Origin: a virus
Lineage: Duplodnaviria > Heunggongvirae > Uroviricota > Caudoviricetes
Length of the DNA: 64,000 nucleotides
IMG/VR virus record: IMGVR_UViG_3300047557_002576
Reading direction: 5' to 3' (one strand)
The notes under the pieces: generated by a model
Seen by the model: the letters and a program-made list of their open reading frames with translations, nothing else
Database searches by the model: none
Told to the model about the DNA's origin: nothing
Shown here: positions 1 to 64,000 of the stretch, in pieces
How positions within the stretch are numbered: the first letter of the stretch is position 1
Layout: each line of letters begins with the position of its first letter
Position numbers and translations under genes: made by a program

Positions 1-3000
1 CTCTAACAAAAGATGATGTACCGATACCAACAGATAAATTAGGTTTAACTTGTAAATTAATTTTGTCCCCATTAATTAAATCATGATCTTCTTCACAAGT
101 TATTTGTGCAGTTATTCTTTGGACATCTCCAATAATTTTATTATAATTTGACTTTATGTAATATTGATAATCATCGCTTCCATTTGATCTAAAATATAAT
201 CCACTAGATGTGGTTGTTAAACCAATCTGAGTTACTATGCCAATATGATCTACTGATTTTTTAATAATGTATACTGTTTGTTGATCGCTATTATTTGGTA
301 AATCAAAAATTGAACTTGTAGGTGTATTTGATACTGAAATTGATGACGCAGTGCCAGGTTTTACCAAAGTCACTGCCTGATTAGTTTCAAATGGATGATT
401 TGGTAAGTAAATTGATTGTGTTGGAATGGAAATTGTTTTGGATTGAATTCCAATTGTATATACTGCAGAAACACCTATACCAGAAATGGTTCCAACACCA
501 ACAGACTGATTTGGATTAAAGTATACAACATCATCTTCTTTTGAGTCAAAATAGTTAACTTTATTATTAATTTCAATAGAATCTGGAATGAAATATACTG
601 CACTTGTTGCAGTATGTGCAGTTCCACTAGTGTCTCTAGATACTCTAATAATATTTTCATATTTAAAAATATTCAAAATAGAAAATATTTCATTATCAAT
701 TTTAATGCTACTTCCTACAGAAACACTCTCTGGAATTTTTGCAATGTAAATATCAGTTACAATACCTGTAGTGGCATAATTTGGTACGTTTGAAATCAAC
801 GATGATGTATAACTTGTCACACCAATTTTATAAAATCCATTAAGAGTTGATAAACTTGTAGAAAATCCACTTACTTTGACATAATCTGAATCTTGCAGAT
901 TATGTTGAGGAATTATTTTTACCTTTACCTTTTCCCCATTTTTCCAAGTAAATACGGAATCGTTATATGTTAATAAAGAAGTTTGTAGTGATACAATATC
1001 TTTACCTTCAATTTCTGAAACTTCTGCAGATAAACCTTTCCCGTTGGTATCACTTTCATCAATTTGTAAGCGATCTCCCACTTTATAATTAACGCCAGGG
1101 TCAATTATTTCAAATTGATCTATAGAACTATTTGATACCGATTCTACGACTGCAATTTGATTTATAGACTCATTTGATTCTGGAATAAAATCATTATCGG
1201 CATATGGATCACCTACTTTATATGGGAAAGTATTTCTGACTAAACTTGATGAATTAAAATTAAATTCTTGAGTTAAAGTCTTATTTTCAGATATAAATTT
1301 AGATCTGAACGTATTACCGATAAAGTAAGGAAAACTTCCAACCTGCCTATTATTAGCACTAGTTATTGTTGTTGCAAAATATGCATAGATCCCGTTAGGA
1401 AATTCTGGAGTTACACAGAATCTTCCATTGTATTCATCCAGATCTCCAGAGTTATTATACTGATAGTCTTCAATAAAAAATCCAGGAGAAAAATCAGATG
1501 GTCTATTAAAAACTTTACTAGAATCTAATGCATAACCAGATACTAGTTTTTTAATGGCGGAGTTTTTATTTGATGGATTTGAATATCCAAAAGATCCATA
1601 GATTGGATTTCCATCATATGCCCATCCAATTATTGGAGAATGTGTAGATCCGTTGTCATTAAAAATATCTCTAGTTAATTGTGAGTATGAATAAATTGAA
1701 TACTGCAAATTATTTAATGAATCTTTTAGTAGTTCTCCAGTGGATGTAGAACTACCAATATCTGAATAGATTGAATCAATATTAACTCTTAAAGATCTTA
1801 CTTGCGGATCAAAGATTACTTTTTCGCCAGAAGGTTCTACAATTAGTTGTGTATCATTTTGAGAATACCCATTTCCTGGGTTGATAATCTCAACATCAAC
1901 GATTTTGTTATTAACTACTACTGGTTTTAAAATTGCACCAATTCCAGATCCTATAACTTTAATTTCTGGTAGTGAGTAATATTCATCTCCAGGATATTGA
2001 ATTGATACATCATTTATTCTTCCATCAATAACTACAGGTATCAATTGGGCGTATTTCCCATTTTTAACTATAATTGATGGTTTCTTGTGATAATTTAAAA
2101 TATTAGATCCATAGTCCTGCCCATTATCATATACATAAGTGTCAATTATTTGACCTCTTACGATAGGAGTTGCTTTAATTTGTCCCTTAAATTGGGTACT
2201 TCCAATTCCAACATAAGTATATTCTACATTTAAAGATATTTGTGGATAATTAAAAATCTGATATCCAGATCCAGATGTAGTGAAAGTGACATAATCACCT
2301 CTTTGATAATTTGATACGAATGTTCCACCAATTCCTGCATCAGATAATCTAAACGAATTTTCATCAACTTTAATTACATAATATTGCTTTTCAGTACTTA
2401 ATCCACTGATACCTGATGTTTGATAATTATATGTTACTAGTTCTCCACTGTTAAATCCATGATTTGAAAATGTTATAGTATGATTGGACGTTGAAATACC
2501 TGAAGGAAGAACTCTAAGTTTCCGATTTTGATATCCAGATCCTCCATTTATTACTTTTATTTCACGTAGAGTATTTTTTGGTAAAGTAACAAATTTATGA
2601 ACACCTGTAGTTCCAATTGTTGTAAATCCTACAGTGTTAATTCCGGATACATATTCTGAAAATGATTCATAAATTTGAATTGTAGTGTCATTTATGTATT
2701 TTGCATAGTATGTTACTTCATTTTTTAGAGTTTTTCCGGTATCAAAATTATTTCCATTAAAAGTTCCTATTCCGAGTGGTGAAGCATTTCCAGGTCTGTA
2801 AATTATTGCATCGCCATCGATTAATCCGTGTCTAGATTTAAATGTTATGGTCTCATTTGATACATCTACGCCGCCACCATATACTATTTCTCTTGCATCA
2901 AATTCTATTTCTCTCCTTCTTCTCTCAATAATTGGTTGAAATGCAGCTCCACTACCATTTCCGCCGGTAAGAGCAACGGAAACCACAACATTTATATCAA

Positions 3001-5320
3001 AATCTTGAGGAGATACATAAATTTTTTCTACAGATCCATCTACTATTGGTTGTACCTTTGCAGATCCTTCTGAAACAACCAATTCAGGTGGATTGATTAC
3101 ATCATATTTTTTTCCTCCACTTAAAACATTTACAGATTCTAGTGGACCATAGAAAATTTGATTTTCGGATTTGTAATTTGTAATTTCAACACCATTGATC
3201 AGCATTCCAATAGAACCAGGTTCAGTTAAATCGGATTGCCCATCTCCAATATTTGTCGAAATTGGAAATTTTTTAAGTATTTTTTGTGGGGATAATACTT
3301 TTTGCTTTTGACTATTTAAAACAAAATTATGATTTCCGGCAGTTAACGCACCAAATCTTAAGTAATTGTCAGTTCCTATAAGATTTCTAGAGAGATATAG
3401 TTTTACTTGTTGATTATTTGTACCTGGAACTATTTCTACGTAATAAAATCCTTCAGTTAACCCAGAAATTGGAGTTTGTGATGGAGTATAGTATACTTCA
3501 CTTCCAGTTATAAATGAAACTTGTTCTGAAAATGTTATTTTAGAATACAGTTTAGTAATATCATCTTGATCTAAAACACCAGATGCATTATATGAAAAGA
3601 TTGATTTAGAAATTTGATAAGATGGTAGCGAATTTGATGCGACATACATGCTTTCATCGCTATCATTGTATACATTTTGAACGTCTGCAAATAAATCATT
3701 ATATTCTAAAGAATATTTTGTTGATGATATTGAAGATGTTTTAATTTTTCTTCTTACATCATAATCAAATGCAACATTTGGAGTGAAACTCGTGTTTATT
3801 GTAATTTGATTATTTGTAGTATTAATAGAATTTATTAATACGTTTGAGGCAACTACAGTCTGAGACCCTCTAGATAGAATATCAATTCTATCTCCCACTT
3901 TTAAACTAGATTTGTCTATATCACTTTTTAGAATAAATTGTGTTTGAGAAACAAACCTATCAATTTGGTATCTTGAACTGGTATTATAAATCCAACTATT
4001 TGCAAAAATTTCTTTCTTTGATGGATTTACATCTTTATTTTTTATTAATTCGCCAACATTCTTTACGGTTATTTTTTCACCAACATCTATGTTAGAATCA
4101 CTGTTGAGTAAATTTAATCCAGTTAGTACACCAGTTAATCTGAATTCTACCTTTTTAGAAAGATCTCCATTTTCGTAACCGTAGTAAGTATCTGAAGATC
4201 TAATTACTGATGCTACTGGAATCTGTTCAACTATTCCTGAGCATCCAAAAAATTGATTGATACTCTTACTGGTATATTCAATTACGTTGTTGCCGCAGTA
4301 TATTTTTCCGGAAGGTGGAAATCCAATTGTAGAATCTACAATTATTGTAGAACTACCTACACTTACTGTGTTTAAATTTTTAGTGCTTCCTGTAATCTCA
4401 AATGTTCCAGTTATGGTTGGAAATGCATCATCATATCCAACGAATAAAAGGAACTTATAATAAGTTTTTCCTTTTCTTGTGATTACTTCAACTTCAGAAA
4501 CTGAAGCAGTTGTTTTTTCATCAGTGCTCTTTACAATAGTTTGACCAATTAAGTTGAAAGGATTTCCTGAAATTAGATCTCCAATTACAACAACTCTTCT
4601 TGAATATGTTGCTGAGGAAGGTTTAATTAGAAACTGCTCTAAATCTACAACTTTTGGAGTCTCACCGAACAAAATATTGAAGAGAATCCTAAAAGATTCA
4701 TTTGTACCCTTAGACTCATAAAAGGTTCTTGCTTCTTTTACAAAATTACCTACGTTTAAATTCGAAGTAAAATTTAAATTTTCAAATCCTGGAGTTAAAG
4801 AATACTTAAGTTTTTTATAAAACTCTTGTAAAAACAGTACACTAAGATTTTGAATCTTTGAATTTTCAGAGTGACTGCTTGCACTTGATTCTGAAAAAAC
4901 TAATTCTTCTGAGTTTAAAGTTTGGTGATAATCAGTTACACCAGAAAATCCACGAATACAACCAGTAAATGTATTTGTTGTTATTCCGGTGTATGTAATA
5001 ATCTCATCATCAATTTTTAATAATCCATATTTTTTAGGAAATCCTTTAGTACTTGATACTACTATTTCCGTTGATGTACTTGATATATTTGAAGAAAGAG
5101 ACGTAAATCCTACAATAACTTCTGGTGTTAAGTTATCTAACTTGAGATATTGATCTAAATTATCAACTATATCAATTGTACCACCTTGAAATTCTTGGGA
5201 AATATAATATTGCCGCAAGAATTCCGATAATTTTGGACTTTCATCTAAAATAAATTCCGGGAGTTGATTTTCAATTATATCTTGTACTTTTATCCTAGAT
5301 TCAAAACCAGTCTGTATCAT
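1..5320 (-). CDS. giant virion structural protein, partial (more than 1770 aa; runs off the left edge); baseplate/tail-fibre-like (gp7-like position)
   Basis: ATG at 5318-5320 is preceded by AAAGAGG and overlaps the TAA of the upstream gene (TAATATG). The frame stays open to position 1; it is absent from the ORF track only because it has no stop in the window. S/T/N/G-rich repetitive structural composition. Confidence 0.6.
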   Translation of the reverse strand, partial: MIQTGFESRIKVQDIIENQLPEFILDESPKLSEFLRQYYISQEFQGGTIDIVDNLDQYLKLDNLTPEVIVGFTSLSSNISSTSTEIVVSSTKGFPKKYGLLKIDDEIITYTGITTNTFTGCIRGFSGVTDYHQTLNSEELVFSESSASSHSENSKIQNLSVLFLQEFYKKLKYSLTPGFENLNFTSNLNVGNFVKEARTFYESKGTNESFRILFNILFGETPKVVDLEQFLIKPSSATYSRRVVVIGDLISGNPFNLIGQTIVKSTDEKTTASVSEVEVITRKGKTYYKFLLFVGYDDAFPTITGTFEITGSTKNLNTVSVGSSTIIVDSTIGFPPSGKIYCGNNVIEYTSKSINQFFGCSGIVEQIPVASVIRSSDTYYGYENGDLSKKVEFRLTGVLTGLNLLNSDSNIDVGEKITVKNVGELIKNKDVNPSKKEIFANSWIYNTSSRYQIDRFVSQTQFILKSDIDKSSLKVGDRIDILSRGSQTVVASNVLINSINTTNNQITINTSFTPNVAFDYDVRRKIKTSSISSTKYSLEYNDLFADVQNVYNDSDESMYVASNSLPSYQISKSIFSYNASGVLDQDDITKLYSKITFSEQVSFITGSEVYYTPSQTPISGLTEGFYYVEIVPGTNNQQVKLYLSRNLIGTDNYLRFGALTAGNHNFVLNSQKQKVLSPQKILKKFPISTNIGDGQSDLTEPGSIGMLINGVEITNYKSENQIFYGPLESVNVLSGGKKYDVINPPELVVSEGSAKVQPIVDGSVEKIYVSPQDFDINVVVSVALTGGNGSGAAFQPIIERRRREIEFDAREIVYGGGVDVSNETITFKSRHGLIDGDAIIYRPGNASPLGIGTFNGNNFDTGKTLKNEVTYYAKYINDTTIQIYESFSEYVSGINTVGFTTIGTTGVHKFVTLPKNTLREIKVINGGSGYQNRKLRVLPSGISTSNHTITFSNHGFNSGELVTYNYQTSGISGLSTEKQYYVIKVDENSFRLSDAGIGGTFVSNYQRGDYVTFTTSGSGYQIFNYPQISLNVEYTYVGIGSTQFKGQIKATPIVRGQIIDTYVYDNGQDYGSNILNYHKKPSIIVKNGKYAQLIPVVIDGRINDVSIQYPGDEYYSLPEIKVIGSGIGAILKPVVVNNKIVDVEIINPGNGYSQNDTQLIVEPSGEKVIFDPQVRSLRVNIDSIYSDIGSSTSTGELLKDSLNNLQYSIYSYSQLTRDIFNDNGSTHSPIIGWAYDGNPIYGSFGYSNPSNKNSAIKKLVSGYALDSSKVFNRPSDFSPGFFIEDYQYNNSGDLDEYNGRFCVTPEFPNGIYAYFATTITSANNRQVGSFPYFIGNTFRSKFISENKTLTQEFNFNSSSLVRNTFPYKVGDPYADNDFIPESNESINQIAVVESVSNSSIDQFEIIDPGVNYKVGDRLQIDESDTNGKGLSAEVSEIEGKDIVSLQTSLLTYNDSVFTWKNGEKVKVKIIPQHNLQDSDYVKVSGFSTSLSTLNGFYKIGVTSYTSSLISNVPNYATTGIVTDIYIAKIPESVSVGSSIKIDNEIFSILNIFKYENIIRVSRDTSGTAHTATSAVYFIPDSIEINNKVNYFDSKEDDVVYFNPNQSVGVGTISGIGVSAVYTIGIQSKTISIPTQSIYLPNHPFETNQAVTLVKPGTASSISVSNTPTSSIFDLPNNSDQQTVYIIKKSVDHIGIVTQIGLTTTSSGLYFRSNGSDDYQYYIKSNYNKIIGDVQRITAQITCEEDHDLINGDKINLQVKPNLSVGIGTSSFVR

Positions 5321-5321
5321 A

Positions 5322-7259
5322 TTACGACCTCTTTAGTTCTCCGTTGGAATAACTTGATCTATAATAATCATTACTAGAGAATAAGACACCCGATGTGTCG
5401 TCACCAGAAGCGATTACGTCTTTAATCATATTTATTGTGCTTTTTGAAACATCAAATGCCAAATAAAGGCCTTTTAACCCAATAATATCATTCGATTCTG
5501 GGAATGCTTGTATTTCAATAATATCTTGATCAAGAGATGTTGAAGTAATATTTAAGGTTCCTAATAATATTTCTCCAGTTTCATAATTAACTGTACCGAC
5601 AGATTTAACAACTATTGGAGTTTTTAAAGATACAGTTGAACCAGAACCAACAGCAACAGGTGAATCTTTTACAATTGAAATCACTCCAGTTCCTTTCAAA
5701 GATCCATCTGAATTTTTTTCTGGAGTATCAGTAAGATACACGGTTTCACTTTCTCCAAGAATTTTGAATCCAGTAGATTTTATATTTTTACCCAATGGAT
5801 TTATGTGAAATTTATTTCCAAAACAAATTTCATACTGTGATGGGAAATTAATTAATGCTTTTAAATCTCTTCTAATTCTTACTTTTGTGATATTAGAAGT
5901 AATTGCAGAATCAGTTTTATCTATAACCTGGAGAACTTTACTGTATTTAAATCTTCCACCAAAAGAATTAAGGTCCGTAGAATTTGAATATGAGTTTAAA
6001 GAATTTATAACTCTGGTCTTTAAGTCATCTAAGGTATCAACTTGAGAATAATTATAATAGATTGAAGAATCTATTTCTACGTAAAGAATATTTAAATCAC
6101 TGATTTCAACATTAACACCAGCAACAGAATACTGCTTTAGTTTATTCTTAATTTGTTCTTTATTAAAATCAGAAACAAATGTCCCATTTTTTGGTTTTAT
6201 ACTAATTAAAACCTTACCAAATTGAGGAGGATTTAATTCTTCTCCTCCTACAACAGAAACTGATTCTGCTTCAGGATAAATTTTTGACTTTATGATAGTT
6301 TCATAATCCCTTGTGGTTACTGCCCTATACTGCGAGGAATAGAGTCTTGGGGCATAGTTTTTGATTGAGTCAATAGACTCTATATCAGACCCACTCTGAG
6401 ATGATTGTAAGGTGCTTACTGATATGTTATTTGTAACGACGATTCTATCTCTTTCATCTCTAAATGTGCCAGCAAAAGAAAATGAATTCACATCATTACC
6501 CTCTGTTCCTGAAGTAATGATATAGGTAACAGTTATAATTGAATTATTATCTAATTTTTTGCCAAATATTCCATCTCCGAAGAGAATTTCATACTTCTCA
6601 TCCTTGACTTCTTGAATTAAAAAGATCTCAGAGTCCTTATTTACCTGAAAAATATTGTCTACTAATTTAAATTGCCTGCCTATTCCGGTATCGCCAACAC
6701 CTTTTACATAAACTCTAATTGTTGAGGTGTCTATAAATGAATTATCTAATATAAATCTTTGATCTAATGATCCATCAACGGTAAATTGTTTTCTTAAGAA
6801 AGTTCCTTCTGTAATCTTAAGATTATTAAATTGTGCTATATTGTTCTGTACAGTTGCTGTTACATCTTCTGGGATAGAAAATACATAAGATGTCCCTGCA
6901 ACAGATCCAGTACAGACTAGTCCTGCTTGTAAAGTAAGAGTTTTTGTAGTAACACTTACTTGTGGAGAAAATGAAACGATCGCAGTTGCTGCAGTTCTTG
7001 ACTTTGGAACATATCCAATATTTCTAGCCAAAGATACAACATTTTCTCTGACAGTTGCCGAATCCAAAAAGGATTCGTTTACAATCATATTCGCATTAAA
7101 TGCCGTTATATACGTATTATACGCTAAGGTATCAATTAAAATAGAAAAGTTTGATCCTTCAAAATCAAAATCAGTGAAATTTGAATTTGCACGAAGATAA
7201 TCTTTAATAGATGTCTTTATCTGATCAAAATCTAAATTAGAAAACTTGGTGAAAGGCAT
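5322..7259 (-). CDS. baseplate wedge protein, gp6-like
   Basis: 645 aa, immediately downstream of gp25. The N-terminus (NFSILIDTLAYNTYITAFNANM) resembles the gp6 family as recalled from memory. Confidence 0.5.
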   Translation of the reverse strand: MPFTKFSNLDFDQIKTSIKDYLRANSNFTDFDFEGSNFSILIDTLAYNTYITAFNANMIVNESFLDSATVRENVVSLARNIGYVPKSRTAATAIVSFSPQVSVTTKTLTLQAGLVCTGSVAGTSYVFSIPEDVTATVQNNIAQFNNLKITEGTFLRKQFTVDGSLDQRFILDNSFIDTSTIRVYVKGVGDTGIGRQFKLVDNIFQVNKDSEIFLIQEVKDEKYEILFGDGIFGKKLDNNSIITVTYIITSGTEGNDVNSFSFAGTFRDERDRIVVTNNISVSTLQSSQSGSDIESIDSIKNYAPRLYSSQYRAVTTRDYETIIKSKIYPEAESVSVVGGEELNPPQFGKVLISIKPKNGTFVSDFNKEQIKNKLKQYSVAGVNVEISDLNILYVEIDSSIYYNYSQVDTLDDLKTRVINSLNSYSNSTDLNSFGGRFKYSKVLQVIDKTDSAITSNITKVRIRRDLKALINFPSQYEICFGNKFHINPLGKNIKSTGFKILGESETVYLTDTPEKNSDGSLKGTGVISIVKDSPVAVGSGSTVSLKTPIVVKSVGTVNYETGEILLGTLNITSTSLDQDIIEIQAFPESNDIIGLKGLYLAFDVSKSTINMIKDVIASGDDTSGVLFSSNDYYRSSYSNGELKRS

Positions 7260-7260
7260 T

Positions 7261-7662
7261 TTATCTCGTTGCCTCTAGTATGAATGTAAACTGTTGTGTT
7301 GGTATTTCTTGTCCAATAATATCAAATGTAATAGTCACTTCAAATTCATTTAAATCTGGTTTTGGATCTACTTGGACAACGACATTATTTACTCTTGGTT
7401 CATAGTTAGAAATAACCTCAGCAATTTGATCTCTAATTACTGAGGCAGTTCCATAATCTACAAAATCAAATAAAACTTTTCTTACATTAGACCCTAATGT
7501 AGAATTAAAAAATCTTTCAGTGGGTATTGTTTCAACTAAATTACGAATTGATCGAATAATAGATCTTTCATTGGTAAGGATTGGTAGGTCTTTTGACACT
7601 GGATGTGGTGTAAAAGACAAACTAATGTCTTTGAAAGATCTAGATATTCGAGTAATTGCCAT
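7261..7662 (-). CDS. baseplate wedge subunit gp25 (GPW/gp25 lysozyme-like family)
   Basis: 133 aa, the size of T4 gp25. The VISNYEPRV motif matches T4 gp25 NYEPRI. Confidence 0.8.
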   Translation of the reverse strand: MAITRISRSFKDISLSFTPHPVSKDLPILTNERSIIRSIRNLVETIPTERFFNSTLGSNVRKVLFDFVDYGTASVIRDQIAEVISNYEPRVNNVVVQVDPKPDLNEFEVTITFDIIGQEIPTQQFTFILEATR

Positions 7663-7693
7663 TTTAAAGCAAATTTTCTTTACTTATTTATGT

Positions 7694-7936
7694 TTATTTC
7701 CATGAAGATCCATAACTTGGTTCAGTTCCATACTCCCAATCGTCATAATCTTCATCATTTCTAATTTTTTCGTGCAATTCAACCTGCTTTTTTAGATCAT
7801 GTTTAGGTGCAGTATCATATAAAACTTCTTGAATCACTCTTTTTGTGGGATATTCAGTATAGTCCGTGACTAATTTTGTTGTTCCCCACGTTTCTTTCAT
7901 GTAATTTGAGTCTCTATCTACTGGTAAATTAGACAT
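7694..7936 (-). CDS. hypothetical protein
   Basis: 80-aa ORF, tight spacing in the minus-strand gene array. Confidence 0.45.
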   Translation of the reverse strand: MSNLPVDRDSNYMKETWGTTKLVTDYTEYPTKRVIQEVLYDTAPKHDLKKQVELHEKIRNDEDYDDWEYGTEPSYGSSWK

Positions 7937-8003
7937 TTTAGCTCCTGTTTTAATGAATAAAACAGAACTTTTATGAAGGAGGTTGCTATCTCCTTATTTC
8001 TAT

Positions 8004-8345
8004 TTAACGATCTAATTCACGCAGTTTATAATTGTCAGAATTTAGGTATTTTAGAATCTCTATTGCGATTATTTTTGGATTTCCTTCCCCACAAGTGTAT
8101 ACATCTATCGCCAAACAACCATTTTCTGGCCAGGTATGGCATGAAACATGACTTTCCGATAGTGCAATAACGATTGTACACCCCTGTGGATCGAATTTAT
8201 GACTAAAAACGTTCAAAATTGTCATTTTGGCACGTTCAATCCCCCTAATCATGACGTTCTGTAGAGATTCTACGTCATTAATTAGATTAAAATCAACATT
8301 ATAAACCTCCAGAAGAAGGTGTTTGCCCATCGAAAACTGCTCCAA
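8004..8345 (-). CDS. speD: S-adenosylmethionine decarboxylase proenzyme (pyruvoyl-dependent, class 1a)
   Basis: The LSESHVSCHTWPENGCLAIDVYTCG motif is the Glu-Ser self-cleavage and pyruvoyl site of bacterial/archaeal AdoMetDC. 113 aa is typical. speD is a known cyanophage auxiliary metabolic gene. Confidence 0.85.
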   Translation of the reverse strand: MEQFSMGKHLLLEVYNVDFNLINDVESLQNVMIRGIERAKMTILNVFSHKFDPQGCTIVIALSESHVSCHTWPENGCLAIDVYTCGEGNPKIIAIEILKYLNSDNYKLRELDR

Positions 8346-8368
8346 TTTTATTTTTGCAAAAAATTTAT

Positions 8369-8959
8369 TTATTGTATGTAAAAACCCTTACGAAGATAGT
8401 CTTTATCTTCTATAAATGTCATATTTTCGACCTTTTCATCATCCCAGACAGGTATTGCCACTGAATTATTGTATCTAAAGTCAGGATTTTGTCTGAAATG
8501 AACTTCAATAAGGTTTCCATTAATAAATTCACAGTTAATGTACTCATATTCCCCCTTTAAATCGTGTAAAATTTCAGGAAATTCTACATTTTTTTCAATT
8601 TTTTCCCATTTTTTCCATTTGTAATAGGGATCATCTACATTTCGGGTTCCTCTTACGACTAATTCTGGAGTTTTTTCTCTAAAATCAACACTTAGGTGCT
8701 CTCCTTCAAAAATCTCACACCAAAATTCAGAAGGATGCATGTGATCTGTATATTTTTCTATCCATTCTTTACGAGAGAAACGACCCATGCCAAGCAGATT
8801 AAATGATGGACGGACAATATAAAAGTCGGGTTTGGGAACTGTAGTGCCAACAGGACCACAAGTATAACCCAAAACCCGACTTAAAAATAGTTTATTATAA
8901 ACCCAGAGGTCTGATGGATGTATATTTAACCACTCATCATTACCCTCTAGGTGATACAT
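8369..8959 (-). CDS. hypothetical protein, tentatively an ATP-grasp-like fold
   Basis: 196 aa. DFYIVRPSFNLLGMG and NGNLIEVHFRQNP resemble ATP-grasp K-x-KP-GxG and LEVN motifs; weak, from memory only. Confidence 0.45.
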   Translation of the reverse strand: MYHLEGNDEWLNIHPSDLWVYNKLFLSRVLGYTCGPVGTTVPKPDFYIVRPSFNLLGMGRFSRKEWIEKYTDHMHPSEFWCEIFEGEHLSVDFREKTPELVVRGTRNVDDPYYKWKKWEKIEKNVEFPEILHDLKGEYEYINCEFINGNLIEVHFRQNPDFRYNNSVAIPVWDDEKVENMTFIEDKDYLRKGFYIQ

Positions 8960-9111
8960 TACCCTTTACCCTGTCCCCTGTACTTTTTACGAGCTTTATT
9001 ACGAGAAGTAGCGGAATACTTAGTGTTACTTCCAGCACCTTGAAGAGTGCTCTTAGGACGCCCAGGAACATAAGACCCAGTTCGCTTTGATCCAGTTGAT
9101 GATTTTGCCAT
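8959..9111 (-). CDS. small basic protein (50 aa, K/R/S/G-rich)
   Basis: ATG at 9109-9111. Its stop overlaps the ATG of the 8369..8959 gene (TAATG coupling). Sequence MAKSSTGSKRTGSYVPGRPK... Confidence 0.4.
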   Translation of the reverse strand: MAKSSTGSKRTGSYVPGRPKSTLQGAGSNTKYSATSRNKARKKYRGQGKG

Positions 9112-9116
9112 AGTGT

Positions 9117-9278
9117 TTAGTCTCCAATAATTTCAGTTTCAAGATCTTCAGGTTTTGGAGAACCTGTCTTATAAAATTCTATAGACAGATCCTCCATAAC
9201 ATTGAAATATTCCTCCTCTGTAAGATTTGAATAAATTTTTCTTCCCCTACAGAGGATGTTGTAAGTTTCTTTCGACAT
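9117..9278 (-). CDS. small hypothetical protein (53 aa)
   Basis: ORF MSKETYNILCRGRK... fills the gap between the glycosyltransferase stop and the 8959..9111 gene. Confidence 0.3.
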   Translation of the reverse strand: MSKETYNILCRGRKIYSNLTEEEYFNVMEDLSIEFYKTGSPKPEDLETEIIGD

Positions 9279-9282
9279 TTAC

Positions 9283-10038
9283 TCAGATGATTCTTGATTT
9301 TTCGTGACCAACTCTAATACGAGGGTCACACCAAATTTCAAATCCTGCTTCTTTTGCATCTAGACAGAATGATACATCTTCTCCACACATATCTTGAACT
9401 GCACCAGATTCAAAAACTTGCATCTTTGGAGCAAACCAAGGATATTTCATTTCAGGATGTTCAAAAACTCCATGCTTGATGAGAACCCAACCAAACCCAG
9501 TGTAGTCTACTGTAAATGGTTTCCGACGCTTTGAGATACTTTCAACGGTTTCGTGATTCATAACACCACCATTGCCACGGAAATCCTCTTCGTCCAACCA
9601 ATGTGCAACTGAGGTCGTGTGACCATCTTCAGTAGCGTACCAACCAGCAGCGATATCTTTATCCATCAGAACCAGTTGCCAGAATTTTTCTGTGTTGAAG
9701 ACAATATCACTATCAATCCAAAGTTGCCAATCGTATTGTAGTCTTCCATCCCAGGGAATTTGATCAGGTCCACGCAGGACATTCGCACCTAAACATTTGC
9801 ATCTTGCAAAATTTACCATTGACGAATAATCTTGCGAAATCTGAATACTCGCCCCTGACTGGACAAGATCAAAGCAAAGTTGGACGAAGTTCTTCAGATA
9901 AAGGTATGAAACTCCCCTTCCAGGAAGACAGAAAACAATTGATTTTCCCTTTACCATTTCTCTTGCAGCATCATAGTCCCACTCTTGGGTTTTTTCCACT
10001 GCAGGTGTTTTTGTTTTAACAGTAAATCCTTTAGCCAT
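9283..10038 (-). CDS. glycosyltransferase (GT-A fold, family uncertain)
   Basis: 251 aa. The C-terminal GEDVSFCLDAKEAGFEIWCDP...VGHEK resembles an ED/DxxFCxxA GT-A signature. Confidence 0.45.
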   Translation of the reverse strand: MAKGFTVKTKTPAVEKTQEWDYDAAREMVKGKSIVFCLPGRGVSYLYLKNFVQLCFDLVQSGASIQISQDYSSMVNFARCKCLGANVLRGPDQIPWDGRLQYDWQLWIDSDIVFNTEKFWQLVLMDKDIAAGWYATEDGHTTSVAHWLDEEDFRGNGGVMNHETVESISKRRKPFTVDYTGFGWVLIKHGVFEHPEMKYPWFAPKMQVFESGAVQDMCGEDVSFCLDAKEAGFEIWCDPRIRVGHEKSRII

Positions 10039-10090
10039 AATTGTTTGTAATTACTTCAGTATCATACTCTATTATCTATGCCAAGTCAAG

Positions 10091-10267
10091 TCAGTCAATT
10101 TCTTTTTCTGTCAAGATTAGATCGGATCCTTCGACATTAATTTCAATCTCAGTATCTTCATACCATGAGAGTTCATTGACCGCCCACTCTGGGATTACGA
10201 GATAATACTCACCAGAAATTGGATCGACTTGTAGTGGTTGAAAATTTTCTCCGGATTTTTTTTTCAT
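10091..10267 (-). CDS. small AbrB/MazE-like (swapped-hairpin) domain protein, 58 aa
   Basis: YYLVIPEWAVNELSWYEDTEIEINVEGSDLILTEKE fits the AbrB/SpoVT pattern (xxVxIP...G.eiei...lil). Shorter than the 60-aa track cut-off. Confidence 0.35.
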   Translation of the reverse strand: MKKKSGENFQPLQVDPISGEYYLVIPEWAVNELSWYEDTEIEINVEGSDLILTEKEID

Positions 10268-10544
10268 CTCTGTGTATTATTTTTGATTTTTCAAATTATA
10301 TAGTTTTTTTCCTTTTTGATCAAGGTCTACCGGCCGGAATTTTTTGAGTCGAGTGATATTTAGAGGTCGATCTGGGTCAGTTATAGATTACGGGGACCCA
10401 TTGATTTTTATATCGCATCTTCGGGCACCGCCACCCCCCATAGGGTAACTGTCAAACACGAACGCACATAGGGTCGCTAAATGTATCAAACTGTCGCCCA
10501 CTAACTTACAAATAGGGGGACAGAATGACTGCCCCCCACTAATA

Positions 10545-10715
10545 CTAACTGAATGCCATCTGATCTTCAACGAACGTCATAAGTTCGCCCACGTCGAGGT
10601 GGCAATCGACCCAATTTATCTCACTCCCATACTCTAAAAGAAACGCATCTACGACACCGCAATAGGTGGCGAATCGCAGTGCCTCAGAGTAACTAACTGC
10701 CAGGGGGTTGTTCAT
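10545..10715 (-). CDS. small hypothetical protein (56 aa)
   Basis: ATG is preceded by the 36-bp repeated element and a TCTCACCC leader, like its neighbours in the GC island. Confidence 0.3.
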   Translation of the reverse strand: MNNPLAVSYSEALRFATYCGVVDAFLLEYGSEINWVDCHLDVGELMTFVEDQMAFS

Positions 10716-10730
10716 AACGAAAGGGTGAGA

Positions 10731-10766
10731 GGTTTGAGTAATTTAAGGGGAGGGATTAACCTCCCC
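10731..10766. repeat. 36-bp repeated element GGTTTGAGTAATTTAAGGGGAGGGATTAACCTCCCC, copy 1 of 3, with internal hairpin GGGGAGG-GATTAA-CCTCCCC
   Basis: Near-identical copies at 10731-10766, 11186-11221 and 11886-11922, each about 15-25 nt upstream of a minus-strand ATG. Confidence 0.8.
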
Positions 10767-10775
10767 AAGTTCTAA

Positions 10776-11168
10776 TTACCAGTGCCAGGTTTGATAAACT
10801 TTAGTGTCCTCTTTGCCGCCGCAGATGTTAGTTACGCTGAGGTGAGCATTAACGTTACCCTTAAGATCCGCCCATAAGTTACGTGCATCCTCCACACTCA
10901 AACTATCATCAGCGAGCAGACACTTACCCCATACTTTCTCATCAGTCAGGATAGTTTGACGGTGTGAAGCGTAATCGAACTCCCCATTGCGTTTGAACAC
11001 TTCTAGGGAGATTTTAACTGTCCCATCTATTCTCACCTGCTGAGATAGTTTGCCACTACCTTTACAAGCGAAGCAAACGCCGCCGCTTACATGTCCGTAA
11101 TGGGGTAAGATACCTTTACCGTTGCAGCGGTCGCATTCATGAACTAGGGTTTCAAACGTGGCAGGCAT
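10776..11168 (-). CDS. hypothetical zinc-binding protein (CxxC...CxxC)
   Basis: 130 aa. CDRCNGKG ... CFACKGSGK. Confidence 0.5.
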   Translation of the reverse strand: MPATFETLVHECDRCNGKGILPHYGHVSGGVCFACKGSGKLSQQVRIDGTVKISLEVFKRNGEFDYASHRQTILTDEKVWGKCLLADDSLSVEDARNLWADLKGNVNAHLSVTNICGGKEDTKVYQTWHW

Positions 11169-11185
11169 GATCTTAGTGGGGTGTG

Positions 11186-11221
11186 GTTTGAGTAATTTAG
11201 GGGGAGGGATTAACCTCCCCC
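11186..11221. repeat. 36-bp repeated hairpin element, copy 2
   Basis: GGTTTGAGTAATTTAGGGGGAGGGATTAACCTCCCCC, immediately upstream of the 10776..11168 start. Confidence 0.8.
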
Positions 11222-11556
11222 GTTTATCATCAGAGGCGATAACCGCTCAATGGTTCGCTCTCACCTTCGGGCGGTTCAGCATTCCAATGGGAGTACTCGA
11301 CACCCCGTGCAACCATGCTGTAGAGCACTTCCTGGCACTCCGACAGCGGACCCCGCCACATAACCTCGCCACCATCCTCTCCACCCCAAATGGTGGCGAT
11401 AGGTTTGGGAGAGTTCGGGAAAGGGTCGGGCAGGCAGAATCGGCGGATCATGGGTCTTAGGTATGGTGCGGGATCCCCGTCCCGCTTGCAGACATCCTAC
11501 CGCATCGGGGGCGGATCCGCGACCCACCCCCGACACATTTGTTAATTTATAATTTA

Positions 11557-11868
11557 TCAGCGTAGTCCTAAATGCTTTGCTACAACGTAGGGCATTAAAG
11601 TTACATCGACGCCATAATCGTATTCTTCCGATTCTGCGGGGAAGAATGTCACGTACCATCCGCCCGTTCCAGTGATCGTAGGCACCTCATCATTAGACTC
11701 ACAACGACAAACGTAGTTGTATCCGATCGTTTTAATGTAGGACGCCATGCTTTCAGCGTTAGTGTGACCGTTGCGGTTGATCATCATCAGGACATTAACT
11801 GTATCTTCAAGACCAGAATAATCCCAGTCAATTTTAGGGATCCGAACAGTGGGGAGAGTAGCAGACAT
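11557..11868 (-). CDS. hypothetical protein
   Basis: 103-aa ORF with the repeat element upstream. Confidence 0.5.
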   Translation of the reverse strand: MSATLPTVRIPKIDWDYSGLEDTVNVLMMINRNGHTNAESMASYIKTIGYNYVCRCESNDEVPTITGTGGWYVTFFPAESEEYDYGVDVTLMPYVVAKHLGLR

Positions 11869-11885
11869 GGCGAAAAGTGTGGTGA

Positions 11886-11922
11886 GGTTTGAGTAATTTA
11901 AGGGGAGGGATTTAACCTCCCC
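11886..11922. repeat. 36-bp repeated hairpin element, copy 3
   Basis: GGTTTGAGTAATTTAAGGGGAGGGATTTAACCTCCCC upstream of the 11557..11868 start. Confidence 0.8.
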
Positions 11923-11932
11923 AGAGTGTAGA

Positions 11933-12178
11933 TCAGTGAAAGAAATCGTAGGGGGTGTCCTCTGTAGGATCCCAACTATCAGCGATCGACTCCAACGTAG
12001 GTTCGGGATCCTGACCCATGTTATAGGCGTCGATCAGACAATCCAGATAGAAATCCTCAGTGTCCATAATAGGCAGAAAATTATACTTGTCGAATCGCAG
12101 ATCTTCTACGCGATTCCACCAATCGCAGAATCCAGCATCATCAAAGCAGTTGGAGGTTGTGAGGTTTGCGGTTTGCAT
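11933..12178 (-). CDS. hypothetical acidic protein
   Basis: 81 aa, D/E-rich. Confidence 0.45.
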   Translation of the reverse strand: MQTANLTTSNCFDDAGFCDWWNRVEDLRFDKYNFLPIMDTEDFYLDCLIDAYNMGQDPEPTLESIADSWDPTEDTPYDFFH

Positions 12179-12371
12179 GTCGGTGTCAGTGGTGAATGAC
12201 TTTTACAACCTACACGACAGGCACGGATCGCACAAGCGGCAAACGGTTCGTGCTGATACCAAACGGGAAACTCATTCTATTAAAACCGCTGATGGGTCAG
12301 ACCCTTGACGGATGGGCGGGTCATGTGGTTTGAATCGGCATCTGATCTCATAACGCTTGCGGCATCTGCAT

Positions 12372-12413
12372 CATAACAGTAGCGTTATGTATGTCATAAC
12401 AGTAGCGTTATGT
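12372..12413. repeat. direct repeat CATAACAGTAGCGTTATGT, two adjacent copies; a third copy at 16101-16117
   Basis: Exact 19-mer at 12372-12390 and 12395-12413. A 17-nt core recurs at 16101-16117. Confidence 0.8.
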
Positions 12414-12445
12414 CAGCAGTTTGCACATAAAACTCAAACAGTGCT

Positions 12446-12570
12446 AAGTATAAAGAATAAACCAAGGATTGCAGAGTATAAAGAATAAACCAAGGATTGT
12501 AGAGTATAAAGAATAAACCAAGGATTGCAGAGTATAAAGAATAAACCAAGGATTGCAGAGTATAAAGAAT
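12446..12570. repeat. tandem array of 28-bp units AGAGTATAAAGAATAAACCAAGGATTGC, 4 full units plus a truncated fifth
   Basis: Read directly; units differ only at one position (C/T). Gapless, so not CRISPR. Confidence 0.9.
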
Positions 12571-12582
12571 CACTGCCCTTTG

Positions 12583-12681
12583 AGGATTGAATGTGATTAG
12601 AATAACCACACCACATGACAAAAGAATCACATTCAATCCTGAAAAGGTAGTGTAAAGAATAGAGAACTACTTTAGATTCAT
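12583..12681. repeat. two long inverted repeats: AGGATTGAATGTGATT/AATCACATTCAATCCT (12583-12640) and AAGAATAGAGAA/TTCTCTATTCTT (12645-12681)
   Basis: Read directly. Large potential stem-loops, non-coding. Confidence 0.8.
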
Positions 12682-12718
12682 TCTCTATTCTTTATACCTT
12701 CTAATCCTAATTCATTCT

Positions 12719-12880
12719 TTATACTAACCTTGCAGAAACTCCACAAGACTTATAAAACTTAACCATTCTTTCTGCTTCTTCTTTAGTTGTAAAGGATTGT
12801 GTTCTCCATTCACAATCATTATAAGGAGTCTGATAAGTTATAGTGAAACCGATTGAATTGATTTGTTGATTGTTGTTCAT
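12719..12880 (-). CDS. small hypothetical protein (53 aa), AT-rich codon usage inside the GC island
   Basis: ORF MNNNQQINSIGFTITYQ... Confidence 0.3.
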   Translation of the reverse strand: MNNNQQINSIGFTITYQTPYNDCEWRTQSFTTKEEAERMVKFYKSCGVSARLV

Positions 12881-12884
12881 GATT

Positions 12885-13020
12885 GAATAATGATGGTGAT
12901 GTGTATAATCTAGTCGAGATGTGTATGTGTGTGTCTCGACTAGATTAATGTGTGTGTGTCTCGACTAGATTGATGTGTGTGTCTCGACTAGATTAATGTG
13001 TGCATTCTCGTCGAGATTCA
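12885..13020. repeat. cluster A of palindromic 13-bp iterons (ATCTCGACTAGAT/ATCTCGTCGAGAT), including a 3-4x tandem of 23-bp units GTCTCGACTAGATTAATGTGTGT
   Basis: Read directly. Same core as clusters at 16450-16572 and 19020-19265. Confidence 0.85.
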
Positions 13021-13399
13021 ATCCTTGCCTGTTGCATTTCACGAACCAAGTTTAGATAGTTGATTCGTGTAGTTTTTTCTACTTCAGCACAAGAATCTGT
13101 GCGATGTAGATGCCACTCACTGAACGCAATTTGCCATTCAGTGTGAAGTAATTTGAGGGCACTCATCAATAATGCCAGCGACTCATCACACTGTTAGGAT
13201 CATTGTACCAATCTTCCTCCTCATAAGTTGTAACTTTAGGAGTCATCCGAACAATCAGATCATCGGAGAGTGTGCAGACTCCAGTTGTAACTAACTGGAA
13301 AATCTCATCAGGTGTCAGAAAGGTTTCCATTGTGGTGTGGTGTGAACTTGAATCAGTATAAGGTGGAGAGGTGGGGGGTTGGTGCCCCCCGTGTGCAAC

Positions 13400-13663
13400 T
13401 TAATCGACTGTCACAATACAGCGGAACCGTTGCATCTCATCAGCGTAAGAGTCAAGATCCTCGCTTGAAGTATCCTCCCAAGCGATCCATTCATTGTCTC
13501 CCTTGTGAAGATCAATGCACACCAGATCAGGTGCATTCTTTGCAACCTGATTTACACTGCCGAAAAAGTCTACGTAGACTGCATCCCGTTGGGCGTAAAT
13601 CTCAGGTTCGGGATCCAGTGCGGTGATCCAGCGGATGCTGTCCAGGAAAGCGGTGAGATCCAT
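13400..13663 (-). CDS. hypothetical acidic protein
   Basis: Track ORF 13400..13771. Likely true start is MDLTAF at 13663, preceded by the CCACCACACCACACC leader. Confidence 0.45.
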   Translation of the reverse strand: MDLTAFLDSIRWITALDPEPEIYAQRDAVYVDFFGSVNQVAKNAPDLVCIDLHKGDNEWIAWEDTSSEDLDSYADEMQRFRCIVTVD

Positions 13664-13856
13664 TGGGGTGTGGTGTGGTGGACTGAGAGAATTGTAGCAG
13701 ATCAGAGGGAACCTTGGCGACCCATTGCTGACCATTCGTGAGCAGGTTTGGCGACCCCATTGCGGACCCATACCAGTTGGCGGGTCTTAAGGTCGGAAGC
13801 GGGTGAGAGAGTCATGGTAGTGGGGGAACCTTTGTGGTTCCCCGTATTGTAGCAGA

Positions 13857-14114
13857 TCAGGCGAACAGAGCAGCGATCCGGTCACGCTTGCGGATCTGAT
13901 CGGGGATGATGAACCACAGATCCCGCTTGCCGTTGTCGGAGCGGGTAGCGTCCAGGATGCCCCACTTCTCAAGATCGACCAGCACCGCATGAATGGTGCC
14001 CTTATGGCGGCGGGGGTCCATCCCCATCAGGCGAACCAGGTCAGAGCAGGTCTGCGGACCCTTGCTGATCAGGATGCTGCGGACGGCGACGCGGGTGAGC
14101 AGGTGGAAGTTCAT
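13857..14114 (-). CDS. winged-helix DNA-binding protein (putative transcriptional regulator)
   Basis: Track ORF 13857..14153; likely start MNFHLL at 14114. TIHAVLVDLEKWGILDATRSDNGKRDLWFII is wHTH-like. Confidence 0.45.
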   Translation of the reverse strand: MNFHLLTRVAVRSILISKGPQTCSDLVRLMGMDPRRHKGTIHAVLVDLEKWGILDATRSDNGKRDLWFIIPDQIRKRDRIAALFA

Positions 14115-14367
14115 CGGTGTGGTGTGGTGAACTGAGAGAATCATACAGACCACTGTGGCAGGTTCTGATCCAGGTTGTGCCAGTGGTCAGACTGTCCACC
14201 GATGCGGGTTTTGTGGGCGTGCTGGTGCCTATAATACGGGGACAATCGAAGGAGGTGCGGGGTAGCACTGTAGACGACAACGATCGACACCGACCCTGCC
14301 TTGAAATAATGGCGGAAAAAATACAAAGAAAGGGGGCGGATTGTGCCCCCTGTTTGATACTTTAGGA

Positions 14368-14646
14368 TCACATGTCGATCCTTTCAATGTCACCATGTCG
14401 GAGGCATTTGTTAAACAGAGTGCCCCAACTTGTCGCTGCTTTGGATTCTTCATCGCTGAGCAGATCATACCAACGTTGGCACTCTCCCTCATCCTCCCAA
14501 GTATAGCGGTAGGTTTTGCCGCTGCTCTTAAAGGTTACAAGCAGATCATAGGCATCGGTGCCATTATCTGCGGGGATGATCTCCAGATGGGAGATAGCAC
14601 TGGAATCGACTTTAGCAGCGATGGAAAGGTCGGTGGTGGTGAGCAT
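14368..14646 (-). CDS. hypothetical protein
   Basis: 92 aa. Preceded by the cassette (hairpin GGGGGTCTCAGCACCCCC, TATACT, ATG). Confidence 0.5.
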   Translation of the reverse strand: MLTTTDLSIAAKVDSSAISHLEIIPADNGTDAYDLLVTFKSSGKTYRYTWEDEGECQRWYDLLSDEESKAATSWGTLFNKCLRHGDIERIDM

Positions 14647-14717
14647 TGCTCCTCCGTTGTTGACTCTTACAGTATAAGGGTTGGAGTGGGGGTGCTGAGA
14701 CCCCCGTGTGCCAGTTC

Positions 14718-15395
14718 TCAGGGTGTCACAATGGCGTTAACTTTATTCTTTGATGCCCCGTGAGCAGGAAACGCTATCACAAACTCACGGTCTGCTACTT
14801 GACACAAACCACAAGTGGCACAAGTTACCTTACCAGGATGCAATGCTGCAGGGCAGGTAATCACCTTCCGCCCGTTGGTTGTTGTGAAGAATCGACGCTT
14901 TTCTTCACTGTTAACAACCGCAACGGCGGGAATCTTATACTCAGTCATTACACGGTCAGCATCATCAACCGACTCACATGATGCATTGACGGTAAATCCC
15001 ATTCCGTTTGCATTCTGTAGAGCGATCACGTTATGATCGTTCAGAATGTGGTGAGAATAGGTGAAACCTTTCTTACCTTTGTTTGCATCAATTAGGCGAC
15101 GCAGTTTAAGGTAATCAATGTTACCATCATTGTGAGGAAGATCTCCAGCGGTATTGTGCCGCCAGAGTGTATTCTTGGGGACGATTCGGCGGATCTGAGT
15201 AATAAACTCATCCCAATTTACGCCCGTTTCATTGCGGTTCAGGCGATCCCATTGCATACGCTCACGCCCAAGAGTAGCGTAGCATCCTGCATTGTAGAAT
15301 GGGCAGGTTGTAGGGCAGGATACCCGCTCCGTGCGTGTGGTGGTGATCGGACCAGTTTTAGCGTTACCTGAGACCTTTGTGATGGTGACGTTCAT
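14718..15395 (-). CDS. cysteine-rich hypothetical protein (225 aa)
   Basis: SCPTTCPFYNAGC and CATCGLC clusters; no confident family assignment. Cassette upstream. Confidence 0.5.
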   Translation of the reverse strand: MNVTITKVSGNAKTGPITTTRTERVSCPTTCPFYNAGCYATLGRERMQWDRLNRNETGVNWDEFITQIRRIVPKNTLWRHNTAGDLPHNDGNIDYLKLRRLIDANKGKKGFTYSHHILNDHNVIALQNANGMGFTVNASCESVDDADRVMTEYKIPAVAVVNSEEKRRFFTTTNGRKVITCPAALHPGKVTCATCGLCQVADREFVIAFPAHGASKNKVNAIVTP

Positions 15396-15479
15396 GGCGT
15401 GGTGTGGTGCCGTTGACTCCTACAGTATAGGGGATGGGGGCAGCGGTTGCCGCCCCCGTAGTGGACACTTAACGGATTG

Positions 15480-15947
15480 TCACGCTGCCCAGAGGTTTTC
15501 TTCAATCAGGCGATCAATCAGTGCCTTAGAGAGTGACCCACAGTGCTCACAATGGGTCTCAATCTTCACCTTTTCGTGCAGGTAGTTGTAGACAGTCACA
15601 GACTGATAGTGACCGAAGTGCCAGCGATAAACTGCACTGAGAGTTTGCAGATACTTACGGAAGACCACATAATCATCGTAAGAAGTGTGAGACTTCACCC
15701 AGTGATAGATGCCGATAAAGTGGCGGAAGTCGGGAGTTGTGCGGAAATAACCTTTGTTGGCAGCACGACTATACTTAAGGGCATCCATGATGCGATCTGC
15801 GTAATCCTTGCGGAAATACTTTTCAGTTACTTCCTGGCAGACTTCATCAAGTTTGCGAATACCTTCCTCATTCAGTTGCAGAGGAAGAATAGGATTAAAG
15901 AACGGGGCAGCGTTGTTGTTAGCGGTGCCGTTGTTGAAGAAGGACAT
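15480..15947 (-). CDS. hypothetical protein (likely about 155 aa)
   Basis: Track ORF 15480..16172 probably over-extends in GC-rich DNA. The internal ATG at 15945-15947 (MSFFNNG) is the likely start. Confidence 0.45.
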   Translation of the reverse strand: MSFFNNGTANNNAAPFFNPILPLQLNEEGIRKLDEVCQEVTEKYFRKDYADRIMDALKYSRAANKGYFRTTPDFRHFIGIYHWVKSHTSYDDYVVFRKYLQTLSAVYRWHFGHYQSVTVYNYLHEKVKIETHCEHCGSLSKALIDRLIEENLWAA

Positions 15948-16256
15948 GGTTCGGTTCGGTGTGGGTTGTCGGGGTGGTGTGCCGCCGATGAGTGAATGAT
16001 GCCCCGCCAGAATCCAGCACCACAACCGACCTTGTGACACTACCAGGATTGTCACATCAGGCAAACGGACACTACTAATAGATGGGATGAGACATAATGA
16101 CATAACAGTAGCGTTATCATTAAGACAATAAAAAGGATCGGGCACCACCCCGATCCTCTGTACCCACATCACCTATACCATGCTAGGATTATCTGTTCTC
16201 TTACTCGCTGGGTAACTTTACTGAACAGTTGGAGGCAAACCCCTTCCTCCTTTGTG

Positions 16257-16445
16257 TTAGAATTGTATCATCCAGTCTGGGTCGTTGTCAAGTGCTGCCC
16301 AGAAGAAGTTTTTGCGATTCTGGGATGCAATGAACAGTTTGCCACCCTTGTGTTGTTCAACAATACATTCAGGGTTGCTGTCCATGAGATTGGCAAAACG
16401 ATTCTTTGCCTTGCGGGAAATTGGAGTGACGATTGCGGTTTGCAT
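16257..16445 (-). CDS. hypothetical protein (62 aa)
   Basis: ORF directly downstream of iteron cluster B. Confidence 0.35.
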   Translation of the reverse strand: MQTAIVTPISRKAKNRFANLMDSNPECIVEQHKGGKLFIASQNRKNFFWAALDNDPDWMIQF

Positions 16446-16449
16446 GATG

Positions 16450-16572
16450 AATCTCGATCTCGATGTGTGTAATCTAGATCATTGTGCAGGTCTCGTCGAG
16501 ATTGATGTGCCACTAGATGATGTGGCACATCTCGTCGAGTTTCAGAACTGGATCTCGTCTAGGGTTGGAACA
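16450..16572. repeat. cluster B of palindromic iterons (GTCTCGTCGAGATT, ATCTCGTCGAGTT, ATCTCGTCTAGGG, AATCTAGATCAT) plus inverted repeat GTGCCAC-TAGATGATG-TGGCAC
   Basis: Read directly. Confidence 0.8.
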
Positions 16573-16695
16573 TTATCTTGACTAGATTCACTAGAGTCCA
16601 TCCCATTACACAGTGCATCAAGAATCGAAAGGATGCTGTTCCCATCAGTGCCTAGACGAAGTTGAGCAATCAGAAGATCTTTGGTCATTGTAGTT

Positions 16696-16932
16696 TCAGT
16701 AATCAGGGGTTTCAGTAATTTTTACACCAAACGATTCGAGAACTTCATCATCATAATACTCACGAATCTCATTGATGAGTTCTTCTTCAGAATACTCGTT
16801 GTAGTTTGCAACGAGAGTGTCAAATACGAACTGTTCCATTGTCTTGTAATCCATGCCGTCCATTACGAACTCGGCATACTTCTCAACAAGAGTCGAGAAG
16901 TCATCAGTCCAGGTTTTTGCGTTGTTAGACAT
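16696..16932 (-). CDS. small acidic protein
   Basis: 78 aa, D/E/Y-rich. Confidence 0.5.
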   Translation of the reverse strand: MSNNAKTWTDDFSTLVEKYAEFVMDGMDYKTMEQFVFDTLVANYNEYSEEELINEIREYYDDEVLESFGVKITETPDY

Positions 16933-17114
16933 CAGAATACCAGATAGGGTGTGCCTTCGGAAATGAGACCAGGAATACTACAATGTGCAGAGCGAAGTCC
17001 AGTAACTTCATTATCCAGTAAAAGATCCTCCTCAAAGTTATAGAGAATGATCTCACGATCCAGTTGTTCTTCAGTCAGATTCTGAATCTGGGAGAGAAGA
17101 TCACGGTAAGTCAT
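16932..17114 (-). CDS. small acidic protein
   Basis: 60 aa; start/stop overlap with neighbours. Confidence 0.45.
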   Translation of the reverse strand: MTYRDLLSQIQNLTEEQLDREIILYNFEEDLLLDNEVTGLRSAHCSIPGLISEGTPYLVF

Positions 17115-17350
17115 CAGTCGTTCTCCTCAAAGAGTGAGCGAATCTTAGTCAATGCAGTGTAGTAATCTTCCAGATACTCACAATCTTCATCTTCATACTG
17201 ACGATTACTGTCCAGAAGATCATGAATCAGATCCCATTCGGAATCTGTAAAGAACTCTTTGATGGGGTGTGTGGTGGTGTTCATGTGATGTCTCAGGAAC
17301 AAAGGTAGTATGGCAGGGATCTGGTGAAAACACAAGACCCCTTGTGCCAC
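17114..17350 (-). CDS. small acidic protein
   Basis: 78 aa; coupled to the downstream gene. Confidence 0.45.
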   Translation of the reverse strand: MAQGVLCFHQIPAILPLFLRHHMNTTTHPIKEFFTDSEWDLIHDLLDSNRQYEDEDCEYLEDYYTALTKIRSLFEEND

Positions 17351-17530
17351 TTACTTAACTGTCACACATCATAGCAGATGGTGCCTTGAAACTCATCTTC
17401 AACCAGTTTGTTCTCATAATCATCCCAGAGGTGAAGATTCAGGAGAAAGTTGAGATGATCGACCCATTGTGCGTTGAGTTGCATGATGTGATCGTGATTC
17501 CGAATGATGTCGGTGTTGTAGTAGTTCATT

Positions 17531-17713
17531 TCAGAAGTCCCAGTTAGAGTTCAGAAAAGCATCAAAGGATTCTTCTTCAGCAGGGAACTCATCATCAAGA
17601 TCCCGCATCTCAAGGAGATCCCAAATCTCACCCGGAGCATCAGCGATTTCAATCCAGAGGGTGTCTTCCATGAGTGGTGGTGTCGTTGGTTGACTCTTGA
17701 AGTATAGGGGCAC
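17531..17713 (-). CDS. small acidic protein
   Basis: 60 aa. Cassette variant upstream (TATACTTCAAGAGTCAACC..CACCACCACTCATG). Confidence 0.45.
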   Translation of the reverse strand: MPLYFKSQPTTPPLMEDTLWIEIADAPGEIWDLLEMRDLDDEFPAEEESFDAFLNSNWDF

Positions 17714-17747
17714 TGTAGCGTCTTCTAGGTGCCCCTTAGGTCAGTTG

Positions 17748-18005
17748 TCAGAGTGGCACACAAGCACCTTGACGGACTTGAGAATAAGACTCACCAAACA
17801 ATCCGCCATTCTTATGGTGAATCCCATAATAATAGCGTCGTGTGTTCACTTCAGTGAGACCAAAGTGTTGTGCAATCGTCTTGAATGAATGAGTCGGATA
17901 ACACTTCTTATAAGCGTTAATCATTGTACACCAGAACTCTGCGTGTTTGGTGAATCGAATGCTCTTGGATGGATGAACTTGAACGGTTCTCATGGTACTT
18001 GACAA
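17748..18005 (-). CDS. small helix-turn-helix protein
   Basis: TIAQHFGLTEVNTRRYYYG is HTH-like. Confidence 0.4.
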   Translation of the reverse strand: MSSTMRTVQVHPSKSIRFTKHAEFWCTMINAYKKCYPTHSFKTIAQHFGLTEVNTRRYYYGIHHKNGGLFGESYSQVRQGACVPL

Positions 18006-18073
18006 AGTGTGATTTTGTGAGTAGACTAGGTTTGTCCCCGATGAAGATGAGAATCTAAGTTACTTTAAGACTC

Positions 18074-18577
18074 TTATACCGCTAGTGCCCCAGCAGGAAT
18101 GTCCACCAGTTCAGGATCCTGATCGGTGAACTGGTGCATATCGTAGCATACCCACTCACCCTCAGTGAACAGGTAAGAATATTCTTCACCTTTCGATAGA
18201 TACTCCTCTACCGAATCATCATGACGTGGTGGGGTATCTTCACCACGCTGAGAATAATAGAGTGGACCTTGTGCTACAGTTTCATTATTGAAACCAGCAT
18301 TAGTCCATGCAGAACTCATGTCACCTCCATCAATCAGTTCTGCTGCCTGATCATAGGAGTTGTAATGAGTCTTAAGAATACGACCCAACCAGGAAGGATA
18401 ACCATCCCAGTGATGATACGCAGAGAGCACAGAACCATCAGAGAGTTCAATGCCGATTCGTGATCTGGTTGCCATTGGTGTGGGGTGAACAACGATGTCA
18501 ATGTAGGGCATGAAGTGGGGGAAGGAACTCCCCCTTGTGTCAGTTGTTGAATCGTCACATTTTATATCCAGACACAA
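18074..18577 (-). CDS. hypothetical protein
   Basis: 167-aa track ORF; likely start at MPYIDIVV (18508). YHHWDGYPSWLG motif, no family recognised. Confidence 0.45.
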   Translation of the reverse strand: MCLDIKCDDSTTDTRGSSFPHFMPYIDIVVHPTPMATRSRIGIELSDGSVLSAYHHWDGYPSWLGRILKTHYNSYDQAAELIDGGDMSSAWTNAGFNNETVAQGPLYYSQRGEDTPPRHDDSVEEYLSKGEEYSYLFTEGEWVCYDMHQFTDQDPELVDIPAGALAV

Positions 18578-18729
18578 AGATATGACTCCTAAGTGATGAG
18601 AATTGAAAACACCAATCCTATCAGGAATCGTCCTGTTTTTTTGTTGAGTTGTGTCAATGATTTATTGTTTCCTATTTTATTATGCCGGAGACAGGATTTA
18701 ACTCCCTCTTGTATAACGAATGTTGTGTT

Positions 18730-18785
18730 TATTTATAAGGCAAAAGCGGCACTTGGATTTGATCCTTGTGCCGCTTTTTTTATTG
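18730..18785. terminator. intrinsic terminator hairpin (AAAAGCGGCAC...GTGCCGCTTTTTTT, bidirectional A/T runs) with an adjacent minus-strand TATAAATA late-promoter box at 18730-18737
   Basis: Read directly. GC stem flanked by an A-run and a T-run. Confidence 0.6.
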
Positions 18786-19019
18786 TCACAGTATACTTGA
18801 CTACCGCGAATTCTTATGCTAGTATAAATCTGAATAGTCTTTGACTTTAGCAGTGACTGATTCATCTCCTTCTAACTTTAGAAGTTCATGCCAATTAATA
18901 TCTTCCAAGTCTAAATCATCATAACACTCAAGGTCTAGTGTGACTTGTACTAGGCGTTTTTGTGCGATCATAAGAACTCGTGGTAGTGTGGTCTAGATTC
19001 TATCATGCGTAGTGACGAA

Positions 19020-19265
19020 ATGCAAGATCTTGATAGTCTTGCGAGTCTCGTGCATAATCCTCGTCGAGATCTGATGCATAATGCCCATCCTCGTCGAGAT
19101 TATAATCGTTGCTGTAAGAATAGTCGAGATCGTAATCGTCGTACATAACTCGTCGAGATTCTGTGAGTGACTTGATTATTGTACCATAAAACTCGACGAG
19201 ATGCAAGTGTTCTCACAGGTCTCGTCGAGATTCACATGATTCTATATATGCGTCTCGTCTAGATT
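19020..19265. repeat. cluster C of about 9 palindromic iterons, (A/T)CTCGTCGAGAT in both orientations
   Basis: Read directly. Sits between the terminator and the plus-strand endonuclease gene; the ORFs called here are spurious. Confidence 0.85.
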
Positions 19266-19526
19266 TTGTGTGGGTCTCATGATATAACAATAGTATTATA
19301 TAATTATGTGTGGGTCTGTGAACTTTTGTGGAACCTGCTTGACTTTTTTGCGATCTCGTGGTAGAGTGCGGGGTTAGTGGCATATAAGGACTCATATTTA
19401 TAATGCTTATAAAACACGCAAATATATTTTTCCACAATTAAACTTAAGTTATCCACATAGTTGTTAAAAACATAAGAAGAAAACAAACTATATAAAAAAG
19501 AATAATATACTATACAAATAATACCA

Positions 19527-20339
19527 ATGTCTCAGGGTATAATCTACTTAATTACTAATAAAGTAAATGGTCACAAATACGTGGGACAAACTACTCAACC
19601 TATGAATAAAAGATGGTCTGCTCACATTCAAGAATCAATTAGAATGTCGAATAAACCATTACATAGAGCATTTCGCAAATATGGTGTAGATAAATTTGTA
19701 ATTAAACAAATTGATGAATGTGACATATCGATACTAAATGAAAGAGAAGAATATTGGATAAAACATTATAACACATTTGAAAGTGCTGAAGGGTACAATG
19801 CTACAAGTGGTGGAGATAGACCTTCTTTTAGTCAAGAAACTAAAGATAAACTATCAAATATAATGTCTGATATTGAAAGAACAGACATTTGGGTTAATAA
19901 TATTAAAAACTCACTCATCGAAAAAGCAAAAAAAGAATCTTGGGGATTTTTAAAAGAAAGTAATAGAGGAAATGGTAAGCACTCTGCTTTAAAAATAAAA
20001 GGAACAAATATTGAAACTGGTGAAATAAAAGAATGGAATAGTGTCTCAGAAGCAGCGATAGAAGTTGGTGGATCTGTTAAAAAGAATGGTAATATACTAC
20101 GTGCTGCTCGTAAAGGATATAAATGCTATGGTTACACTTGGGAAATATTAGAAGATAAAACTAAAAAGAAATCAATATTTGGGGTTAACAAAAAAACCAA
20201 AATGATTGGACCAAAATATGAAAGTATAAGACAAGCAGCAAGAGAAGTTGGTGATGGTGGTGCGGGAAGTGGAATTATAAAAAGTTTAAGGAATCCAGGA
20301 AAGTATAGTTGGAAAGGATATTATTGGTATTACCTATGA
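19527..20339 (+). CDS. GIY-YIG homing endonuclease (Seg/I-TevI-like), 270 aa
   Basis: GIIYLITNKVNGHKYVGQT is the GIY-YIG motif; C-terminal K-rich DNA-binding region. One of very few plus-strand genes. Confidence 0.8.
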   Translation: MSQGIIYLITNKVNGHKYVGQTTQPMNKRWSAHIQESIRMSNKPLHRAFRKYGVDKFVIKQIDECDISILNEREEYWIKHYNTFESAEGYNATSGGDRPSFSQETKDKLSNIMSDIERTDIWVNNIKNSLIEKAKKESWGFLKESNRGNGKHSALKIKGTNIETGEIKEWNSVSEAAIEVGGSVKKNGNILRAARKGYKCYGYTWEILEDKTKKKSIFGVNKKTKMIGPKYESIRQAAREVGDGGAGSGIIKSLRNPGKYSWKGYYWYYL

Positions 20340-20518
20340 GTAGAATTACAAAAAGACCACAAAACATGTGCTATAACTGTTGGTACACATGGTATCCAAG
20401 AGGTAAGAACATTAGTAACGTCTGTCCTAATTGTGGAAGTCGTAACGTTGGATTTGATTGGAGTGGTATACTATTATTCCTATTCCTATTGTTTATTCTT
20501 GCTATTCTTCTTAACTGA
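20336..20518 (+). CDS. small zinc-ribbon membrane protein (60 aa)
   Basis: ATG overlaps the endonuclease TGA (ATGA). CYNCWYTW...CPNCGS, then a hydrophobic C-terminal helix. Confidence 0.35.
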   Translation: MSRITKRPQNMCYNCWYTWYPRGKNISNVCPNCGSRNVGFDWSGILLFLFLLFILAILLN

Positions 20519-20704
20519 CATGATCTCTGGTTTTGGTTTCCATTCATGAAGACCATGACATTCGACACCTCTACGTATCATCTTCATCATTGCTTCTTGT
20601 GCAGATTGTAATGAGAAATAGACTGCACATTTTTTGGATTCCATATACGTATACTCCACATAATGAAAACCAGTCTTCAGTGGATCAGAGATGAATTGTT
20701 TCAT
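20486..20704 (-). CDS. hypothetical protein
   Basis: 72-aa ORF. Confidence 0.4.
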   Translation of the reverse strand: MKQFISDPLKTGFHYVEYTYMESKKCAVYFSLQSAQEAMMKMIRRGVECHGLHEWKPKPEIMSVKKNSKNKQ

Positions 20705-20881
20705 CGATCTTTGTAATATTGTTCAATTATTCTACATCCCTCAAATCATTTTCGTCAATCAAAATCATAGTTTCAAAGGGCATTAGTTCTTCTTCCCAAC
20801 AGTCCCAGTAAATATCCCCATAAGCATTTCCATCAGCAAATCCACAGGTTTCAGCAAGTTCAAGGATTTCTTCGTTAGTCA

Positions 20882-21121
20882 TTAGAATTTACCTCTCAGA
20901 TTGTGACAAATACGATGAATAGTTACAGATGCCAAATGCTCATCTGTATGACCAATTCCAATTTCTTCTACAACTTCACGCAGAGTAGAACGAATCTCAG
21001 ATGAGGTGATTTTGTCTTCATAAATGAGTTCAATCAATTCTGAAGCAATCATCACTCCAATTTCAAGTTCTTCACGGGGAGAAAGTGTTTGTCGCATTGG
21101 TGCAATGATTTGAGTTTTCAT
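20882..21121 (-). CDS. hypothetical protein
   Basis: 79 aa; ATGA overlap with the next gene. Confidence 0.5.
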   Translation of the reverse strand: MKTQIIAPMRQTLSPREELEIGVMIASELIELIYEDKITSSEIRSTLREVVEEIGIGHTDEHLASVTIHRICHNLRGKF

Positions 21122-21336
21122 TTTTGATATTCTTTAATAAGATCCGCAATCGCTTGAGCACAAATATTCAGAATTTCAGAATATTGTGGATTTATTTCAG
21201 CAGTTTTTCGGAGAAACTCTGCTGAGGTAAGAATTCCGTGAAAATAACCTTCTTTTGCAGCATCTTCTGCAATTTTCACCATTGAAGATTGAATTTCTTC
21301 AAAATCAATTTCATTCATTTTGTGTGAAGATGTCAT
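21118..21336 (-). CDS. hypothetical protein
   Basis: Track ORF to 21369 includes the translated -10 cassette (MMPYNTLIHKD). The true start is probably MTSSHK at 21336. Confidence 0.5.
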   Translation of the reverse strand: MTSSHKMNEIDFEEIQSSMVKIAEDAAKEGYFHGILTSAEFLRKTAEINPQYSEILNICAQAIADLIKEYQK

Positions 21337-21339
21337 ATC

Positions 21340-21415
21340 TTTGTGGATGAGAGTATTATAAGGCATCATAGGGACACTCAGAGCATCCCTGTGCCACTTA
21401 TGCTTGTGTCACAGG
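21340..21415 (-). promoter_or_regulatory. PeSL-like cassette: box GTGACACAAGCATAAGTGGCACAGGGA, hairpin, then TGATGCCTTATAATACTCTCATCCACAAAG
   Basis: Member of the recurrent cassette family. Confidence 0.5.
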
Positions 21416-21577
21416 AGCAAAGTAAATTTCGGTCATTTGTTGATCATACTCTTGTGCTGAATGAATGACATGAGTATGAATCGCAGGATCATCAATGTAA
21501 TGTGAAGTATTCTCAAGACTGGTAATCAGACGAGAACAGAGTTTCATCATTTCTTGAACTTTTTGTTCGTTAGTCAT
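21398..21577 (-). CDS. small protein (59 aa), paralogue of 21570..21737
   Basis: MTNEQKVQEMMKLCSRLITSLENT... versus MTDAQKVEALTELLSNVIHSLEMT... Confidence 0.4.
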   Translation of the reverse strand: MTNEQKVQEMMKLCSRLITSLENTSHYIDDPAIHTHVIHSAQEYDQQMTEIYFAPVTQA

Positions 21578-21737
21578 TGTGAAGAATGTCTATCATTTGT
21601 TGGTGATAGTGATCTGCCTCACGAACTACATTTGCTGCCTCTGATACATCTTCAATCTCATACTTTGTCATCTCCAGAGAGTGAATTACATTGGAAAGAA
21701 GTTCAGTTAATGCCTCAACTTTTTGTGCGTCAGTCAT
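21570..21737 (-). CDS. small protein (55 aa), paralogue of 21398..21577
   Basis: Tandem duplicate; the stop overlaps the next start. Confidence 0.4.
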   Translation of the reverse strand: MTDAQKVEALTELLSNVIHSLEMTKYEIEDVSEAANVVREADHYHQQMIDILHND

Positions 21738-21955
21738 TTCAATAAATCCATCACTGGTTTACATTCTTCGGCATCAAACTCTTGTCCAACAGGCATTTCA
21801 TAAATCAAATGACCATATTTACCACCACGATAAAGATGATGAGAATCGGCAGCATCTTTGGCATCTTGAAGAGTGCGAAACAATCCTACAGGAAAATTGT
21901 AAGATCGTTTATCACCCATACGATATGCCCAAACACAGAATAAATTGTCAGTCAT
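21734..21955 (-). CDS. hypothetical protein
   Basis: 73 aa; ATGA-type coupling. Confidence 0.5.
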   Translation of the reverse strand: MTDNLFCVWAYRMGDKRSYNFPVGLFRTLQDAKDAADSHHLYRGGKYGHLIYEMPVGQEFDAEECKPVMDLLK

Positions 21956-22320
21956 TTTACACCAAGCAGTTCTTTCTCTTCATCAGTCAAACGAGCAAGC
22001 AATTCTTTACGTTTTTGTGCTTTCATTTCTTTCTCTTTTTGTTCTTCAAGTTCATCATCTAAGATTCTATTCATCGTGTCAAAATCATAATCTCCCTCCT
22101 CCCAAGTAGACTCACCTTTATTAGTGATGAAAACAGTTAGATAATACCTGTCATTGTCATCGTGCCAGTTATGACGTAGAGAGATGTAATAACCTTCGTC
22201 TGTTTTACGAAAAATTATATCAGAGGGGCAGAGTTTCTGTGCTTTACAGAGAAAATCCAGAAGTTCAGTTGCGGTAATCATCGTTGTGAAAATGAGTTGA
22301 GTTGATAGGCAAGATAACAT
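21952..22320 (-). CDS. hypothetical protein
   Basis: 122 aa. Confidence 0.5.
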   Translation of the reverse strand: MLSCLSTQLIFTTMITATELLDFLCKAQKLCPSDIIFRKTDEGYYISLRHNWHDDNDRYYLTVFITNKGESTWEEGDYDFDTMNRILDDELEEQKEKEMKAQKRKELLARLTDEEKELLGVK

Positions 22321-22419
22321 GCTTCTTCAATAGATTTGCATGTTTTGCAACAATATGAAAAACCAAGTGGAAGATCACGGTAGATTCGATTCTCTTCCAC
22401 TCGATAAGAACCTTTTGCC

Positions 22420-22608
22420 TTAAGAAACTGATTCAGTAGAAATCTTATCACGACGTTGAAGTTCAGCGATGAGTCGATTTAAGTAAGCATCACATTCAGG
22501 ACTGTCGATGATACAAGTATCTGCAATTTCGGCAGAAATATCAGAATCTGGAATATCCTTGAGTTCTTCATCAGTCCAGAAGGAAGGAGGAAAAGCAAAC
22601 ATCATCAA
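22420..22608 (-). CDS. hypothetical protein
   Basis: 62 aa. Confidence 0.4.
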   Translation of the reverse strand: MMMFAFPPSFWTDEELKDIPDSDISAEIADTCIIDSPECDAYLNRLIAELQRRDKISTESVS

Positions 22609-22829
22609 CCTCCACCATAAACATAAGACACAACACCAGCAGAATGATTGACACCTTCAATTACTTTGATTGGTGCTTCATTAAACTCTTTTTGTCGTTT
22701 TTCCCTGCTATAATCAGAAGAAAACTGTGTCATGAAGATAGATTCACAATGAGGCATGGATTCAGCAGCGATCACACACATACCAGGAGTGTAATCATAG
22801 AGAACACTGTTGATGATGTAGAGGTTCAT
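22605..22829 (-). CDS. hypothetical protein
   Basis: 74 aa; coupled. Confidence 0.45.
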   Translation of the reverse strand: MNLYIINSVLYDYTPGMCVIAAESMPHCESIFMTQFSSDYSREKRQKEFNEAPIKVIEGVNHSAGVVSYVYGGG

Positions 22830-22833
22830 GGTT

Positions 22834-23025
22834 TTAATTGTCTAATTCATAAACAAGTTGAGTGAGTTCTTCTAAAAGTTCGGGAGTGAACTTTTCGACA
22901 ATTGGTTCATTAATCTTATCTGCATAATACAGATCACACTCATAATCATAAGCAAGTTCATCATCGAAGTGTGCAAGATTCTCAAGTTGTTGTTCAATAC
23001 TGCGAATCAATTGATCTTGTATCAT
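22834..23025 (-). CDS. hypothetical acidic protein
   Basis: 63 aa. Confidence 0.45.
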   Translation of the reverse strand: MIQDQLIRSIEQQLENLAHFDDELAYDYECDLYYADKINEPIVEKFTPELLEELTQLVYELDN

Positions 23026-23366
23026 CGGATGTAGAGATACTTTTTGTTTTCAATCATATGATCCAGAACTTGTGCAAGTTTCTGTTCATAGGTTGAATTG
23101 TGATTCTTCAGACATTCTGTGTAGGCATCATGAAGACGAGCATACAGATCATCCCAGTGTTGCTTGTCAATGCCAGTTACCTCAGCAATAGTTTCAACTT
23201 CCCAATCTGGAAGTATGCTATACATCCATTCAATGTGTTCATTGAATTCAGAATCTTTCAATTCATCAGTACGATTGATTCGTTCACTTACTGCAAGTGC
23301 GTCTTCTTTTGTATCAAATGTCAATTGACAAGTTCGTGTTTCTGTAACTAAAACATTGTAAGTCAT
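23022..23366 (-). CDS. hypothetical protein
   Basis: 114 aa. Confidence 0.5.
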   Translation of the reverse strand: MTYNVLVTETRTCQLTFDTKEDALAVSERINRTDELKDSEFNEHIEWMYSILPDWEVETIAEVTGIDKQHWDDLYARLHDAYTECLKNHNSTYEQKLAQVLDHMIENKKYLYIR

Positions 23367-23609
23367 GATTCAGTCCTCAGGGTAAAGTTTCCAACCGTCA
23401 GGGTTTAGACCAAACATTTCACATTGCTGCTCATAAGCGACACGTTGAAGAGTTTGGAGATCAGTGTTCAGAATAGCGTTCTGAATGGAGCGACGCATCT
23501 GAGCGTCTTGAGTGGTGTCCGTAATCATCAGAGGTGTGTTCCGATTACCTCTGTATTATAGGGGTATTGGAGGGGCAGGGGGAGGGGTCTTGTGACAGTT
23601 GTAAAAGTG

Positions 23610-24632
23610 TCAGTCTGCGAGTCCAACTCCACCAATTCCAAATCTTCCACCCGCTCCAGGAGTATATGATCTCGTATTAGATGCAGATCCGGTATTGGAA
23701 AGAGATCCTGAAAGTTTTGATTTGATTCTACTTGAGAGTTTTGGTTTTGGAGTGATTGGTTTTGGAATACTTGGTGCAGTAATAGGTGAAGTATTTTTTA
23801 ATGCTTTAATAGCAGCATTTGCACTTGGTCTGGATGGTTTTGCAGGAGCAATCTTTCTTGGTTCAACTTTGTTTGACCATGCTAATTTAGGTTTATGTGC
23901 TCTCTCTGCGTTAAGATCATCAATTTTTCTACTATTTGCATAACTTGTTTCAAGATCTCCAGAAAGTGGTGTAACTCTTTGAACACCTTTTTCGGATTGT
24001 TTTCGTGATGGTGGACGATTTACGGAAGCATATTGTCTTCCAAGAGATCCAACTTTTCCAAAACCTGCAACGCTTGAATATAGTTTTGATCTTGTATTTC
24101 GATCACTTGTATCATTGGAAAGTGGGAAATTTGTTAAAACTGAATTATTTGGAATTCGTGGAGCAACTTGATTTCTCCACATATTTGTAACATCTCTTAC
24201 AACTCTTCTTGCCTCTCCTGGATTATGTTTTTGTTTCATTGAATAATTACTCCATTCAACATCATAAACTGGTTTTTTGTCTGGAGAGATTTGATTTTTT
24301 TGATATATTCTCATTTCAACGTCACCCTTTTGATCACGCACTCTCATATAACTTGGACCTTCTCCAGATACATCATATCGACCACTTTTATCTGGACGTA
24401 AATTAAAGTTTGGATTATTTGCACCACGACTGACTTCTTGATTTCTTCTCTGCACTTGTTTTATTATTCTATCAAAGTGTTGAGGATTTTGTCTTCCTCC
24501 TCTAAAATACTCACCCTTTTGTCGATAATAAGAAGACGTTGCTTTACCATACGGTGTCTTTCCAGATGGTAAAGGTTCATCTGGTTCATAATATCTTTCT
24601 GCAATATGAATAAACTCTTTAAAGGTTTTCAT
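23610..24632 (-). CDS. internal-head-protein-like highly basic disordered protein (module B2) with T4 capsid-targeting-like N-terminus MKTFKEFIHIAE
   Basis: 340 aa, low complexity, K/R/S/G/P-rich. N-terminus resembles the T4 IPIII capsid-targeting sequence MKTYQEFIAE with an L/I-x-E cleavage motif. TATAAATA sits 25 nt upstream. Confidence 0.55.
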   Translation of the reverse strand: MKTFKEFIHIAERYYEPDEPLPSGKTPYGKATSSYYRQKGEYFRGGRQNPQHFDRIIKQVQRRNQEVSRGANNPNFNLRPDKSGRYDVSGEGPSYMRVRDQKGDVEMRIYQKNQISPDKKPVYDVEWSNYSMKQKHNPGEARRVVRDVTNMWRNQVAPRIPNNSVLTNFPLSNDTSDRNTRSKLYSSVAGFGKVGSLGRQYASVNRPPSRKQSEKGVQRVTPLSGDLETSYANSRKIDDLNAERAHKPKLAWSNKVEPRKIAPAKPSRPSANAAIKALKNTSPITAPSIPKPITPKPKLSSRIKSKLSGSLSNTGSASNTRSYTPGAGGRFGIGGVGLAD

Positions 24633-25060
24633 ATAAAAATGTCTTTTAAATTATTTATACCTAAGGTTTCTATGATATCATCCAATTCTTGCTCACTAAT
24701 TTCATTTATAACTTCACAACTTACATAAATTCGATCAGGAACAAATCCAAAATAACCCTGCAACCAGGGACATAACCATACACTCATACCAGAAAGGTCA
24801 TCTGAATATGTGGATCCAAACTCGTCCGTTTTAATTAAATTAATTTTTGTAATTGCATCATTAAATTTATCGGTGCTTAAATAAAAACTAATTTTATCTT
24901 CAAATTTAGATTGTTTTTTAGTCATTAATTCATAATACCAGTCAATTGCATATTCAGTTCCATTACATAATGCTTCAGCAATAGTGTCATTATGTTCATG
25001 ATCAAATGCCCAAATACCCGATTGAGTTTTGTAAGCGATTAAGTTAAGAGTTTTTGGCAT
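24629..25060 (-). CDS. hypothetical protein (module A2), paralogue of 26145..26597
   Basis: IAYKTQSGIWAFDHEHNDTIAEALCNGTE...WLCPWLQGYFGF shared with A1. ATGA overlap with B2. Confidence 0.55.
   Translation of the reverse strand: MPKTLNLIAYKTQSGIWAFDHEHNDTIAEALCNGTEYAIDWYYELMTKKQSKFEDKISFYLSTDKFNDAITKINLIKTDEFGSTYSDDLSGMSVWLCPWLQGYFGFVPDRIYVSCEVINEISEQELDDIIETLGINNLKDIFI
24652..24659 (-). promoter_or_regulatory. T4-type late promoter TATAAATA for B2
   Basis: Reverse complement of tatttata, about 25 nt upstream of the ATG at 24632, inside the 3' end of A2. Confidence 0.5.
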
Positions 25061-25144
25061 AAAACTACTAAAGATATATTTTTATTATAGCACCATCATT
25101 TGAATTGAAGAAAGATCTTATGTCAGTTGTGAAAGTGTCAGTAA

Positions 25145-26170
25145 CTACTTGACATCGCCACCGACTGCACCAATCATTCCTCTTACACGACCAGTTGGAT
25201 CTAATGGTTGAACTCTTCTACCAAAACGTCGAGCATACATTTTCTCTCTTTGCTTAATTCCTTGTTGTGGATTTTCCCCAGACATCATTGGGGATGGTTG
25301 TCCACTAATAATATCACCTTTTTGTGCTCCTGCTTTTTCTAAATTTTTTGCAAGATCTTTCTGTGCCTTTACGAAGTTTCTACCTCTCTTCATTGCATAC
25401 TTATCCATTTCACCTTTATATAAAGTTGCATCAGATCTTTGAATAAAATCAACTTTATGAACTGGTTGCCTTTCATTTCCACCAGTTTTCACAATGCGAC
25501 GACGAAGTTCTTTCATATTTCTTGCAATCTCATTAGTTGATGGAACTCTTCTTTGTGTGCGATAAAAAGTTCCTAAAGATGCTTTCGGTCTTTTAACTGG
25601 TTCAGGTCGTTTTGATCCAATTGATCTTGCCGCTGCTACTCTACCTGATGGTAGAGTTTCGATTTGAGTATCAACCTGAGTATTGCTTTTTGGATGAGCA
25701 AATCCGTCTGGATACTTATCTGTCGGATAAGTTGTATAATTTTTATTACTTGTATTAAAGTCTACGCGATTTTTATTTCCACCACCCTTAAACCCTGCTT
25801 TTCTAGCGGCAGATCTTGCCATTGTAATGTTGCGACTTCTAGGGTCAGCACCTGAAATAGATGTTGCATCCTTATTGCCCCAATATGAAACACGTCTTCT
25901 GTATTCTTTTTGTTTATTGGAATCAAAAAAATTAGACTTTGGATTAATTTCTGCAGTTTTAACTTGCTTATCTCCTACACTCTTCCAAGTTTCTCCTCTT
26001 TCAACACGACTCATCGTCGTACTTGGTCTTACATTTCTTGATACTCTTGCTGCAGACGTAATTCTACGACCACCATCAGCAGTTTTTGCTACTTTTGATG
26101 CTACTTTAGCACCTCTAAGTGCTAATCTTGCGAGAGCAGATTCTTCAAGAAACTCCTGAAATGTTTTCAT
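25145..26170 (-). CDS. internal-head-protein-like highly basic disordered protein (module B1), N-terminus MKTFQEFLEE
   Basis: 341 aa; same composition and N-terminal motif as B2. Confidence 0.55.
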   Translation of the reverse strand: MKTFQEFLEESALARLALRGAKVASKVAKTADGGRRITSAARVSRNVRPSTTMSRVERGETWKSVGDKQVKTAEINPKSNFFDSNKQKEYRRRVSYWGNKDATSISGADPRSRNITMARSAARKAGFKGGGNKNRVDFNTSNKNYTTYPTDKYPDGFAHPKSNTQVDTQIETLPSGRVAAARSIGSKRPEPVKRPKASLGTFYRTQRRVPSTNEIARNMKELRRRIVKTGGNERQPVHKVDFIQRSDATLYKGEMDKYAMKRGRNFVKAQKDLAKNLEKAGAQKGDIISGQPSPMMSGENPQQGIKQREKMYARRFGRRVQPLDPTGRVRGMIGAVGGDVK

Positions 26171-26597
26171 CTTTTGCTTTTTTTAAATATTTAGCAAAAG
26201 GATTTGAATAGTTCTTGTTAATATTTTTTAATCCTTTGTTAAGTGGCGTAAGTTTAATATACAATTCAGATGGAATGAATCCAAAATATGATTGCAACCA
26301 AGGACATAACCAAACATTTTCAAATAAAACCATGTCAAGATAAGTAGTTCCTTCATTATCAGTTTTTTGAAATGAAAGAATAGTATCAGATTCTTTTAAT
26401 TCTTCAATACTTGCTATAATTTCAATTTCATCACCAACCTTTGGTTTTCTACTTGAAAATAATTCAAAATATTCATCAATTACTGATTCAGTCCCATTAC
26501 ATAACGGTTCAGCAATTGTGCTATTGTGCTCATGATCAAATGCCCAAATTTGCGAATCAGTTTTGTAAGCGATGAATTTAATAGTGTTCATTGTCAA
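26145..26597 (-). CDS. hypothetical protein (module A1)
   Basis: Paralogue of A2; overlaps the B1 start. Confidence 0.55.
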   Translation of the reverse strand: MTMNTIKFIAYKTDSQIWAFDHEHNSTIAEPLCNGTESVIDEYFELFSSRKPKVGDEIEIIASIEELKESDTILSFQKTDNEGTTYLDMVLFENVWLCPWLQSYFGFIPSELYIKLTPLNKGLKNINKNYSNPFAKYLKKAKDENISGVS

Positions 26598-26609
26598 GAA
26601 ATTAAAATT

Positions 26610-26777
26610 TTAAACTGTGTACTTTCCAACTTCACGATTAAGATACCTTCTCAGTTTTGTGAGTCTTGGATTCTGTAACTTTTGAGATGGTGTTTGATAC
26701 ATGTCGTCTTCATGACGAGTCAGTTCATACTGCCTTCTTTTTGCAACGTCCTCAGAAAACTGGAAGAATGTCTTCAT
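26610..26777 (-). CDS. small basic protein (55 aa) with N-terminus MKTFFQFSED
   Basis: ATG at 26775-26777; GATAAATA box upstream. Fourth ORF with the MK(T/S)F.(E/D)F start. Confidence 0.4.
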   Translation of the reverse strand: MKTFFQFSEDVAKRRQYELTRHEDDMYQTPSQKLQNPRLTKLRRYLNREVGKYTV

Positions 26778-26788
26778 AGTTTTTCTTT

Positions 26789-27709
26789 TTATTTATCCCA
26801 TGCTTTCACTTTGTTGAAGTTTGCATGAGAGAACAGACGGCGATTGACAAATTTTACAAGGATCTCATCACTTCGAAGAACAAATCCTTCTTGATTGATT
26901 CGTTCACCATTTAGGTAAGAATCTGGGGAATTATCAGAACGACAGAAATGTAGAAAGTCAAGTTTCACACTTTCAGCAAGTTTCCAGAGGGAAATAAGGG
27001 CAGGATTCTCAAACTCATTAGGATTGATATCACGACCCTCACGAATTGCAGAGTTGATTTGTCTCTGAATCTCTTTCGATTCCTTAGGAGTTGCAAACTC
27101 CACAAGAGTTCCCATTTGCTTAATGAACGAAACTATTTCTACAAAGTCATCACGTTCTGCAATTAAGTGAGCGGTATTATCAACAAATAGAACACAATCA
27201 TCACTCTCAAGTTGAGGGGCAGAACCTACCACATAAGCATCTTTTAATTCACTTTCTGTTGCCCACTCAGTGTGAACAGATACAATAATCTTCTGAGAAA
27301 CTATCTCTGGAAACTTATAGGTGATGGTGTTGGGAGTATACTCATCTGATCCAGAAAATCCCAGAAAATCGCATTGAAAAATTTTATTTGTGCGAGGAAG
27401 ATAATCAAAGCAAGCGTGTAGAATATCTGCAACTTGTCCATCAAAGAGATTATCAATTTCCTGATGAGAATGACAAAGTTTAATCTTTACTTTATTAAAT
27501 GCAGATTTAGTGGATATACAAAACTTACCAGTCGCAGGATTAGTACCAAAAGCAATACTTGGAGAACCGTCAATTTTGGTTGAAAGATGAAAGTCTCCAA
27601 GAATAGCATCTAGGGCACGAAAGTCACCCGTCAGCAGATAATCTTCAAAATGATTTTGATGCAAATTTTGCATTGGATGTGTTTCTTTGATACTTATAGT
27701 ATGGCACAA
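26789..27709 (-). CDS. ATP-dependent RNA/DNA ligase-like nucleotidyltransferase
   Basis: KIDGS (motif I KxDG), EGFVLR (motif IV), LVKFV (motif V). Likely start is the internal MQNLHQ. Confidence 0.5.
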   Translation of the reverse strand: MCHTISIKETHPMQNLHQNHFEDYLLTGDFRALDAILGDFHLSTKIDGSPSIAFGTNPATGKFCISTKSAFNKVKIKLCHSHQEIDNLFDGQVADILHACFDYLPRTNKIFQCDFLGFSGSDEYTPNTITYKFPEIVSQKIIVSVHTEWATESELKDAYVVGSAPQLESDDCVLFVDNTAHLIAERDDFVEIVSFIKQMGTLVEFATPKESKEIQRQINSAIREGRDINPNEFENPALISLWKLAESVKLDFLHFCRSDNSPDSYLNGERINQEGFVLRSDEILVKFVNRRLFSHANFNKVKAWDK

Positions 27710-27711
27710 AG

Positions 27712-28476
27712 TCAGGAGGACCGCAAGGGGTCCTGTGTCAGTTCAGCGACCGTCCATCCTTTATGGTTAGATGCTTTTCTATTAATTACATTGTGTAGAG
27801 ATTTTCTGTCTAACGAATACTTTTCACAAAATTTTCGTAAGGTAGTATATTCCTCCACAATTTCACCAGTTGGAGATATAAATCTCCACATTTTATAGTG
27901 TCTTTTTATTATTTTGTCTTTAGTCTTTTGAGTGTGTTTTTTGCCATAAAAATGATTATCATCTCCTCTCATAGAGTTTGCTTTTTTTAATTTTAATTCA
28001 TCACTCCATATTCTACCTATATGAGTATTTCTTATTTTTTCTTTAGACTCTTCGGTATGAGTTTTTCCATACATTGGATTTTTTTCACCTTTAACTGCAT
28101 TACTCCATTTTTCATAACTACATTCAGTAAATACTCCAGTTTCCCATTTTCTTTTAGTTTCTTCACCAATTCTTTTCTTACGTTCTTCACTGAAGACTAT
28201 TCCACTTGCTCCTTCACCACCATCAGTTCTATTATAAAGAATACCAGTGCCTAAATCTTTCCTACCAAACACGGCAATCATATACTTCTCGTGTTTGAAT
28301 GCTTCTTCTTCAGTTAAATTTTGTTTGAGAAATATAATTCTGAATTTATCTTTTGGTAGGTTTATTCCGTCTTGATGTTTATTATATGCACGATTTTTAG
28401 TTCCTTTACCTATGTAATAAGGACTTCCATCCTTACGCAAGTAAGCATAAGTATAAAACCTGTTAGGATTTATCAT
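27712..28476 (-). CDS. GIY-YIG homing endonuclease
   Basis: FYTYAYLRKDGSPYYIGKG, then repeated GxxHxEExKxKI NUMOD3-like units. Confidence 0.75.
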   Translation of the reverse strand: MINPNRFYTYAYLRKDGSPYYIGKGTKNRAYNKHQDGINLPKDKFRIIFLKQNLTEEEAFKHEKYMIAVFGRKDLGTGILYNRTDGGEGASGIVFSEERKKRIGEETKRKWETGVFTECSYEKWSNAVKGEKNPMYGKTHTEESKEKIRNTHIGRIWSDELKLKKANSMRGDDNHFYGKKHTQKTKDKIIKRHYKMWRFISPTGEIVEEYTTLRKFCEKYSLDRKSLHNVINRKASNHKGWTVAELTQDPLRSS

Positions 28477-28501
28477 AGTTCTGCTTTATATGTCGCAGTG
28501 G

Positions 28502-28537
28502 TATTTATACTAAAAGAGGGGCATTTCTACCCCTCAA
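28502..28537 (-). promoter_or_regulatory. hairpin (GAGGGG-CATTTCTA-CCCCTC) followed by TTTT and TATAAATA late promoter; leader TACCACTGCGACATATAAAGCAGAACT-ATG
   Basis: Same module as in front of the Seg-like paralogues. Confidence 0.55.
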
Positions 28538-28619
28538 TGTTGCTTTAGTTGCGACACATAAGCATCATTATTTATTATAAAGAGCACCCCAACTAACCAA
28601 GATGCCCCATGTGACAGTT

Positions 28620-28778
28620 CTATTTCTGGTACACTGGTGGAGGCAATTCTGGACGATTCATCTCAGATGCTGTCTTCTGGATATTGAGCATCATACCATC
28701 CAGGGTCTTAGCAACAGGACCAAAACCAATGGTAGCAACAATAATACCGAAGATTGTACCAGAAATGAAGTTAAACAT
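28620..28778 (-). CDS. small membrane protein (52 aa)
   Basis: ATG overlaps the TGA of the SPFH gene. MFNFISGTIFGIIVATIGFGPVAK is one TM helix. Confidence 0.4.
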   Translation of the reverse strand: MFNFISGTIFGIIVATIGFGPVAKTLDGMMLNIQKTASEMNRPELPPPVYQK

Positions 28779-29620
28779 CACTTACCACTGAATCCACCGG
28801 GCAGGAAGTCCATAGAAGCACCATTGATGATTACCATCTTTTGAATCGAACCATTTTGGAATGCTGCTTTCAGAATCTCATTACGCTGATATTCCAGCGA
28901 TTGAGTCGTAACAGTCGAAGCAAGTGCTTTGTTCTCTTCTGCTTTCAGTTGAGCAGTGCGAGTCTTCACTTCCTGTTCTTTATTCGCAGATTGAGCAGCA
29001 ACCACACGGTTCACGGAAGCAACCAGATCATCGGGCAGATCTGCTTTACCAACGATAATGGAATCAATGGTAATCTTACCATCCAATCCATTCTTCTTCA
29101 GTGCCTCAGTCAGGTTGGTCTTGATGGTATCCTGAATCTGCTCCAGTTTGCTGTTCACTTCCAGAGCAGGGAACTCATCAACCGACTGGTTCACCGAAGA
29201 AGTAATCAGGCGGGAGATATAACTGGACATCAGTTGAACTTGACCGCCTTCACCAATAGCGTGGTTGCTCAGGTCATAGTTCGTATAGAACTCATACAGA
29301 GAGGTAGGATTGATGCTGTAAGTCACAGTCACATCCATTTCTTTCATAATCGTATTGTCCTTAGTCTTAGGACGCAGATCATTTGCGGTCACGGTAATCT
29401 TACGAGTGTTGAACACTTTGATAGAACCGAAACCATCGTATTTGATACCAGGCGTCAGCACTTCATTCTTCACCTGACCATCAAATCCCACATAGAGACC
29501 ATTCTCACCTGTGCTGATGGTAGTGAATTGACCAGCAGTAATCAGCAGTGCCAGAGCAGCAGCAGTACCACCAAGAATCAGTTTGCCAGTAGACATAATA
29601 AATTTCAGGGTAAAGAACAA
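28778..29620 (-). CDS. SPFH/band-7 (prohibitin/stomatin-like) membrane protein
   Basis: N-terminal TM, then PHB domain (GLYVGFDGQV...VLTPGIKYDGFGSIKVFNTRKITV) and coiled-coil tail. Confidence 0.75.
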   Translation of the reverse strand: MFFTLKFIMSTGKLILGGTAAALALLITAGQFTTISTGENGLYVGFDGQVKNEVLTPGIKYDGFGSIKVFNTRKITVTANDLRPKTKDNTIMKEMDVTVTYSINPTSLYEFYTNYDLSNHAIGEGGQVQLMSSYISRLITSSVNQSVDEFPALEVNSKLEQIQDTIKTNLTEALKKNGLDGKITIDSIIVGKADLPDDLVASVNRVVAAQSANKEQEVKTRTAQLKAEENKALASTVTTQSLEYQRNEILKAAFQNGSIQKMVIINGASMDFLPGGFSGK

Positions 29621-29623
29621 GAA

Positions 29624-29785
29624 TCAGTCAGAAGTTACGCCAGCATATATTAGTGCTGCCGCAACGATGAGAAGAAGAATCAGAGGTAACATCTTGATGA
29701 AAAACAAGACAGGAAGACCTCTTGATAGAAGAATGAGCAGGATTAGAAATACACCTGTTCCAACACCAAGAATACGAGCAACCAT
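29624..29785 (-). CDS. small hydrophobic membrane protein (53 aa)
   Basis: MVARILGVGTGVFLILLILLSRGLPVLFFIKMLPLILLLIVAAALIY, between the pilin-like and SPFH genes. Confidence 0.4.
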   Translation of the reverse strand: MVARILGVGTGVFLILLILLSRGLPVLFFIKMLPLILLLIVAAALIYAGVTSD

Positions 29786-29791
29786 TTTACA

Positions 29792-30034
29792 TCAGTTGTA
29801 AGTACAGAGTTGAGTCATGCGACCATACTGGATGCCTTCAGACCATTTACCACCAGCATTCAGACATTCTTGTTTGTTGGGAACGATGCTACTACCATTT
29901 TTGATGGCAGTGAAGATAGTAAGACCAACTCCCAAACTCACCATAATGAAAACAATAGTGATTATGAGTTCAACAATAGTGTAACCGTTTTTGGAAGGCA
30001 TTTGTTTGTTTGAACTGAAGTTATTATAGGGCAT
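29792..30034 (-). CDS. type IV pilin-like protein (prepilin N-terminal cleavage/methylation motif)
   Basis: SKNG|YTIVELIITIVFI: Gly(-1), Glu(+5), hydrophobic helix; C-terminal Cys pair CLNAGGKWSEGIQYGRMTQLC. Confidence 0.65.
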   Translation of the reverse strand: MPYNNFSSNKQMPSKNGYTIVELIITIVFIMVSLGVGLTIFTAIKNGSSIVPNKQECLNAGGKWSEGIQYGRMTQLCTYN

Positions 30035-30090
30035 CAGGAGGGGTCGCGGAAGACCCCCTGTGATACTTTAGGAACTGTCCTCAGATTGCT
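30030..30090 (-). promoter_or_regulatory. PeSL-like cassette (box GGACAGTTCCTAAAGTATCACAG, hairpin GGGGTC-GCGGAA-GACCCC, TATAAT)
   Basis: Cassette family member upstream of the pilin-like gene. Confidence 0.5.
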
Positions 30091-30614
30091 TCAGTTACAA
30101 TCTTGGCACCCTTGAACTTGGAACGAGCACTCTTGTTCTTGGTGTCAATACCAGTCACCACAGCAATCTGAGGAGTGCTAGAACCAGTGTAGAGTAGAAC
30201 ATCACCTTTACTCAGAGCACCAGGAGTTCCAACATAATGATTTTCACTGTTGCCCATCTTGGCACTGAAGGTATAAGGTACGACTTCCTCCAGAGCACTC
30301 TTGTCAAAGACATGAATTGCTCCAGTACCCTTTTCTTCAATCAGGTATTGGTTTTGACTGTTGGTGCCAATATGAGTACCGTATGCAACAGTACCATCTT
30401 CTTTTGTGAATGAATACAGGGTCTTAGTGTCAGTTGCCATTTCGTCAGTTTCTCCTTCGTAAAGTTTTAGACAGGTATCATCTTCATAAAAGGTTTGTTT
30501 GGATTTGAGATACCGACATTGCCATTGGTCAATTCTCCAACCCTTAGAAATAATCTCTGCAGGAGTTTTACCATACAGTTTGGTGACAATATCACCAACA
30601 TTAAATTGTGCCAT
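30081..30614 (-). CDS. hypothetical protein
   Basis: 177 aa. Confidence 0.5.
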   Translation of the reverse strand: MAQFNVGDIVTKLYGKTPAEIISKGWRIDQWQCRYLKSKQTFYEDDTCLKLYEGETDEMATDTKTLYSFTKEDGTVAYGTHIGTNSQNQYLIEEKGTGAIHVFDKSALEEVVPYTFSAKMGNSENHYVGTPGALSKGDVLLYTGSSTPQIAVVTGIDTKNKSARSKFKGAKIVTEAI

Positions 30615-30880
30615 TAGAGTGCCTCTACCTCTTCCATAATGATTTCTATGTCCCGCTCATCACGATGACCCATAACGTCATCAGTGATAGGAGTATCATA
30701 GCATAGAACATAGTCATCTTCGTTACCTTTGATTACTGCCACTTCATATAGATCATCCTCGTAACCATATGAACCAGGAAAGCGAACAACACTTACTCCA
30801 TAACCGTTAGAGAAGATGTGTTTTGCTTGAATACCAGAACCAATGGGGTGTGGTTGGAAATTGAGATCAGTGAATTTCAT
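30614..30880 (-). CDS. hypothetical protein
   Basis: 88 aa; start/stop overlap. Confidence 0.5.
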   Translation of the reverse strand: MKFTDLNFQPHPIGSGIQAKHIFSNGYGVSVVRFPGSYGYEDDLYEVAVIKGNEDDYVLCYDTPITDDVMGHRDERDIEIIMEEVEAL

Positions 30881-30882
30881 AA

Positions 30883-31173
30883 TCAGTTATTGTTATAAGG
30901 AGGATTATCAAAGCGGTGCATCCAAAGATTATGAGAACGCTGTTTTATGTCCATCAGCATGTTATACTTTCGTTTGATTTCTGAATCATCTGGCAGCATA
31001 TCAATCTCAAAAAATCCAACAAAATCATAAGTTTCAATTGCATGATTCAGAACTTCGTTGAGAAAGTCATGCTCATGAAATGAAAACTCCATTGTGATTG
31101 GTTTTTGATCACAATAGTTGTCTTCGGTCAGTTCAATCATTGCGGGATCCAAAGAATTCCTCCTTGACAACAA
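30883..31173 (-). CDS. hypothetical protein
   Basis: 96 aa. Confidence 0.5.
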   Translation of the reverse strand: MLSRRNSLDPAMIELTEDNYCDQKPITMEFSFHEHDFLNEVLNHAIETYDFVGFFEIDMLPDDSEIKRKYNMLMDIKQRSHNLWMHRFDNPPYNNN

Positions 31174-31299
31174 ATGAATTATAAAGGATTTTGATCAGGT
31201 TGAAAGCAGTGGAGTGCCACTTAGAAAACTGGCACAACCTCTACATTTGAACATCCCTGTGCAATGACATGCTTTTCCCACATTGACGCATCTTCAAGT

Positions 31300-31572
31300 T
31301 TATAGAAAGTTGCCACTTGCTTGGACTTGCTTTTCTTTTTGTCTTTCAGGTAGATTACTTGGTACTTCATGGGGATTTTTAATAAAGATTTGAATTTGAG
31401 AGTCGTCGTTCCAGTGTCGAATTACACCAGCGACAATGAAAGCATTTGTAATCAAATACGTTGCAAAAATAATCGTGCGAATGATTGCAACAGTATCAGA
31501 TTCACGATCACACTTGGATGCTTTTTCACCAAGTGCCTTTGCCCACCACCTCCATGCATTTTTATTCTTCAT
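31300..31572 (-). CDS. small membrane protein
   Basis: 90 aa with a hydrophobic helix. Confidence 0.45.
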   Translation of the reverse strand: MKNKNAWRWWAKALGEKASKCDRESDTVAIIRTIIFATYLITNAFIVAGVIRHWNDDSQIQIFIKNPHEVPSNLPERQKEKQVQASGNFL

Positions 31573-31798
31573 AAATTGAATTTCTTGATTTTACATAAGT
31601 GAGTTCTTTCCACTGTTCTTTGTAACAAACGACCAACAGACGTTCGTTTGCATGAATTGGTGCTGCCTTGTAGTTTTCTACATCTTTTGGTCGAACTGAT
31701 GCTTCTATGGTGATATATTGATTTCCTTTAAAATAAATCCACCCCTCAACACCATTTGACCAGGTTACATAATGATTGATTTCTGGAATGTAACTCAT
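31562..31798 (-). CDS. hypothetical protein
   Basis: 78 aa. Confidence 0.45.
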   Translation of the reverse strand: MSYIPEINHYVTWSNGVEGWIYFKGNQYITIEASVRPKDVENYKAAPIHANERLLVVCYKEQWKELTYVKSRNSIYEE

Positions 31799-32175
31799 AC
31801 AAATGCTGAGATGAGTGGATTTTGTTTGATTTGCATTGCAGAATATTGAGTTGTATCTTTGATTTGAACTACACTACCAACCGTTGAACTGTTGATTGGT
31901 GCATAGTAGGCGTTTGTTTTGGAGTTGTAGAACCCCCAGATGCAGCGAACTGAACTACCACCATTGTAAACATACTTACGATGATTAAGCAACCATATTG
32001 AAATAATGTTTCTTTTGAAAGGTTTGAATTCATAACTGTATCCTGCTGGTGCTTGGTGAGGAAACTCAAGTATCTGCAACTGCTCGCAAATAGTTTGGGT
32101 TGAACCCTCTTTCAAGGTATTCTTTGAGTTTGATGTCGCACTGTTCTTTGGTGAGTTTTGCTGCACTTTCATCAA
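31795..32175 (-). CDS. hypothetical protein
   Basis: 126 aa. Confidence 0.45.
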   Translation of the reverse strand: MMKVQQNSPKNSATSNSKNTLKEGSTQTICEQLQILEFPHQAPAGYSYEFKPFKRNIISIWLLNHRKYVYNGGSSVRCIWGFYNSKTNAYYAPINSSTVGSVVQIKDTTQYSAMQIKQNPLISAFV

Positions 32176-32223
32176 TCAACTCCCACCCATTTGTAAAGTA
32201 TTCTTCAATACGATATAGTTGTG

Positions 32224-32475
32224 TCATGTGGTAAATGCCTCCAAAATACCAGACTCGTAGTCATCCTGTAGAGCAAACTTTTGAGCATTGATTACACGTT
32301 CCATAATGCGTTCCGTGTATTGATCATCAAATTGTTCTTCATTAGAAAGCAGTGTAAATGCTTCCGTGTCGTTTGAAGCGATTAGGTTAATCAGACCACC
32401 ATATTCAGATGAAGGAAAAGGAACCCAATAGTCAACGATGTAGAGATACTTCATTTTTTGTTCTTTAGGACTCAA
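32224..32475 (-). CDS. hypothetical acidic protein
   Basis: 83 aa. Confidence 0.45.
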   Translation of the reverse strand: MSPKEQKMKYLYIVDYWVPFPSSEYGGLINLIASNDTEAFTLLSNEEQFDDQYTERIMERVINAQKFALQDDYESGILEAFTT

Positions 32476-33099
32476 TAATTTTAGCAGAGGATTGCCAATT
32501 GGTCAATTGACGTTTCAGTTCATAGAATACTGGCGTCAACTGAGAATAGAGAAACTTTTGCGATTCATTACCCTCTAGCAGTTGAGTGAGTGCATCAACA
32601 TGATCGATAGCAAGAATGAGTTTGGTTTTTTCTTTCATACAAACTCCATCAAATAGTAGTCCACAGTAACTTCCAATTCCGCTGCTTTCTCTTCAATTGC
32701 AAGTGCAAATAAATCTGCCTCAAGTTCTTCAAGGGCCTCGAAAAAGTCTTGCTCGTTCATGGATATTGAGTGGGGAAAATGAGGTTGAGAATTGCATCAC
32801 ATTCCTGATATGCCTTACTGTTTAAAGGCACATCATTAATCTGATACTTGCGAACTGCTTTGTAAATGATCTTCAGTTGTTCGGTCGTAAATTTCATTAT
32901 TTTTTACAATCAGGATGCATTTTTGCTTGAGAGTCTTGAGAGTTGCAAAATGCTTCTACGGTTGTCGGATGATCATAGATCATTTTGGGTTGCCTATTCT
33001 CAATAATAATAGATCCAACCCATCCAATAGCAAAACCAACTGCAGCAATGATGGGATACTTGAACTTCATCAAATTGGTGTGCATTGATTACTTACATA

Positions 33100-33594
33100 T
33101 CATACTACCTGCGTCAGGCGGTTGGGGAAGTAGTGTGCCACATGTCGAACTGGCACACCCACATCCAAAAGATACTGAAGATAGAGCAAAGATTCTTGCT
33201 GTCGTGCTTCAATCTCATGTGGTTGATCAATGTAATCATAATTTTCAATTTTGCAAGTACCGTAATACATTTTACTCCTCTTCATTTTTAAAGAACCATT
33301 CACCCATTGACGCAAATGCACTAACTCATGCAAAAGAGTCTTAATATAAATTTCATCTTCCATATAAGTGTCCAGTTCAATCAAGAATGATCGCGGACGC
33401 TTATAATCATCTGTAAAATCACAATATCCAAGCACACCTTCACGCTTCAATCCACGATGAACAATCTGAATATCAAGTTGATGGCGTGGTAGAAATTTAT
33501 CTAAAAACCAAATGGTAACATTCTCACAGAGGCGTTTGCGAAAACCATATCCAGTAATTTCAAGGTAAGATTGCATGACCAATGAGAAAACCAA
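33100..33594 (-). CDS. putative zinc metallopeptidase (HExxH)
   Basis: LLHELVHLRQW plus a downstream E. Confidence 0.4.
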   Translation of the reverse strand: MVFSLVMQSYLEITGYGFRKRLCENVTIWFLDKFLPRHQLDIQIVHRGLKREGVLGYCDFTDDYKRPRSFLIELDTYMEDEIYIKTLLHELVHLRQWVNGSLKMKRSKMYYGTCKIENYDYIDQPHEIEARQQESLLYLQYLLDVGVPVRHVAHYFPNRLTQVV

Positions 33595-33641
33595 ATGAAG
33601 GACAGAATGAAAAGGAAGCGATCAAAAGTATTATATTTCAT

Positions 33642-34061
33642 TTAACAGGCAAAAGTCAAACCTCCAAGTGATGCCCCAAGTGCTGTTGCCCAACCGTAAT
33701 TTTGTGGATAATTCATTGCTGCAGCACGACCAATTGCACCACCTAAAGTGGCACCTAATGCAGTTCTCACAGGATTGCAGTTAGGATTAGTCGGTCTACC
33801 ATAATAACCATATCCACCATAATACTGATTCGGTTGCACATAACTTTGATTCACTAGATTGCAAGGAACATTGTAAGTTTGTACACTTACACCACCAGGA
33901 ACGTAATTTCCATAGCGATCATATCCACCAGGTCGGTAGACTTCTTGATTTTGGGTACAAACTGCAAAGTTATTCACTTGTTGTGCCGCCATGGGCATTG
34001 GTGCAAATAAGACTACAGTGGAAACAAGAAAGTGTTTCATTGCCGAATTGCATATACACAT
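33642..34061 (-). CDS. secreted Gly/Tyr-rich glycine-zipper protein
   Basis: Signal peptide MKHFLVSTVVLFAPMPMAAQQ; C-terminal GATLGGAIGRAAA...GASLGG glycine zipper. Confidence 0.5.
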   Translation of the reverse strand: MCICNSAMKHFLVSTVVLFAPMPMAAQQVNNFAVCTQNQEVYRPGGYDRYGNYVPGGVSVQTYNVPCNLVNQSYVQPNQYYGGYGYYGRPTNPNCNPVRTALGATLGGAIGRAAAMNYPQNYGWATALGASLGGLTFAC

Positions 34062-34120
34062 ATTATAAAGGGTTCCCAGTGCCCTGAGAACCCCATATGT
34101 GCCAGTTGTAAAAGTGTCAC

Positions 34121-34408
34121 TCAGTCTTCATAAATTCTACACTCAGGTGCTTCAGGATTCTCATCACAATAAAGTTCTAGTGGTGTAGGATCATGATCAT
34201 CGTTTGGATGATTTTCCTTATAAGTCTTCAGTGCCTGCAATTCACTCTCAATGTGTCTACGTGACTGAGGTGAAATCGTAGGATCCTCTAAAAGGTTTTC
34301 ATCTTGTTTTATATGTTGATGAATGTTTTCCATCTTTAGATATACTAATAATTTATTTATTTGAAAATAAAAATTTATGGATATAATCTTCTGCAAATTG
34401 ATTCCCAA
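34121..34408 (-). CDS. hypothetical protein
   Basis: 95 aa; overlaps the 3' end of the bilin reductase gene. Confidence 0.35.
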   Translation of the reverse strand: MGINLQKIISINFYFQINKLLVYLKMENIHQHIKQDENLLEDPTISPQSRRHIESELQALKTYKENHPNDDHDPTPLELYCDENPEAPECRIYED

Positions 34409-35000
34409 AGTAGGACTTTAAAATTCCATACGCAGGATCATTTGTAGACATATGCCGATTATAATCACAATGATTAAGATGAAAGGAATTGGATTTCATC
34501 TTCGACTTTTCAAGACACTTTTTGTATTGATGTAAAAAACATTTTACCATTATTTGATATTCATTGTAAAATTCTTCATTTTTCCTCCTCATCCATAATT
34601 TTTTAGAGAAAAAACGATTTAAGTCATAAAATTTAGAATGTAGTTTAGTTTTATCTGGAAATTGCTCCAGAAATTCCATGAATTCTTGATTTTCAGTAAT
34701 TGGATGAAAATCAATAGCAGCAAAATACTTGTTTTTTCCTATTTTTAGATATTCTGTGCCGAAAATAGGTGTTTCGTAGTTAAGTTGAGGATAAATTACT
34801 AAACTTTCTGCATGGAATTTGTTTTGAACACAAAGTTCACAAAGTCTTATCTTATGACATGAATCAGTTTTCCACAAATAAGATTTCAATTCAGCATTGT
34901 TTTCAGATACGCTTGAACTCAACCATGATGGCAAACTTTCCTGAGTTAAATCAAAAAATTGTTCGAGTATTGTCTTCAATGTTGTCACTTTTACCCTCAA
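34353..35000 (-). CDS. ferredoxin-dependent bilin reductase (PebA/PebS/PcyA family)
   Basis: 215 aa. Blocks align to PebA from memory: KSYLWKTDSCHKIRLCEL versus IESWCWEVPGFRKVRVTRL, and PIFGTEYLKIGKNKYFAAIDFHP versus PLLGIDLVWFPASGKLMAVLDFQP. Confidence 0.6.
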   Translation of the reverse strand: MRVKVTTLKTILEQFFDLTQESLPSWLSSSVSENNAELKSYLWKTDSCHKIRLCELCVQNKFHAESLVIYPQLNYETPIFGTEYLKIGKNKYFAAIDFHPITENQEFMEFLEQFPDKTKLHSKFYDLNRFFSKKLWMRRKNEEFYNEYQIMVKCFLHQYKKCLEKSKMKSNSFHLNHCDYNRHMSTNDPAYGILKSYFGNQFAEDYIHKFLFSNK

Positions 35001-35229
35001 GAGATCTTACAAATAACTCAGTAAACTTTTCCATTTTTTGCGGAGAAACAGTGTGTGGATCATAATTGATTGCTTCTCTGAGTGCATTCAATTCATTCCA
35101 CTCTTCAAGTGATAGATAATTACTTCCTGTTTTTGCAAGAGTCATGATTTCTTTGCGATGTGACCCAATGTTAGCATTTCAATACATAACTATCTATCAA
35201 CTTAATGTTTTCTTCGGGATTGCGTTACA

Positions 35230-35604
35230 TTAGTTAATAAAGTCCTCAAGAGCATCAAGATTATCGTTAAGTTTCTTCTCATGACCCTTGTTATAATAGG
35301 ACCACAAGGCATTATGAACATCCATTAGATGATCTACCCAGAAACCAGCAGGATAAATGCCAAGAGAATCTTGAAGTCCACGATGTGATGTACCTTCACT
35401 CTCTGCTTTACACACAATATAACAAATTGCTTGAACCATGTCAAGTTTATCTTCTTCAGAAAGCATAAAGTATTTGCCTACAGCACGTTGCTTTGCTTCT
35501 TCATTTGCTTTCTGAAGTTCTTTACACGCATCAGAATCCCACCATTCTTTTAAGGATTTTGCAAGTTGGTTTGGGGTGTTTTTATTAGGTTCTGATAATG
35601 CCAT
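35230..35604 (-). CDS. hypothetical protein
   Basis: 124 aa. Confidence 0.45.
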   Translation of the reverse strand: MALSEPNKNTPNQLAKSLKEWWDSDACKELQKANEEAKQRAVGKYFMLSEEDKLDMVQAICYIVCKAESEGTSHRGLQDSLGIYPAGFWVDHLMDVHNALWSYYNKGHEKKLNDNLDALEDFIN

Positions 35605-35804
35605 ACTAATTTACTCTTACTATCTTTACAATCTGGATAAAAATCACTATTAACATAACAAGATTCTGTCGGTTTATAATACTCAATTGTATTTGGAATA
35701 GATGCTTTAAAATTACACATCAAACCTCTTCCACCACTCAGAATTCCATCAGCACATGCCATTACAACAATTGGAGTTAAGAAGAATATTGTATACATCA
35801 GCAC
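35550..35804 (-). CDS. small secreted Cys-rich protein
   Basis: N-terminal hydrophobic helix plus 5 Cys. Confidence 0.35.
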   Translation of the reverse strand: MLMYTIFFLTPIVVMACADGILSGGRGLMCNFKASIPNTIEYYKPTESCYVNSDFYPDCKDSKSKLVWHYQNLIKTPQTNLQNP

Positions 35805-36388
35805 TCATTACCTTGAATTGGTTGAGTAACTTTACGAATTGTGTATGTTCCATCATTATTATCTACCCAATAAACTTGATCTCCCTCTTGAAGATTTGCC
35901 GCATCTAAAAGATCTTCTGGAAAAGAAACATAATATTGACCAGACGGATCATCCATTTCCACGGGAAGAATCCACTTTTTAATTTTATCTTTTACTTCTG
36001 GTGTCCATTCATATCCACCTTCCTTGCGGATATGATCTATTTGTTCGTTAAGATTTGTTTTGTTATTCATATGATTCAATGCTTCTTCTGGATAATAATT
36101 TTCTTCCCAAAAGTCATTCCATGCGTTTTGACACTCTTTTGTGGTATCACCATCACGAAGATCTCCTACAGTTGCCTGCCAAGCATCTTTGAATTTCTCA
36201 TCAAACTCTTCAATAAAATATCCAAGAAACTCATATGCTGCCATTGTCATTTTTTCAGCACGGTCTTTTTGATTATAAGAAAGTGCTTCATTTGCAACGT
36301 CAATCATTTCACGGGCAGAAACAACCTTTGAAATAATCATCTCAAGGGCATTCATCGTGTCCCATACACGCTGATACTTAACGGGCAT
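35798..36388 (-). CDS. hypothetical protein with C-terminal AbrB/MazE-like swapped-hairpin domain
   Basis: YYVSFPEDLLDAANLQEGDQVYWVDNNDGTYTIRK. Confidence 0.45.
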   Translation of the reverse strand: MPVKYQRVWDTMNALEMIISKVVSAREMIDVANEALSYNQKDRAEKMTMAAYEFLGYFIEEFDEKFKDAWQATVGDLRDGDTTKECQNAWNDFWEENYYPEEALNHMNNKTNLNEQIDHIRKEGGYEWTPEVKDKIKKWILPVEMDDPSGQYYVSFPEDLLDAANLQEGDQVYWVDNNDGTYTIRKVTQPIQGNEC

Positions 36389-36535
36389 TGTGCTCCTCCC
36401 TGATTGCTTGCTGTATTATAACTTGGAGTTCCTTGGCAGTCAACCCATTTAACCACTTCCAGTTTGGGTCTTGTGGGTCCCAGGTTGCTGTGTAAGAACC
36501 ATCATCATTTTGTGTTATCTTAAAGGTGTCTTCCA

Positions 36536-36733
36536 TCAATCTCTTTGTTTTGGTTTATTACATTCGTTGCAATAATAAGAAAATCCAGATTGGAATGCTT
36601 TAACTTTTTGGAAATGATTTAAGTCAATGGGTTTCTCTTCACCACATTTACTGCACTTCCTTTTTGTACTGTTTACGAATTCGTTTGAGTTCTTTGAGTT
36701 CCATTTTAATATTTTTGTAAGCAGTATCAGCAT
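36536..36733 (-). CDS. small zinc-ribbon protein
   Basis: CSKCGEEK...CNECNK. Confidence 0.35.
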   Translation of the reverse strand: MLILLTKILKWNSKNSNEFVNSTKRKCSKCGEEKPIDLNHFQKVKAFQSGFSYYCNECNKPKQRD

Positions 36734-36833
36734 CTATTTTGCCTCCTATTTCCATTGCACAGATAATATCGACTCTTGTTCCAAAATGTGCTAAAGCACG
36801 TTCAAAATCATCATTTAGTTCATACACAATCAT
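36648..36833 (-). CDS. hypothetical protein
   Basis: 61 aa; ATGA overlap with the endonuclease. Confidence 0.35.
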   Translation of the reverse strand: MIVYELNDDFERALAHFGTRVDIICAMEIGGKIDADTAYKNIKMELKELKRIRKQYKKEVQ

Positions 36834-37438
36834 TTCCTCCTATTATAGGGTTTTAACTTTAATCTTCCAGATTTCCACTCATTTCCTGGACATTCTACAC
36901 TTCTTTTGTTGATTTGTCCATTATTCCACCATTTTGAGTTTTTGTGATTGTTATGATGTTCTCCCAAAGATTTACCTAGATGAGATAATCTAATTTTTTC
37001 TCTTGTTTCTAGGGTATGTTTTTTACCAAAAATCCATGGCATTTTACCTCTATTCACTTCACTCAATTTTTTCTTCGTTTCTTCACTACATAATTTTCCA
37101 AAATTTGATTTAGAAATCTTTTCCTTAGTTTCTTTAGTGTGTTTCCATCCACTTTTACCATCTCCTCCAAGTGTACTATTATATCCACATTTAAAACTAT
37201 CATATTCTCTTATATAAGTAACTTCTTTTTGTGATAATAAGCACTCATCACATTCTTCAATTATGCCGTAAATAAAATTTTTCCAACCATATTTTCTAAC
37301 AGCGTTGTAAAATTTTCTTTTAGAACCACTTCTTACCATATGGCAATGATGTTCTTTTCTCTTTCTTTCATATAATGTTTTTCCAATGTATTTCTTTCCT
37401 GTGGAAATACAGTGGTAGCAATAAATTACTCCTTTCAT
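36830..37438 (-). CDS. GIY-YIG homing endonuclease
   Basis: GVIYCYHCISTGKKYIGKT; NUMOD3-like repeats. Confidence 0.75.
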   Translation of the reverse strand: MKGVIYCYHCISTGKKYIGKTLYERKRKEHHCHMVRSGSKRKFYNAVRKYGWKNFIYGIIEECDECLLSQKEVTYIREYDSFKCGYNSTLGGDGKSGWKHTKETKEKISKSNFGKLCSEETKKKLSEVNRGKMPWIFGKKHTLETREKIRLSHLGKSLGEHHNNHKNSKWWNNGQINKRSVECPGNEWKSGRLKLKPYNRRK

Positions 37439-37465
37439 CTCTGCTCTAAACTTGGTGGTTATTAT

Positions 37466-37497
37466 TATTTATACAGGAAAAGCACCCGAAGGTGCTT
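37466..37497 (-). promoter_or_regulatory. hairpin terminator (GCACCTTCGGGTGC, UUCG loop) plus TTTT plus TATAAATA late promoter
   Basis: Read directly. Confidence 0.55.
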
Positions 37498-37841
37498 TAT
37501 CCCAACCTGAAAAGAACCACCAAGTCAGGCAATATTATTTATTATACATCTTTACTGCCCCTAAATTCATCTGCGATAATATCTATGCGACGATCAACCG
37601 CTTCAATGGAATTCATCAATTGGTAAATAAGATTTGAATTTTCAATATTTTCTTCTTCAAGAGCATTGATACGTTCTTGAAGTCTTTGAATCAACTCAAG
37701 AAGATTTTCATTTGATTCCATACTTTTGAAAATATCGTTGATATGCCATAAAGCGACCCACAGATGGGGTCACTCCAAGACTTTCACAGCACCGAAGGTA
37801 AGAAATAAACTCATACCAGGGTGCTGTGGGGTCAGTATCAC

Positions 37842-38048
37842 TCACAGTTTGCCTCCTACCACTCCTTCATAAGTTTGGGATTCAGTGAAACCTTCCTGCC
37901 GTCCTTTAAGATAAAAACGGGTTGCTGCGATACACGACTGTTCAGTGAAAGATGTGACCAAGGGTTTTTCATCTTTATCATAGGAATTCCAGGTTCCCCA
38001 GCGTTGTTGTTGGACATAAAAAACATCATCAATTAGTTTCTTTTCCAT
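37842..38048 (-). CDS. hypothetical protein
   Basis: 68 aa. Confidence 0.4.
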   Translation of the reverse strand: MEKKLIDDVFYVQQQRWGTWNSYDKDEKPLVTSFTEQSCIAATRFYLKGRQEGFTESQTYEGVVGGKL

Positions 38049-38193
38049 TTGTTAGATCGGGATGAGGAGCATATAGTGGTCCAGAATAATTACCAGAAAA
38101 ATTATTCAATTCTTGAATAGCACTTAGAACTTCTGGTGTTTCTTCCCACTCCCAAGAATTGCCATTTTTATCAGTAAAAGTACGTGTAGTCAT
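38029..38193 (-). CDS. small protein (54 aa)
   Basis: ATGA coupling with 38190..38396. Confidence 0.3.
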   Translation of the reverse strand: MTTRTFTDKNGNSWEWEETPEVLSAIQELNNFSGNYSGPLYAPHPDLTNGKETN

Positions 38194-38396
38194 TCGTTGT
38201 CCTCCTTAAATGTAATAGTGTAATCTTTTTTCTTAAATTTACAACGCTCAATGTATTTCTTGGCGTGTGCTTCAGTCTGAAAGTAGCAAGTTTTCTTGTC
38301 CTTAAGATCCTTACCATCTTTGTGGACAACCTTTACAGGAAATCCAGAATGGGGAAACTCTTCTTTCACAGGTTTAATCATCAAGTTCAACTCCAT
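38190..38396 (-). CDS. hypothetical protein
   Basis: 68 aa. Confidence 0.4.
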   Translation of the reverse strand: MELNLMIKPVKEEFPHSGFPVKVVHKDGKDLKDKKTCYFQTEAHAKKYIERCKFKKKDYTITFKEDNE

Positions 38397-38736
38397 CTAC
38401 AAGATCAGAAAGACGTTTCATATCTTCCAAAGTAACGGGAATGAGTTTCTCTTCACCTCTGTCTATTCTATCACACATTTCCATCAAGTCTTCAAGAAAG
38501 TGCTTAGGATAGGTCTCATCTTCACCCAACGTTGCCCAGAACCACTCATAACACTCTGTGTAGGGGTCTTCGTAGTCAAGTATAGCATAACCCTCATAGT
38601 TTCCAGTCATCAGATCACGCCAATTACGAAACGCCATACCAAAACTCTGCCATCCTGTCATCCAGCAATGACCAATCCAGTATTCCCACCAGTTTAGTTT
38701 GGTTTTGTTTTCTTTTTTAGATGTCATTTTAATCAT
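38374..38736 (-). CDS. Trp-rich small protein
   Basis: 120 aa, 11 W. Confidence 0.45.
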   Translation of the reverse strand: MIKMTSKKENKTKLNWWEYWIGHCWMTGWQSFGMAFRNWRDLMTGNYEGYAILDYEDPYTECYEWFWATLGEDETYPKHFLEDLMEMCDRIDRGEEKLIPVTLEDMKRLSDLVDGVELDD

Positions 38737-39061
38737 CCCAAGGTGCTTTACGATTTACAAGTCTCTTAATACTTTCCATTGTATCTTCGCTAGGAAGTGC
38801 TAATCTTTCCACAAGAGCATCAAAATCTCCTTCTTTCAAGAAAATACGTTCTGGTGGATAAGAACCTTTACCCCAGAATTCTTCAAACTTATAAACATAC
38901 TCCATATGTTCCCACCCGTGATTGAGAGAATGCCAGAATGAATACCAAATATGGTAATCATCAAAACGGAACTCCCGATGAGACATCAAACGATACCACC
39001 ACCAAAAGGGAGTATATTTTAGATACTTGTTGCTGATGATAAGTTTATGAAGAATTACCAT
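38729..39061 (-). CDS. Trp/Tyr/Phe-rich small protein
   Basis: 110 aa; FWWWYRLM, WYSFWHSLNHGWEHMEY. Confidence 0.45.
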   Translation of the reverse strand: MVILHKLIISNKYLKYTPFWWWYRLMSHREFRFDDYHIWYSFWHSLNHGWEHMEYVYKFEEFWGKGSYPPERIFLKEGDFDALVERLALPSEDTMESIKRLVNRKAPWDD

Positions 39062-39282
39062 CTTCCCAGTCTCAATTTGCGTTCTGGTGAAATATAAGGA
39101 TTATAGGGGTCATCATATGGAAAAATATATTCAGACATCCAACCCCAAGAAAGTGCCTCCCAGAAGTCATCAGGAAAGTGTTCTACGGTCTCATAACAAT
39201 CAAAAATATAATGAATGTTGCGGAAACCTTCAATAAACCACTGCCAGTTACTCATATTGTAATAGGTGTCTCTATCACTCAT
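39055..39282 (-). CDS. Trp-rich small protein
   Basis: 75 aa; NWQWFIEGF, WEALSWGWMSEY. Confidence 0.45.
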   Translation of the reverse strand: MSDRDTYYNMSNWQWFIEGFRNIHYIFDCYETVEHFPDDFWEALSWGWMSEYIFPYDDPYNPYISPERKLRLGRW

Positions 39283-39551
39283 AATGTCTCCAGTTCATCA
39301 GCAATTTCATAAAGTTCATCAGCATAAAATACCACATCTACCACACGAGCATCCTGATGATATTTTACTTCATTATTATGAGCAATCTGTCGCAGAGCAG
39401 TTGCAAGTGCTTCTTTTACATCCTCACCATTTTTTACACCATTATCAATCAGTTCCCCACAAAATGCTTTCCAGATTTCTTGTGCTCTTACTGAAGTCAT
39501 AGTTTTCATTTCGTATGTAGTCATTATACGATAAAAGTCACCATATTTCAA
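39279..39551 (-). CDS. hypothetical protein
   Basis: 90 aa. Confidence 0.45.
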   Translation of the reverse strand: MKYGDFYRIMTTYEMKTMTSVRAQEIWKAFCGELIDNGVKNGEDVKEALATALRQIAHNNEVKYHQDARVVDVVFYADELYEIADELETL

Positions 39552-39579
39552 GTTCCCTGTTCCAGTTCATCAAGTGTCC

Positions 39580-40239
39580 TTATAATATTCTGCGTCTTTT
39601 AGAAGTGTCTATTCCTCTTGCTTTTTGATATTTTGTTAGTGCTCCCGAAGTTGTAACATAACCTGTTTCGCAACATTCCCATCTTTGAGAATTAGTTTTT
39701 GATACTGTTTCTCTCCTTTGTTCTGGTGTAATACCATAAAATCCAATTTTATTTTTTCTATTAAATTCATCTGCTTTTTTAGCATTTTCTTTTAATTGTT
39801 CTTTTGTTAATACAGCAAGTCCTGTTCCATTTTTATAACATCTTTTTCCGTGTTCTTTTCTTTCTTCCTTGGTATATGCGTGAAATCCTAATTTGAGTTC
39901 TTTTGATTGGTTTCCAACTCTCTTACCATTTTTTCTTGTAGCATCTAAAGATATTTTAGCACCACAACTTGCGTTCAAACACCATTTATCAGTTTGATAG
40001 AATGGATTTATCAATCTATCTTCAACTAAATTTGCTTCTAACCAACCTTCATCTGTAAAGTCAAAAAGTTGAAGTATTTGCTTCTTTGGTGTATAAAATT
40101 CCCAGCACCATTTATGAGTTACGGGAGAACCCATATAATACTCACCATACCTCTTTTCTTTATGAACTCCATAATAGTAATATGGAACTTCTTCAAAGGT
40201 AATCTTGTATATGTAAATTCTTGGACTATTTTTAGTCAT
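39580..40239 (-). CDS. Seg-like GIY-YIG homing endonuclease, paralogue 1
   Basis: RIYIYKITFEEVPYYYYGVHKE; repeated LGxGxH.LTxEQRxExGKK units. Hairpin and TATAAATA upstream. Confidence 0.7.
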   Translation of the reverse strand: MTKNSPRIYIYKITFEEVPYYYYGVHKEKRYGEYYMGSPVTHKWCWEFYTPKKQILQLFDFTDEGWLEANLVEDRLINPFYQTDKWCLNASCGAKISLDATRKNGKRVGNQSKELKLGFHAYTKEERKEHGKRCYKNGTGLAVLTKEQLKENAKKADEFNRKNKIGFYGITPEQRRETVSKTNSQRWECCETGYVTTSGALTKYQKARGIDTSKRRRIL

Positions 40240-40264
40240 TTCTATTCTATTGAAACCGCATTAG

Positions 40265-40297
40265 TATTTATAATAGAAAAGGTGCCCGAAAGCACCT
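40265..40297 (-). promoter_or_regulatory. hairpin (GGTGCTTTCGGGCACC) plus TTTT plus TATAAATA late promoter
   Basis: Read directly. Confidence 0.55.
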
Positions 40298-40334
40298 AAT
40301 CTGTCCGTAGAGATTGCGGTTTCAACAGACATTA

Positions 40335-40553
40335 TTATTTATAAGGTTGTTGAGGATCTCTAGTCCACATTTTTTGATAAACTAACCATTTTTCTTGTGT
40401 ATTATTCATTTCTGCAGACCAATGATATCCCTCAGAATCCACTGCATCCAAATAATGAATACCTTTGCGTTCATCTATAACACGAGCGATGGTTACAAAT
40501 TTTACTCTTTCAGTCATCCTTCCACTCTTCGTATTGGGTGTTAATCTTACCAC
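40335..40553 (-). CDS. hypothetical protein
   Basis: 72 aa. Confidence 0.4.
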   Translation of the reverse strand: MVRLTPNTKSGRMTERVKFVTIARVIDERKGIHYLDAVDSEGYHWSAEMNNTQEKWLVYQKMWTRDPQQPYK

Positions 40554-40731
40554 AGTTTCGGAAGATATTCAAGTGCCCTGTGGTGCCATCCTCCATGTAG
40601 AATGCCATCCAAACGTGCTCACCCTCATCCATACACTCAAAATGAAATGATTTGATGTTGTCAAGTAGAAACTCATCAGGATTGATAAGTTCTTTGTGTT
40701 CTTTGAAGTAATCAGATTCTCTTTCATTCAT
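40510..40731 (-). CDS. hypothetical protein
   Basis: 73 aa. Confidence 0.4.
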   Translation of the reverse strand: MNERESDYFKEHKELINPDEFLLDNIKSFHFECMDEGEHVWMAFYMEDGTTGHLNIFRNCGKINTQYEEWKDD

Positions 40732-41270
40732 GGTTGATACTTATTCAAAAGATACTGAACATAATCATCAGGAGCATCCCCTAAGTCTTTACCTTCTGGA
40801 ACCACTTCCACATAATCACCGAACTTTGCAAGTTTTCTACCTGCAGCGTCGTTGTCACAAACAGCAACCACAGGACGGTTCAACATTTTCAACCAGTTCT
40901 TATAATCTTTTGGAGGATTATTTGCAAGAGTTGCGAGTGCAGATTGTCCTAGATTAGTCATTCTGGCAGCATCAAACACACCTTCGGTCAGATAGACTAC
41001 TCCATTTGACTGATAAAGGCTTTCTGTACCCCAGACAACTACTGTGGGTTGATTTTTGTTGCGGTAAGTGTAATACTTTCCCTCCAGTTTAGAGTTGAAG
41101 ATTTTCTTATCTCCATTTGGATTGTATTGTTGATACCCCACAAGTTTTCCTGAGAGGTTCCAGCAATAGAATGTTGCTATTCCGAGTTCCTCATCCAGAA
41201 CTGGTTGATGCAGTTCCAGATTGAGGTGTCGTTCTCTCAGGTGTTCTTTGAGGTTCATTTTAGTTCTCAA
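40728..41270 (-). CDS. Toprim-domain protein (DnaG-primase-like core)
   Basis: VYLTEGVFDAARM and VVAVCDNDAAGRKLA fit Toprim E...DxD. Confidence 0.5.
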   Translation of the reverse strand: MRTKMNLKEHLRERHLNLELHQPVLDEELGIATFYCWNLSGKLVGYQQYNPNGDKKIFNSKLEGKYYTYRNKNQPTVVVWGTESLYQSNGVVYLTEGVFDAARMTNLGQSALATLANNPPKDYKNWLKMLNRPVVAVCDNDAAGRKLAKFGDYVEVVPEGKDLGDAPDDYVQYLLNKYQP

Positions 41271-41487
41271 ATTTATCGGGGAATTGGCGACGGAGAATTT
41301 CTAATGCAGAGCGATAACCAATAAGTTCCATTCGCATAATAACTGGACCTCCTTCTGCTTCTTGTTCTGCAAGTTCTCGGAGAAGACAATCTCCAATAAC
41401 TCCAGCATTTTCAAGTTCTTCCCGTTGAATAACAAGTTCCCAGAGTTCGTTAGTTGCGTATTCTTTTGGATTGAAAATGTAAGACAT
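41260..41487 (-). CDS. hypothetical protein
   Basis: 75 aa. Confidence 0.4.
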   Translation of the reverse strand: MSYIFNPKEYATNELWELVIQREELENAGVIGDCLLRELAEQEAEGGPVIMRMELIGYRSALEILRRQFPDKFEN

Positions 41488-41489
41488 TT

Positions 41490-41789
41490 TCAGTTTTCCG
41501 TTAATTCAAGTTCTTCAATCATACTTTCGCTCCAAGTAATACCATCAAAATCTTCAGGGCATTCCATCCAATTTTGGGCATCTTCTTCGGTTTCAAAATC
41601 TTTATAACCAATGTTGGTTTCAACAATTTTTACGGTGTAAGTCATCAGGTGCCTTTGTGTTTGCGATACTATTATAGTGCATCCAGGAGGAAATCCCAGA
41701 TATCCTGTGACAGTTTGGAAAGTGTCCTTAACTATAATTAAAGTGATAATGTGTTTCCCAGATAAATCCTGGTTGGTCTCGTTTGTCAA
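41490..41789 (-). CDS. hypothetical protein
   Basis: 99 aa. Confidence 0.4.
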   Translation of the reverse strand: MTNETNQDLSGKHIITLIIVKDTFQTVTGYLGFPPGCTIIVSQTQRHLMTYTVKIVETNIGYKDFETEEDAQNWMECPEDFDGITWSESMIEELELTEN

Positions 41790-42219
41790 GCATTTTACTT
41801 ACATAATCTGGGATTAGTGCGGCATACCGAGTGCGGAACTCTTCTTCTGTTGGTTCTTCAATACCAGGATAGTAATGGTCACAACCGATAAACTCTTTGA
41901 ATCTTTCCATTTCACGGTCTTTATCATCAAATGATTGATAGTTACGACACGCTTTCAACCAATAAGATACACCTTCACCAGTGCCAAAGTATTCTACAGC
42001 AAAGAAACGATAGAATGGTCTTTCAGTTTTAGCAAGTTGTTCTAATGCTGGTTTATATTCTTCAATTCCTTTCTTTGCGACTTCCAGAGCATCTTGAACT
42101 TTCTTCAAGTCCTCATCAGAAATCTTAGCAAGAATGATGTTTTCTTCTTCTCGCTTTGCTGCTTCTTCAAACATATAATCAGGATAGTTTTCAGTCATAA
42201 GTTCCTTTATACCATTCAA
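41728..42219 (-). CDS. hypothetical protein
   Basis: 163 aa. Confidence 0.45.
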   Translation of the reverse strand: MNGIKELMTENYPDYMFEEAAKREEENIILAKISDEDLKKVQDALEVAKKGIEEYKPALEQLAKTERPFYRFFAVEYFGTGEGVSYWLKACRNYQSFDDKDREMERFKEFIGCDHYYPGIEEPTEEEFRTRYAALIPDYVSKMLDKRDQPGFIWETHYHFNYS

Positions 42220-42466
42220 GGTCTCTTGGGCGTGAGTCTAGTATATCACATTGAAACTCAAATCGTCCCCAACGAAATGAAAATGCACACAAACGATGAG
42301 AACCAATACTTACAGCAAGCATTGGAAAAATATCATCTACACCATAGTCGTCCCACTGAACGGTTAAATCAATCAAAGTAACTTTTGGAAATATGAAGAG
42401 TTGAAGAAACCACTCTCTTCCAAAATCTTCATAGGTTTCGTAATCAAAGAGTTTCATTGTTCCCAT
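42191..42466 (-). CDS. hypothetical protein
   Basis: 91 aa. Confidence 0.4.
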   Translation of the reverse strand: MGTMKLFDYETYEDFGREWFLQLFIFPKVTLIDLTVQWDDYGVDDIFPMLAVSIGSHRLCAFSFRWGRFEFQCDILDSRPRDLEWYKGTYD

Positions 42467-42657
42467 GCGTAAGATTTTAACAAATTGTTGTCTTTTTCCA
42501 GTTGTTCTACTTTACTTTGTAATTCAGAAATCATAATGTAAAGTTCTTCAAGATGAGAAGCAAGGTGGTAAATATTCACCTTATCAATCTCATAAACTCC
42601 ATTATCTTCTACAAGAGAATTAAAAATGCTTCTCCAATCGCCAGTTCGTTCAGTCAT
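42454..42657 (-). CDS. hypothetical protein
   Basis: 67 aa. Confidence 0.4.
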   Translation of the reverse strand: MTERTGDWRSIFNSLVEDNGVYEIDKVNIYHLASHLEELYIMISELQSKVEQLEKDNNLLKSYAWEQ

Positions 42658-42812
42658 TTGTATTCCAGAGCAATCAGTGTGCGTTTAATAATGATTTGTT
42701 CAAAACATTGTCCCAAATCCAATTCAACACCTTCATAGTAATCAATTCCATCAGGACCATCATATAGTTTCCAGGTGTATGTTTCACCATTATGAAGAAT
42801 TTCTACTTTCAT
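42654..42812 (-). CDS. small protein (52 aa)
   Basis: ATGA coupling. Confidence 0.3.
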   Translation of the reverse strand: MKVEILHNGETYTWKLYDGPDGIDYYEGVELDLGQCFEQIIIKRTLIALEYK

Positions 42813-42813
42813 T

Positions 42814-43032
42814 TTAGTTATACATCCACTCCTTCAAATCCACCACCCTATACCAATCACAAGACACATACTCATCATTATCGTTTTTCAACTTTTCCGC
42901 TACTTCCTTAGCATCTTCTTCGGTAGCATAACAACCAATCCAATCTTGGGTTCCACTGCCAGGATAATAATCGTATCCAGCAATCAGTAAGTAAGTTTTC
43001 ATCGCAGTTTGTCTCTCATAATCTTCAAACAT
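42814..43032 (-). CDS. hypothetical protein
   Basis: 72 aa. Confidence 0.4.
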   Translation of the reverse strand: MFEDYERQTAMKTYLLIAGYDYYPGSGTQDWIGCYATEEDAKEVAEKLKNDNDEYVSCDWYRVVDLKEWMYN

Positions 43033-43505
43033 TTATTCCATTGATAATCATTAGTATTAGAATGAGGTGGAATAAATTCTTTATCAATTTTACTTACCAA
43101 AACATCAATACAAATATCATTATCCATTTCATTTACAAACACATCATCCCACCATTCCATACAAATTTGGTAGAGTGTTTTTGGTTTGTTCTCTTCACCC
43201 CATTTTTTGATAAGGTCAAGAGTATTCTTAAAGTTCTTATCATTTTCTTCAACTTCTTGATACTCTCCTACCTTATAATCTTCCTGTGCGGACTTATAAC
43301 CATTCACAAAATCAATCCAAGTTGTATCACTCTCATTGGGATTTGAATAATACCCATAAACTCTTTTGAATGCTTTTTCACAAGGAGTTTTTGTTCGTTC
43401 CAACTCTTTATAAAACTCCAACTTACTTTGAAGCATTTTGATTTCTGCTTCAATACTTTCCACACTATCCAACTTTTTAATCTCCAATCCACCTTCAAAT
43501 TTCAT
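42999..43505 (-). CDS. hypothetical protein
   Basis: 168 aa. Confidence 0.45.
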   Translation of the reverse strand: MKFEGGLEIKKLDSVESIEAEIKMLQSKLEFYKELERTKTPCEKAFKRVYGYYSNPNESDTTWIDFVNGYKSAQEDYKVGEYQEVEENDKNFKNTLDLIKKWGEENKPKTLYQICMEWWDDVFVNEMDNDICIDVLVSKIDKEFIPPHSNTNDYQWNKCLKIMRDKLR

Positions 43506-43823
43506 TCAAAACACCTCAATAATTCGTTGAATTGCTTGATTATAACCAATAAAATACTCTGGAAGACCCATACCTTCATAAGGTTCAGGAATATGCTCCC
43601 TAATCAAATCCCTCACTCGGTCTGCCATTTCATCACACTCAACACTATCACCAAGTTTAGTTTTTAGCAACCCCCAGAGTTTATCATAAAAAGGTTGAGG
43701 TTCTTCAACCCTCTTGTATTTTACACCACCAATCTCAATAGTGTCTGGTGGTTGTTTGTCCTTGTTAAGAGGTCCATAAACTTGTTCCATAAGATTTTGA
43801 AAGTCCTTATCAATACCAAACAT
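43506..43823 (-). CDS. hypothetical protein
   Basis: 105 aa. Confidence 0.45.
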   Translation of the reverse strand: MFGIDKDFQNLMEQVYGPLNKDKQPPDTIEIGGVKYKRVEEPQPFYDKLWGLLKTKLGDSVECDEMADRVRDLIREHIPEPYEGMGLPEYFIGYNQAIQRIIEVF

Positions 43824-44068
43824 TAGAGTGCCTCCAATTCATTAGCAATATCTAAAATTGCCTCACGAATACTTTCATTTCTTGTTTCAAGTGCTTCATC
43901 CCATTCTCTATGCCCCGAAAAACAGGCATAATTTTCAGGGGCAACATTATCAGCAAGAACACGAAGAGAAGCAGCAAATCCCTCTCTAATTGTTCCTCCG
44001 TGAGAAAATACTTCATCAGCAGCATCTATGATTGCTTGTGCTTGGGTAGAAAGGTTAGTCATAATCAA
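43823..44068 (-). CDS. small protein, family QAQAIIDAADEVFSHGG (paralogue of 47353..47565)
   Basis: About 45 aa near-identical to the paralogue. Confidence 0.5.
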   Translation of the reverse strand: MIMTNLSTQAQAIIDAADEVFSHGGTIREGFAASLRVLADNVAPENYACFSGHREWDEALETRNESIREAILDIANELEAL

Positions 44069-44274
44069 GCATTCTCCAAACGAATGTATTTTTCAAACAT
44101 TCCTCTCATATCGTGAAAATATGATTGTGCCCTATCAAGAACAGCAGTATCATAATCTTCTTGGGTTGGTTCTTCTTCCATTTCCATATCCTTCCAAACT
44201 TCCAAGAAATCTTCAACAGACATATGATATTCCAGAGGAATGTATGCGACTTTGGGAGTGATTGAGTTAGTCAT
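44065..44274 (-). CDS. small acidic protein, family MTNSITPK (paralogue of 48035..48223)
   Basis: Shared N-terminus and EEEPTQEDYD. Confidence 0.5.
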   Translation of the reverse strand: MTNSITPKVAYIPLEYHMSVEDFLEVWKDMEMEEEPTQEDYDTAVLDRAQSYFHDMRGMFEKYIRLENA

Positions 44275-44654
44275 TTCAGTTCTCCATAAGAAAGTTCTTT
44301 GATTTCTTGTTTATTCAAAGTTTTACAATACCCAAAAGTATTATAATCTTCCCCAGCATCAAAGATAAAAACAGGAATATTTCGTTCTTTACAGATTTCT
44401 TTGAACTTATCTCCGTCAAGTTCAAACTTTCCAACATACTCTACATTTGGATACCTGTCCCAAGATACTACAAGTCCTTCTGGATAATAACTCCATTCAA
44501 ACTCATCAAGTTCTTTGATAATGGTTTCAACCTCTTTGATGTTTTCTGGATTGGTGTAAATTCTACCATATCCTTTGTATGTGAAAGCAGTCATTTCAGT
44601 TCTTTTTGAAGAGTTTGTAGATGGCATCAGCAATAGCAAGTGCTTGTTCTTCAT
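44271..44654 (-). CDS. hypothetical protein
   Basis: 127 aa. Confidence 0.45.
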   Translation of the reverse strand: MKNKHLLLLMPSTNSSKRTEMTAFTYKGYGRIYTNPENIKEVETIIKELDEFEWSYYPEGLVVSWDRYPNVEYVGKFELDGDKFKEICKERNIPVFIFDAGEDYNTFGYCKTLNKQEIKELSYGELK

Positions 44655-44817
44655 TCATACAAATGTGTTGCACTCGTTTATCACCTTTCTCAACATCATA
44701 TACCCAATAAGAAATGGTGCAACCATCACATCCCACATCAAGGTGAGTGTCTTCTACTGTATACCAAAAATCTTCGTATTGTTGAATACGAATTTGATGG
44801 GTGATTTCAACAGGCAT
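44596..44817 (-). CDS. hypothetical protein
   Basis: 73 aa; cassette upstream. Confidence 0.45.
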   Translation of the reverse strand: MPVEITHQIRIQQYEDFWYTVEDTHLDVGCDGCTISYWVYDVEKGDKRVQHICMNEEQALAIADAIYKLFKKN

Positions 44818-44830
44818 TTGGAGTTCCTTT

Positions 44831-44902
44831 GTGTATGAGAGTATTATAAGGCATCACAGGGGAATTTGGAGTGTCCCTGTGCCAGTTCTTCAAGTGTCCT
44901 TA
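44831..44902 (-). promoter_or_regulatory. PeSL-like cassette: AAGGACACTTGAAGAACTGGCACAG; hairpin CACAGGG-ACACTCCAAATTC-CCCTGTG; ATGCCTTATAATACTCTCATACACAAAGGA; 8 nt; ATG
   Basis: Archetype copy. Confidence 0.55.
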
Positions 44903-45229
44903 AAACTTCTCTTCAATTTCTTGTTTTGTTGCTACTTCCACATTAGGATAACTCACATCCTCATAACCACGCAAGTCAAAATTCAAAACCAGTTGTCCAA
45001 CAACATTATCACACAGATAATCAGCAAAAATGTTAGGGTCAAGTTCTCCCTCATCTGTAAGCATATCATCGTCCTTATGCTTTTCAGGGTCAAACCTAAT
45101 ATAAAAGGTCACTTTATAACCTTTTAGATTTTTTAGATTATCTTTGTGTTTTTGTTCTTCCTTATGTTTTTGGATTTGAAGTTGAAGTTCGTTGATTTGG
45201 TCTTCGGTCAGTTGAGAGAGGTCAATCAT
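44900..45229 (-). CDS. hypothetical protein
   Basis: 109 aa. Confidence 0.45.
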   Translation of the reverse strand: MIDLSQLTEDQINELQLQIQKHKEEQKHKDNLKNLKGYKVTFYIRFDPEKHKDDDMLTDEGELDPNIFADYLCDNVVGQLVLNFDLRGYEDVSYPNVEVATKQEIEEKF

Positions 45230-45240
45230 CGGTTTGGTTG

Positions 45241-45312
45241 CTTATGAGAGTATTATAGACCAATAGGAGACCTTGTTGGGTCTCCCTGTGCCAGTTCTTC
45301 AAGTGTCCTTAT
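45241..45312 (-). promoter_or_regulatory. PeSL-like cassette copy (hairpin GGAGACC-CAACAA-GGTCTCC)
   Basis: Box AAGGACACTTGAAGAACTGGCACAGGG is identical to the archetype; hairpin differs with compensatory changes. Confidence 0.55.
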
Positions 45313-45980
45313 AATATTCGTTTTCTTTTAGAAGTGTCTATACCTTTTGCCCTTTGATATTGAGTAAGATTTCCTGCGTTAGTTGTAAATCCAGTTTCAA
45401 GACATTCCCATCGTTGTGAAGCAACTTTTTTACCAGTTTCACTTCTTTGTTCTGTGGTAAGTGCGTGAATACCAAGTCCAAGTTCTTTTACTTTTTTACC
45501 AGCAATAGCACCTCCTCGTTTTCCATTTTCACTTAATTCTTCTTTTGATAAAGAATGTACTCCTACGCCAAGTTCTTTTGCTTTTTTACCATTTTTACTT
45601 TTTTGTTCTAAAGTAAGTGCGTAAATACCTGTCCCAAGTTCTTTACACTTATTCACACCAATACTTCCTGCTCTTATTTGATGCTCTATAGAAAATCTAC
45701 CACCACAATTTTCATTAAGACACCACTTATCATCATTATAAACAGGTCTTATTAATCTCTTTTCAACTTCTTGTGCTTCTATCCATCCATCATCTGTAAA
45801 AGGAAAGATTTCTAATATTTGTTTCTTTGGAGTATAAAGTTCCCAACACCACTTATGAGAATATGGAGAACCCATATAATACTCATTATACTTTTTCTCT
45901 TTATGAACTCCATAATAGTAATATGGAACTTCTTCAAAGGTAATCTTATATGTGTAAATTCTTGGACTTTGTGAAGTCAT
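45309..45980 (-). CDS. Seg-like GIY-YIG homing endonuclease, paralogue 2
   Basis: RIYTYKITFEEVPYYYYGVHKE. Confidence 0.7.
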   Translation of the reverse strand: MTSQSPRIYTYKITFEEVPYYYYGVHKEKKYNEYYMGSPYSHKWCWELYTPKKQILEIFPFTDDGWIEAQEVEKRLIRPVYNDDKWCLNENCGGRFSIEHQIRAGSIGVNKCKELGTGIYALTLEQKSKNGKKAKELGVGVHSLSKEELSENGKRGGAIAGKKVKELGLGIHALTTEQRSETGKKVASQRWECLETGFTTNAGNLTQYQRAKGIDTSKRKRIL

Positions 45981-46005
45981 TTCTATTCTATATGAACCGC
46001 AATAC

Positions 46006-46040
46006 TATTTATAATAGAAAAGGTGCCCCGAAGAGCACCT
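46006..46040 (-). promoter_or_regulatory. hairpin plus TATAAATA late promoter module
   Basis: GGTGCTCTTCGGGGCACC, TTTTCTATTATAAATA. Confidence 0.55.
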
Positions 46041-46080
46041 AATCTTTGTCTGTAGAGAATTGCGGTTCTTATAGACGATA

Positions 46081-46311
46081 CTATTTATGAGGTTTTTTTG
46101 GTTCAAAATAACGACCTTCTTTCCCACACATACCATAAGGTCGTCTCATATTCTCACAAAAACGACCACCTTTTCTTTTACCTGTTACAAGATTTTCACT
46201 CAATACTGGATTGAGACAAGTATCATATTGGTCTCCACTACCAGTAAGGTGTTCAAACCAAGATTTACGATACCACTTACAATCCTTACAGAGTTTCGGT
46301 TCGTCAGTCAT
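46081..46311 (-). CDS. Cys-rich small protein (family KLCKDCKWY; paralogue of 47111..47356)
   Basis: Shared N-terminal Cys motif. Confidence 0.5.
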   Translation of the reverse strand: MTDEPKLCKDCKWYRKSWFEHLTGSGDQYDTCLNPVLSENLVTGKRKGGRFCENMRRPYGMCGKEGRYFEPKKPHK

Positions 46312-46522
46312 AATACTTATTCAAAATGCGGTTGATTGCTGTCCAATTTGCTTCTGGATTAGGAACATCTTTGATTAGTGTGAGAACTTCATCAATCGTT
46401 TGCTTACGAATTTCTTGGGCAAACTTCAAGAGTTGATCCTCACGGCACTTATACAGATTTTCATCCCAACGCTTCTTAACTCCGCAGATTTCAGCAAGTT
46501 CACGGATTTCTTCGTCAGTCAT
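46304..46522 (-). CDS. hypothetical protein
   Basis: 72 aa. Confidence 0.4.
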   Translation of the reverse strand: MTDEEIRELAEICGVKKRWDENLYKCREDQLLKFAQEIRKQTIDEVLTLIKDVPNPEANWTAINRILNKYYD

Positions 46523-46725
46523 CCATTTCCTCCAGTTGCTTCATAGCATCCATCATCATAACCTGATTCATAACCATCATATTTACCTTTCCGATACATT
46601 TCTTGGGCAAACTTCACAAAAGCATCAGGTTTCCCAGAAAACTCAGTCCATCCATGCCCATCTTCTTCACACCATTCTTCGGTGAAGCATTTTTTTACCA
46701 TTTGAAGGATTTGGTCGTCAGTCAT
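46519..46725 (-). CDS. hypothetical protein
   Basis: 68 aa. Confidence 0.4.
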   Translation of the reverse strand: MTDDQILQMVKKCFTEEWCEEDGHGWTEFSGKPDAFVKFAQEMYRKGKYDGYESGYDDGCYEATGGNG

Positions 46726-46963
46726 TTTCTTTCATCACAGGGTATTCAAACTCCACACCAATCTGTTCTAAAAGTGTGCGACAGATGAGGATTTCACCAT
46801 ATTCAGCACCAACTTCAAAGGCAACAGTACCATACCAAGTACAATCATTTGGACTGAAATCATCACCTTCAGTTTCATAGCAGTGTTTTGCCTCTGCGTA
46901 TAATTTGAGAACCTTGATAAGGTGTTCGTATTTTTCTTTGTGGTCAGACATCATCAATCCCAT
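46718..46963 (-). CDS. hypothetical protein
   Basis: 81 aa. Confidence 0.4.
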   Translation of the reverse strand: MGLMMSDHKEKYEHLIKVLKLYAEAKHCYETEGDDFSPNDCTWYGTVAFEVGAEYGEILICRTLLEQIGVEFEYPVMKEND

Positions 46964-47129
46964 CCAGAATGTTGGTTAGTTCGTCAATAATACTATCCAG
47001 TCGTCGTGCTCGTTGTGCAGAAGTATTACCATCATCCCATAAAATACAAGAAAGAGTATTGAGTTGTGGAATAATCCTTACTCGGATTAGTTGTTCTTGG
47101 TCTTCTTTAGTCATTTTCGTTCCTCCCAA
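46944..47129 (-). CDS. hypothetical protein
   Basis: 61 aa. Confidence 0.35.
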   Translation of the reverse strand: MGGTKMTKEDQEQLIRVRIIPQLNTLSCILWDDGNTSAQRARRLDSIIDELTNILDGIDDV

Positions 47130-47356
47130 TAATCACCATTTGGACCACATACCATACTATATTGAGTGTAACCACGATTTTGATAGCAGTACTTCAGTTC
47201 TTGTAATTTACCAGAAACTACATTGATTTCTTCACAACAAAACATACGAGGAGAAACCATGCATCTATCATAAAGATGTCCCTTTCCAAGTAGATGTGCA
47301 ATCCAATCTTTCTTATACCACTTACAATCCTTACAAAGTTTGATAGGTTCAGTCAT
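47111..47356 (-). CDS. Cys-rich small protein (family KLCKDCKWY)
   Basis: Paralogue of 46081..46311. Confidence 0.5.
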   Translation of the reverse strand: MTEPIKLCKDCKWYKKDWIAHLLGKGHLYDRCMVSPRMFCCEEINVVSGKLQELKYCYQNRGYTQYSMVCGPNGDYWEERK

Positions 47357-47565
47357 TTTAGTTGCTCCAGTTCATCAGCAATTTTATAAACAGAAGAGGC
47401 ATCAATCACTCTACAATCATTTCCTGGTAGAAAGATTGTATGAGAAAGTTCATCAGCAAGAACACGAAGGGCAGCAGCAAATCCATCACGAATTCTTCCT
47501 CCGTGAGAAAATACTTCATCGGCAGCATCTATAATTGCTTGTGCTTGTGGGGAAACGTCAGTCAT
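47353..47565 (-). CDS. small protein, family QAQAIIDAADEVFSHGG
   Basis: Paralogue of 43823..44068. Confidence 0.5.
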   Translation of the reverse strand: MTDVSPQAQAIIDAADEVFSHGGRIRDGFAAALRVLADELSHTIFLPGNDCRVIDASSVYKIADELEQLK

Positions 47566-47634
47566 CGGTTTGGTTGCTTATGAGGTTATTATACAACAAA
47601 AAGGTGCCTTGTAGGGAACCTATGTGACGGTTCT

Positions 47635-47844
47635 TCAAGTGTCCTCCCATCGGTCTTGGACCCAATCAGAACATACCCATAATAGTTTATCATCATAATA
47701 ACAATCTAAATCAGCAGGAACTTTTTTGTAAAGTTCAGGATTGTATTTGTAAAGTTCATTCATAAAAGATTGACCTACTCGCAGACCTTTATCATCTTCC
47801 CAATAAGAATTAACAAAGTTTTTGTAGAAAGTTTCGTAAGTCAT
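47635..47844 (-). CDS. hypothetical protein
   Basis: 69 aa. Confidence 0.4.
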   Translation of the reverse strand: MTYETFYKNFVNSYWEDDKGLRVGQSFMNELYKYNPELYKKVPADLDCYYDDKLLWVCSDWVQDRWEDT

Positions 47845-48110
47845 TTCTCCAGAATAAACAGAGAGTCGTCAATCATTTCTTTGGTGAGATAGATTTCACC
47901 TTTATCAGTCTGAAAGGAAAAGTATTTGAGGTCGCAAAGTTTCTCTAAAAACTTTCCAATCTCATAATATTTTTCTTCACTATATTCCTTTTCAACACCT
48001 TCAAAGACACCGTATTTTGTGTGTGCGATGATTTTCATTTCAGTTTTAGGTAATTGTCTAATTCGAATTGGTATCTTTGAAAAAACCCCATAGCATTTGA
48101 GAATAACCAA
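47841..48110 (-). CDS. hypothetical protein
   Basis: 89 aa. Confidence 0.4.
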   Translation of the reverse strand: MVILKCYGVFSKIPIRIRQLPKTEMKIIAHTKYGVFEGVEKEYSEEKYYEIGKFLEKLCDLKYFSFQTDKGEIYLTKEMIDDSLFILEK

Positions 48111-48223
48111 TTATCATAATCTTCTTGTGTTGGTTCTTCATCTTCTTCCCATTCGTCATAAAAATCATCAATTGGACATTCAATCTCAATATATGCGATT
48201 TTTGGAGTAATTGAGTTAGTCAT
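48035..48223 (-). CDS. small acidic protein, family MTNSITPK
   Basis: Track ORF runs to 48295 through the translated cassette; the true ATG is at 48221-48223. Confidence 0.45.
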   Translation of the reverse strand: MTNSITPKIAYIEIECPIDDFYDEWEEDEEPTQEDYDNWLFSNAMGFFQRYQFELDNYLKLK

Positions 48224-48230
48224 AAGTCCT

Positions 48231-48303
48231 TTGTGTATGAGAGTATTATAAGGCATTATAGTGACACTTGGAGCATCTCTGTGCCAGTTTATCAAGTGTC
48301 TTC
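48231..48303 (-). promoter_or_regulatory. PeSL-like cassette copy
   Basis: GAAGACACTTGATAAACTGGCACAG, hairpin, ATGCCTTATAATACTCTCATACACAAAGGA. Confidence 0.5.
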
Positions 48304-48690
48304 ACCATCAGGAAGAAACAACAGAGTGGGTTGCAAATCTTCTTCATATCTACTATAACCGATAAAATCACCAGGACATCCATCAATATGTGGCATAATC
48401 CATTCAAAGAATTTCTCAATCTCTCCACTATAGTTTTTGATGTCTCCCTTACCAAGAAGAGACCAACGATTGGTAATTTTATCAAATTGCAAAAACCTAC
48501 AACTAGTGCTTGGAGTATAATAACTCATATTTGAAAAAAGACATCGCCACCGTTGAGGGTAATCTACTAATACTTCATCGCATTCTTGGTCGGGCAACAT
48601 ACGACACATTGCTTTGAGAACCTGAATAACATCATCGGATGTTTCTTCTTTGAGGTCTACATTGATGTAGATTTCGGTGTACATTCCCAT
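48292..48690 (-). CDS. hypothetical protein
   Basis: 132 aa. Confidence 0.45.
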   Translation of the reverse strand: MGMYTEIYINVDLKEETSDDVIQVLKAMCRMLPDQECDEVLVDYPQRWRCLFSNMSYYTPSTSCRFLQFDKITNRWSLLGKGDIKNYSGEIEKFFEWIMPHIDGCPGDFIGYSRYEEDLQPTLLFLPDGEDT

Positions 48691-48957
48691 AGGAGTTTAT
48701 TATGAATATAAGAATATTATAGACCAAAAAGGACACCCGAAGGTGCCCTAGTGTGCCAGTTCTTCAAGTGTCCTCAGTCTTCTAATGGAAGAGAAAATAC
48801 TTCAACTTCATTAGGAAGTACAAGAATTTGGGTTTTTTTCACAGCACATTGAATTGAGTTTTCAATTTCTTTCTTTTGTTCCGAAGTATAAGTATCTGGA
48901 ACTTTTGCTACAATAATTGATTTGGTCATAATAGTTCATCAAGGTTTTTGGAAGAAG

Positions 48958-49347
48958 TCAATGATACACATCAACTTCAAAGGTATAAGATTTTCTAAAA
49001 TTCTCCATATTCACACTCATACCAATTACTCTTGCGTCACCTTTTTGAATTTTATTAGCAACTTCTAAAAAAGTATTTCCTCCACCAGAAGGATCATAAG
49101 AAGTGAGTGTCTTGAATGTGGGAGGAATATGATTTGATGATGTAATAGCACCTACAGAGTTTGGATTTGTAATCGTTTGAGTAGTTACAGAAGTTGTAGA
49201 ATAATTTTTAGGGTCTGTGAGATACTTACTCACAATATCAATTTGTTCTTGTGATAGTTTTGCAGTACCTTCAAATTCTACTTTCTTTGGTTTCTCCTTC
49301 TTCTCTGGATGAAGTTCGTAAAATTTATCAATCAGTGGATTACTCAT
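48958..49347 (-). CDS. hypothetical protein
   Basis: 129 aa. Confidence 0.45.
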   Translation of the reverse strand: MSNPLIDKFYELHPEKKEKPKKVEFEGTAKLSQEQIDIVSKYLTDPKNYSTTSVTTQTITNPNSVGAITSSNHIPPTFKTLTSYDPSGGGNTFLEVANKIQKGDARVIGMSVNMENFRKSYTFEVDVYH

Positions 49348-49565
49348 AGTCCCGTATCAGCATCAATAGTAAAGGATGGTTTTTCAGTAATAATTTCTAC
49401 ATTCATATCAGACATAATGTTTTCTAATTTTTCCATCACTTTTTGTCGTGCATCGCTGGTGATAGAACCCCCCCAGTTAGAAAAACACAAAGAATAATTT
49501 AGAGTATCTACACAGATATATAGGTCAATTGCTGATAGTTTATGATTAGTCATTACCAAGCACAC
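49344..49565 (-). CDS. hypothetical protein
   Basis: 73 aa. Confidence 0.4.
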   Translation of the reverse strand: MCLVMTNHKLSAIDLYICVDTLNYSLCFSNWGGSITSDARQKVMEKLENIMSDMNVEIITEKPSFTIDADTGL

Positions 49566-49843
49566 TCCACATTCACATAAAAACCAAGTTTATCTTTGAG
49601 ACATTCTATCATATACTTACGAAACTCATAAGCAGTTGGAGAACACTCTTCAATCAGAACATTGTACTCAATATCTCCATCCATATGGTAGGTTAGATAA
49701 ACATCAACAACACTCAAATTACATTCATTGACTCCATTAAACATTTTTTTGGAGAGACTTTTCTCCCGTAAAACTTCTTTTGCTGCTTCTTTGATTTTGA
49801 TGAAGTTATTATAAACATATTCATTATCAAATATCAAAGTCAT
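49553..49843 (-). CDS. hypothetical protein
   Basis: 96 aa. Confidence 0.4.
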   Translation of the reverse strand: MTLIFDNEYVYNNFIKIKEAAKEVLREKSLSKKMFNGVNECNLSVVDVYLTYHMDGDIEYNVLIEECSPTAYEFRKYMIECLKDKLGFYVNVECAW

Positions 49844-50070
49844 TTTGTATAATCCTCAAACTTTGGAATTTCTCCACAAACACTATCAATATAGCGAAGG
49901 TCTCTGCCTTCATAAGCAATCCGACACTCAATAGATTTTTGATATACTTGTTGGTACATCAAACGAATTTGATTATCATTCCAACAAAGAGAGGAAATCA
50001 ATAGAATAAAGAAAGTAAGAGTAAAAAGAATACCAATAGTAAAGATGGTGCCTTCTTCAGAAAGTCTCAT
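49840..50070 (-). CDS. small membrane protein
   Basis: TM helix ILFTLTFFILLISSLCW. Confidence 0.4.
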   Translation of the reverse strand: MRLSEEGTIFTIGILFTLTFFILLISSLCWNDNQIRLMYQQVYQKSIECRIAYEGRDLRYIDSVCGEIPKFEDYTK

Positions 50071-50291
50071 TTTGTATCCTCAATTTCAGGTCTTTTATAC
50101 TCAAAAAGTTTGATTCGTGCTTTGTTGTGGTCGTATTCTTCCTTACAGAGTTTTGGTTTCTCAATACAATACTCAACCACTTTAGGTCTCATCAGGTCTT
50201 CACCTTCTTTTATGCCGTAGTGGTTTCCCGCATTATATCCTATAAGAAATAGACCAGCAAGACCACCAAAGAATGCTACAACTAATCCCAT
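50067..50291 (-). CDS. small membrane protein
   Basis: TM helix VVAFFGGLAGLFLIGY. Confidence 0.4.
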   Translation of the reverse strand: MGLVVAFFGGLAGLFLIGYNAGNHYGIKEGEDLMRPKVVEYCIEKPKLCKEEYDHNKARIKLFEYKRPEIEDTK

Positions 50292-50491
50292 TTTGTGTTT
50301 CTAATAATCTTTTTGTAAGTTTCTTCGGTGATAATGTCTAAACTAAGTTCTCTGTCGGTAGCGTAGCACAAAAACAGGTTATAGTCATCTGTGGAAAGGT
50401 CTTCGGATGGAATGATTTGTTTGTAGGATGAAACCTTTTGGATTGCTTTGTTTGTGGGATTGATGAAATCCTCTGCAATATTAAACACCAT
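50282..50491 (-). CDS. hypothetical protein
   Basis: 69 aa. Confidence 0.4.
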   Translation of the reverse strand: MVFNIAEDFINPTNKAIQKVSSYKQIIPSEDLSTDDYNLFLCYATDRELSLDIITEETYKKIIRNTKWD

Positions 50492-50584
50492 CTGGTAGAT
50501 TTCCTGTTATAGCAAGAATAAGGGAAATAATCATAATAAGGACAAATCCTACTGGTAATGCCCAACTTGGTTCTTCTGGGTCAG

Positions 50585-50791
50585 TCACAGTTTCCTCCAA
50601 ATGAAATAAATGCTGAAAATTCCAAGAATCATAGAGACACCAGTGTAATCAGGATACTCTGGATTGTTGATGCGTCTGATTTTGAAATTGACTCGTTTTC
50701 CATCAAGTGTCCAATAGTCCCAGTCATCAGGAACTCTTACACCAAAATCAAAATGTGGAAGTTTTTGAAAATGTAGGATTTCTTGGGACAT
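50585..50791 (-). CDS. small membrane protein
   Basis: C-terminal TM. Confidence 0.4.
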   Translation of the reverse strand: MSQEILHFQKLPHFDFGVRVPDDWDYWTLDGKRVNFKIRRINNPEYPDYTGVSMILGIFSIYFIWRKL

Positions 50792-50911
50792 TATTTTACA
50801 AAGGATGATTGTGCTGGAATAAGGTCAATTGTTGCATCAAACTTTTGTCCTTGTAGTGCGTATCCTGCTAAAAGAGAAATGATGAGAATACCAAGAAAGG
50901 TTTTGATGAAG

Positions 50912-51097
50912 TCAAAGATTTTCAAGTTCTTCGCAGAGTTCAAGTAGGTCAGCACAGGAAATAATACCAGGACTTTGTTGAAGTTCGTTGATAAGCACTT
51001 TGAATGTATGAATAAGAATTTTTGGTTGAGACAAATCCTTTTCTACATCCATATAAGAATATAGAATTTCTAGTGCTTGTTCTTTTTTGTTAGTCAT
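50912..51097 (-). CDS. hypothetical protein
   Basis: 61 aa. Confidence 0.35.
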   Translation of the reverse strand: MTNKKEQALEILYSYMDVEKDLSQPKILIHTFKVLINELQQSPGIISCADLLELCEELENL

Positions 51098-51247
51098 AAT
51101 ACCTCAATAACAAAACCAATAATCACAATCTTTGTTGGGACATTTTACCCCACCACCAGAAGCATCTTCTAATTCAGTTCCACATTCAGGGCAAGGGTCT
51201 GAAAACTCTTCATCCTCACAAAGTTGTTCTGCAAGCATACCAACAAT

Positions 51248-51541
51248 TCAAGTGTCTGTAAGCATTTTACGAATTCTATCACCAATCAGTTCAAGAATAC
51301 TCTTTTGTCTGGGTGCCCAAGAACTATAACTCACACAAACATTTCCGTGAAGTGATGGAAACCTATGAACAAATTCACAGTATGTTCCAGCAGATTTCAT
51401 ACACTTATCAAACTCAGCACCAACATAACTGCGTTCGCAATGAATACAATTACGGCAGTTGATAGGAAGATTGGAAGAGGGGTCAATTTGATTATTGACC
51501 AGTCCTTCCAGTTGTGCCCGTTGTTGTTCAAGAGTGCTCAT
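51248..51541 (-). CDS. Cys-rich hypothetical protein
   Basis: Track ORF to 51577 includes the translated cassette; likely start MSTLEQQ at 51541. CRNCIHCE...C...C. Confidence 0.45.
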   Translation of the reverse strand: MSTLEQQRAQLEGLVNNQIDPSSNLPINCRNCIHCERSYVGAEFDKCMKSAGTYCEFVHRFPSLHGNVCVSYSSWAPRQKSILELIGDRIRKMLTDT

Positions 51542-51554
51542 AGTTTTGTTGTCT

Positions 51555-51622
51555 ATGAATGTATTATAAGGCATCACAGAAGAACTTGGAGTGCCCTTGT
51601 GTCGGTTTGTAAAGTGTCCTCA
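51555..51622 (-). promoter_or_regulatory. PeSL-like cassette copy
   Basis: GAGGACACTTTACAAACCGACACAAGGG, hairpin, ATGCCTTATAATACATTCATAGACAAC. Confidence 0.5.
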
Positions 51623-52384
51623 CATTATTCGTTCTCTTTTAGAAATGTCTATACCTCTGTGTTTTTGATATCTTGTTAGTGCTCCAGCATTAGTAATATG
51701 TCCTGTTTCTAAACACACCCATCTTTCAGAATGAAGTTTTTGTGCTGATTTTTTACCTGCTTCACTTTTTTCTTTAGTAGTGAGACCATATAAACCAACA
51801 CCTTGTTCTCTTCTTTTTACATCACCTTTTCTAGCATTTTCTTGTCTTTGTTCTAAAGTTAGTCCCCAAAAACCAATACCAAGTTTTTGTTGGGTTTTAT
51901 GTGCTTTTTTAGCACCCTTTCTTCCATTATTTGCTTTTTCTTTAGATGAGTGAGAATGAATACCCATTCTCCTTTCGTAACTTTTTTTACCTCCAACTTT
52001 CCCACCTTTTTTACCACCTATTTTTCCACCTTTTCTCCCACCTTCTTTCAAAATTTCAATTGGAACTTTACTGTAAAACTTTGTAGAGGTTTGATATGAC
52101 TTATTAGCAAAATGTGGATTTTCTACTACTTTATAATATTGCTGTAAAATAATCTCATCAGCATATGCTTCTTCTCTTGTAGCATAATCGTCTTTGAGTA
52201 TTATTTTTTGAGTTGGTTTGAATGTCTTATCATAAAATGAACCAAAATACTTTACATCTTCTTCTGGTAAGCATTTACATCCTCTGCTTCCAATATAACC
52301 TCTCCCCCATTCTTCATAAGAATAATAGGTATAGTAATACTCTTTTGGAGTTTCCATAGTTCTGCTTCTAAATTGTGTTCGCAA
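51620..52384 (-). CDS. Seg-like GIY-YIG homing endonuclease, paralogue 3 (254 aa)
   Basis: YYYTYYSYEEWGRGYIGSRG; Gly/Lys-rich repeats plus NUMOD3-like units. Confidence 0.65.
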   Translation of the reverse strand: MRTQFRSRTMETPKEYYYTYYSYEEWGRGYIGSRGCKCLPEEDVKYFGSFYDKTFKPTQKIILKDDYATREEAYADEIILQQYYKVVENPHFANKSYQTSTKFYSKVPIEILKEGGRKGGKIGGKKGGKVGGKKSYERRMGIHSHSSKEKANNGRKGAKKAHKTQQKLGIGFWGLTLEQRQENARKGDVKRREQGVGLYGLTTKEKSEAGKKSAQKLHSERWVCLETGHITNAGALTRYQKHRGIDISKRERIM

Positions 52385-52387
52385 TAG

Positions 52388-52424
52388 TATTTATACAAGA
52401 AAAGGTGCCTGCAGGCACCTTTTC
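52388..52424 (-). promoter_or_regulatory. hairpin (GGTGCCTGCAGGCACC) plus TTTT plus TATAAATA late promoter
   Basis: Read directly. Confidence 0.55.
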
Positions 52425-52461
52425 CACTCTTATGGATGCGAACACATTAGAGCACTATTAT

Positions 52462-52932
52462 TTAGTATAGTTTAGTGTATAGAAAATCTTGATTATTAGT
52501 GCTCCAATGAATTTCTTTAATTGTAGGACAGTTTGTTCTAATATAATAGTAACATATAGGACAACAAAAACTTTCACGAAGTTCTTTTCTTCCGTGTCCT
52601 CCTATCCTACAAATAATTAATTTATTTCCAGGTTTTCTTGCTTTCAACAAGCAATTAATTTCACAATGTAGATACAACTTCTTGCGAAGATTAGGATTTT
52701 TAAATTTTTTAGACGCCATTACCGCAGCATAAAACTGCTGTGGATGTGTAGTTTCATAAGAATTTACTCCCGTAGAAATTACACGATTTCTTTTATCCAA
52801 TAGAATTGCAGACATTTTCTTTGGAGCATTTGACGCCATTGCAACTGCGATTGCTTGTTGTTTGATTTCTTTCTTTAAAAGAGACGATTTTGCCGTTTCA
52901 ATCGCAAGTTCAAGAAAATTGTCACTAATCAT
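52462..52932 (-). CDS. cytidine/dCMP deaminase-like zinc enzyme
   Basis: LHCEINCL is the HxE motif; CCPIC about 33 residues downstream is the CxxC zinc ligands. Confidence 0.55.
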   Translation of the reverse strand: MISDNFLELAIETAKSSLLKKEIKQQAIAVAMASNAPKKMSAILLDKRNRVISTGVNSYETTHPQQFYAAVMASKKFKNPNLRKKLYLHCEINCLLKARKPGNKLIICRIGGHGRKELRESFCCPICYYYIRTNCPTIKEIHWSTNNQDFLYTKLY

Positions 52933-53255
52933 TCAAAATTACCAGCAGCAGGAGGAGCAGGGGGAGTGGGTGGGGCAGCAGGAGGAACAGGTGGTAGAGT
53001 TACGGGAGCAGGAGCAACCACTTTAACTTGAGGTTGTTGTGGAAGTGTTACAGGAGTGGGAGGATTCACATTTACAGACTGTTGTTTTAGGTCGGCAAGT
53101 TGTTGTTGAAGATTAGTAATTTGCTGTTCATATTTTGTTTGAATATTTTGTGAGTCTAAGTTTTGATTGTCTTGTGCAATTTTATATCCTGCTGCACCAA
53201 CACCAAAGATGCTAGCAAGGGCAGCACAAACTGAAACTGTTTTTGAAAAACTCAT
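52929..53255 (-). CDS. membrane-anchored coiled-coil, Pro-rich protein (spanin-like?)
   Basis: N-terminal TM, Q/L coiled coil, C-terminal PPVPPAAPPTPPAPP. Confidence 0.4.
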   Translation of the reverse strand: MSFSKTVSVCAALASIFGVGAAGYKIAQDNQNLDSQNIQTKYEQQITNLQQQLADLKQQSVNVNPPTPVTLPQQPQVKVVAPAPVTLPPVPPAAPPTPPAPPAAGNFE

Positions 53256-53326
53256 TCAGGTCTTTTGGACTACGGGTTTATTATAGGTTAAAAGAATGGA
53301 ATTGGTAAAGGTCTTGTGACAGTTTA

Positions 53327-53596
53327 TCAAGTGTCTGGTGGTAGGTCATAATATGTGGAGTCTCTCCAGTTGCGACCCAAAAAATCCATTGAAAAACCAA
53401 ATTTTGATGCTGTAAGAAGAACTGAAAATAACCTTCCCTGCCCCATAGTAATATTAAGATAAGGAAGTTCAGTCCACTTTGAATAGACCCCAATATCAAA
53501 CTCCGCTTGAAGGAGTGAGTATCTTTTTGTGGAAAATAGAAAGAGATAATACTCTTTTCCGTAATCGTCTCTAACACCAAATTTGATTAATTTCAT
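53327..53596 (-). CDS. hypothetical protein
   Basis: 89 aa; preferred over the overlapping 53281..53580 frame because of ATGA coupling. Confidence 0.4.
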   Translation of the reverse strand: MKLIKFGVRDDYGKEYYLFLFSTKRYSLLQAEFDIGVYSKWTELPYLNITMGQGRLFSVLLTASKFGFSMDFLGRNWRDSTYYDLPPDT

Positions 53597-54036
53597 TTGC
53601 TTCCGTAAGTCATTGCATTAATTTCTTCGTCAGTATATTGAGGTGCATCGGGATTTTCAAGACGCGATAGTTTTGCTTTCAGGTCTTTGATTTCTTTTTC
53701 TTGGGCATAAACTTTGTTTTCAAGTTTAATCACCTTTTGTCCGTGGTCTTCAGCAAGAATCAAATCGTACTCATCAGCAACTTTACGCATATCTTCATAT
53801 CTGCGACTTTCATTAAATGCCACAGAAGCACCGCCTTTCATTACACCAATTTCATTATGCCCAATCATGAGAAGAAACTTACTAAACGCATTGAACATTT
53901 GAGGAGAAGTTGCATCCTCTACTGGAAACTCATAAGTTACGTGTTCTTCTGGGAGAATATCTTCACCAAAAGAACTACCAACAGTATGAATCCATTCGGA
54001 GTGATAAGACAGAGTGACTTTCGCTTTATAAGTCAT
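53593..54036 (-). CDS. hypothetical protein with C-terminal coiled coil
   Basis: 147 aa. Confidence 0.45.
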   Translation of the reverse strand: MTYKAKVTLSYHSEWIHTVGSSFGEDILPEEHVTYEFPVEDATSPQMFNAFSKFLLMIGHNEIGVMKGGASVAFNESRRYEDMRKVADEYDLILAEDHGQKVIKLENKVYAQEKEIKDLKAKLSRLENPDAPQYTDEEINAMTYGSK

Positions 54037-54105
54037 GATTAAAACTGATTGACTTACATACTATAAGACCCCTGACTGCGAAAGTCAAGGGTCAATGGAC
54101 GGTTT

Positions 54106-54300
54106 TTAATCTGTCTTTTTTTCGTAATATTTGCACCAACCATCTGCTGCTATTTTACCACGAACTGCTGTACATCTAGCAGGTGGTCTCCACATAGTAC
54201 ATTTGTCGCAACGTTGCTGCCCCTTAGGACTGTCCTGGTAGTCGGCGGTTGGTTTTGCGACTTTTTCCTCTTCTGTAAGAAAATCCTTAAAAGATTTCAT
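54106..54300 (-). CDS. HiPIP-like iron-sulfur protein with capsid-targeting-like N-terminus MKSFKDFLTEEE
   Basis: C-x2-C-x8-C-x12-C with CTAVRGKIAADGWCKYY matches the HiPIP signature C-x(6,9)-[LIVM]-x3-G-[YW]-C-x2-[FYW]. Confidence 0.45.
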   Translation of the reverse strand: MKSFKDFLTEEEKVAKPTADYQDSPKGQQRCDKCTMWRPPARCTAVRGKIAADGWCKYYEKKTD

Positions 54301-54620
54301 TAGTCTCTAGTTCTCCAATCATCTTCCTCATCTCTGCGAAACCAATCCACAATATCATCAACACTATTAAAACCAGAAATTCCCTTTCCTTCGTGTCCGA
54401 TACCACCAATATCAAGTGCGTTTAGAAATCCATCTAAACTGTCTTCAACCATATCAGGATTTGCTGCTTTTCTACGTGCTTGACGAAGCATCGTTCCTGC
54501 TGTTCGATTTGCTTTTGCTAATTTTTCCGCCCAAATCATCTGATTTAATTCTACCGACTCGCCATTTACAATTTTCTTACAAATCTCTTCAAGTCTCATT
54601 CTGTAATTGTGACTTAACAT
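54300..54620 (-). CDS. hypothetical protein
   Basis: 106 aa. Confidence 0.45.
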   Translation of the reverse strand: MLSHNYRMRLEEICKKIVNGESVELNQMIWAEKLAKANRTAGTMLRQARRKAANPDMVEDSLDGFLNALDIGGIGHEGKGISGFNSVDDIVDWFRRDEEDDWRTRD

Positions 54621-54644
54621 TATTATTTCCCAATAATAGAATAT

Positions 54645-55429
54645 TTATTTTATGCGAATTCTATTTTTTGTGTCTATTCCTCTTGTATTTTGATATTTGG
54701 ATAATCCCGATGGATTGGAAATATAACCAGTTTCCATACATTTCCATTTTTGTGATAACATTTTTTTAGAATTTTCACTTCTTTGTTCTCTTGTTAATGA
54801 GAAAATTCCTAAATTATTTTCTCTATTTTTCTTACCACCTTTTTTACCACCTATACTTCCACCTTTTATGCTATTTTTTCTTTTTTCTTCTTTTGTTAAA
54901 CCAAATATCCCCAAATTATTTTCTCTCATTTTTTTAATACCTTTTTCGCTATTTTCTTTTAATTGTTCCGCAGTTAAAGAAAATATTCCAGTTTTATTTT
55001 CTTTTGCCTTTTGTCCGGATTTTTTACCAGTTTCACTTCTTTTTTCCTTAGTTAGTCCAAATATACCAATTTTAAGATTTTTACATTTTTCACTTCCTAT
55101 TTTTCCACCAATTTTACCAGCATCGCTTCTTTTCTTTAACTAAATTTTACCACCACAATTTTCATTAAGACACCATTTATCGGTATTAAAAATGGTTTGA
55201 TTAATCTCCTTTCAACTTCTTCTGCTTTTATCCAACCTTCATCTGTAAAGTCAAAAAGTTGAAGTATCTGTTTTTTTGGAGTATAAAAATCCCAAACCCA
55301 TTTATGAGTTACAGGGGAACCCATATAATACTCACCATATCTTCTTTCCTTATGAACCCCATAATAGTAATATGGAACTTCTTCAAATGTAATTTTATAC
55401 AAGTATATTCTTGGACTTTGTGAAGTCAT
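54645..55429 (-). pseudogene. decayed Seg-like homing endonuclease (paralogue 4)
   Basis: N-terminal 97 aa is intact and highly similar to paralogue 1, ending at RLIKPF where the frame shifts. The next segment NTDKWCLNENCGGKI hits an in-frame TAG. A C-terminal NUMOD3-rich ORF continues in that frame (54645..55138). Promoter module intact. Confidence 0.55.
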
Positions 55430-55454
55430 AGTTCTACTCTGTAAGTCGCAATAC

Positions 55455-55488
55455 TATTTATACAAGAAAAGGTGCCCGAAAGCACCTC
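55455..55488 (-). promoter_or_regulatory. hairpin plus TATAAATA late promoter module
   Basis: GGTGCTTTCGGGCACC, TTTTCTTGTATAAATA. Confidence 0.55.
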
Positions 55489-55518
55489 TTCTACCTATAA
55501 TGCGACTTACAGGTACTA

Positions 55519-55710
55519 TTATTTATTTCTACGAAAATACTCTTTGTAGTATTTCCTTTTCATCTCACAGATGATATTATAATCTTCATCTTCACCCAGA
55601 CAATCTAAGATGTACGTCGCACCTTCTAATTCACTCAGAAGTCTTGCTATTGTCGTTGCTGATTCGGGATTGACGTTCCATTTCGATTTCATTTTGCAGT
55701 TCCTTTGCAA
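55519..55710 (-). CDS. hypothetical protein
   Basis: 63 aa. Confidence 0.35.
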   Translation of the reverse strand: MQRNCKMKSKWNVNPESATTIARLLSELEGATYILDCLGEDEDYNIICEMKRKYYKEYFRRNK

Positions 55711-55906
55711 GTTTCCATGCCCTACGCCACATTAGATATTTTACAACAGGATTTTGTGGATTGTAAACTATCCACCATTTTATTTTTTCATATTCAACTT
55801 TTGCAAGACTTAAAATTAACAGAAAAAATCTAGCGACAGAAGCATCAGATACAATTAAATATCCGACAAGTGAAAATATAACAAACCAAATATAAAATGG
55901 GTTCAT
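55631..55906 (-). CDS. small membrane protein
   Basis: N-terminal TM. Confidence 0.4.
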   Translation of the reverse strand: MNPFYIWFVIFSLVGYLIVSDASVARFFLLILSLAKVEYEKIKWWIVYNPQNPVVKYLMWRRAWKLAKELQNEIEMERQSRISNDNSKTSE

Positions 55907-56029
55907 TTTAAAGAATGCAAATAGTCAATAAGATTTATCTTCAACTCCTCAAGTTCCTTTTCACATTCAAGTTGTTTTGCAATAACCCGTATTTCGTGAT
56001 GATTAGTATGCAAATCTTCTAACATGAGA

Positions 56030-56218
56030 TCAATTGCTTGGAGTTCTTTTTGGGTCATGAGGTTTAATGATTAGAGGACATGAGGGAACAATATTCTTTA
56101 ATTCTAAAATAATCTCAGTCTTTTGTTGTGAAGATAGTAAACTATTATTAACTAATCTATTTGCAATTCCTAGCAACTGATGACAAGATATAACTGTAGT
56201 AAGAAATATTGGTTCCAT
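56030..56218 (-). CDS. hypothetical protein
   Basis: 62 aa. Confidence 0.35.
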   Translation of the reverse strand: MEPIFLTTVISCHQLLGIANRLVNNSLLSSQQKTEIILELKNIVPSCPLIIKPHDPKRTPSN

Positions 56219-56241
56219 AGGAGTTCCTATGATTTGAATAT

Positions 56242-56454
56242 TTATTTGCCAAATCCTTTTCCCTTAACTTTTTGTTTATCTTTAACAATTATAAGATCCA
56301 AAAAATCTGGAATTTGACAGTGCTGTAACCAATAAACTTGAGCGTCGTCCCAGTTGTCGAAAACAACATTTTTTTGATTTTTCAATACAATCTCATAGTT
56401 ATGCCTATCATAAGGGACATTGGATGTACAAGAAAAATTATTCAATACCATCAA
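56242..56454 (-). CDS. hypothetical protein
   Basis: 70 aa. Confidence 0.4.
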   Translation of the reverse strand: MMVLNNFSCTSNVPYDRHNYEIVLKNQKNVVFDNWDDAQVYWLQHCQIPDFLDLIIVKDKQKVKGKGFGK

Positions 56455-56641
56455 ACTTCCTCATAAAACGAACACATTGCTTAAACTTCTCCCACTCTGC
56501 ATCAGAAAAGTTATCGGATGCGTAGGGAATTCCAACAATTTTAGCACACACCCGATTTACATTAACGTAGATCATCATACTTTCAGCATGAACTGGAGTG
56601 TTGAAAAGTAGAACAGAACATGCGATGAGTGCTTTTTTCAT
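56438..56641 (-). CDS. small secreted protein
   Basis: Signal peptide MKKALIACSVLLFNTPVHA. Confidence 0.4.
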   Translation of the reverse strand: MKKALIACSVLLFNTPVHAESMMIYVNVNRVCAKIVGIPYASDNFSDAEWEKFKQCVRFMRKFDGIE

Positions 56642-56871
56642 TTTAGAAAATTTTCAACAGAAGAATTTGTTTTGTTTTTGGTTACTTTGAGTTGTTTTGA
56701 AATATAAGATTTAGCGGTTTTGTAATTATTTGCAGTATGGACTTGATATCCATTGTGAATAATTACAAACTTATTTCCAAAAGGAACTGCCGCCCACATT
56801 CCATCTTTAGTTACATACCCATTGGGATCTGATGGTTTAGGATTTAATAGACTTTCATTTTGAATGTTCAT
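56638..56871 (-). CDS. hypothetical protein
   Basis: 77 aa. Confidence 0.4.
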   Translation of the reverse strand: MNIQNESLLNPKPSDPNGYVTKDGMWAAVPFGNKFVIIHNGYQVHTANNYKTAKSYISKQLKVTKNKTNSSVENFLK

Positions 56872-57659
56872 TTTAGATTACCACTTTCTTTCATTTTAGC
56901 GTATTTTTCTTTTGCTTCCTCTAAGGAAATATCATATTCATTGTCGCAATGAATTTTTAAGTCAATGATTGAATTTCTTGCATCAAGAATTGTTTTAACG
57001 TAGACACAAGTTTGAAATCCGCTTCCGTTACCAGGAATTCTTTTTAGTTTCCACTGCTTTTTTGAATTGAGGTATGCAATATTATTAACCCACATCAAAT
57101 TTAGATCTTCATATTTCTCTTGCTCAGAAATAAACATCCTCACACTGTACTCATTATCATCACGCCTATGAAGAACTAGAACATCCTGCATTCTATCAAG
57201 ATTAAATTTATTGAAACTTTCTTCTCGTTTTTTAACCAGAGTATTAATTACACCCTTACCTATGTCTAAACCTTCATCCAGTGGGCAGCGACACTGAACA
57301 AAATCACACGTTTGTAAGTGACCTTTATTAAGTTTTTTATTAAGAGTTTTTACATTAAGACCATCACGATTCACATATCCGTCTGCCATGAATGTGTCTC
57401 CTGGAATATGAGTCCCACCGAAGGACTTACAAATAATCTTTTCCCAGGTCTTTGGTTTAATAGTACCCTCCATAGTACCGTAAATCCATACAAGGGATTC
57501 GAATCCTTCAGCATCAAAATTCATATGATCAATAAACAATTGTAGAGGACATGACTCGGGCATTTGGATATTGAGAAAGAGCAACCCGAATTGCTTCTTC
57601 CCGATTGCGAGCATAACATTCAACATAGAATGTTTGTCCACTGACCATGCACATGACAC
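56868..57659 (-). CDS. hypothetical protein (263 aa), coupled downstream of the helicase
   Basis: No motif recognised. Confidence 0.5.
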   Translation of the reverse strand: MSCAWSVDKHSMLNVMLAIGKKQFGLLFLNIQMPESCPLQLFIDHMNFDAEGFESLVWIYGTMEGTIKPKTWEKIICKSFGGTHIPGDTFMADGYVNRDGLNVKTLNKKLNKGHLQTCDFVQCRCPLDEGLDIGKGVINTLVKKREESFNKFNLDRMQDVLVLHRRDDNEYSVRMFISEQEKYEDLNLMWVNNIAYLNSKKQWKLKRIPGNGSGFQTCVYVKTILDARNSIIDLKIHCDNEYDISLEEAKEKYAKMKESGNLK

Positions 57660-57680
57660 GATGCTTCATGATAAATTACC

Positions 57681-58910
57681 TCACTTTTTGATGGTGGAAA
57701 TTGCAGGTTCGCCTTGAACAAAGATTGTCTCAGCGACACTCTGCAGTCGTTTAGCAGTTGTGATTCCAGTGTTACTATACACTGGAACGTGAATGAAACC
57801 GTAGGACTTCACATAATCTTCCACTTTACCAGGAGTCAGGGTGCCCTCTGAGAGACGCTTAGAATCCTCTGGATGGAGTCGAATCACCCGACCGATGGTC
57901 TGTGCCATTGAGATGTAATCCATGTTCCTCATGAGGACGCAGGAGGTCAACCCAGGGCAGTTAATACCCTCAGACAGAATGCTGTAGTGAAGAATAATGA
58001 ACTTTTTGTCAGGATCTTTACCCCATGCAGTCAGAGTGTCAAAGAACACATCACGGGAAACTTTCTGATTGTTGATGAATGCACCATACTTTGAAGTCAC
58101 CCACAGAACATCATAACCCCAAGACTGAACTTCAGACATGAAGTCAGTCTCTGCAAGCATCCGAATCAGAACTTTAGTATTGGGTGCTGCTACCAGGACT
58201 TTCTGCATGTTGTCCTCATTGAGAATCGTATCCAGAAGAGTCATGCAGTCACGTTCTGCAGCATACTCCTTGTGTCGAATCGAATCAATAGAAGACACCT
58301 TGATCTGAGGAGGAACGATAAAACCACCATCTACAAGTTCAGGAGCAGGAACGTTGCAAATCACTTGACCATACACTGATCCATCATTCATACCAGGTTT
58401 AGAAACCGTAGCGGAGTGCTTTGGAGTTGCAGTAAAGAAATAGGCACGCTTAGCAGCATCTGAGAAATGCTTAGTTGCAGGAAAGAAACTCTTCTTTACA
58501 GAATTGTGTGCTTCATCAAAATAGATGGTATCAATCCAAATATCAGACTGTTGAAATCGTTGCAGTGAGTTGTAAGTTGTAAAGATCAGTTTGTGACCTT
58601 TGTTGTGATAGTTCCAAGCAAAGATCTTACTAGGATTAGTGGTGCTGTAATGAGAAGTCTCACCACTGTGAACATGAAGAACAGAAGCATTTGTAATGTG
58701 CTCCAGAAACTCAGCAGACAGTTGCTCAGCAAGCATGATGCGTGGAGCAACTACTACAATGGTTTGAGACTCTTCTTTCTGAAACTCACGAATTGCATCT
58801 GCAATCATGGTAAGAGTCTTACCTGAACCAGTCGGCATGATAACCTGACCCTTCAGATAGGTATCCAGTGCCTTCAGAGCACGGTCTTGATGAGGACGGA
58901 GAGTGATCAT
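57681..58910 (-). CDS. SF2 DEAD/DEAH-box helicase (UvsW-like?)
   Basis: LRPHQ (Q motif), MPTGSGKT (Walker A), FDEAHN (II), TATP (III), QTIGRVIR (VI). Confidence 0.7.
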   Translation of the reverse strand: MITLRPHQDRALKALDTYLKGQVIMPTGSGKTLTMIADAIREFQKEESQTIVVVAPRIMLAEQLSAEFLEHITNASVLHVHSGETSHYSTTNPSKIFAWNYHNKGHKLIFTTYNSLQRFQQSDIWIDTIYFDEAHNSVKKSFFPATKHFSDAAKRAYFFTATPKHSATVSKPGMNDGSVYGQVICNVPAPELVDGGFIVPPQIKVSSIDSIRHKEYAAERDCMTLLDTILNEDNMQKVLVAAPNTKVLIRMLAETDFMSEVQSWGYDVLWVTSKYGAFINNQKVSRDVFFDTLTAWGKDPDKKFIILHYSILSEGINCPGLTSCVLMRNMDYISMAQTIGRVIRLHPEDSKRLSEGTLTPGKVEDYVKSYGFIHVPVYSNTGITTAKRLQSVAETIFVQGEPAISTIKK

Positions 58911-58944
58911 GGGGGGTCGTGTGTATGCAGATATTATACAGCGA

Positions 58945-58995
58945 AAAACCGCCCCTGAAGAGTCTCAGTGGACGGTTTCGAAAGTGTCTTTAAAG
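58945..58995 (-). promoter_or_regulatory. PeSL-like box variant (GACACTTTCGAAACCGTCCACTGAGAC) in the divergent intergenic region
   Basis: Family member upstream of the helicase. Confidence 0.35.
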
Positions 58996-59102
58996 TATCT
59001 TTAAGTTACTTAATCCTTATCTTCAATGGAGACAAACCTAGTCTAGCAGTATTATGGGTATTGTGTCAAGTCATTATCTAAATAATACAAAAAAGTCTTA
59101 GA

Positions 59103-61262
59103 ATGGCAATTCAAAAATACTCAAGAATAGGCATTAGAAGAGATAATAACTTTGGAGATTTATCTAATACTAATACTGCACTGAATAACCTTCTTGCTAA
59201 ACTGGTTGCACAATCATCTGATACTTTTTATAGTGAAGACTTAGATGCGATTAGAGGAATATCATCATTTGGACTTACAAATGAACAATATCAAAAGATA
59301 ATTGGAAGTGCCGCACTAGTCACACAAAAAAATGGAACAACACAAGCATTTAAACCAAAGATTACATATCAAAATAGAATAGATAAATTTAAATTATTTT
59401 CTGGGGAACCAAGAATTAATGGCGGAGACGGTTTAACAGCAAGATATTTCAATCCTACCGATGTCTATGAAAATACGGTAGGAATTTTTTCTGGATCTCC
59501 TTTTAAGGTTGATAATTTCTGGGAAAGAGGAATATTCACATATTCTGGAAAAATCACTCCAGAATCAATCAATGCAAATGGTGGTGTAGAATGGGAAGGA
59601 TACTTCATACCAATCCGATCTGGCGAACTTACTTTCATTATAGATTCTAGTGCTTGTTTCACATTTGATTTTCAAACACAGGGTTATACCACTGGAATAG
59701 GAACTTATACTGAAATATCTAGAATTGGTATAGCATCAACCTTTTCTGGATCTGGTACAATTAATACAAATTCAATTACTCTGGCATCTCCAACAAATAC
59801 AAACTATGTTGCAATAGGTCAAAGTGTTTCAGCGTCTTCAATTGTTGTTGGAACAAGAGTTGCGAGTTATAATAGACAAACTGGTGAAGTTGGACTCACT
59901 CCGCCAGATGGAACTGATTTTGCAGTTTCATCAACATTCAGTGGAAATATTACATTTTCAAAAGAGATAGGGCAAAATACAAGAATAACTCACACTACTT
60001 ACACTTTAACCGAACGAGAAAAATATAGAATTAGATTTAGATATTTTATTCCTCAAAATATTGATGCGTTTGATAAAGAAAGGTATATTTTCTTTGATAT
60101 TTCTGGTCCAGCATATGCAGATTATGGATTAAGATATGTTAATCTTTATGCATTAGACTATGATTTTTCTGAAAATGCAAAGGGAGAATTCAATAGATTC
60201 TTAGATAATTCTATTAGTTATGGTGGAGGTCTGATAGGAAGCACTACAGATGCTAATCAATATGTAAAAGTCAATACAACAAAAAATATTGATATTAGAT
60301 ATCAACCAAAAACATCTATTGCAAATGTTGTAAAATCTACAGTATCTGGGACGGTGTTTTCTGGAATCAATGTAATGGAAATATCAGATACCTCAAATAT
60401 TGAGATTGGAAACTATGTATTTGGCACTGGAGTTCCTGAAGGAACTAAAGTAGAACAAATTGTCCCAAATGTTTTTATTCTGTTAAGTCAAAACGCAACT
60501 TCTTCAACAACTACATCATATACGTTTGTAGAGCATCGTGGGTTTGTAAAAAGAGTTGCAGGTAGCATAAGTTCTGGAACAGTCAATGTTACCTCTGGTA
60601 ATACAAACTCATTGACAAAAGACATGATTGTGATTGCAACAGGTCTTCAAGCATATACAAAAATTAATACAATCATATCATCAACTTCATTTACTATTTC
60701 TCCAAGTCAATCTATAGGATCAACAAATTTATATTTCTATCATTCAAGGGGTTTAATTAATAACGGACTATCGGCATTTTGTGGAATTTCTCAAAGTCGC
60801 TGCATGTTAGTATCTACTAACACTGCAACTGGATCAACTGTAATTCCTGTCACTAACGCATCAGATGCCACCACAAATTGGACAGTTCAAGGATTTTCAT
60901 TTAGTCCAGGAACAATCATCACTTCTATTGATGTTGCTGGTGGTACAATTACGATTAGTTTACCTACAACCAGACCAATAACTTCTGGTTCTAACTTTAC
61001 CATTGCAGATCCAACTAGTGGCAATAAACAACTATGCTGCCCACCAACAGATACATCTCCACCATTTAATCCAACAGCAAATGGACTTGAAACTGTTTCA
61101 GATGCTCCAAATTTAAGAATTGACTCTGGAAACCTTGTTTTCGGATCTTTAAGAGCAAATATACCTTCAGAAAATATTACAACTGCAACTACATCCGATA
61201 CGTCACGGAGTAGATTAGTATTACAAACCCCAATAGGAACTTACAGAATTTTATGTGCGTAA
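59103..61262 (+). CDS. tail fibre-like structural protein (719 aa)
   Basis: S/T/G/N-rich. Upstream CTAAATAATAC is a possible late promoter. Confidence 0.55.
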   Translation: MAIQKYSRIGIRRDNNFGDLSNTNTALNNLLAKLVAQSSDTFYSEDLDAIRGISSFGLTNEQYQKIIGSAALVTQKNGTTQAFKPKITYQNRIDKFKLFSGEPRINGGDGLTARYFNPTDVYENTVGIFSGSPFKVDNFWERGIFTYSGKITPESINANGGVEWEGYFIPIRSGELTFIIDSSACFTFDFQTQGYTTGIGTYTEISRIGIASTFSGSGTINTNSITLASPTNTNYVAIGQSVSASSIVVGTRVASYNRQTGEVGLTPPDGTDFAVSSTFSGNITFSKEIGQNTRITHTTYTLTEREKYRIRFRYFIPQNIDAFDKERYIFFDISGPAYADYGLRYVNLYALDYDFSENAKGEFNRFLDNSISYGGGLIGSTTDANQYVKVNTTKNIDIRYQPKTSIANVVKSTVSGTVFSGINVMEISDTSNIEIGNYVFGTGVPEGTKVEQIVPNVFILLSQNATSSTTTSYTFVEHRGFVKRVAGSISSGTVNVTSGNTNSLTKDMIVIATGLQAYTKINTIISSTSFTISPSQSIGSTNLYFYHSRGLINNGLSAFCGISQSRCMLVSTNTATGSTVIPVTNASDATTNWTVQGFSFSPGTIITSIDVAGGTITISLPTTRPITSGSNFTIADPTSGNKQLCCPPTDTSPPFNPTANGLETVSDAPNLRIDSGNLVFGSLRANIPSENITTATTSDTSRSRLVLQTPIGTYRILCA

Positions 61263-62162
61263 AAGGATGAAGTAAATTTCACCATTAATAGTTACTGGAA
61301 TTTTATGAGTAAATGTGGTAACATTTACGTTTGTTCCGGATTCGGTGCTTATTCCAGTTATAGTAATTGCATTATCAAAATACAATTCTCCAACAGTAAC
61401 TGAACTACTTGATGTGCTCAACGCTGTTCCAACTTTTTGCCAAGGACTATCATCAGAAGAAAATGCACGAGTTGTTCCAATAAAAAGACCTGGAGAAATG
61501 TTAGTTGCTAAATTGGCGGAAGTATTATTGTATGATGTAGGATCGCTGACTGTGACAACACCGTCAATAATTACATCTTTACTTACTATTGTATCTCCAA
61601 CTTTTTTATACTTTTTCTTAATATCATTTGATACGGAATCTATGATTTCTTGAATTGCATCAGATGTGGAATTAATATTAGAACTTCTATATCCAAAATT
61701 TGGATCAGATACTTCTGGTTGAATATAATTTACAATATTTTCTAGATATACCGGATCTTTTCGAACAAAACTAAAATTGGTTGGCGATACTATAGTTACA
61801 TTAATTGTACTCAATCCAACATTTGATGGTGTATTTGATAATTTAAATTTTGTTTGAGCGTCTGAATTGCACACATAATAATCTTGACCAGCAACTAAAG
61901 TTAACGTACCAACATTTACATTTGTACTTACAGTTACAATGTCATCATTAGTAAATACAAAATCGTTATTTTCTCCAAAAAAGAAAAATCCATCAGATAA
62001 TGAATTATATGATATTGTTGATATATTTCTTAGGTTATTTCTAATAATTAATAAATCATCTGCAATTCCACTTCCACCAAGAACATTGATTGCAACAAAT
62101 GCATTTTCAGTTTCTTGAAGATTAAAGTCTCTTAAAAATCCTTGGTTTTGTCTTACTGCCAT
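61251..62162 (-). CDS. structural protein, tail fibre-like (303 aa)
   Basis: S/T/N-rich; convergent with the plus gene, 12-nt overlap. Confidence 0.5.
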   Translation of the reverse strand: MAVRQNQGFLRDFNLQETENAFVAINVLGGSGIADDLLIIRNNLRNISTISYNSLSDGFFFFGENNDFVFTNDDIVTVSTNVNVGTLTLVAGQDYYVCNSDAQTKFKLSNTPSNVGLSTINVTIVSPTNFSFVRKDPVYLENIVNYIQPEVSDPNFGYRSSNINSTSDAIQEIIDSVSNDIKKKYKKVGDTIVSKDVIIDGVVTVSDPTSYNNTSANLATNISPGLFIGTTRAFSSDDSPWQKVGTALSTSSSSVTVGELYFDNAITITGISTESGTNVNVTTFTHKIPVTINGEIYFILLRT

Positions 62163-62163
62163 T

Positions 62164-63969
62164 TTATTCGTATACGATTGTCCAACCTTTTGATCTTAAA
62201 AAATTTATTTGAATCAACGCATTTCCTGTCGGTAGTGCATTTCCTCTTAGATTAATAGTGACTCTTCCACGCTTTACAGTATCATAATTAATGAAAAGAT
62301 CATTTACTATTGTATTTACCGCTTGCTCAGAAAGTAAATTATTTGCAACATCAAAGTATCTAAGAAAATATAAGGTAGTTAATGATCCTGCGGTGTAATT
62401 TGTAAACCTATTGCTAAAAAGACTTAAAAATGATATCCTAGGGCACTCACTAAAATCTGGTATATCTCCAGACAATAAATTATTATTTACATAAAAATTT
62501 TGTAGTTGCGGAAGATTTTTAGGACTTGGTAATTGTGTAAATTGATTATTATTAAGATATATAGAATTCAACCTTAAAAGATTTCTATATTGAGGTATTG
62601 CACCAGTTAGTGAATTGTAACTTAAGTCCACAATAGTTATTTGTGGATTGGATACAAATGTTGGCGTATTGGAATTGAAATTGTTATTGCTTAAGTAAAG
62701 ACTGACTAATTTTGAACAATTTGCAAAATTAGGAATTGCCCCTCCAGTTCTTCTACTTGATGAATATCGTATTGTTGCTATTTCTGGAGTATAATCGAAC
62801 ACATTTGGATGAATTGGAGATGATAGCAACAGAGAAGGGGAAGTTAGTAGAAATGCTGTTAATTTGGGGCAGAATTCAAAAGTTCTTTCCGGAATTACGA
62901 AAGATGTATCGCCATCAATTGATCCACCAATCAATCTAGTTCCTTCAAAATTAATAGTTCTTAAATTTGAATTTCTAAATTGGGGAATTCTTCCTGATAA
63001 AGAGGAGGATGGAAAAGATAATGATGTTAATGAATTACACTCGTTAAATTTGTAATTGTTACTTGTTGTTGTTAAAAATCCAATATTTCTACAATCTGTT
63101 GCTGTAAAAGAAATAAGAGATTGCTTTCCAGATAAATCTGGGCAAGGTAAATTTGTATTTGAAATATTGATAGATTGTATTACATTGTTTCCTGATGAAA
63201 TTGAAAAATTAGCGTCAGATAAATTTCTATTTCCAGCAAGATTTAATGAAACTAAATTATCCAATTCTTTTATATTTTTGGAAGTTCCACTTGATGGTCC
63301 TATGACTCTAAAGTCATTGGAAGCGACTTCATAAGTTGTGCAAGTTTCTGGAACGTTTGGAATTGTACCTATACCCAAATTATCTGGATGTAAAAATGGA
63401 CCACCACTTCTAGATAAATTTAGTATTGTTAAATTTGGTAAACGTTCTGCTATTGAATTTATACCTACTGATCCAAAGAAACATCCACCTAAAAATAATT
63501 GCTTGACAGATGTAGGTATTTTTGATAAAATAGCATCAAGTCTTCTTTCACTCTGAGTATCTGATAAATTGAATGGATTCTGACTAAAATTAACAAGTTC
63601 TAATTTTCCTGAGTTATCTGAAAATGTATTTAAATCTGGAAAATTTCTGAAATTATTTGATGCTAAATTAATCCCTACTAAATTTGATAACTTTATTTCT
63701 GGTAACGTAGAAATATTTGCACTATTAATTGTAATTGTTTGGATATTATTTGGGTTATAATAAAATTGTATGTTTCGCTCTCTTGCTACGGGAGAATTGA
63801 AAACAATAGTTGAGTTTAATCCACTGGTAGTAAATGTAGAAAACCCAAGTGGATTTGCAGTTTCTACAATTTTCCAACTTGGTCTTATTGTTCCTATTAA
63901 TGAAGTTAATGTAACTGCTGGTCTTAAAGTTCTAAAATTACCAGTAAAAGTCAATGGAATTCCCTTCAT
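62164..63969 (-). CDS. leucine-rich repeat (LRR) protein, plant-type LxxLxLxxNxLSGxIP repeats; the frame stays open to the window end
   Basis: LSYNSLTGAIPQYRNL, YVNNNLLSGDIPDFSEC, LYLSNNNFNSNTP, INLASNNFRNFPDL. No stop between 63969 and 64000 in this frame, so the true start may lie upstream. Confidence 0.6.
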   Translation of the reverse strand: MKGIPLTFTGNFRTLRPAVTLTSLIGTIRPSWKIVETANPLGFSTFTTSGLNSTIVFNSPVARERNIQFYYNPNNIQTITINSANISTLPEIKLSNLVGINLASNNFRNFPDLNTFSDNSGKLELVNFSQNPFNLSDTQSERRLDAILSKIPTSVKQLFLGGCFFGSVGINSIAERLPNLTILNLSRSGGPFLHPDNLGIGTIPNVPETCTTYEVASNDFRVIGPSSGTSKNIKELDNLVSLNLAGNRNLSDANFSISSGNNVIQSINISNTNLPCPDLSGKQSLISFTATDCRNIGFLTTTSNNYKFNECNSLTSLSFPSSSLSGRIPQFRNSNLRTINFEGTRLIGGSIDGDTSFVIPERTFEFCPKLTAFLLTSPSLLLSSPIHPNVFDYTPEIATIRYSSSRRTGGAIPNFANCSKLVSLYLSNNNFNSNTPTFVSNPQITIVDLSYNSLTGAIPQYRNLLRLNSIYLNNNQFTQLPSPKNLPQLQNFYVNNNLLSGDIPDFSECPRISFLSLFSNRFTNYTAGSLTTLYFLRYFDVANNLLSEQAVNTIVNDLFINYDTVKRGRVTINLRGNALPTGNALIQINFLRSKGWTIVYE

Positions 63970-64000
63970 GGCATAAAGAGAAACAGTTCTACCTCCAATA

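Follow-up and report, generated by a model that had tools for sequence, protein, structure and literature searches.

Genes and features of the locus

The DNA analysed here (the window, 64,000 nucleotides) is from an uncultured freshwater T4-like cyanophage (Kyanoviridae), and the locus lies in its variable (hyperplastic) region. The four open reading frames marked there by the initial annotation are all present where it placed them, and all are on the minus strand. They comprise a mini type IV prepilin-like gene (29792..30001; 69 aa, with an alternative 80-aa reading from 30034), a gene for a 53-aa membrane protein with two predicted transmembrane helices (29624..29785), an SPFH/Band 7 gene (28778..29596; 272 aa, likely start ATG 29596) and a gene for a 52-aa protein with one transmembrane helix (28620..28778, start ATG 28778). 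On the same strand, a putative regulatory cassette (30023..30064) stands 5' of the prepilin-like gene, and a terminator-like hairpin was found at 28516..28535 by a consensus scan. Comparison by blastn with a related viral record, L004 (IMGVR_UViG_3300046777_000830), further delimits a swappable cassette on this strand (29796..30080) that holds the hairpin with the candidate promoter and the pilin gene. The co-orientation of the four genes carries little weight, because 42 of the 46 ORFs of at least 120 aa in the window share the minus strand.

A prepilin-like family with a conserved C-terminal knob

The pilin-like ORF (30034..29792) contains NG followed by YTIVELIITIVFIMVSLGV: Gly occupies position -1, Tyr +1 and Glu +5, and two Cys residues 20 apart lie near the C-terminus. 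Its prepilin motif is the only one of this type in the 64-kb window. The prepilin N-terminus and the Cys pair of the initial annotation stand, whereas its 80-aa start probably does not; the real start is most likely ATG 30001, giving 69 aa. This start is favoured because 63-69 aa is the length of the majority of the 118 homologues examined, because their leaders, counted from the nearest upstream Met, are of 4-8 residues, and because the upstream ATG falls within a conserved promoter-like motif, TGATGCCCTATAAT, that also stands 5' of the gene in two other loci (L013 and L020). The 80-aa reading was rejected, its "PYN..SSNK" extension being a conserved TATAAT-containing DNA motif. In the 69-aa reading, a six-residue leader (MPSKNG) precedes the mature N-terminus YTIVE, a hydrophobic helix and a knob, IVPNKQECLNAGGKWSEGIQYGRMTQLCTYN, with a single Cys-Cys pair.

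At least 181 clusters belong to the family, with E-values down to 1e-32 and a mature length of about 59 residues. Gly is found at -1 in 108 of 117 scored members (92%), Phe or Tyr at +1 in 114 and Glu at +5 in 115 (98%), and the Cys spacing of 20 is kept in 118 of 118 homologues. On these sequence comparisons the prepilin motif is beyond chance. A match to the Pfam N_methyl family (PF07963) is precomputed for most homologues, and one member, P0024, scores 31.7 bits on TIGR02532 against a cut-off of 16.3. The window copy reaches 14.6 bits on PF07963, where the cut-off is 21.2, has no TIGR02532 match in a profile search and carries a 4-residue insertion in its helix relative to the family. These data support the ORF as a genuine member of a conserved prepilin-type family.

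With type IV pilins and prepilins (TIGR02532, PF07963) the family shares a short basic leader ending in Gly, residues Phe/Tyr+1 and Glu+5, an N-terminal hydrophobic helix some 25 residues long and a C-terminal disulfide loop. Matches of its profile to solved pilins are confined to the N-terminal 25 residues, the best being Geobacter PilA-N (3.7e-5), which at 61 residues is comparable in size. Unlike type IV pilins, the family lacks an alpha-beta globular domain and has just a 30-residue helix-plus-hairpin knob; it is also found in viral contigs only, and the window copy is under the Pfam cut-off. The AF2 model of the protein has a helix (9-34), a short helix and one beta-hairpin; a globular alpha-beta domain with a four-stranded sheet is absent from it, the mature protein having only 59-63 residues, and a Foldseek search of the PDB with the model returned nothing below E = 2.

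Across the family the C-terminal disulfide knob is near-invariant and the helix is the variable part. Pilins usually show the opposite, and so conserved a knob points to a single conserved target. The three closest homologues (86% identical) have Arg in place of Gly at -1, which should block cleavage by PilD. In two chimeric ORFs, P0175 and P0177, the knob sits on another membrane anchor, which suggests from sequence that the knob rather than the pilin signal is the part that matters.

All family members found come from metagenomic viral contigs. None of 185,579 GTDB species genomes contains the family, and tblastn of the pilin gene against 50,697 isolated-phage (GenBank) records gave chance-level matches only (E >= 2). 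The mini-prepilin is common in freshwater viral metagenomes and present in no cultured phage or cellular genome searched. Marine cyanomyoviruses ACG-2014f and S-CAM7 do carry a pilin gene, for a full-length 127-aa protein; weak matches to these "pilins" were set aside, since they are different proteins and have no SPFH neighbour.

The SPFH gene and its small neighbours

The band-7/prohibitin assignment of the third gene is upheld by PF01145 (E 6.5e-21; 75.6 bits against a cut-off of 23.6), and the protein also matches phrog_200 at 2.6e-31. It has an N-terminal transmembrane helix at 4-21 with no lipobox Cys; this is followed by the SPFH domain and, towards the C-terminus, by long helices (189-247) of coiled-coil type. 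Of its 202 homologues, the best 120 are at least 72% identical. A phmmer search against PDB sequences gave no match, and confidence in the AF2 model is low (pLDDT 58.5); all top Foldseek matches of the model are SPFH cage proteins (PHB1/2, HflK/C, erlin, stomatin; E 3e-8 to 1e-5), led by prohibitin and HflK/C at about 3e-8. Judged by this model, the protein is a membrane-anchored member of the prohibitin/HflK/C fold class. The kinship to HflK/C and prohibitin cages would lie in the predicted fold: the window has one SPFH gene, which is phage-encoded, and no second paralogue at the locus of the HflK/HflC-pair type.

The 53-aa protein is encoded 5' of SPFH in all but two of 45 related viral loci, directly adjacent except in two of the loci that have it, where one gene intervenes, and is 47-92% identical across these loci. 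The two genes are an obligate pair and form the core of the unit. The protein is hydrophobic, as first described, but not polytopic, being a two-helix hairpin, and it has no match in Pfam, NCBIfam or PHROG. Similar two-helix ORFs of 58-69 aa are found directly 5' of SPFH in phages PhaxI, BCSR5 and BUCT-ZZ01, which belong to three other phage families and whose SPFH proteins are also of phrog_200. Bacterial SPFH genes are likewise encoded next to a membrane partner, as in the NfeD/YbbJ-QmcA and YqiJ-YqiK operons (PMC2636767), where a membrane SPFH gene adjoins a gene for a small integral membrane protein. The 53-aa partner differs from NfeD in having no OB-fold domain (PF01957), for which it is too short.

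The same PHROG contains the SPFH "lipoprotein" of Ackermannviridae Vi01-like, Acinetobacter, Burkholderia and Synechococcus phages. In the Vi01-like phages this gene adjoins an annotated superinfection-exclusion gene. These proteins have a lipobox Cys where the cyanophage protein has a plain transmembrane anchor, and their genes have no prepilin neighbour.

The 52-aa gene is translationally coupled to SPFH, as the initial annotation had it, through a TGATG overlap of start and stop codons. In its product, one transmembrane helix is joined by a short amphipathic segment and a tail rich in Pro; the family is conserved and comprises 54 clusters (62-92% identical). Only four of the other SPFH/pilin loci fetched contain the gene (L003, L004, L060 and L106), and a direct search added two further contexts. 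It is coupled to a mini-SPFH gene in S-SRM01 and L106, and elsewhere it lies 3' of other envelope genes. The proposal of a four-gene operon is not borne out, as the four genes do not co-occur jointly: only the 53-aa gene and SPFH are obligate, and the pilin gene is present in 13 of the 45 SPFH loci.

A candidate promoter cassette and gene exchange

About 22 nt 5' of ATG 30001 is a -10-like box, GCCCTATAAT (30032..30023), which directly follows a stem-loop rich in G+C that spans 30064..30033 and has its core stem at 30058..30039. In RNAfold the 55 nt 5' of the pilin gene fold at -18.3 kcal/mol. In L013 and L020 the pilin gene likewise has a hairpin and TGATGCCYTATAAT in front of it, with stem sequences that differ, and at least six sites in the window also show a -10 box preceded by a hairpin of differing stem sequence. 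The motif occurs 15 times in the window, where 6 occurrences are expected, and none of 100 shuffles reached 15; the coding strand has 11 of these. At the other end of the unit, the hairpin GAGGGGTAGAAATGCCCCTC followed by TTTTAGTATA (28535-28516) stands ahead of a homing-endonuclease gene.

In these respects 30064..30023 resembles a PeSL, one of the promoter/stem-loop cassettes of T4-type phages that have been reported to mediate modular shuffling (PMC2839356, PMC4122927), and we regard it as a candidate of this kind. Like PeSLs it combines a repeated stem-loop with a -10 box, on the coding strand of a variable region and at the edge of a swapped gene. It differs from the PeSLs of T4-type phages in its consensus (GGACACTT...CTGGCACAGGG-loop-...TGATGCCYTATAAT) and in having no clear -35 box. 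No earlier description of PeSLs in cyanophages was found in the literature searched.

The border of the cassette is also the border of a gene swap. By blastn, window 32000..30081 corresponds to L004 1463..3382 at 95.2% identity and window 29795..28602 to L004 3804..4998 at 96.5%, with no similarity between these two flanks. In L004 a 421-bp segment encoding an unrelated soluble protein of 140 aa lies exactly in the place of the pilin cassette. The pilin cassette is thus swappable in and out while the rest of the unit is unchanged.

Recurrence of the mini-prepilin/SPFH pairing

The closest cultured relatives (S-CREM1, B3 and S-SRM01) have no pilin gene. Where the gene does occur, it is seldom far from an SPFH-type gene: in 26 of 29 distinct pilin loci, SPFH (12 loci) or a mini-SPFH gene (14 loci) lies one to five genes downstream, and never both. 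Mini-SPFH is truncated, and its profile matches are to phrog_200, in the C-terminal part (2e-12), and to prohibitin (0.0014); BLASTP between it and the window SPFH protein was not significant, so that their kinship rests on the PHROG and PDB profile matches. The genes inserted between the pilin gene and SPFH are highly variable, and the pilin gene is often translationally coupled to genes for small membrane proteins (c16 and c3, by a 4-nt overlap; the lipoprotein c18, by a 1-nt overlap). Many recurring genes of the island are envelope-targeted. A PADLOC scan of all four proteins, p177 and mini-SPFH gave no defence-system match.

The association of a pilin-like gene with SPFH was thought not to be known, which is nearly right. 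A table published in 2006 lists neighbouring N-methylation-motif and SPFH ORFs in Aeromonas phage 44RR, uncommented; in Aeromonas phage Aeh1 the two are 24 ORFs apart (PMC1524935). In phages 44RR and 25, which are of different genera, SPFH is followed by a mini-prepilin of 72-75 aa with a Cys pair and then by a lipoprotein; in 44RR these are ORF098c, ORF097c (72 aa, phrog_11263) and ORF096c. The Aeromonas mini-prepilin is found in 38 phage records. As in the window, a protein of about 70 aa with a Cys pair is encoded beside a membrane SPFH gene in the variable region of a T4-like phage, near lysis-inhibition and tk genes. Unlike in the window, SPFH comes first, the two-helix partner is missing, the knob sequence is unrelated to that of the cyanophage protein, and the SPFH proteins are only 22% identical. 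On these sequence comparisons the pairing recurs in other phages, and the Aeromonas trio is a parallel independent of the cyanophage one.

Among phages, SPFH genes occur in many families and in at least 900 records (173 + 740). A prepilin neighbour is not a general trait of them and was ruled out as such: none lies beside SPFH in the T5-like phage Stitch, Cronobacter phage leE, Aeromonas phage Ah1, a Vibrio N4-like phage, PhaxI, Herod, BCSR5 or BUCT-ZZ01. In the literature searched we found no described function for cyanophage pilins, for phage SPFH genes or for their pairing.

Discussion

Our best guess is that the locus serves early-expressed envelope remodelling or interference with host pili. 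According to a recent report, type IV pili make encounters with phages more frequent in marine Synechococcus, where cyanomyoviruses bind them and piliated cells are preferentially infected (bioRxiv 10.1101/2025.09.20.677514). A phage gene that manipulates pili inside the infected cell would therefore bear on infection dynamics, in this case those of globally important primary producers, and the recurrent mini-prepilin/SPFH pairing offers a concrete, testable handle on both gene families.

As a tentative model, possible rather than probable, we propose an early envelope unit in which an SPFH scaffold and a PilD-cleaved mini-prepilin would interfere with host pili and give superinfection exclusion. 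The locus would be an early-type transcription unit built of separate cassettes, all for cell-envelope proteins. Early in infection the SPFH protein and its small partners would assemble into an oligomeric scaffold within the cytoplasmic membrane of the host. The mini-prepilin would enter the same membrane, where the host prepilin peptidase PilD would cleave its leader and the disulfide-stapled 30-residue knob would be exposed to the periplasm. It could then enter the assembly machinery of the host type IV pili and act there as a subunit that is defective or terminates the chain, a role proposed because Glu+5 and the canonical pilin N-terminal helix are kept and the globular pilin domain is missing. 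Host pili would be shut down or altered. Since pili make picocyanobacteria meet phages more often, the infected cell would on balance be closed to further phages.

In type IV pilins Glu+5 is required for filament assembly and not for membrane insertion. That it is so strongly conserved (98%) on an otherwise variable helix speaks for a protein that interacts with the pilus machinery. Small proteins of Pseudomonas phages (Tip, Aqs1 and PfsE) block type IV pili in superinfection exclusion. PfsE is cited in PMC12378983 (its reference 197). We propose a functional analogy with these three, as small phage proteins that may likewise act on the pilus machinery of the infected or lysogenic cell; they are not pilin mimics, and no sequence relationship to the mini-prepilin was detected.

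Several observations count against interference with pili. The window copy is below the Pfam cut-off and has the helix insertion; its three closest homologues have Arg at -1, and the knob recurs on another anchor in the chimeras. The pilin cassette is dispensable, since two thirds of the SPFH loci and one nearly identical contig lack it, and SPFH genes are widespread in phages, with four further lineages that have no prepilin neighbour. Closeness of the genes within a syntenic variable region is explicable by descent and cassette shuffling alone. Finally, pili are encoded by no more than about one in four marine picocyanobacteria (PMC7994388), and the host may be one that lacks pili or PilD.

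The Arg variants and the chimeras, together with an almost invariant knob on a variable helix, would also fit a protein whose pilin signal only inserts and anchors it. The mini-prepilin might then be a membrane-anchored periplasmic ligand or subunit of an SPFH or mini-SPFH assembly, with the knob binding the SPFH complex, the small partners or a periplasmic host target, and it would act on membrane integrity, lysis timing or FtsH, not on pili. The constant proximity of the pilin gene to SPFH-type genes and its frequent coupling to small membrane proteins favour this, as do the lipoprotein in the Aeromonas trio and the enclosure of FtsH by SPFH cages such as HflK/C, which are among the PDB matches. 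We consider it somewhat unlikely, given that Glu+5 and Gly-1 are kept far beyond the needs of a plain anchor and that in most loci the SPFH pair works without a pilin gene.

That the four genes have no functional link is, in our judgement, unlikely. They would be independent accessory genes in a hot spot of promoter/stem-loop cassette shuffling, their recurrent order coming from shared descent. Such a history would account for the exact cassette swap at gene boundaries between genomes 95-96% identical, for the hairpin/TATAAT cassette repeated over the window, which is of the kind reported for modular shuffling (PMC2839356, PMC4122927), for the highly variable genes between the pilin gene and SPFH, for the co-orientation of the whole window and for the separation of the two ORFs in Aeh1 (PMC1524935). 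It would be harder to square with two different SPFH-type partners beside the pilin gene in differing local arrangements, or with Aeromonas phages of two genera in which an unrelated mini-prepilin adjoins a distantly related SPFH gene; the envelope targeting of many island genes also suggests a common theme.

Two further explanations appear very improbable. A phage-supplied pilin could sustain host pili during infection by the logic of an auxiliary metabolic gene, for example keeping cells buoyant and ungrazed until lysis; pili do hold picocyanobacteria in suspension and lower grazing (PMC7994388), and ACG-2014f and S-CAM7 have their full-length pilin gene, but the mini-prepilin is under half the normal pilin size, lacks the globular domain and has no cellular homologue among the species genomes searched. 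Equally improbable is that the prepilin jams host Sec/YidC translocons and halts host membrane-protein synthesis, much as PilA1, left unprocessed, is toxic to pilD mutants of Synechocystis: unprocessed prepilin does impair Synechocystis Sec translocons (PMC8546353) and a non-cleavable Arg stands at -1 in some members of the family, but 92% keep the cleavable Gly, an invariant knob would be superfluous for jamming, and cyanophages need continued photosystem II repair.

A bolder form of the proposal of pilus interference, which we think quite improbable, is that two groups of T4-like phages, of freshwater picocyanobacteria and of Aeromonas, independently joined a mini-prepilin to SPFH. The two would make up an early-expressed module of a new kind: from within, a PilD-processed mimic would cap or poison the type IV filament machines that serve pili, competence or type II secretion, and the SPFH cage would concentrate or protect it. 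If true, pilin mimicry would be a route to superinfection exclusion or to takeover of the host envelope. Aeromonas phages 44RR, 25 and 31 provide a culturable system for testing the pairing.

Organisation and origin of the locus

The window derives from an uncultured T4-like cyanophage. Its closest cultured relatives, the Synechococcus phages S-CREM1 (77% nucleotide identity across the SPFH gene), B3/B23 and S-SRM01, are Kyanoviridae of estuarine or freshwater origin. The four ORFs of the initial annotation were all confirmed on the minus strand. The pilin-like ORF (30034 or 30001 to 29792) is followed after 6 nt by a 53-aa hydrophobic ORF (29785..29624) and, 27 nt further on, by an SPFH/Band 7 gene (ATG 29596 to 28778), whose stop is overlapped as TGATG by the ATG of a 52-aa ORF (28778..28620). 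The SPFH product matches Pfam PF01145 (75.6 bits; cut-off 23.6) and phrog_200 (2.6e-31), and a low-confidence model places it in the fold class of prohibitin and HflK/C. As 42 of the 46 window ORFs of at least 120 aa lie on the minus strand, the shared orientation of the four genes is uninformative.

Upstream on the same strand lie p177 (phrog_36463; 30081-30614), p88 (30614-30880) and p96 (30883-31173), a conserved syntenic block that in relatives often stands directly 5' of the pilin gene (e.g. loci L060, L064, L066 and L073). Downstream, a minus-strand GIY-YIG/NUMOD3 homing endonuclease gene (28476..27712) separates the 52-aa gene from a DUF6267 gene. It is missing from the near-identical contig IMGVR_UViG_3300046777_000830 (L004 4998-5023). 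Phage B3 carries a homologue (56% identity) just 3' of SPFH (L002 3100-3723), and its label, 'translation initiation factor 2', is apparently a mis-annotation.

Directly 5' of ATG 30001 we found a G+C-rich stem-loop (30064..30033, minus strand) and, immediately after it, GCCCTATAAT (30032..30023). Loci L013 and L020 have this arrangement in front of their pilin genes too, with differing stem sequences, and it recurs at at least six other minus-strand sites of the window. The motif occurs 15 times in the window, mostly on the coding strand, against 6 expected, a count reached in 0 of 100 shuffles. The repeated cassette consists of GGACACTT...CTGGCACAGGG, a stem-loop whose stem varies between copies, and then TGATGCCYTATAAT; minus-strand copies lie at 21355-21364, 41671-41680, 44843-44852, 48245-48254 and 51563-51572, in each case together with some 55 nt of preceding sequence, and at 30023-30087. 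It resembles PeSLs, the composite promoter/stem-loop cassettes found on either side of shuffled genes in T4-type phages (PMC2839356, PMC4122927), and is probably the early promoter/terminator (PeSL-like) element of this phage. Given this cassette 5' and a terminator-like hairpin with a T-run 3' of the 52-aa ORF (28535..28516, minus strand), the four genes plausibly form a single early-type transcription unit in the window phage. ATG 30034 sits within the conserved motif TGATGCCCTATAAT, and the majority of homologues measure 63-69 aa; instead of the 80 aa initially assigned, the pilin gene most likely encodes 69 aa, of which MPSKNG forms the six-residue leader.

A virus-specific family of miniature prepilins

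At least 181 clusters are homologous to the pilin-like protein, the lowest E-values reaching 1e-32. An exhaustive profile search returned only about a dozen clusters (50% identity) at E ≤1e-10, together with a looser set of 65-80-aa mini-prepilins sharing C-x3-GG-x-W-x-E-G...C-[TS]-Y. We examined 118 members, 117 of which could be scored for the signal motif. The class III signal proposed earlier is kept on alignment of these relatives, with Gly-1 in 108/117, Phe or Tyr at +1 in 114/117 and Glu+5 in 115/117 (98%). Leaders comprise 4-8 residues and mature proteins 59-63, and all 118 members have a Cys pair spaced by exactly 20 residues. Apart from the signal motif the N-terminal helix varies, whereas the C-terminal 30 residues, here called the knob, are nearly invariant (PxKQxCxxAGGKWSEGIQYGRxTQLCTYN), which is the reverse of usual pilins.

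One member (P0024) scores above the TIGR02532 threshold (31.7 vs 16.3 bits); the window copy, with a 4-residue insertion in its helix, falls under the Pfam cut-off (14.6 vs 21.2 bits). Matches of the family profile to solved pilins are restricted to the first 25 residues, the best being Geobacter PilA-N (3.7e-5). An AlphaFold model (pLDDT 74) predicts a helix at 9-34, a short helix and a β-hairpin stapled by the Cys pair, for which Foldseek returned no structural match. The family is present in 42 IMG/VR contigs and was not found in 185,579 GTDB species genomes or 50,697 GenBank phage records. The window gene genuinely belongs to the prepilin-type proteins, as a miniature, virus-specific form without the globular domain of structural pilins.

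Departures from this pattern were also observed. The three closest homologues (P0001-P0003) have Arg for Gly at the cleavage position, and some ORFs (P0175, P0177; L092 533-634) join the knob to the N-termini of other island genes, namely a TM protein (c19), a lipoprotein (c18) and a two-helix protein (c16). These fusions could reflect recombination, pseudogene formation or chimeric assembly.

Conservation of gene neighbourhoods

All ORFs called in 51 viral loci fetched via the SPFH protein and 42 via the pilin family were clustered. The initial reading of the four genes as a single operon or module is supported only in part. What is conserved as a unit is the 53-aa/SPFH pair. Of 45 informative loci, all but two have the 53-aa gene 5' of SPFH, directly so except in two of them, where a single gene intervenes. 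Only 13 of these loci carry the pilin gene, and it was not found in S-CREM1, B3 or S-SRM01. Contig IMGVR_UViG_3300046777_000830 matches the window at 95.2% identity on one flank and 96.5% on the other, but has an unrelated 140-aa gene instead of 30080..29796. This is a clean cassette swap, and the pilin gene is therefore dispensable for the rest of the unit. The 52-aa gene is a real family (54 clusters), coupled to SPFH in the window and this contig only; elsewhere it is coupled to a 135-aa mini-SPFH gene (S-SRM01, L106) or comes after genes for other envelope proteins. The S-SRM01 record (L003, NC_070963.1) contains two unannotated small membrane genes on the locus minus strand (3986-4144 and 5436-5627): one is homologous to the 52-aa gene (83% identity) and is coupled to gp139 (labelled 'protease', a mini-SPFH), and the other is a 63-aa homologue of the c16 family.

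Viewed from the pilin side, the association with SPFH is non-trivial. An SPFH-type gene lies 1-5 genes 3' of the pilin gene in 26 of 29 distinct pilin loci; of the three others, one is truncated and one has SPFH about 7 kb away. The 26 comprise 12 loci with full SPFH plus the 53-aa partner and 14 with mini-SPFH, which consists of a TM helix joined to the coiled-coil C-terminal part of SPFH proteins (phrog_200 positions 251-360, E 2e-12; prohibitin, 0.0014). The two occupy equivalent positions and never occur together in the gene-order table (L004-L096), which suggests that both serve one function in alternative forms. A main rival explanation is that co-location reflects mere cassette shuffling in a variable region. 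The pilin neighbourhood is a mosaic with many envelope-targeted genes, among them a 161-aa lipoprotein (c18), a 105-aa TM protein (c19) and two-helix proteins (c16 and c3) whose genes share their last 4 nt with the start of the pilin gene.

Proposed function

Counting gene content, translational coupling, cassette structure, family conservation and neighbourhood statistics as established, we propose a model in which the SPFH protein and its small partners would form a membrane scaffold. The prepilin would be inserted into the same membrane, cleaved by host PilD, and, as a defective subunit, interact with the type IV filament machinery of the host. We favour such an interaction because Glu+5, which in pilins is needed for filament assembly and not for insertion, is so highly conserved amid a variable helix. 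The outcome could be pilus shut-down as superinfection exclusion, the rationale being that cyanomyoviruses bind Synechococcus pili and preferentially infect piliated cells (10.1101/2025.09.20.677514, preprint). Against the filament-machinery reading count the Arg at -1 of the closest homologues and the chimeras bearing the knob on another anchor. In the other main rival, the knob would bind the SPFH assembly as a ligand, with the pilin signal serving only as an anchor. Minor alternatives are a jamming of translocons of the kind seen in Synechocystis pilD mutants (PMC8546353) and AMG-like supply of pilin by the phage, the latter contradicted by the lack of cellular homologues. The putative defective-subunit mechanism is testable in culturable systems.

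Parallels in other phages

Phage records with an SPFH gene number 173 + 740 and span many families, but a neighbouring prepilin was not found in eight other SPFH-bearing phage lineages checked, and the pairing is not general among phages. Adjoining N-methylation-motif and SPFH ORFs were reported in Aeromonas phage 44RR (Nolan et al. 2006, PMC1524935). We confirmed the order there as SPFH (ORF098c), a 72-aa prepilin (MKG/FTLIELMIVV..., with a Cys pair) and a lipoprotein; phage 25, of another genus, has the same trio, and the 44RR-type mini-prepilin is found in 38 phage records. The Aeromonas knob is unrelated to that of the cyanophages, and the SPFH proteins are only 22% identical; this is a parallel arrangement and not common descent.

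Phage prepilin-type ORFs and SPFH genes are both already on record, in several PHROGs and a 2006 Pfam table, so the kinds of gene are known; our literature search found no paper treating function or the prepilin-SPFH pairing. New here are a virus-only mini-prepilin family, whose knob is invariant and whose genes almost always lie next to an SPFH or mini-SPFH gene, the finding that these two SPFH forms exclude each other, and the independent Aeromonas parallel.

Two-helix ORFs of 58-69 aa also lie directly 5' of phrog_200-type SPFH genes in phages PhaxI (Escherichia), BCSR5 (Burkholderia) and BUCT-ZZ01 (Synechococcus). The pair recalls bacterial SPFH-partner operons (PMC2636767), although the 53-aa partner, unlike theirs, has no NfeD domain. 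In Vi01-like phages (PhaxI, L098 2403-3717), the genes for the SPFH lipoprotein and the two-helix protein paired with it come right after a gene annotated 'superinfection exclusion'; with an Rz-like spanin nearby, these surroundings are consistent with an envelope/exclusion neighbourhood.

The marine cyanomyoviruses S-CAM7 (L109, KU686213.1, 2480-2851) and ACG-2014f (L108 2462-2845) encode a different, full-length prepilin of 127 aa (KKxxQNG/FTLIELMVVVAIVG...). S-CAM7 is reported as the strongest binder of Synechococcus pili (bioRxiv 10.1101/2025.09.20.677514), and the annotated start of its prepilin (MVVVAIVG) removes the signal peptide.

Follow-up and report, generated by a model that had tools for sequence, protein, structure and literature searches.

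A repeated palindrome and −10 cassette in the small-gene region of a T4-like cyanophage, a probable early-type promoter module

The cassette studied here lies on the minus strand at 44815–44902 of the window, by which we mean the whole 64-kb stretch of DNA that was analysed. At its upstream side is the stop codon TAA (44900–44902) of the upstream gene (ORF 44900..45229), the last base of which is also the first base of a box, AGGACACTTGAAGAACTGGCACA (44878–44900). This box is a quasi-palindromic putative operator with the half-sites AGGACA (44895–44900) and TGGCAC (44879–44884). The spacer that follows holds a hairpin, CACAGGG and CCCTGTG around a 13-nt loop (44855–44881; MFE −10.9 kcal/mol, z = −3.7), and the 5' arm of the hairpin shares the last four bases of the box. 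The −10 hexamer TATAAT (44843–44848) begins 52 nt after the box start. Transcription is predicted to start 7 nt after the −10, at the A of CATAC (44836), and the ATA found 6–8 nt after the −10 is conserved in 371 IMG/VR copies. The Shine-Dalgarno sequence AAGGA (44825–44829) and the ATG (44815–44817) of ORF 44596..44817 complete the arrangement (44815–44829). The letters of this copy agree with the description in the first-pass annotation.

Thirty such cassettes were found between 13.4 and 59.0 kb of the window, all on the minus strand and all in the orientation of the genes. Each cassette, of about 80 bases, wholly occupies the gap between two small genes. The copy nearest the upper end (58933–58990, box to −10) has a degenerate 3' half-site, CGTCCA, and stands ahead of a helicase gene. 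A degenerate copy, the thirtieth, lies at 54060–54117 with the box AAGACAGATTAAAAACCGTCCAT, a hairpin and a −35 hexamer, TTGACT, 17 nt before the −10 TATAGT. The cassette at 53280–53337 has no hairpin, and the upstream ORF crosses its spacer to stop at the TAA within TATAAT. Further cassettes are found at 51563–51620, at 48716–48774 (hairpin GGGCACC/GGTGTCC followed by TTTTT), at 48245–48302, at 47588–47645 and at 45252–45309, where the hairpin is GGGAGACC/GGTCTCC and the cassette forms the start of a module (45310–44897).

At coordinates below the focal copy there are cassettes at 41671–41728, at 39523–39580 (a −35-like TTGAAA 17 nt before TATAAT) and at 34062–34120 (an 11-bp hairpin of −18.9 kcal/mol). 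The copies at 33099–33156 and 31178–31235 both have a perfect palindromic core, GTGCCA...TGGCAC in the former; in the former the upstream ORF crosses the spacer and there is a weak hairpin only, and the latter has no hairpin. They are followed by copies at 30023–30081, 28574–28632, 27698–27756 (−10 CATACT, upstream ORF again crossing the spacer), 25084–25141 (no hairpin), 23555–23613 (C-rich spacer, no hairpin), 21355–21412 and 18732–18789 (−10 TATAAA). Two copies (17701–17759 and 17307–17365) lie in a GC-rich block and another (18500–18558) lies in or adjoins it. The copy at 16471–16528 has a weak −10, TAGATT, and no hairpin, and that at 15996–16055, also with a weak −10, is the least certain of all. 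The set ends with cassettes at 15424–15483 (hairpin GGGGGCGGC/GCTGCCCCC, −20.9 kcal/mol), 14671–14729, 14140–14198 and 13355–13414.

The first-pass annotation had claimed that a repeated cassette precedes small minus-strand genes, and this was borne out: 30 copies were found where at most one box is expected by chance. Its further expectation that the box is conserved beyond chance also held, as a position weight matrix derived from these cassettes gave 28 minus-strand matches above 10 bits and 0–1 in each of 10 shuffles. Of the 25 copy positions it gave, 24 are real and one, 14340, is a plain terminator hairpin without a box. The copies ending at 54117, 39580, 33156, 18789, 16528 and 14198 were added to its list. 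A sequence-only Infernal model recovered its own 29 training copies at E <= 2e-5, a result that is circular by construction, and found one extra degenerate copy, at 54117. Most of the per-copy statistics given below rest on 29 copies, the copy at 54117 having been added later. Every minus-strand box match has a −10 hexamer at 52–54 nt, except for one at 30448 (10.5 bits, borderline), which we take for chance. Every plus-strand match is the same palindrome read in reverse.

The cassettes span the region from the helicase gene to the gene for the gp6 baseplate wedge, with 30 copies in 46 kb. We read this field as the early, hyperplastic part of a cyanomyovirus genome, and the view that the composite recurs between small genes in such a part of a T4-type cyanophage is supported. 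The phage of the window is a relative of the freshwater phage S-SRM01. A tRNA scan of the window found none.

The box is a 22-bp quasi-palindrome, GTGNCASTT-N4-AASTGNCAC, with the core inverted repeat GTGNCA-N10-TGNCAC. Its logo, made from 105 copies in five phages, reads GTGACASTT-N4-AASTGGCAC. Two direct half-sites had been described in the box, and these were not found. The direct-repeat reading was dropped in favour of the palindrome because the plus-strand matches are the same sites reversed and because several boxes are perfect inverted repeats. Across the 105 copies, positions of the two half-sites pair no more and no less often than expected from their base frequencies; at the variable position the left half-site has A and the right has G, which are not complementary. 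An RNA or DNA stem formed by the box was ruled out because the paired positions do not covary, and a palindrome of this kind fits a protein site rather than a stem. At box positions 6 and 15 the same base is seen more often than expected (65 against 45), which a simple symmetric-dimer model does not predict. In the Prochlorococcus phage P-HM1 a single palindromic box (38246–38268) stands before divergent genes, with −10 hexamers 43.5 bp to each side. To judge from its sequence, this box is used in both directions.

The distance from the box to the −10 is nearly constant. From box start to −10 there are 52, 53 or 54 nt in 15, 11 and 3 of the 29 window copies and in 38, 57 and 10 of the 105 copies from five phages, and the distance is 52 or 53 nt in 360 of 371 unique IMG/VR copies. 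The midpoint of the box precedes the −10 by about 42 bp and falls near −53 from the predicted start site, and the box spans about −64 to −43, clear of both the −10 and the start site. All copies have a −10 hexamer, of TATAAT or TATACT type, and in a few it is weak. The ATG follows 13–48 nt after the −10, with a leader of about 20 nt that includes a Shine-Dalgarno sequence. A strongly conserved leader string had been claimed for this part of the cassette; the 30-nt string, ATGCCTTATAATACTCTCATACACAAAGGA, is kept at <=3 mismatches in only three copies. The general downstream elements are the −10 hexamer at 52–54 nt and a short initiation motif of CATA type.

No conserved −35 element was found in the window copies, where on average the best match covers 2.7 of 6 positions. 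A scan of 38–54 kb for canonical sigma-70 promoters showed no enrichment, with 54 found and 55 expected. A plausible −35 is present only in the copies ending at 39580, 53337 and 54117. In other phages a −35-like hexamer occurs in 26% of copies, against 7% in shuffles. Because about a quarter of copies elsewhere have such a hexamer, some may act as ordinary sigma-70 promoters.

A strong hairpin (MFE <= −8 kcal/mol) is present in 16 of the 29 copies, and in about 8–10 copies the hairpin is absent. Against shuffles the mean z-score of the window copies is −1.95, and that of the 371 IMG/VR copies is −2.2. The stem begins at box positions 19–26 and ends 0–13 nt before the −10, that is, inside the promoter. 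The first-pass annotation had described a GC-rich hairpin whose pairing is preserved by compensatory changes. The hairpin potential is indeed conserved (z = −1.95), but only ~55% of copies have the hairpin, with no register common to them, and therefore there is no alignment-level covariation. With RNAalifold, a register-true alignment of the 29 copies gave 0 consensus pairs, and the proposed compensatory changes in the stem were not recovered. As RNAalifold found no consensus structure, the model used for searching was a sequence-only one and not a structured covariance model.

A scan of the window against Rfam gave no match at gathering thresholds. Only one of the 29 window hairpins, in the copy ending at 48774, passes the intrinsic-terminator rule of a GC stem followed by a T-run. 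When 223 hairpins were pooled, a T-run (>=5 T in the next 8 nt) followed about 20% of them. In about 20 of the 29 copies the upstream stop codon lies between −6 and +12 relative to the box start; the upstream ORF reads through the spacer in the three copies pointed out above (ending at 53337, 33156 and 27756). We also considered that extrusion of the hairpin as a cruciform might put TGGCAC at a −35-like distance from the −10. The residual spacing, worked out by hand on two copies, is 13 nt and ~6 nt, and this idea was rejected.

The first-pass annotation had proposed a motif search in related cyanophages, and this recovered the cassette in S-SRM01, ACG-2014f, S-PM2, Syn9 and P-HM1. There are 25 copies in S-SRM01, 34 in ACG-2014f, 11 in S-PM2 and about seven in Syn9, all of them in the small-gene region upstream of gp25/gp6. 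In Syn9, boxes with the same spacing precede genes of the small-gene region such as gp68, gp78 and gp79. At least 120 contigs in IMG/VR carry the cassette, with 688 copies. The architecture is common to cyanomyoviruses that infect freshwater or marine Synechococcus and to those of Prochlorococcus. A BLAST search with a marine-type cassette returned mostly ACG-2014f isolates, as this method is too insensitive for an 85-nt motif. In a box-pattern scan of 185,579 bacterial genomes there were no picocyanobacteria among the matches listed. Among those matches a few other cyanobacteria (Mojavia, Hyella and Xenococcaceae) have a perfect GTGACAGTT-N4-AACTGTCAC palindrome, with no coherent gene context.

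Many of the window copies belong to an AT-rich subtype (AGGACACTTGAAGAACTGGCACA ... TATAATACTCTCATA). The AT-type cassettes of the S-PM2 'ORFanage' are 79–94% identical to those of the window over BLAST-aligned lengths of 66–87 nt. This similarity suggests that the 'ORFanage' may have been acquired from freshwater-type phages as modules of cassette plus gene. An earlier study discounted a role of PeSL (Promoter-early-Stem-Loop) cassettes in the S-PM2 'ORFanage' (PMC4503421).

We consider it likely that this T4-like cyanomyovirus uses the cassette as an early-type promoter module, in which a dimer bound to the box would recruit host RNA polymerase to the −10. The box would most likely be bound by a dimeric DNA-binding protein that is already there when the DNA enters, either a factor that the hosts have in common, perhaps one conserved across Prochlorococcus and Synechococcus, or a virion protein injected with the phage DNA. 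Once bound, the protein would recruit host RNA polymerase to the −10, or stabilise it there, and so take the place of the −35 contact. The spacer of about 30 nt would be free of sequence constraint, and in about half of the copies it would encode a GC-rich RNA hairpin that either forms the upstream transcript's 3' end or shields it. It is at this 3' end, on the RNA, that the hairpin probably acts. The cassettes are repeats of ~80 nt and therefore offer homology for recombination, which may reshuffle the flanking genes as a secondary effect. The further proposal that the putative activator replaces −35 recognition to launch the whole early programme, with the spacer doubling as the hairpin at the upstream 3' end, would make the cassette a terminator nested inside a promoter, an arrangement undescribed for PeSLs; this proposal is a tentative one, and we lean slightly against it. 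T4-like generalist cyanophages transcribe their early genes even in resistant hosts (PMC6708340).

The box might instead be the operator of a phage-encoded repressor, which would shut early transcription at the middle switch while the −10 alone drives initiation constitutively. Repressors typically bind palindromic operators, many promoters of picocyanobacteria consist of a −10 alone, and the window encodes an AbrB/MazE-type DNA-binding protein (35798–36388), annotated as such in S-SRM01. However, the box sits upstream of the −35 zone, off the −10 and the start site, and its strict helical phasing and two-sided use in P-HM1 fit recruitment better than occlusion, which makes the operator an unlikely main role. 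Repressor and recruitment roles of the box are not mutually exclusive. A clearly smaller probability is given to an RNA element carried by the message of the upstream gene, at its 3' end, where it would serve processing, termination or stability, with the link to the −10 incidental. It is true that the hairpin begins right at the end of the box and that the upstream stop lies close to the box start in most copies. The half-sites do not show stem-like covariation, though, the hairpin is missing from nearly half of the copies and lacks a consensus structure in RNAalifold, and Rfam holds no match. In addition, it is from the downstream −10, and not from the upstream stop, that the box keeps an invariant distance, and the P-HM1 box works in both orientations; we regard an RNA element as very improbable.

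The cassette could also be a true PeSL, a mobile terminator-promoter unit that serves mainly modular gene shuffling, with the box as a crossover or recognition site. Homologues of S-PM2 'ORFanage' and S-SRM01 genes are scattered out of order in the window. The module 45310–44897, bounded by box starts, is 96% identical to S-SRM01 14643–15056, and S-SRM01 17329–17394 matches only the cassette (window 44899–44834, 97%) with different genes downstream. Among 28 homology breakpoints (HSP ends) seven fall in cassettes where 11.6% are expected (P about 0.04), but this enrichment is weak and comes largely from one locus, and most breakpoints are plain gene boundaries. The absence of a −35 and the position of the stem-loop inside the promoter also depart from the features of PeSLs (PMC4122927), and the strict spacing from box to −10 points to selection for transcription. 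Support for a role of the cassette in gene shuffling is thus modest, and shuffling as its main purpose appears improbable, only marginally less so than the RNA element.

A promoter module with a recruiting protein would bear on how infection begins. The T4-like cyanophages do not have the genes alt, modA/B, motA and asiA with which T4 retunes the host polymerase (PMC2984593). The cassette offers a concrete architecture for the start of infection, a palindrome phased to a −10, apparently bidirectional and present in freshwater to open-ocean phages. As the box has a defined and conserved architecture, a 23-bp probe should suffice to capture the binding factor. The cassette is also useful in annotation, as a marker of early transcription units and of the starts of genes in cyanophage genomes and viral contigs.

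The cassette can be compared with several known systems. A minority of copies resemble a Rho-independent terminator that overlaps the next promoter, with a GC stem and a T-run leading into the −10 (the copy ending at 48774 and several in IMG/VR), whereas the great majority of hairpins, in the window and in the pooled set, lack the T-run. Activator promoters without a −35, such as those of NtcA and of CRP (class I and II), resemble it in having a 22-bp palindrome upstream of a good −10, at a distance that is fixed and helically phased, and in their poor −35. The palindromes differ, being GTA-N8-TAC for NtcA, TGTGA-N6-TCACA for CRP and GTGNCA-N10-TGNCAC for the window box, and so do the centres, which lie near −53 in the window and at −61.5 (class I) and −41.5 (class II) in the classical cases. 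A site of CRP/FNR/NtcA type was rejected, as the TGTGA...TCACA halves would be 14 nt apart where 4–8 nt are needed. A sigma-54 promoter was rejected as well: TGGCAC is present, but in the copies listed it is followed by, for example, AGGGA-GACC, with no TTGC 5 nt on. Cyanobacteria are not known to have sigma-54.

In PeSLs a 17-nt spacer separates the −35 from the −10, the region upstream is AT-rich, and a stem-loop precedes the promoter (PMC2839356; PMC4122927). The window cassette resembles them as a composite of stem-loop, early promoter, Shine-Dalgarno sequence and ATG that fills the gaps between small ORFs. Both are dense in hyperplastic regions, and the window cassette may also share some association with gene replacements between relatives. 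The window cassette differs in that it has no −35, in that a palindromic box containing GC replaces the AT-rich region, and in that its stem-loop is optional and lies between the box and the −10, not 5' of the promoter. The resemblance to PeSLs seen by the first-pass annotation is therefore a functional one, that of a composite repeated between small genes, and the lack of a −35, together with a hairpin placed within the promoter, sets the cassette outside the PeSLs. Its remark that the box is unlike that of coliphage PeSLs was correct.

Among known systems, a closer match than PeSLs is an element that regulates early genes in T4-like cyanophages. In a study of Syn9 and P-TIM40, Doron et al. 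2016 reportedly found that a novel regulatory element drives the early genes of Syn9 and that it is abundant and conserved in T4-like cyanophages; the window cassette probably matches this element. The placing of the window copies before small genes, from the helicase to gp25/gp6, agrees with such a role. In the citing papers that were examined, the motif of the element is not described. Like the window cassette, the element is said to be repeated upstream of small genes of the early region and to be unlike a canonical sigma-70 promoter. It is also said to be abundant and conserved in T4-like cyanophages and in metagenomes, and the same was found here for the window cassette. The cassette is best read as a known type of promoter module shared by T4-like cyanophages, and not as a new kind of element.

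The focal cassette (44831-44902, minus strand) reads exactly as the first-pass annotation wrote it. Taken directly from the minus-strand sequence, it consists of the TAA stop codon of the upstream ORF 44900..45229 (44900-44902), the box AGGACACTTGAAGAACTGGCACA (44878-44900), a hairpin whose arms CACAGGG/CCCTGTG enclose a 13-nt loop (44855-44881), the -10 hexamer TATAAT (44843-44848), AAGGA (44825-44829) and the ATG of ORF 44596..44817 (44815-44817). The repetition of this cassette is real and far above chance. A template GACAC-N9-TGNCAC has 18 minus-strand matches at 9 or 10 of its 10 specified bases, where shuffles lead one to expect about one. When the copies are turned into a weight matrix, 28 minus-strand sites in the window score above 10 bits (0-1 in ten shuffles); all plus-strand hits are the same sites in reverse reading, because the box is palindromic. 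Two more copies, the one at 58990 (copies are named by box start) from the first-pass annotation and a degenerate one that a sequence-only Infernal model located at 54117, bring the total to 30, every one on the minus strand, from 13.4 to 59.0 kb. A further listed position, 14340, has only a GC hairpin and a T-run and lacks the box, and the 30-nt leader described as strongly conserved occurs with three or fewer mismatches in just three copies. The general leader features are instead the -10 hexamer and then a short CATA-like motif.

A helicase gene (57681-58910) and the gp6 baseplate wedge gene (5322-7259) bound the cassette field, which we interpret as the hyperplastic small-gene region found ahead of gp25/gp6 in the T4-like cyanophages S-PM2, Syn9, ACG-2014f, S-SRM01 and P-HM1. 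The closest records, with patchy matches only, are the T4-like cyanomyoviruses S-SRM01 (from a freshwater reservoir), S-PM2 in its 'ORFanage' region and S-CREM1. The block at 10000-18000 is GC-rich (44-51% vs 30-38% elsewhere) and has a homologous block in S-SRM01; its cassettes are of a marine-type subtype with a GTGACA box, TATACT and AGTCAA/CACCACACC leaders, and it may be a laterally acquired module. The small genes include a ferredoxin-dependent bilin reductase (34353-35000, minus strand) and an SPFH/Band 7 protein (28778-29620, minus strand), which look like host-like auxiliary genes. A 719-aa ORF without a PHROG match (59103-61262, plus strand) has a direction of transcription divergent from that of the field.

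The box had been described as two direct half-sites, and it proves to be an inverted repeat. In 105 copies pooled from five phages it is a 22-bp quasi-palindrome, GTGNCASTT-N4-AASTGNCAC, with the logo G T G A C A S T T n n n n A A S T G G C A C A; the core is perfect in several copies, for example GTGCCA-N10-TGGCAC at 31235 and 33156. In the same pool paired positions are no more often complementary than base frequencies predict, and the variable position usually has A on the left and G on the right, which cannot pair. For these two reasons the box looks like a protein-dimer site rather than a stem. Box positions 6 and 15 (44894 and 44885 in a window example), mirror partners in the palindrome, are identical (C,C or G,G) in 65/105 copies and complementary in just 25, against 45 expected in each case; this could reflect the common ancestry of subfamilies, or the binding protein could really be asymmetric. 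The distance from box start to -10 in 29 window copies is 52 nt (n=15), 53 nt (n=11) or 54 nt (n=3), and the same spacing holds in every other phage examined. No conserved -35 was found in the window copies, where the best hexamer 16-18 nt from the -10 averages 2.7/6 against TTGACA, and canonical sigma-70 sites are not enriched in a scan of 38-54 kb (54 vs 55 expected).

The hairpin between box and -10 is real yet optional. The spacer folds at -8 kcal/mol or below in 16 of 29 copies, with a mean z of -1.95 against shuffles, and the hairpin is absent in about 8-10. Compensatory change in the stem had been claimed, and an alignment check did not bear this out: RNAalifold predicted no pair on a nearly gap-free alignment of the window copies (A1). 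The stem is thus individual to each copy, placed within one 30-nt zone and in no common register. Only the hairpin of copy 48774 qualifies under the intrinsic-terminator rule. The cassette occupies the whole intergenic gap, and in about 20 of 29 copies the stop codon of the upstream gene is placed at -6 to +12 relative to the box start, often adjoining the box as TAA/TGA or being the TGA within GTGACA. At three copies (53337, 33156 and 27756) the spacer is read through by the upstream ORF, which ends in or near the -10; of these 53337 has no hairpin and 33156 a weak one. Two paralogous genes of about 220 aa without a Pfam match (39580-40239 and 45309-45980, minus strand) end exactly at a cassette box, and both are preceded by the same terminator-like hairpin, AGGTGC..GCACC followed by TTTCTATTAT (40280-40297 and 46021-46040). 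A third relative is found in S-SRM01, at 16001-16801 of the stretch examined.

The same cassette occurs in other cyanophages. There are 11 copies on the gene strand in the first 25 kb of S-PM2, 25 in the 50 kb of S-SRM01 examined, and about seven at 44.7-53 kb in Syn9, directly before annotated genes such as gp68, gp78 and gp79. ACG-2014f has 34 copies at 27-58 kb with the consensus GTGACAGTTGGAGAAGTGGCACA-(GC hairpin or C-rich spacer)-TGC-TATACT-ATATTCATACCAAAGGAACC-ATG, its hairpin loop being a -35-like TTGGCA or TAGGCA exactly 17 nt before the -10. The Prochlorococcus phage P-HM1 has about six, on both strands along the gene direction; here -10 hexamers stand symmetrically, 43.5 bp to either side of a single palindromic box (38246-38268), before divergent genes. 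IMG/VR contigs hold at least 688 copies in at least 120 contigs, with at least 107 loci carrying two or more. Among the matches listed, 371 unique high-confidence copies show a strong hairpin in 46% (mean z = -2.2) and a -35-like hexamer in 26%, against 7% in shuffled spacers. Stem starts lie at box positions 19-26 across 223 pooled hairpins, of which only 20% are followed by five or more T in the next 8 nt.

What stays invariant is the palindrome, the -10 and the phased distance between them; the spacer varies. On sequence evidence, the best-supported of the readings weighed takes the cassette for an activator-type promoter. The host polymerase would be recruited, in place of a -35 contact, by a dimeric protein on the box, whose centre is placed about 42 bp before the -10, hence near -53. 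The cassette genes look like the first transcribed, so the factor would come either from the host, as a conserved protein, or with the virion; such a pre-existing factor fits the transcription of early genes of generalist T4-like cyanophages even in resistant hosts (PMC6708340). The spacer would be the sole unconstrained stretch in a tightly packed intergenic gap, and its hairpin most simply an RNA-level 3'-end element of the upstream transcript, probably a genuine terminator if a T-run comes next, and a pause or stability hairpin in the remaining cases. Reading box plus hairpin as an RNA element fails, since covariation is absent and the fixed link is to the downstream -10. The box might also be a repressor operator for early shut-off, which could coexist with recruitment; an AbrB/MazE-type protein is encoded in the cassette region, but the position of the box and its symmetric two-sided use speak for recruitment.

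This protein (35798-36388, minus strand; 196 aa) is a candidate phage DNA-binding regulator. Its AbrB/MazE-type domain is C-terminal (weak Pfam hit, E = 6e-4), a domain order reminiscent of cyanobacterial cyAbrB regulators, and its S-SRM01 homologue is annotated as AbrB family. A second, 18-nt motif, CATAACAGTAGCGTTATG, with the inverted repeat ATAAC-N6-GTTAT, could be a second operator-like site; it occurs on the plus strand twice in tandem at 12372-12412 and once at 16101-16118 (0.04 expected by chance). Among the genome-scan matches listed, perfect palindromes TGTGACAGTT-N4-AACTGTCACA are present in several non-picocyanobacterial cyanobacteria, including Mojavia pulchra, where the palindromes at 3108-3130 and 5192-5214 precede two paralogous genes for beta-helix proteins, and in many Acidobacteriota MAGs. 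Of the sites listed about 40% were symmetric, against a rough expectation of about 25%. The palindromes may belong to an operator family with no relation to the box, or they may point to the binding protein.

The first-pass annotation compared the cassette with the Promoter-early-Stem-Loop (PeSL) cassettes of T4-type phages. In a PeSL a stem-loop lies just upstream of a sigma-70 promoter (-35 and -10), followed by a Shine-Dalgarno sequence and ATG; PeSLs cluster in hyperplastic regions and are found at indels (PMC4122927). The likeness stands as a functional analogy in composite logic, location and density; membership does not, as the cassette lacks a conserved -35, places its stem-loop differently and has a GC-containing palindrome where PeSLs carry an AT-rich stretch. 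Support is modest for the idea that the cassettes recombine as a side effect of being repeated. The small genes are clearly mosaic among this phage, S-SRM01 and S-PM2. Window 45310-44897 equals S-SRM01 14643-15056 at 96% identity with box starts as its bounds, and at S-SRM01 17329-17394 and window 44899-44834 the cassette alone matches (97%) and the genes after it differ. Overall, the ends of well-conserved blocks fall in a cassette of either genome in only 7/28 cases (11.6% expected, P about 0.04). A GIY-YIG/NUMOD3 homing endonuclease (36830-37438, minus strand) and a second homing- or HNH-endonuclease-like protein (27712-28476, minus strand) are encoded inside the field, and these genes offer an alternative route to local gene mobility.

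In the S-PM2 ORFanage three of four cassettes (8574, 9854 and 11348) are of an AT-rich subtype seen in the window. Two align to window cassettes at 79-94% identity over 66-87 nt; for 11348 the aligned stretch is only 31 nt, at 94%. A hairpin at 11369-11391 in S-PM2 was noticed earlier without its box, and PeSLs were discounted there (PMC4503421). Early genes of S-PM2 and Syn9 have sigma-70-like motifs upstream, and early and middle control in cyanomyoviruses is described as unclear (PMC2984593). The cassette is the only highly repeated element in the small-gene region of Syn9. By its abstract, Doron et al. 2016 (ISME J 10:1437) reportedly found a novel regulatory element that controls early-gene transcription in Syn9 and P-TIM40 and is said to be abundant and conserved among T4-like cyanophages and in metagenomes; its motif is not described in the citing papers examined. 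Because the cassette is the sole highly repeated element in that region of Syn9 and has the same distribution, we consider it highly likely to be this early element. The window copies add new members, from a freshwater-type cyanomyovirus, to an element that has very probably been published already, and with its architecture sharpened, which protein reads the palindrome becomes directly testable.
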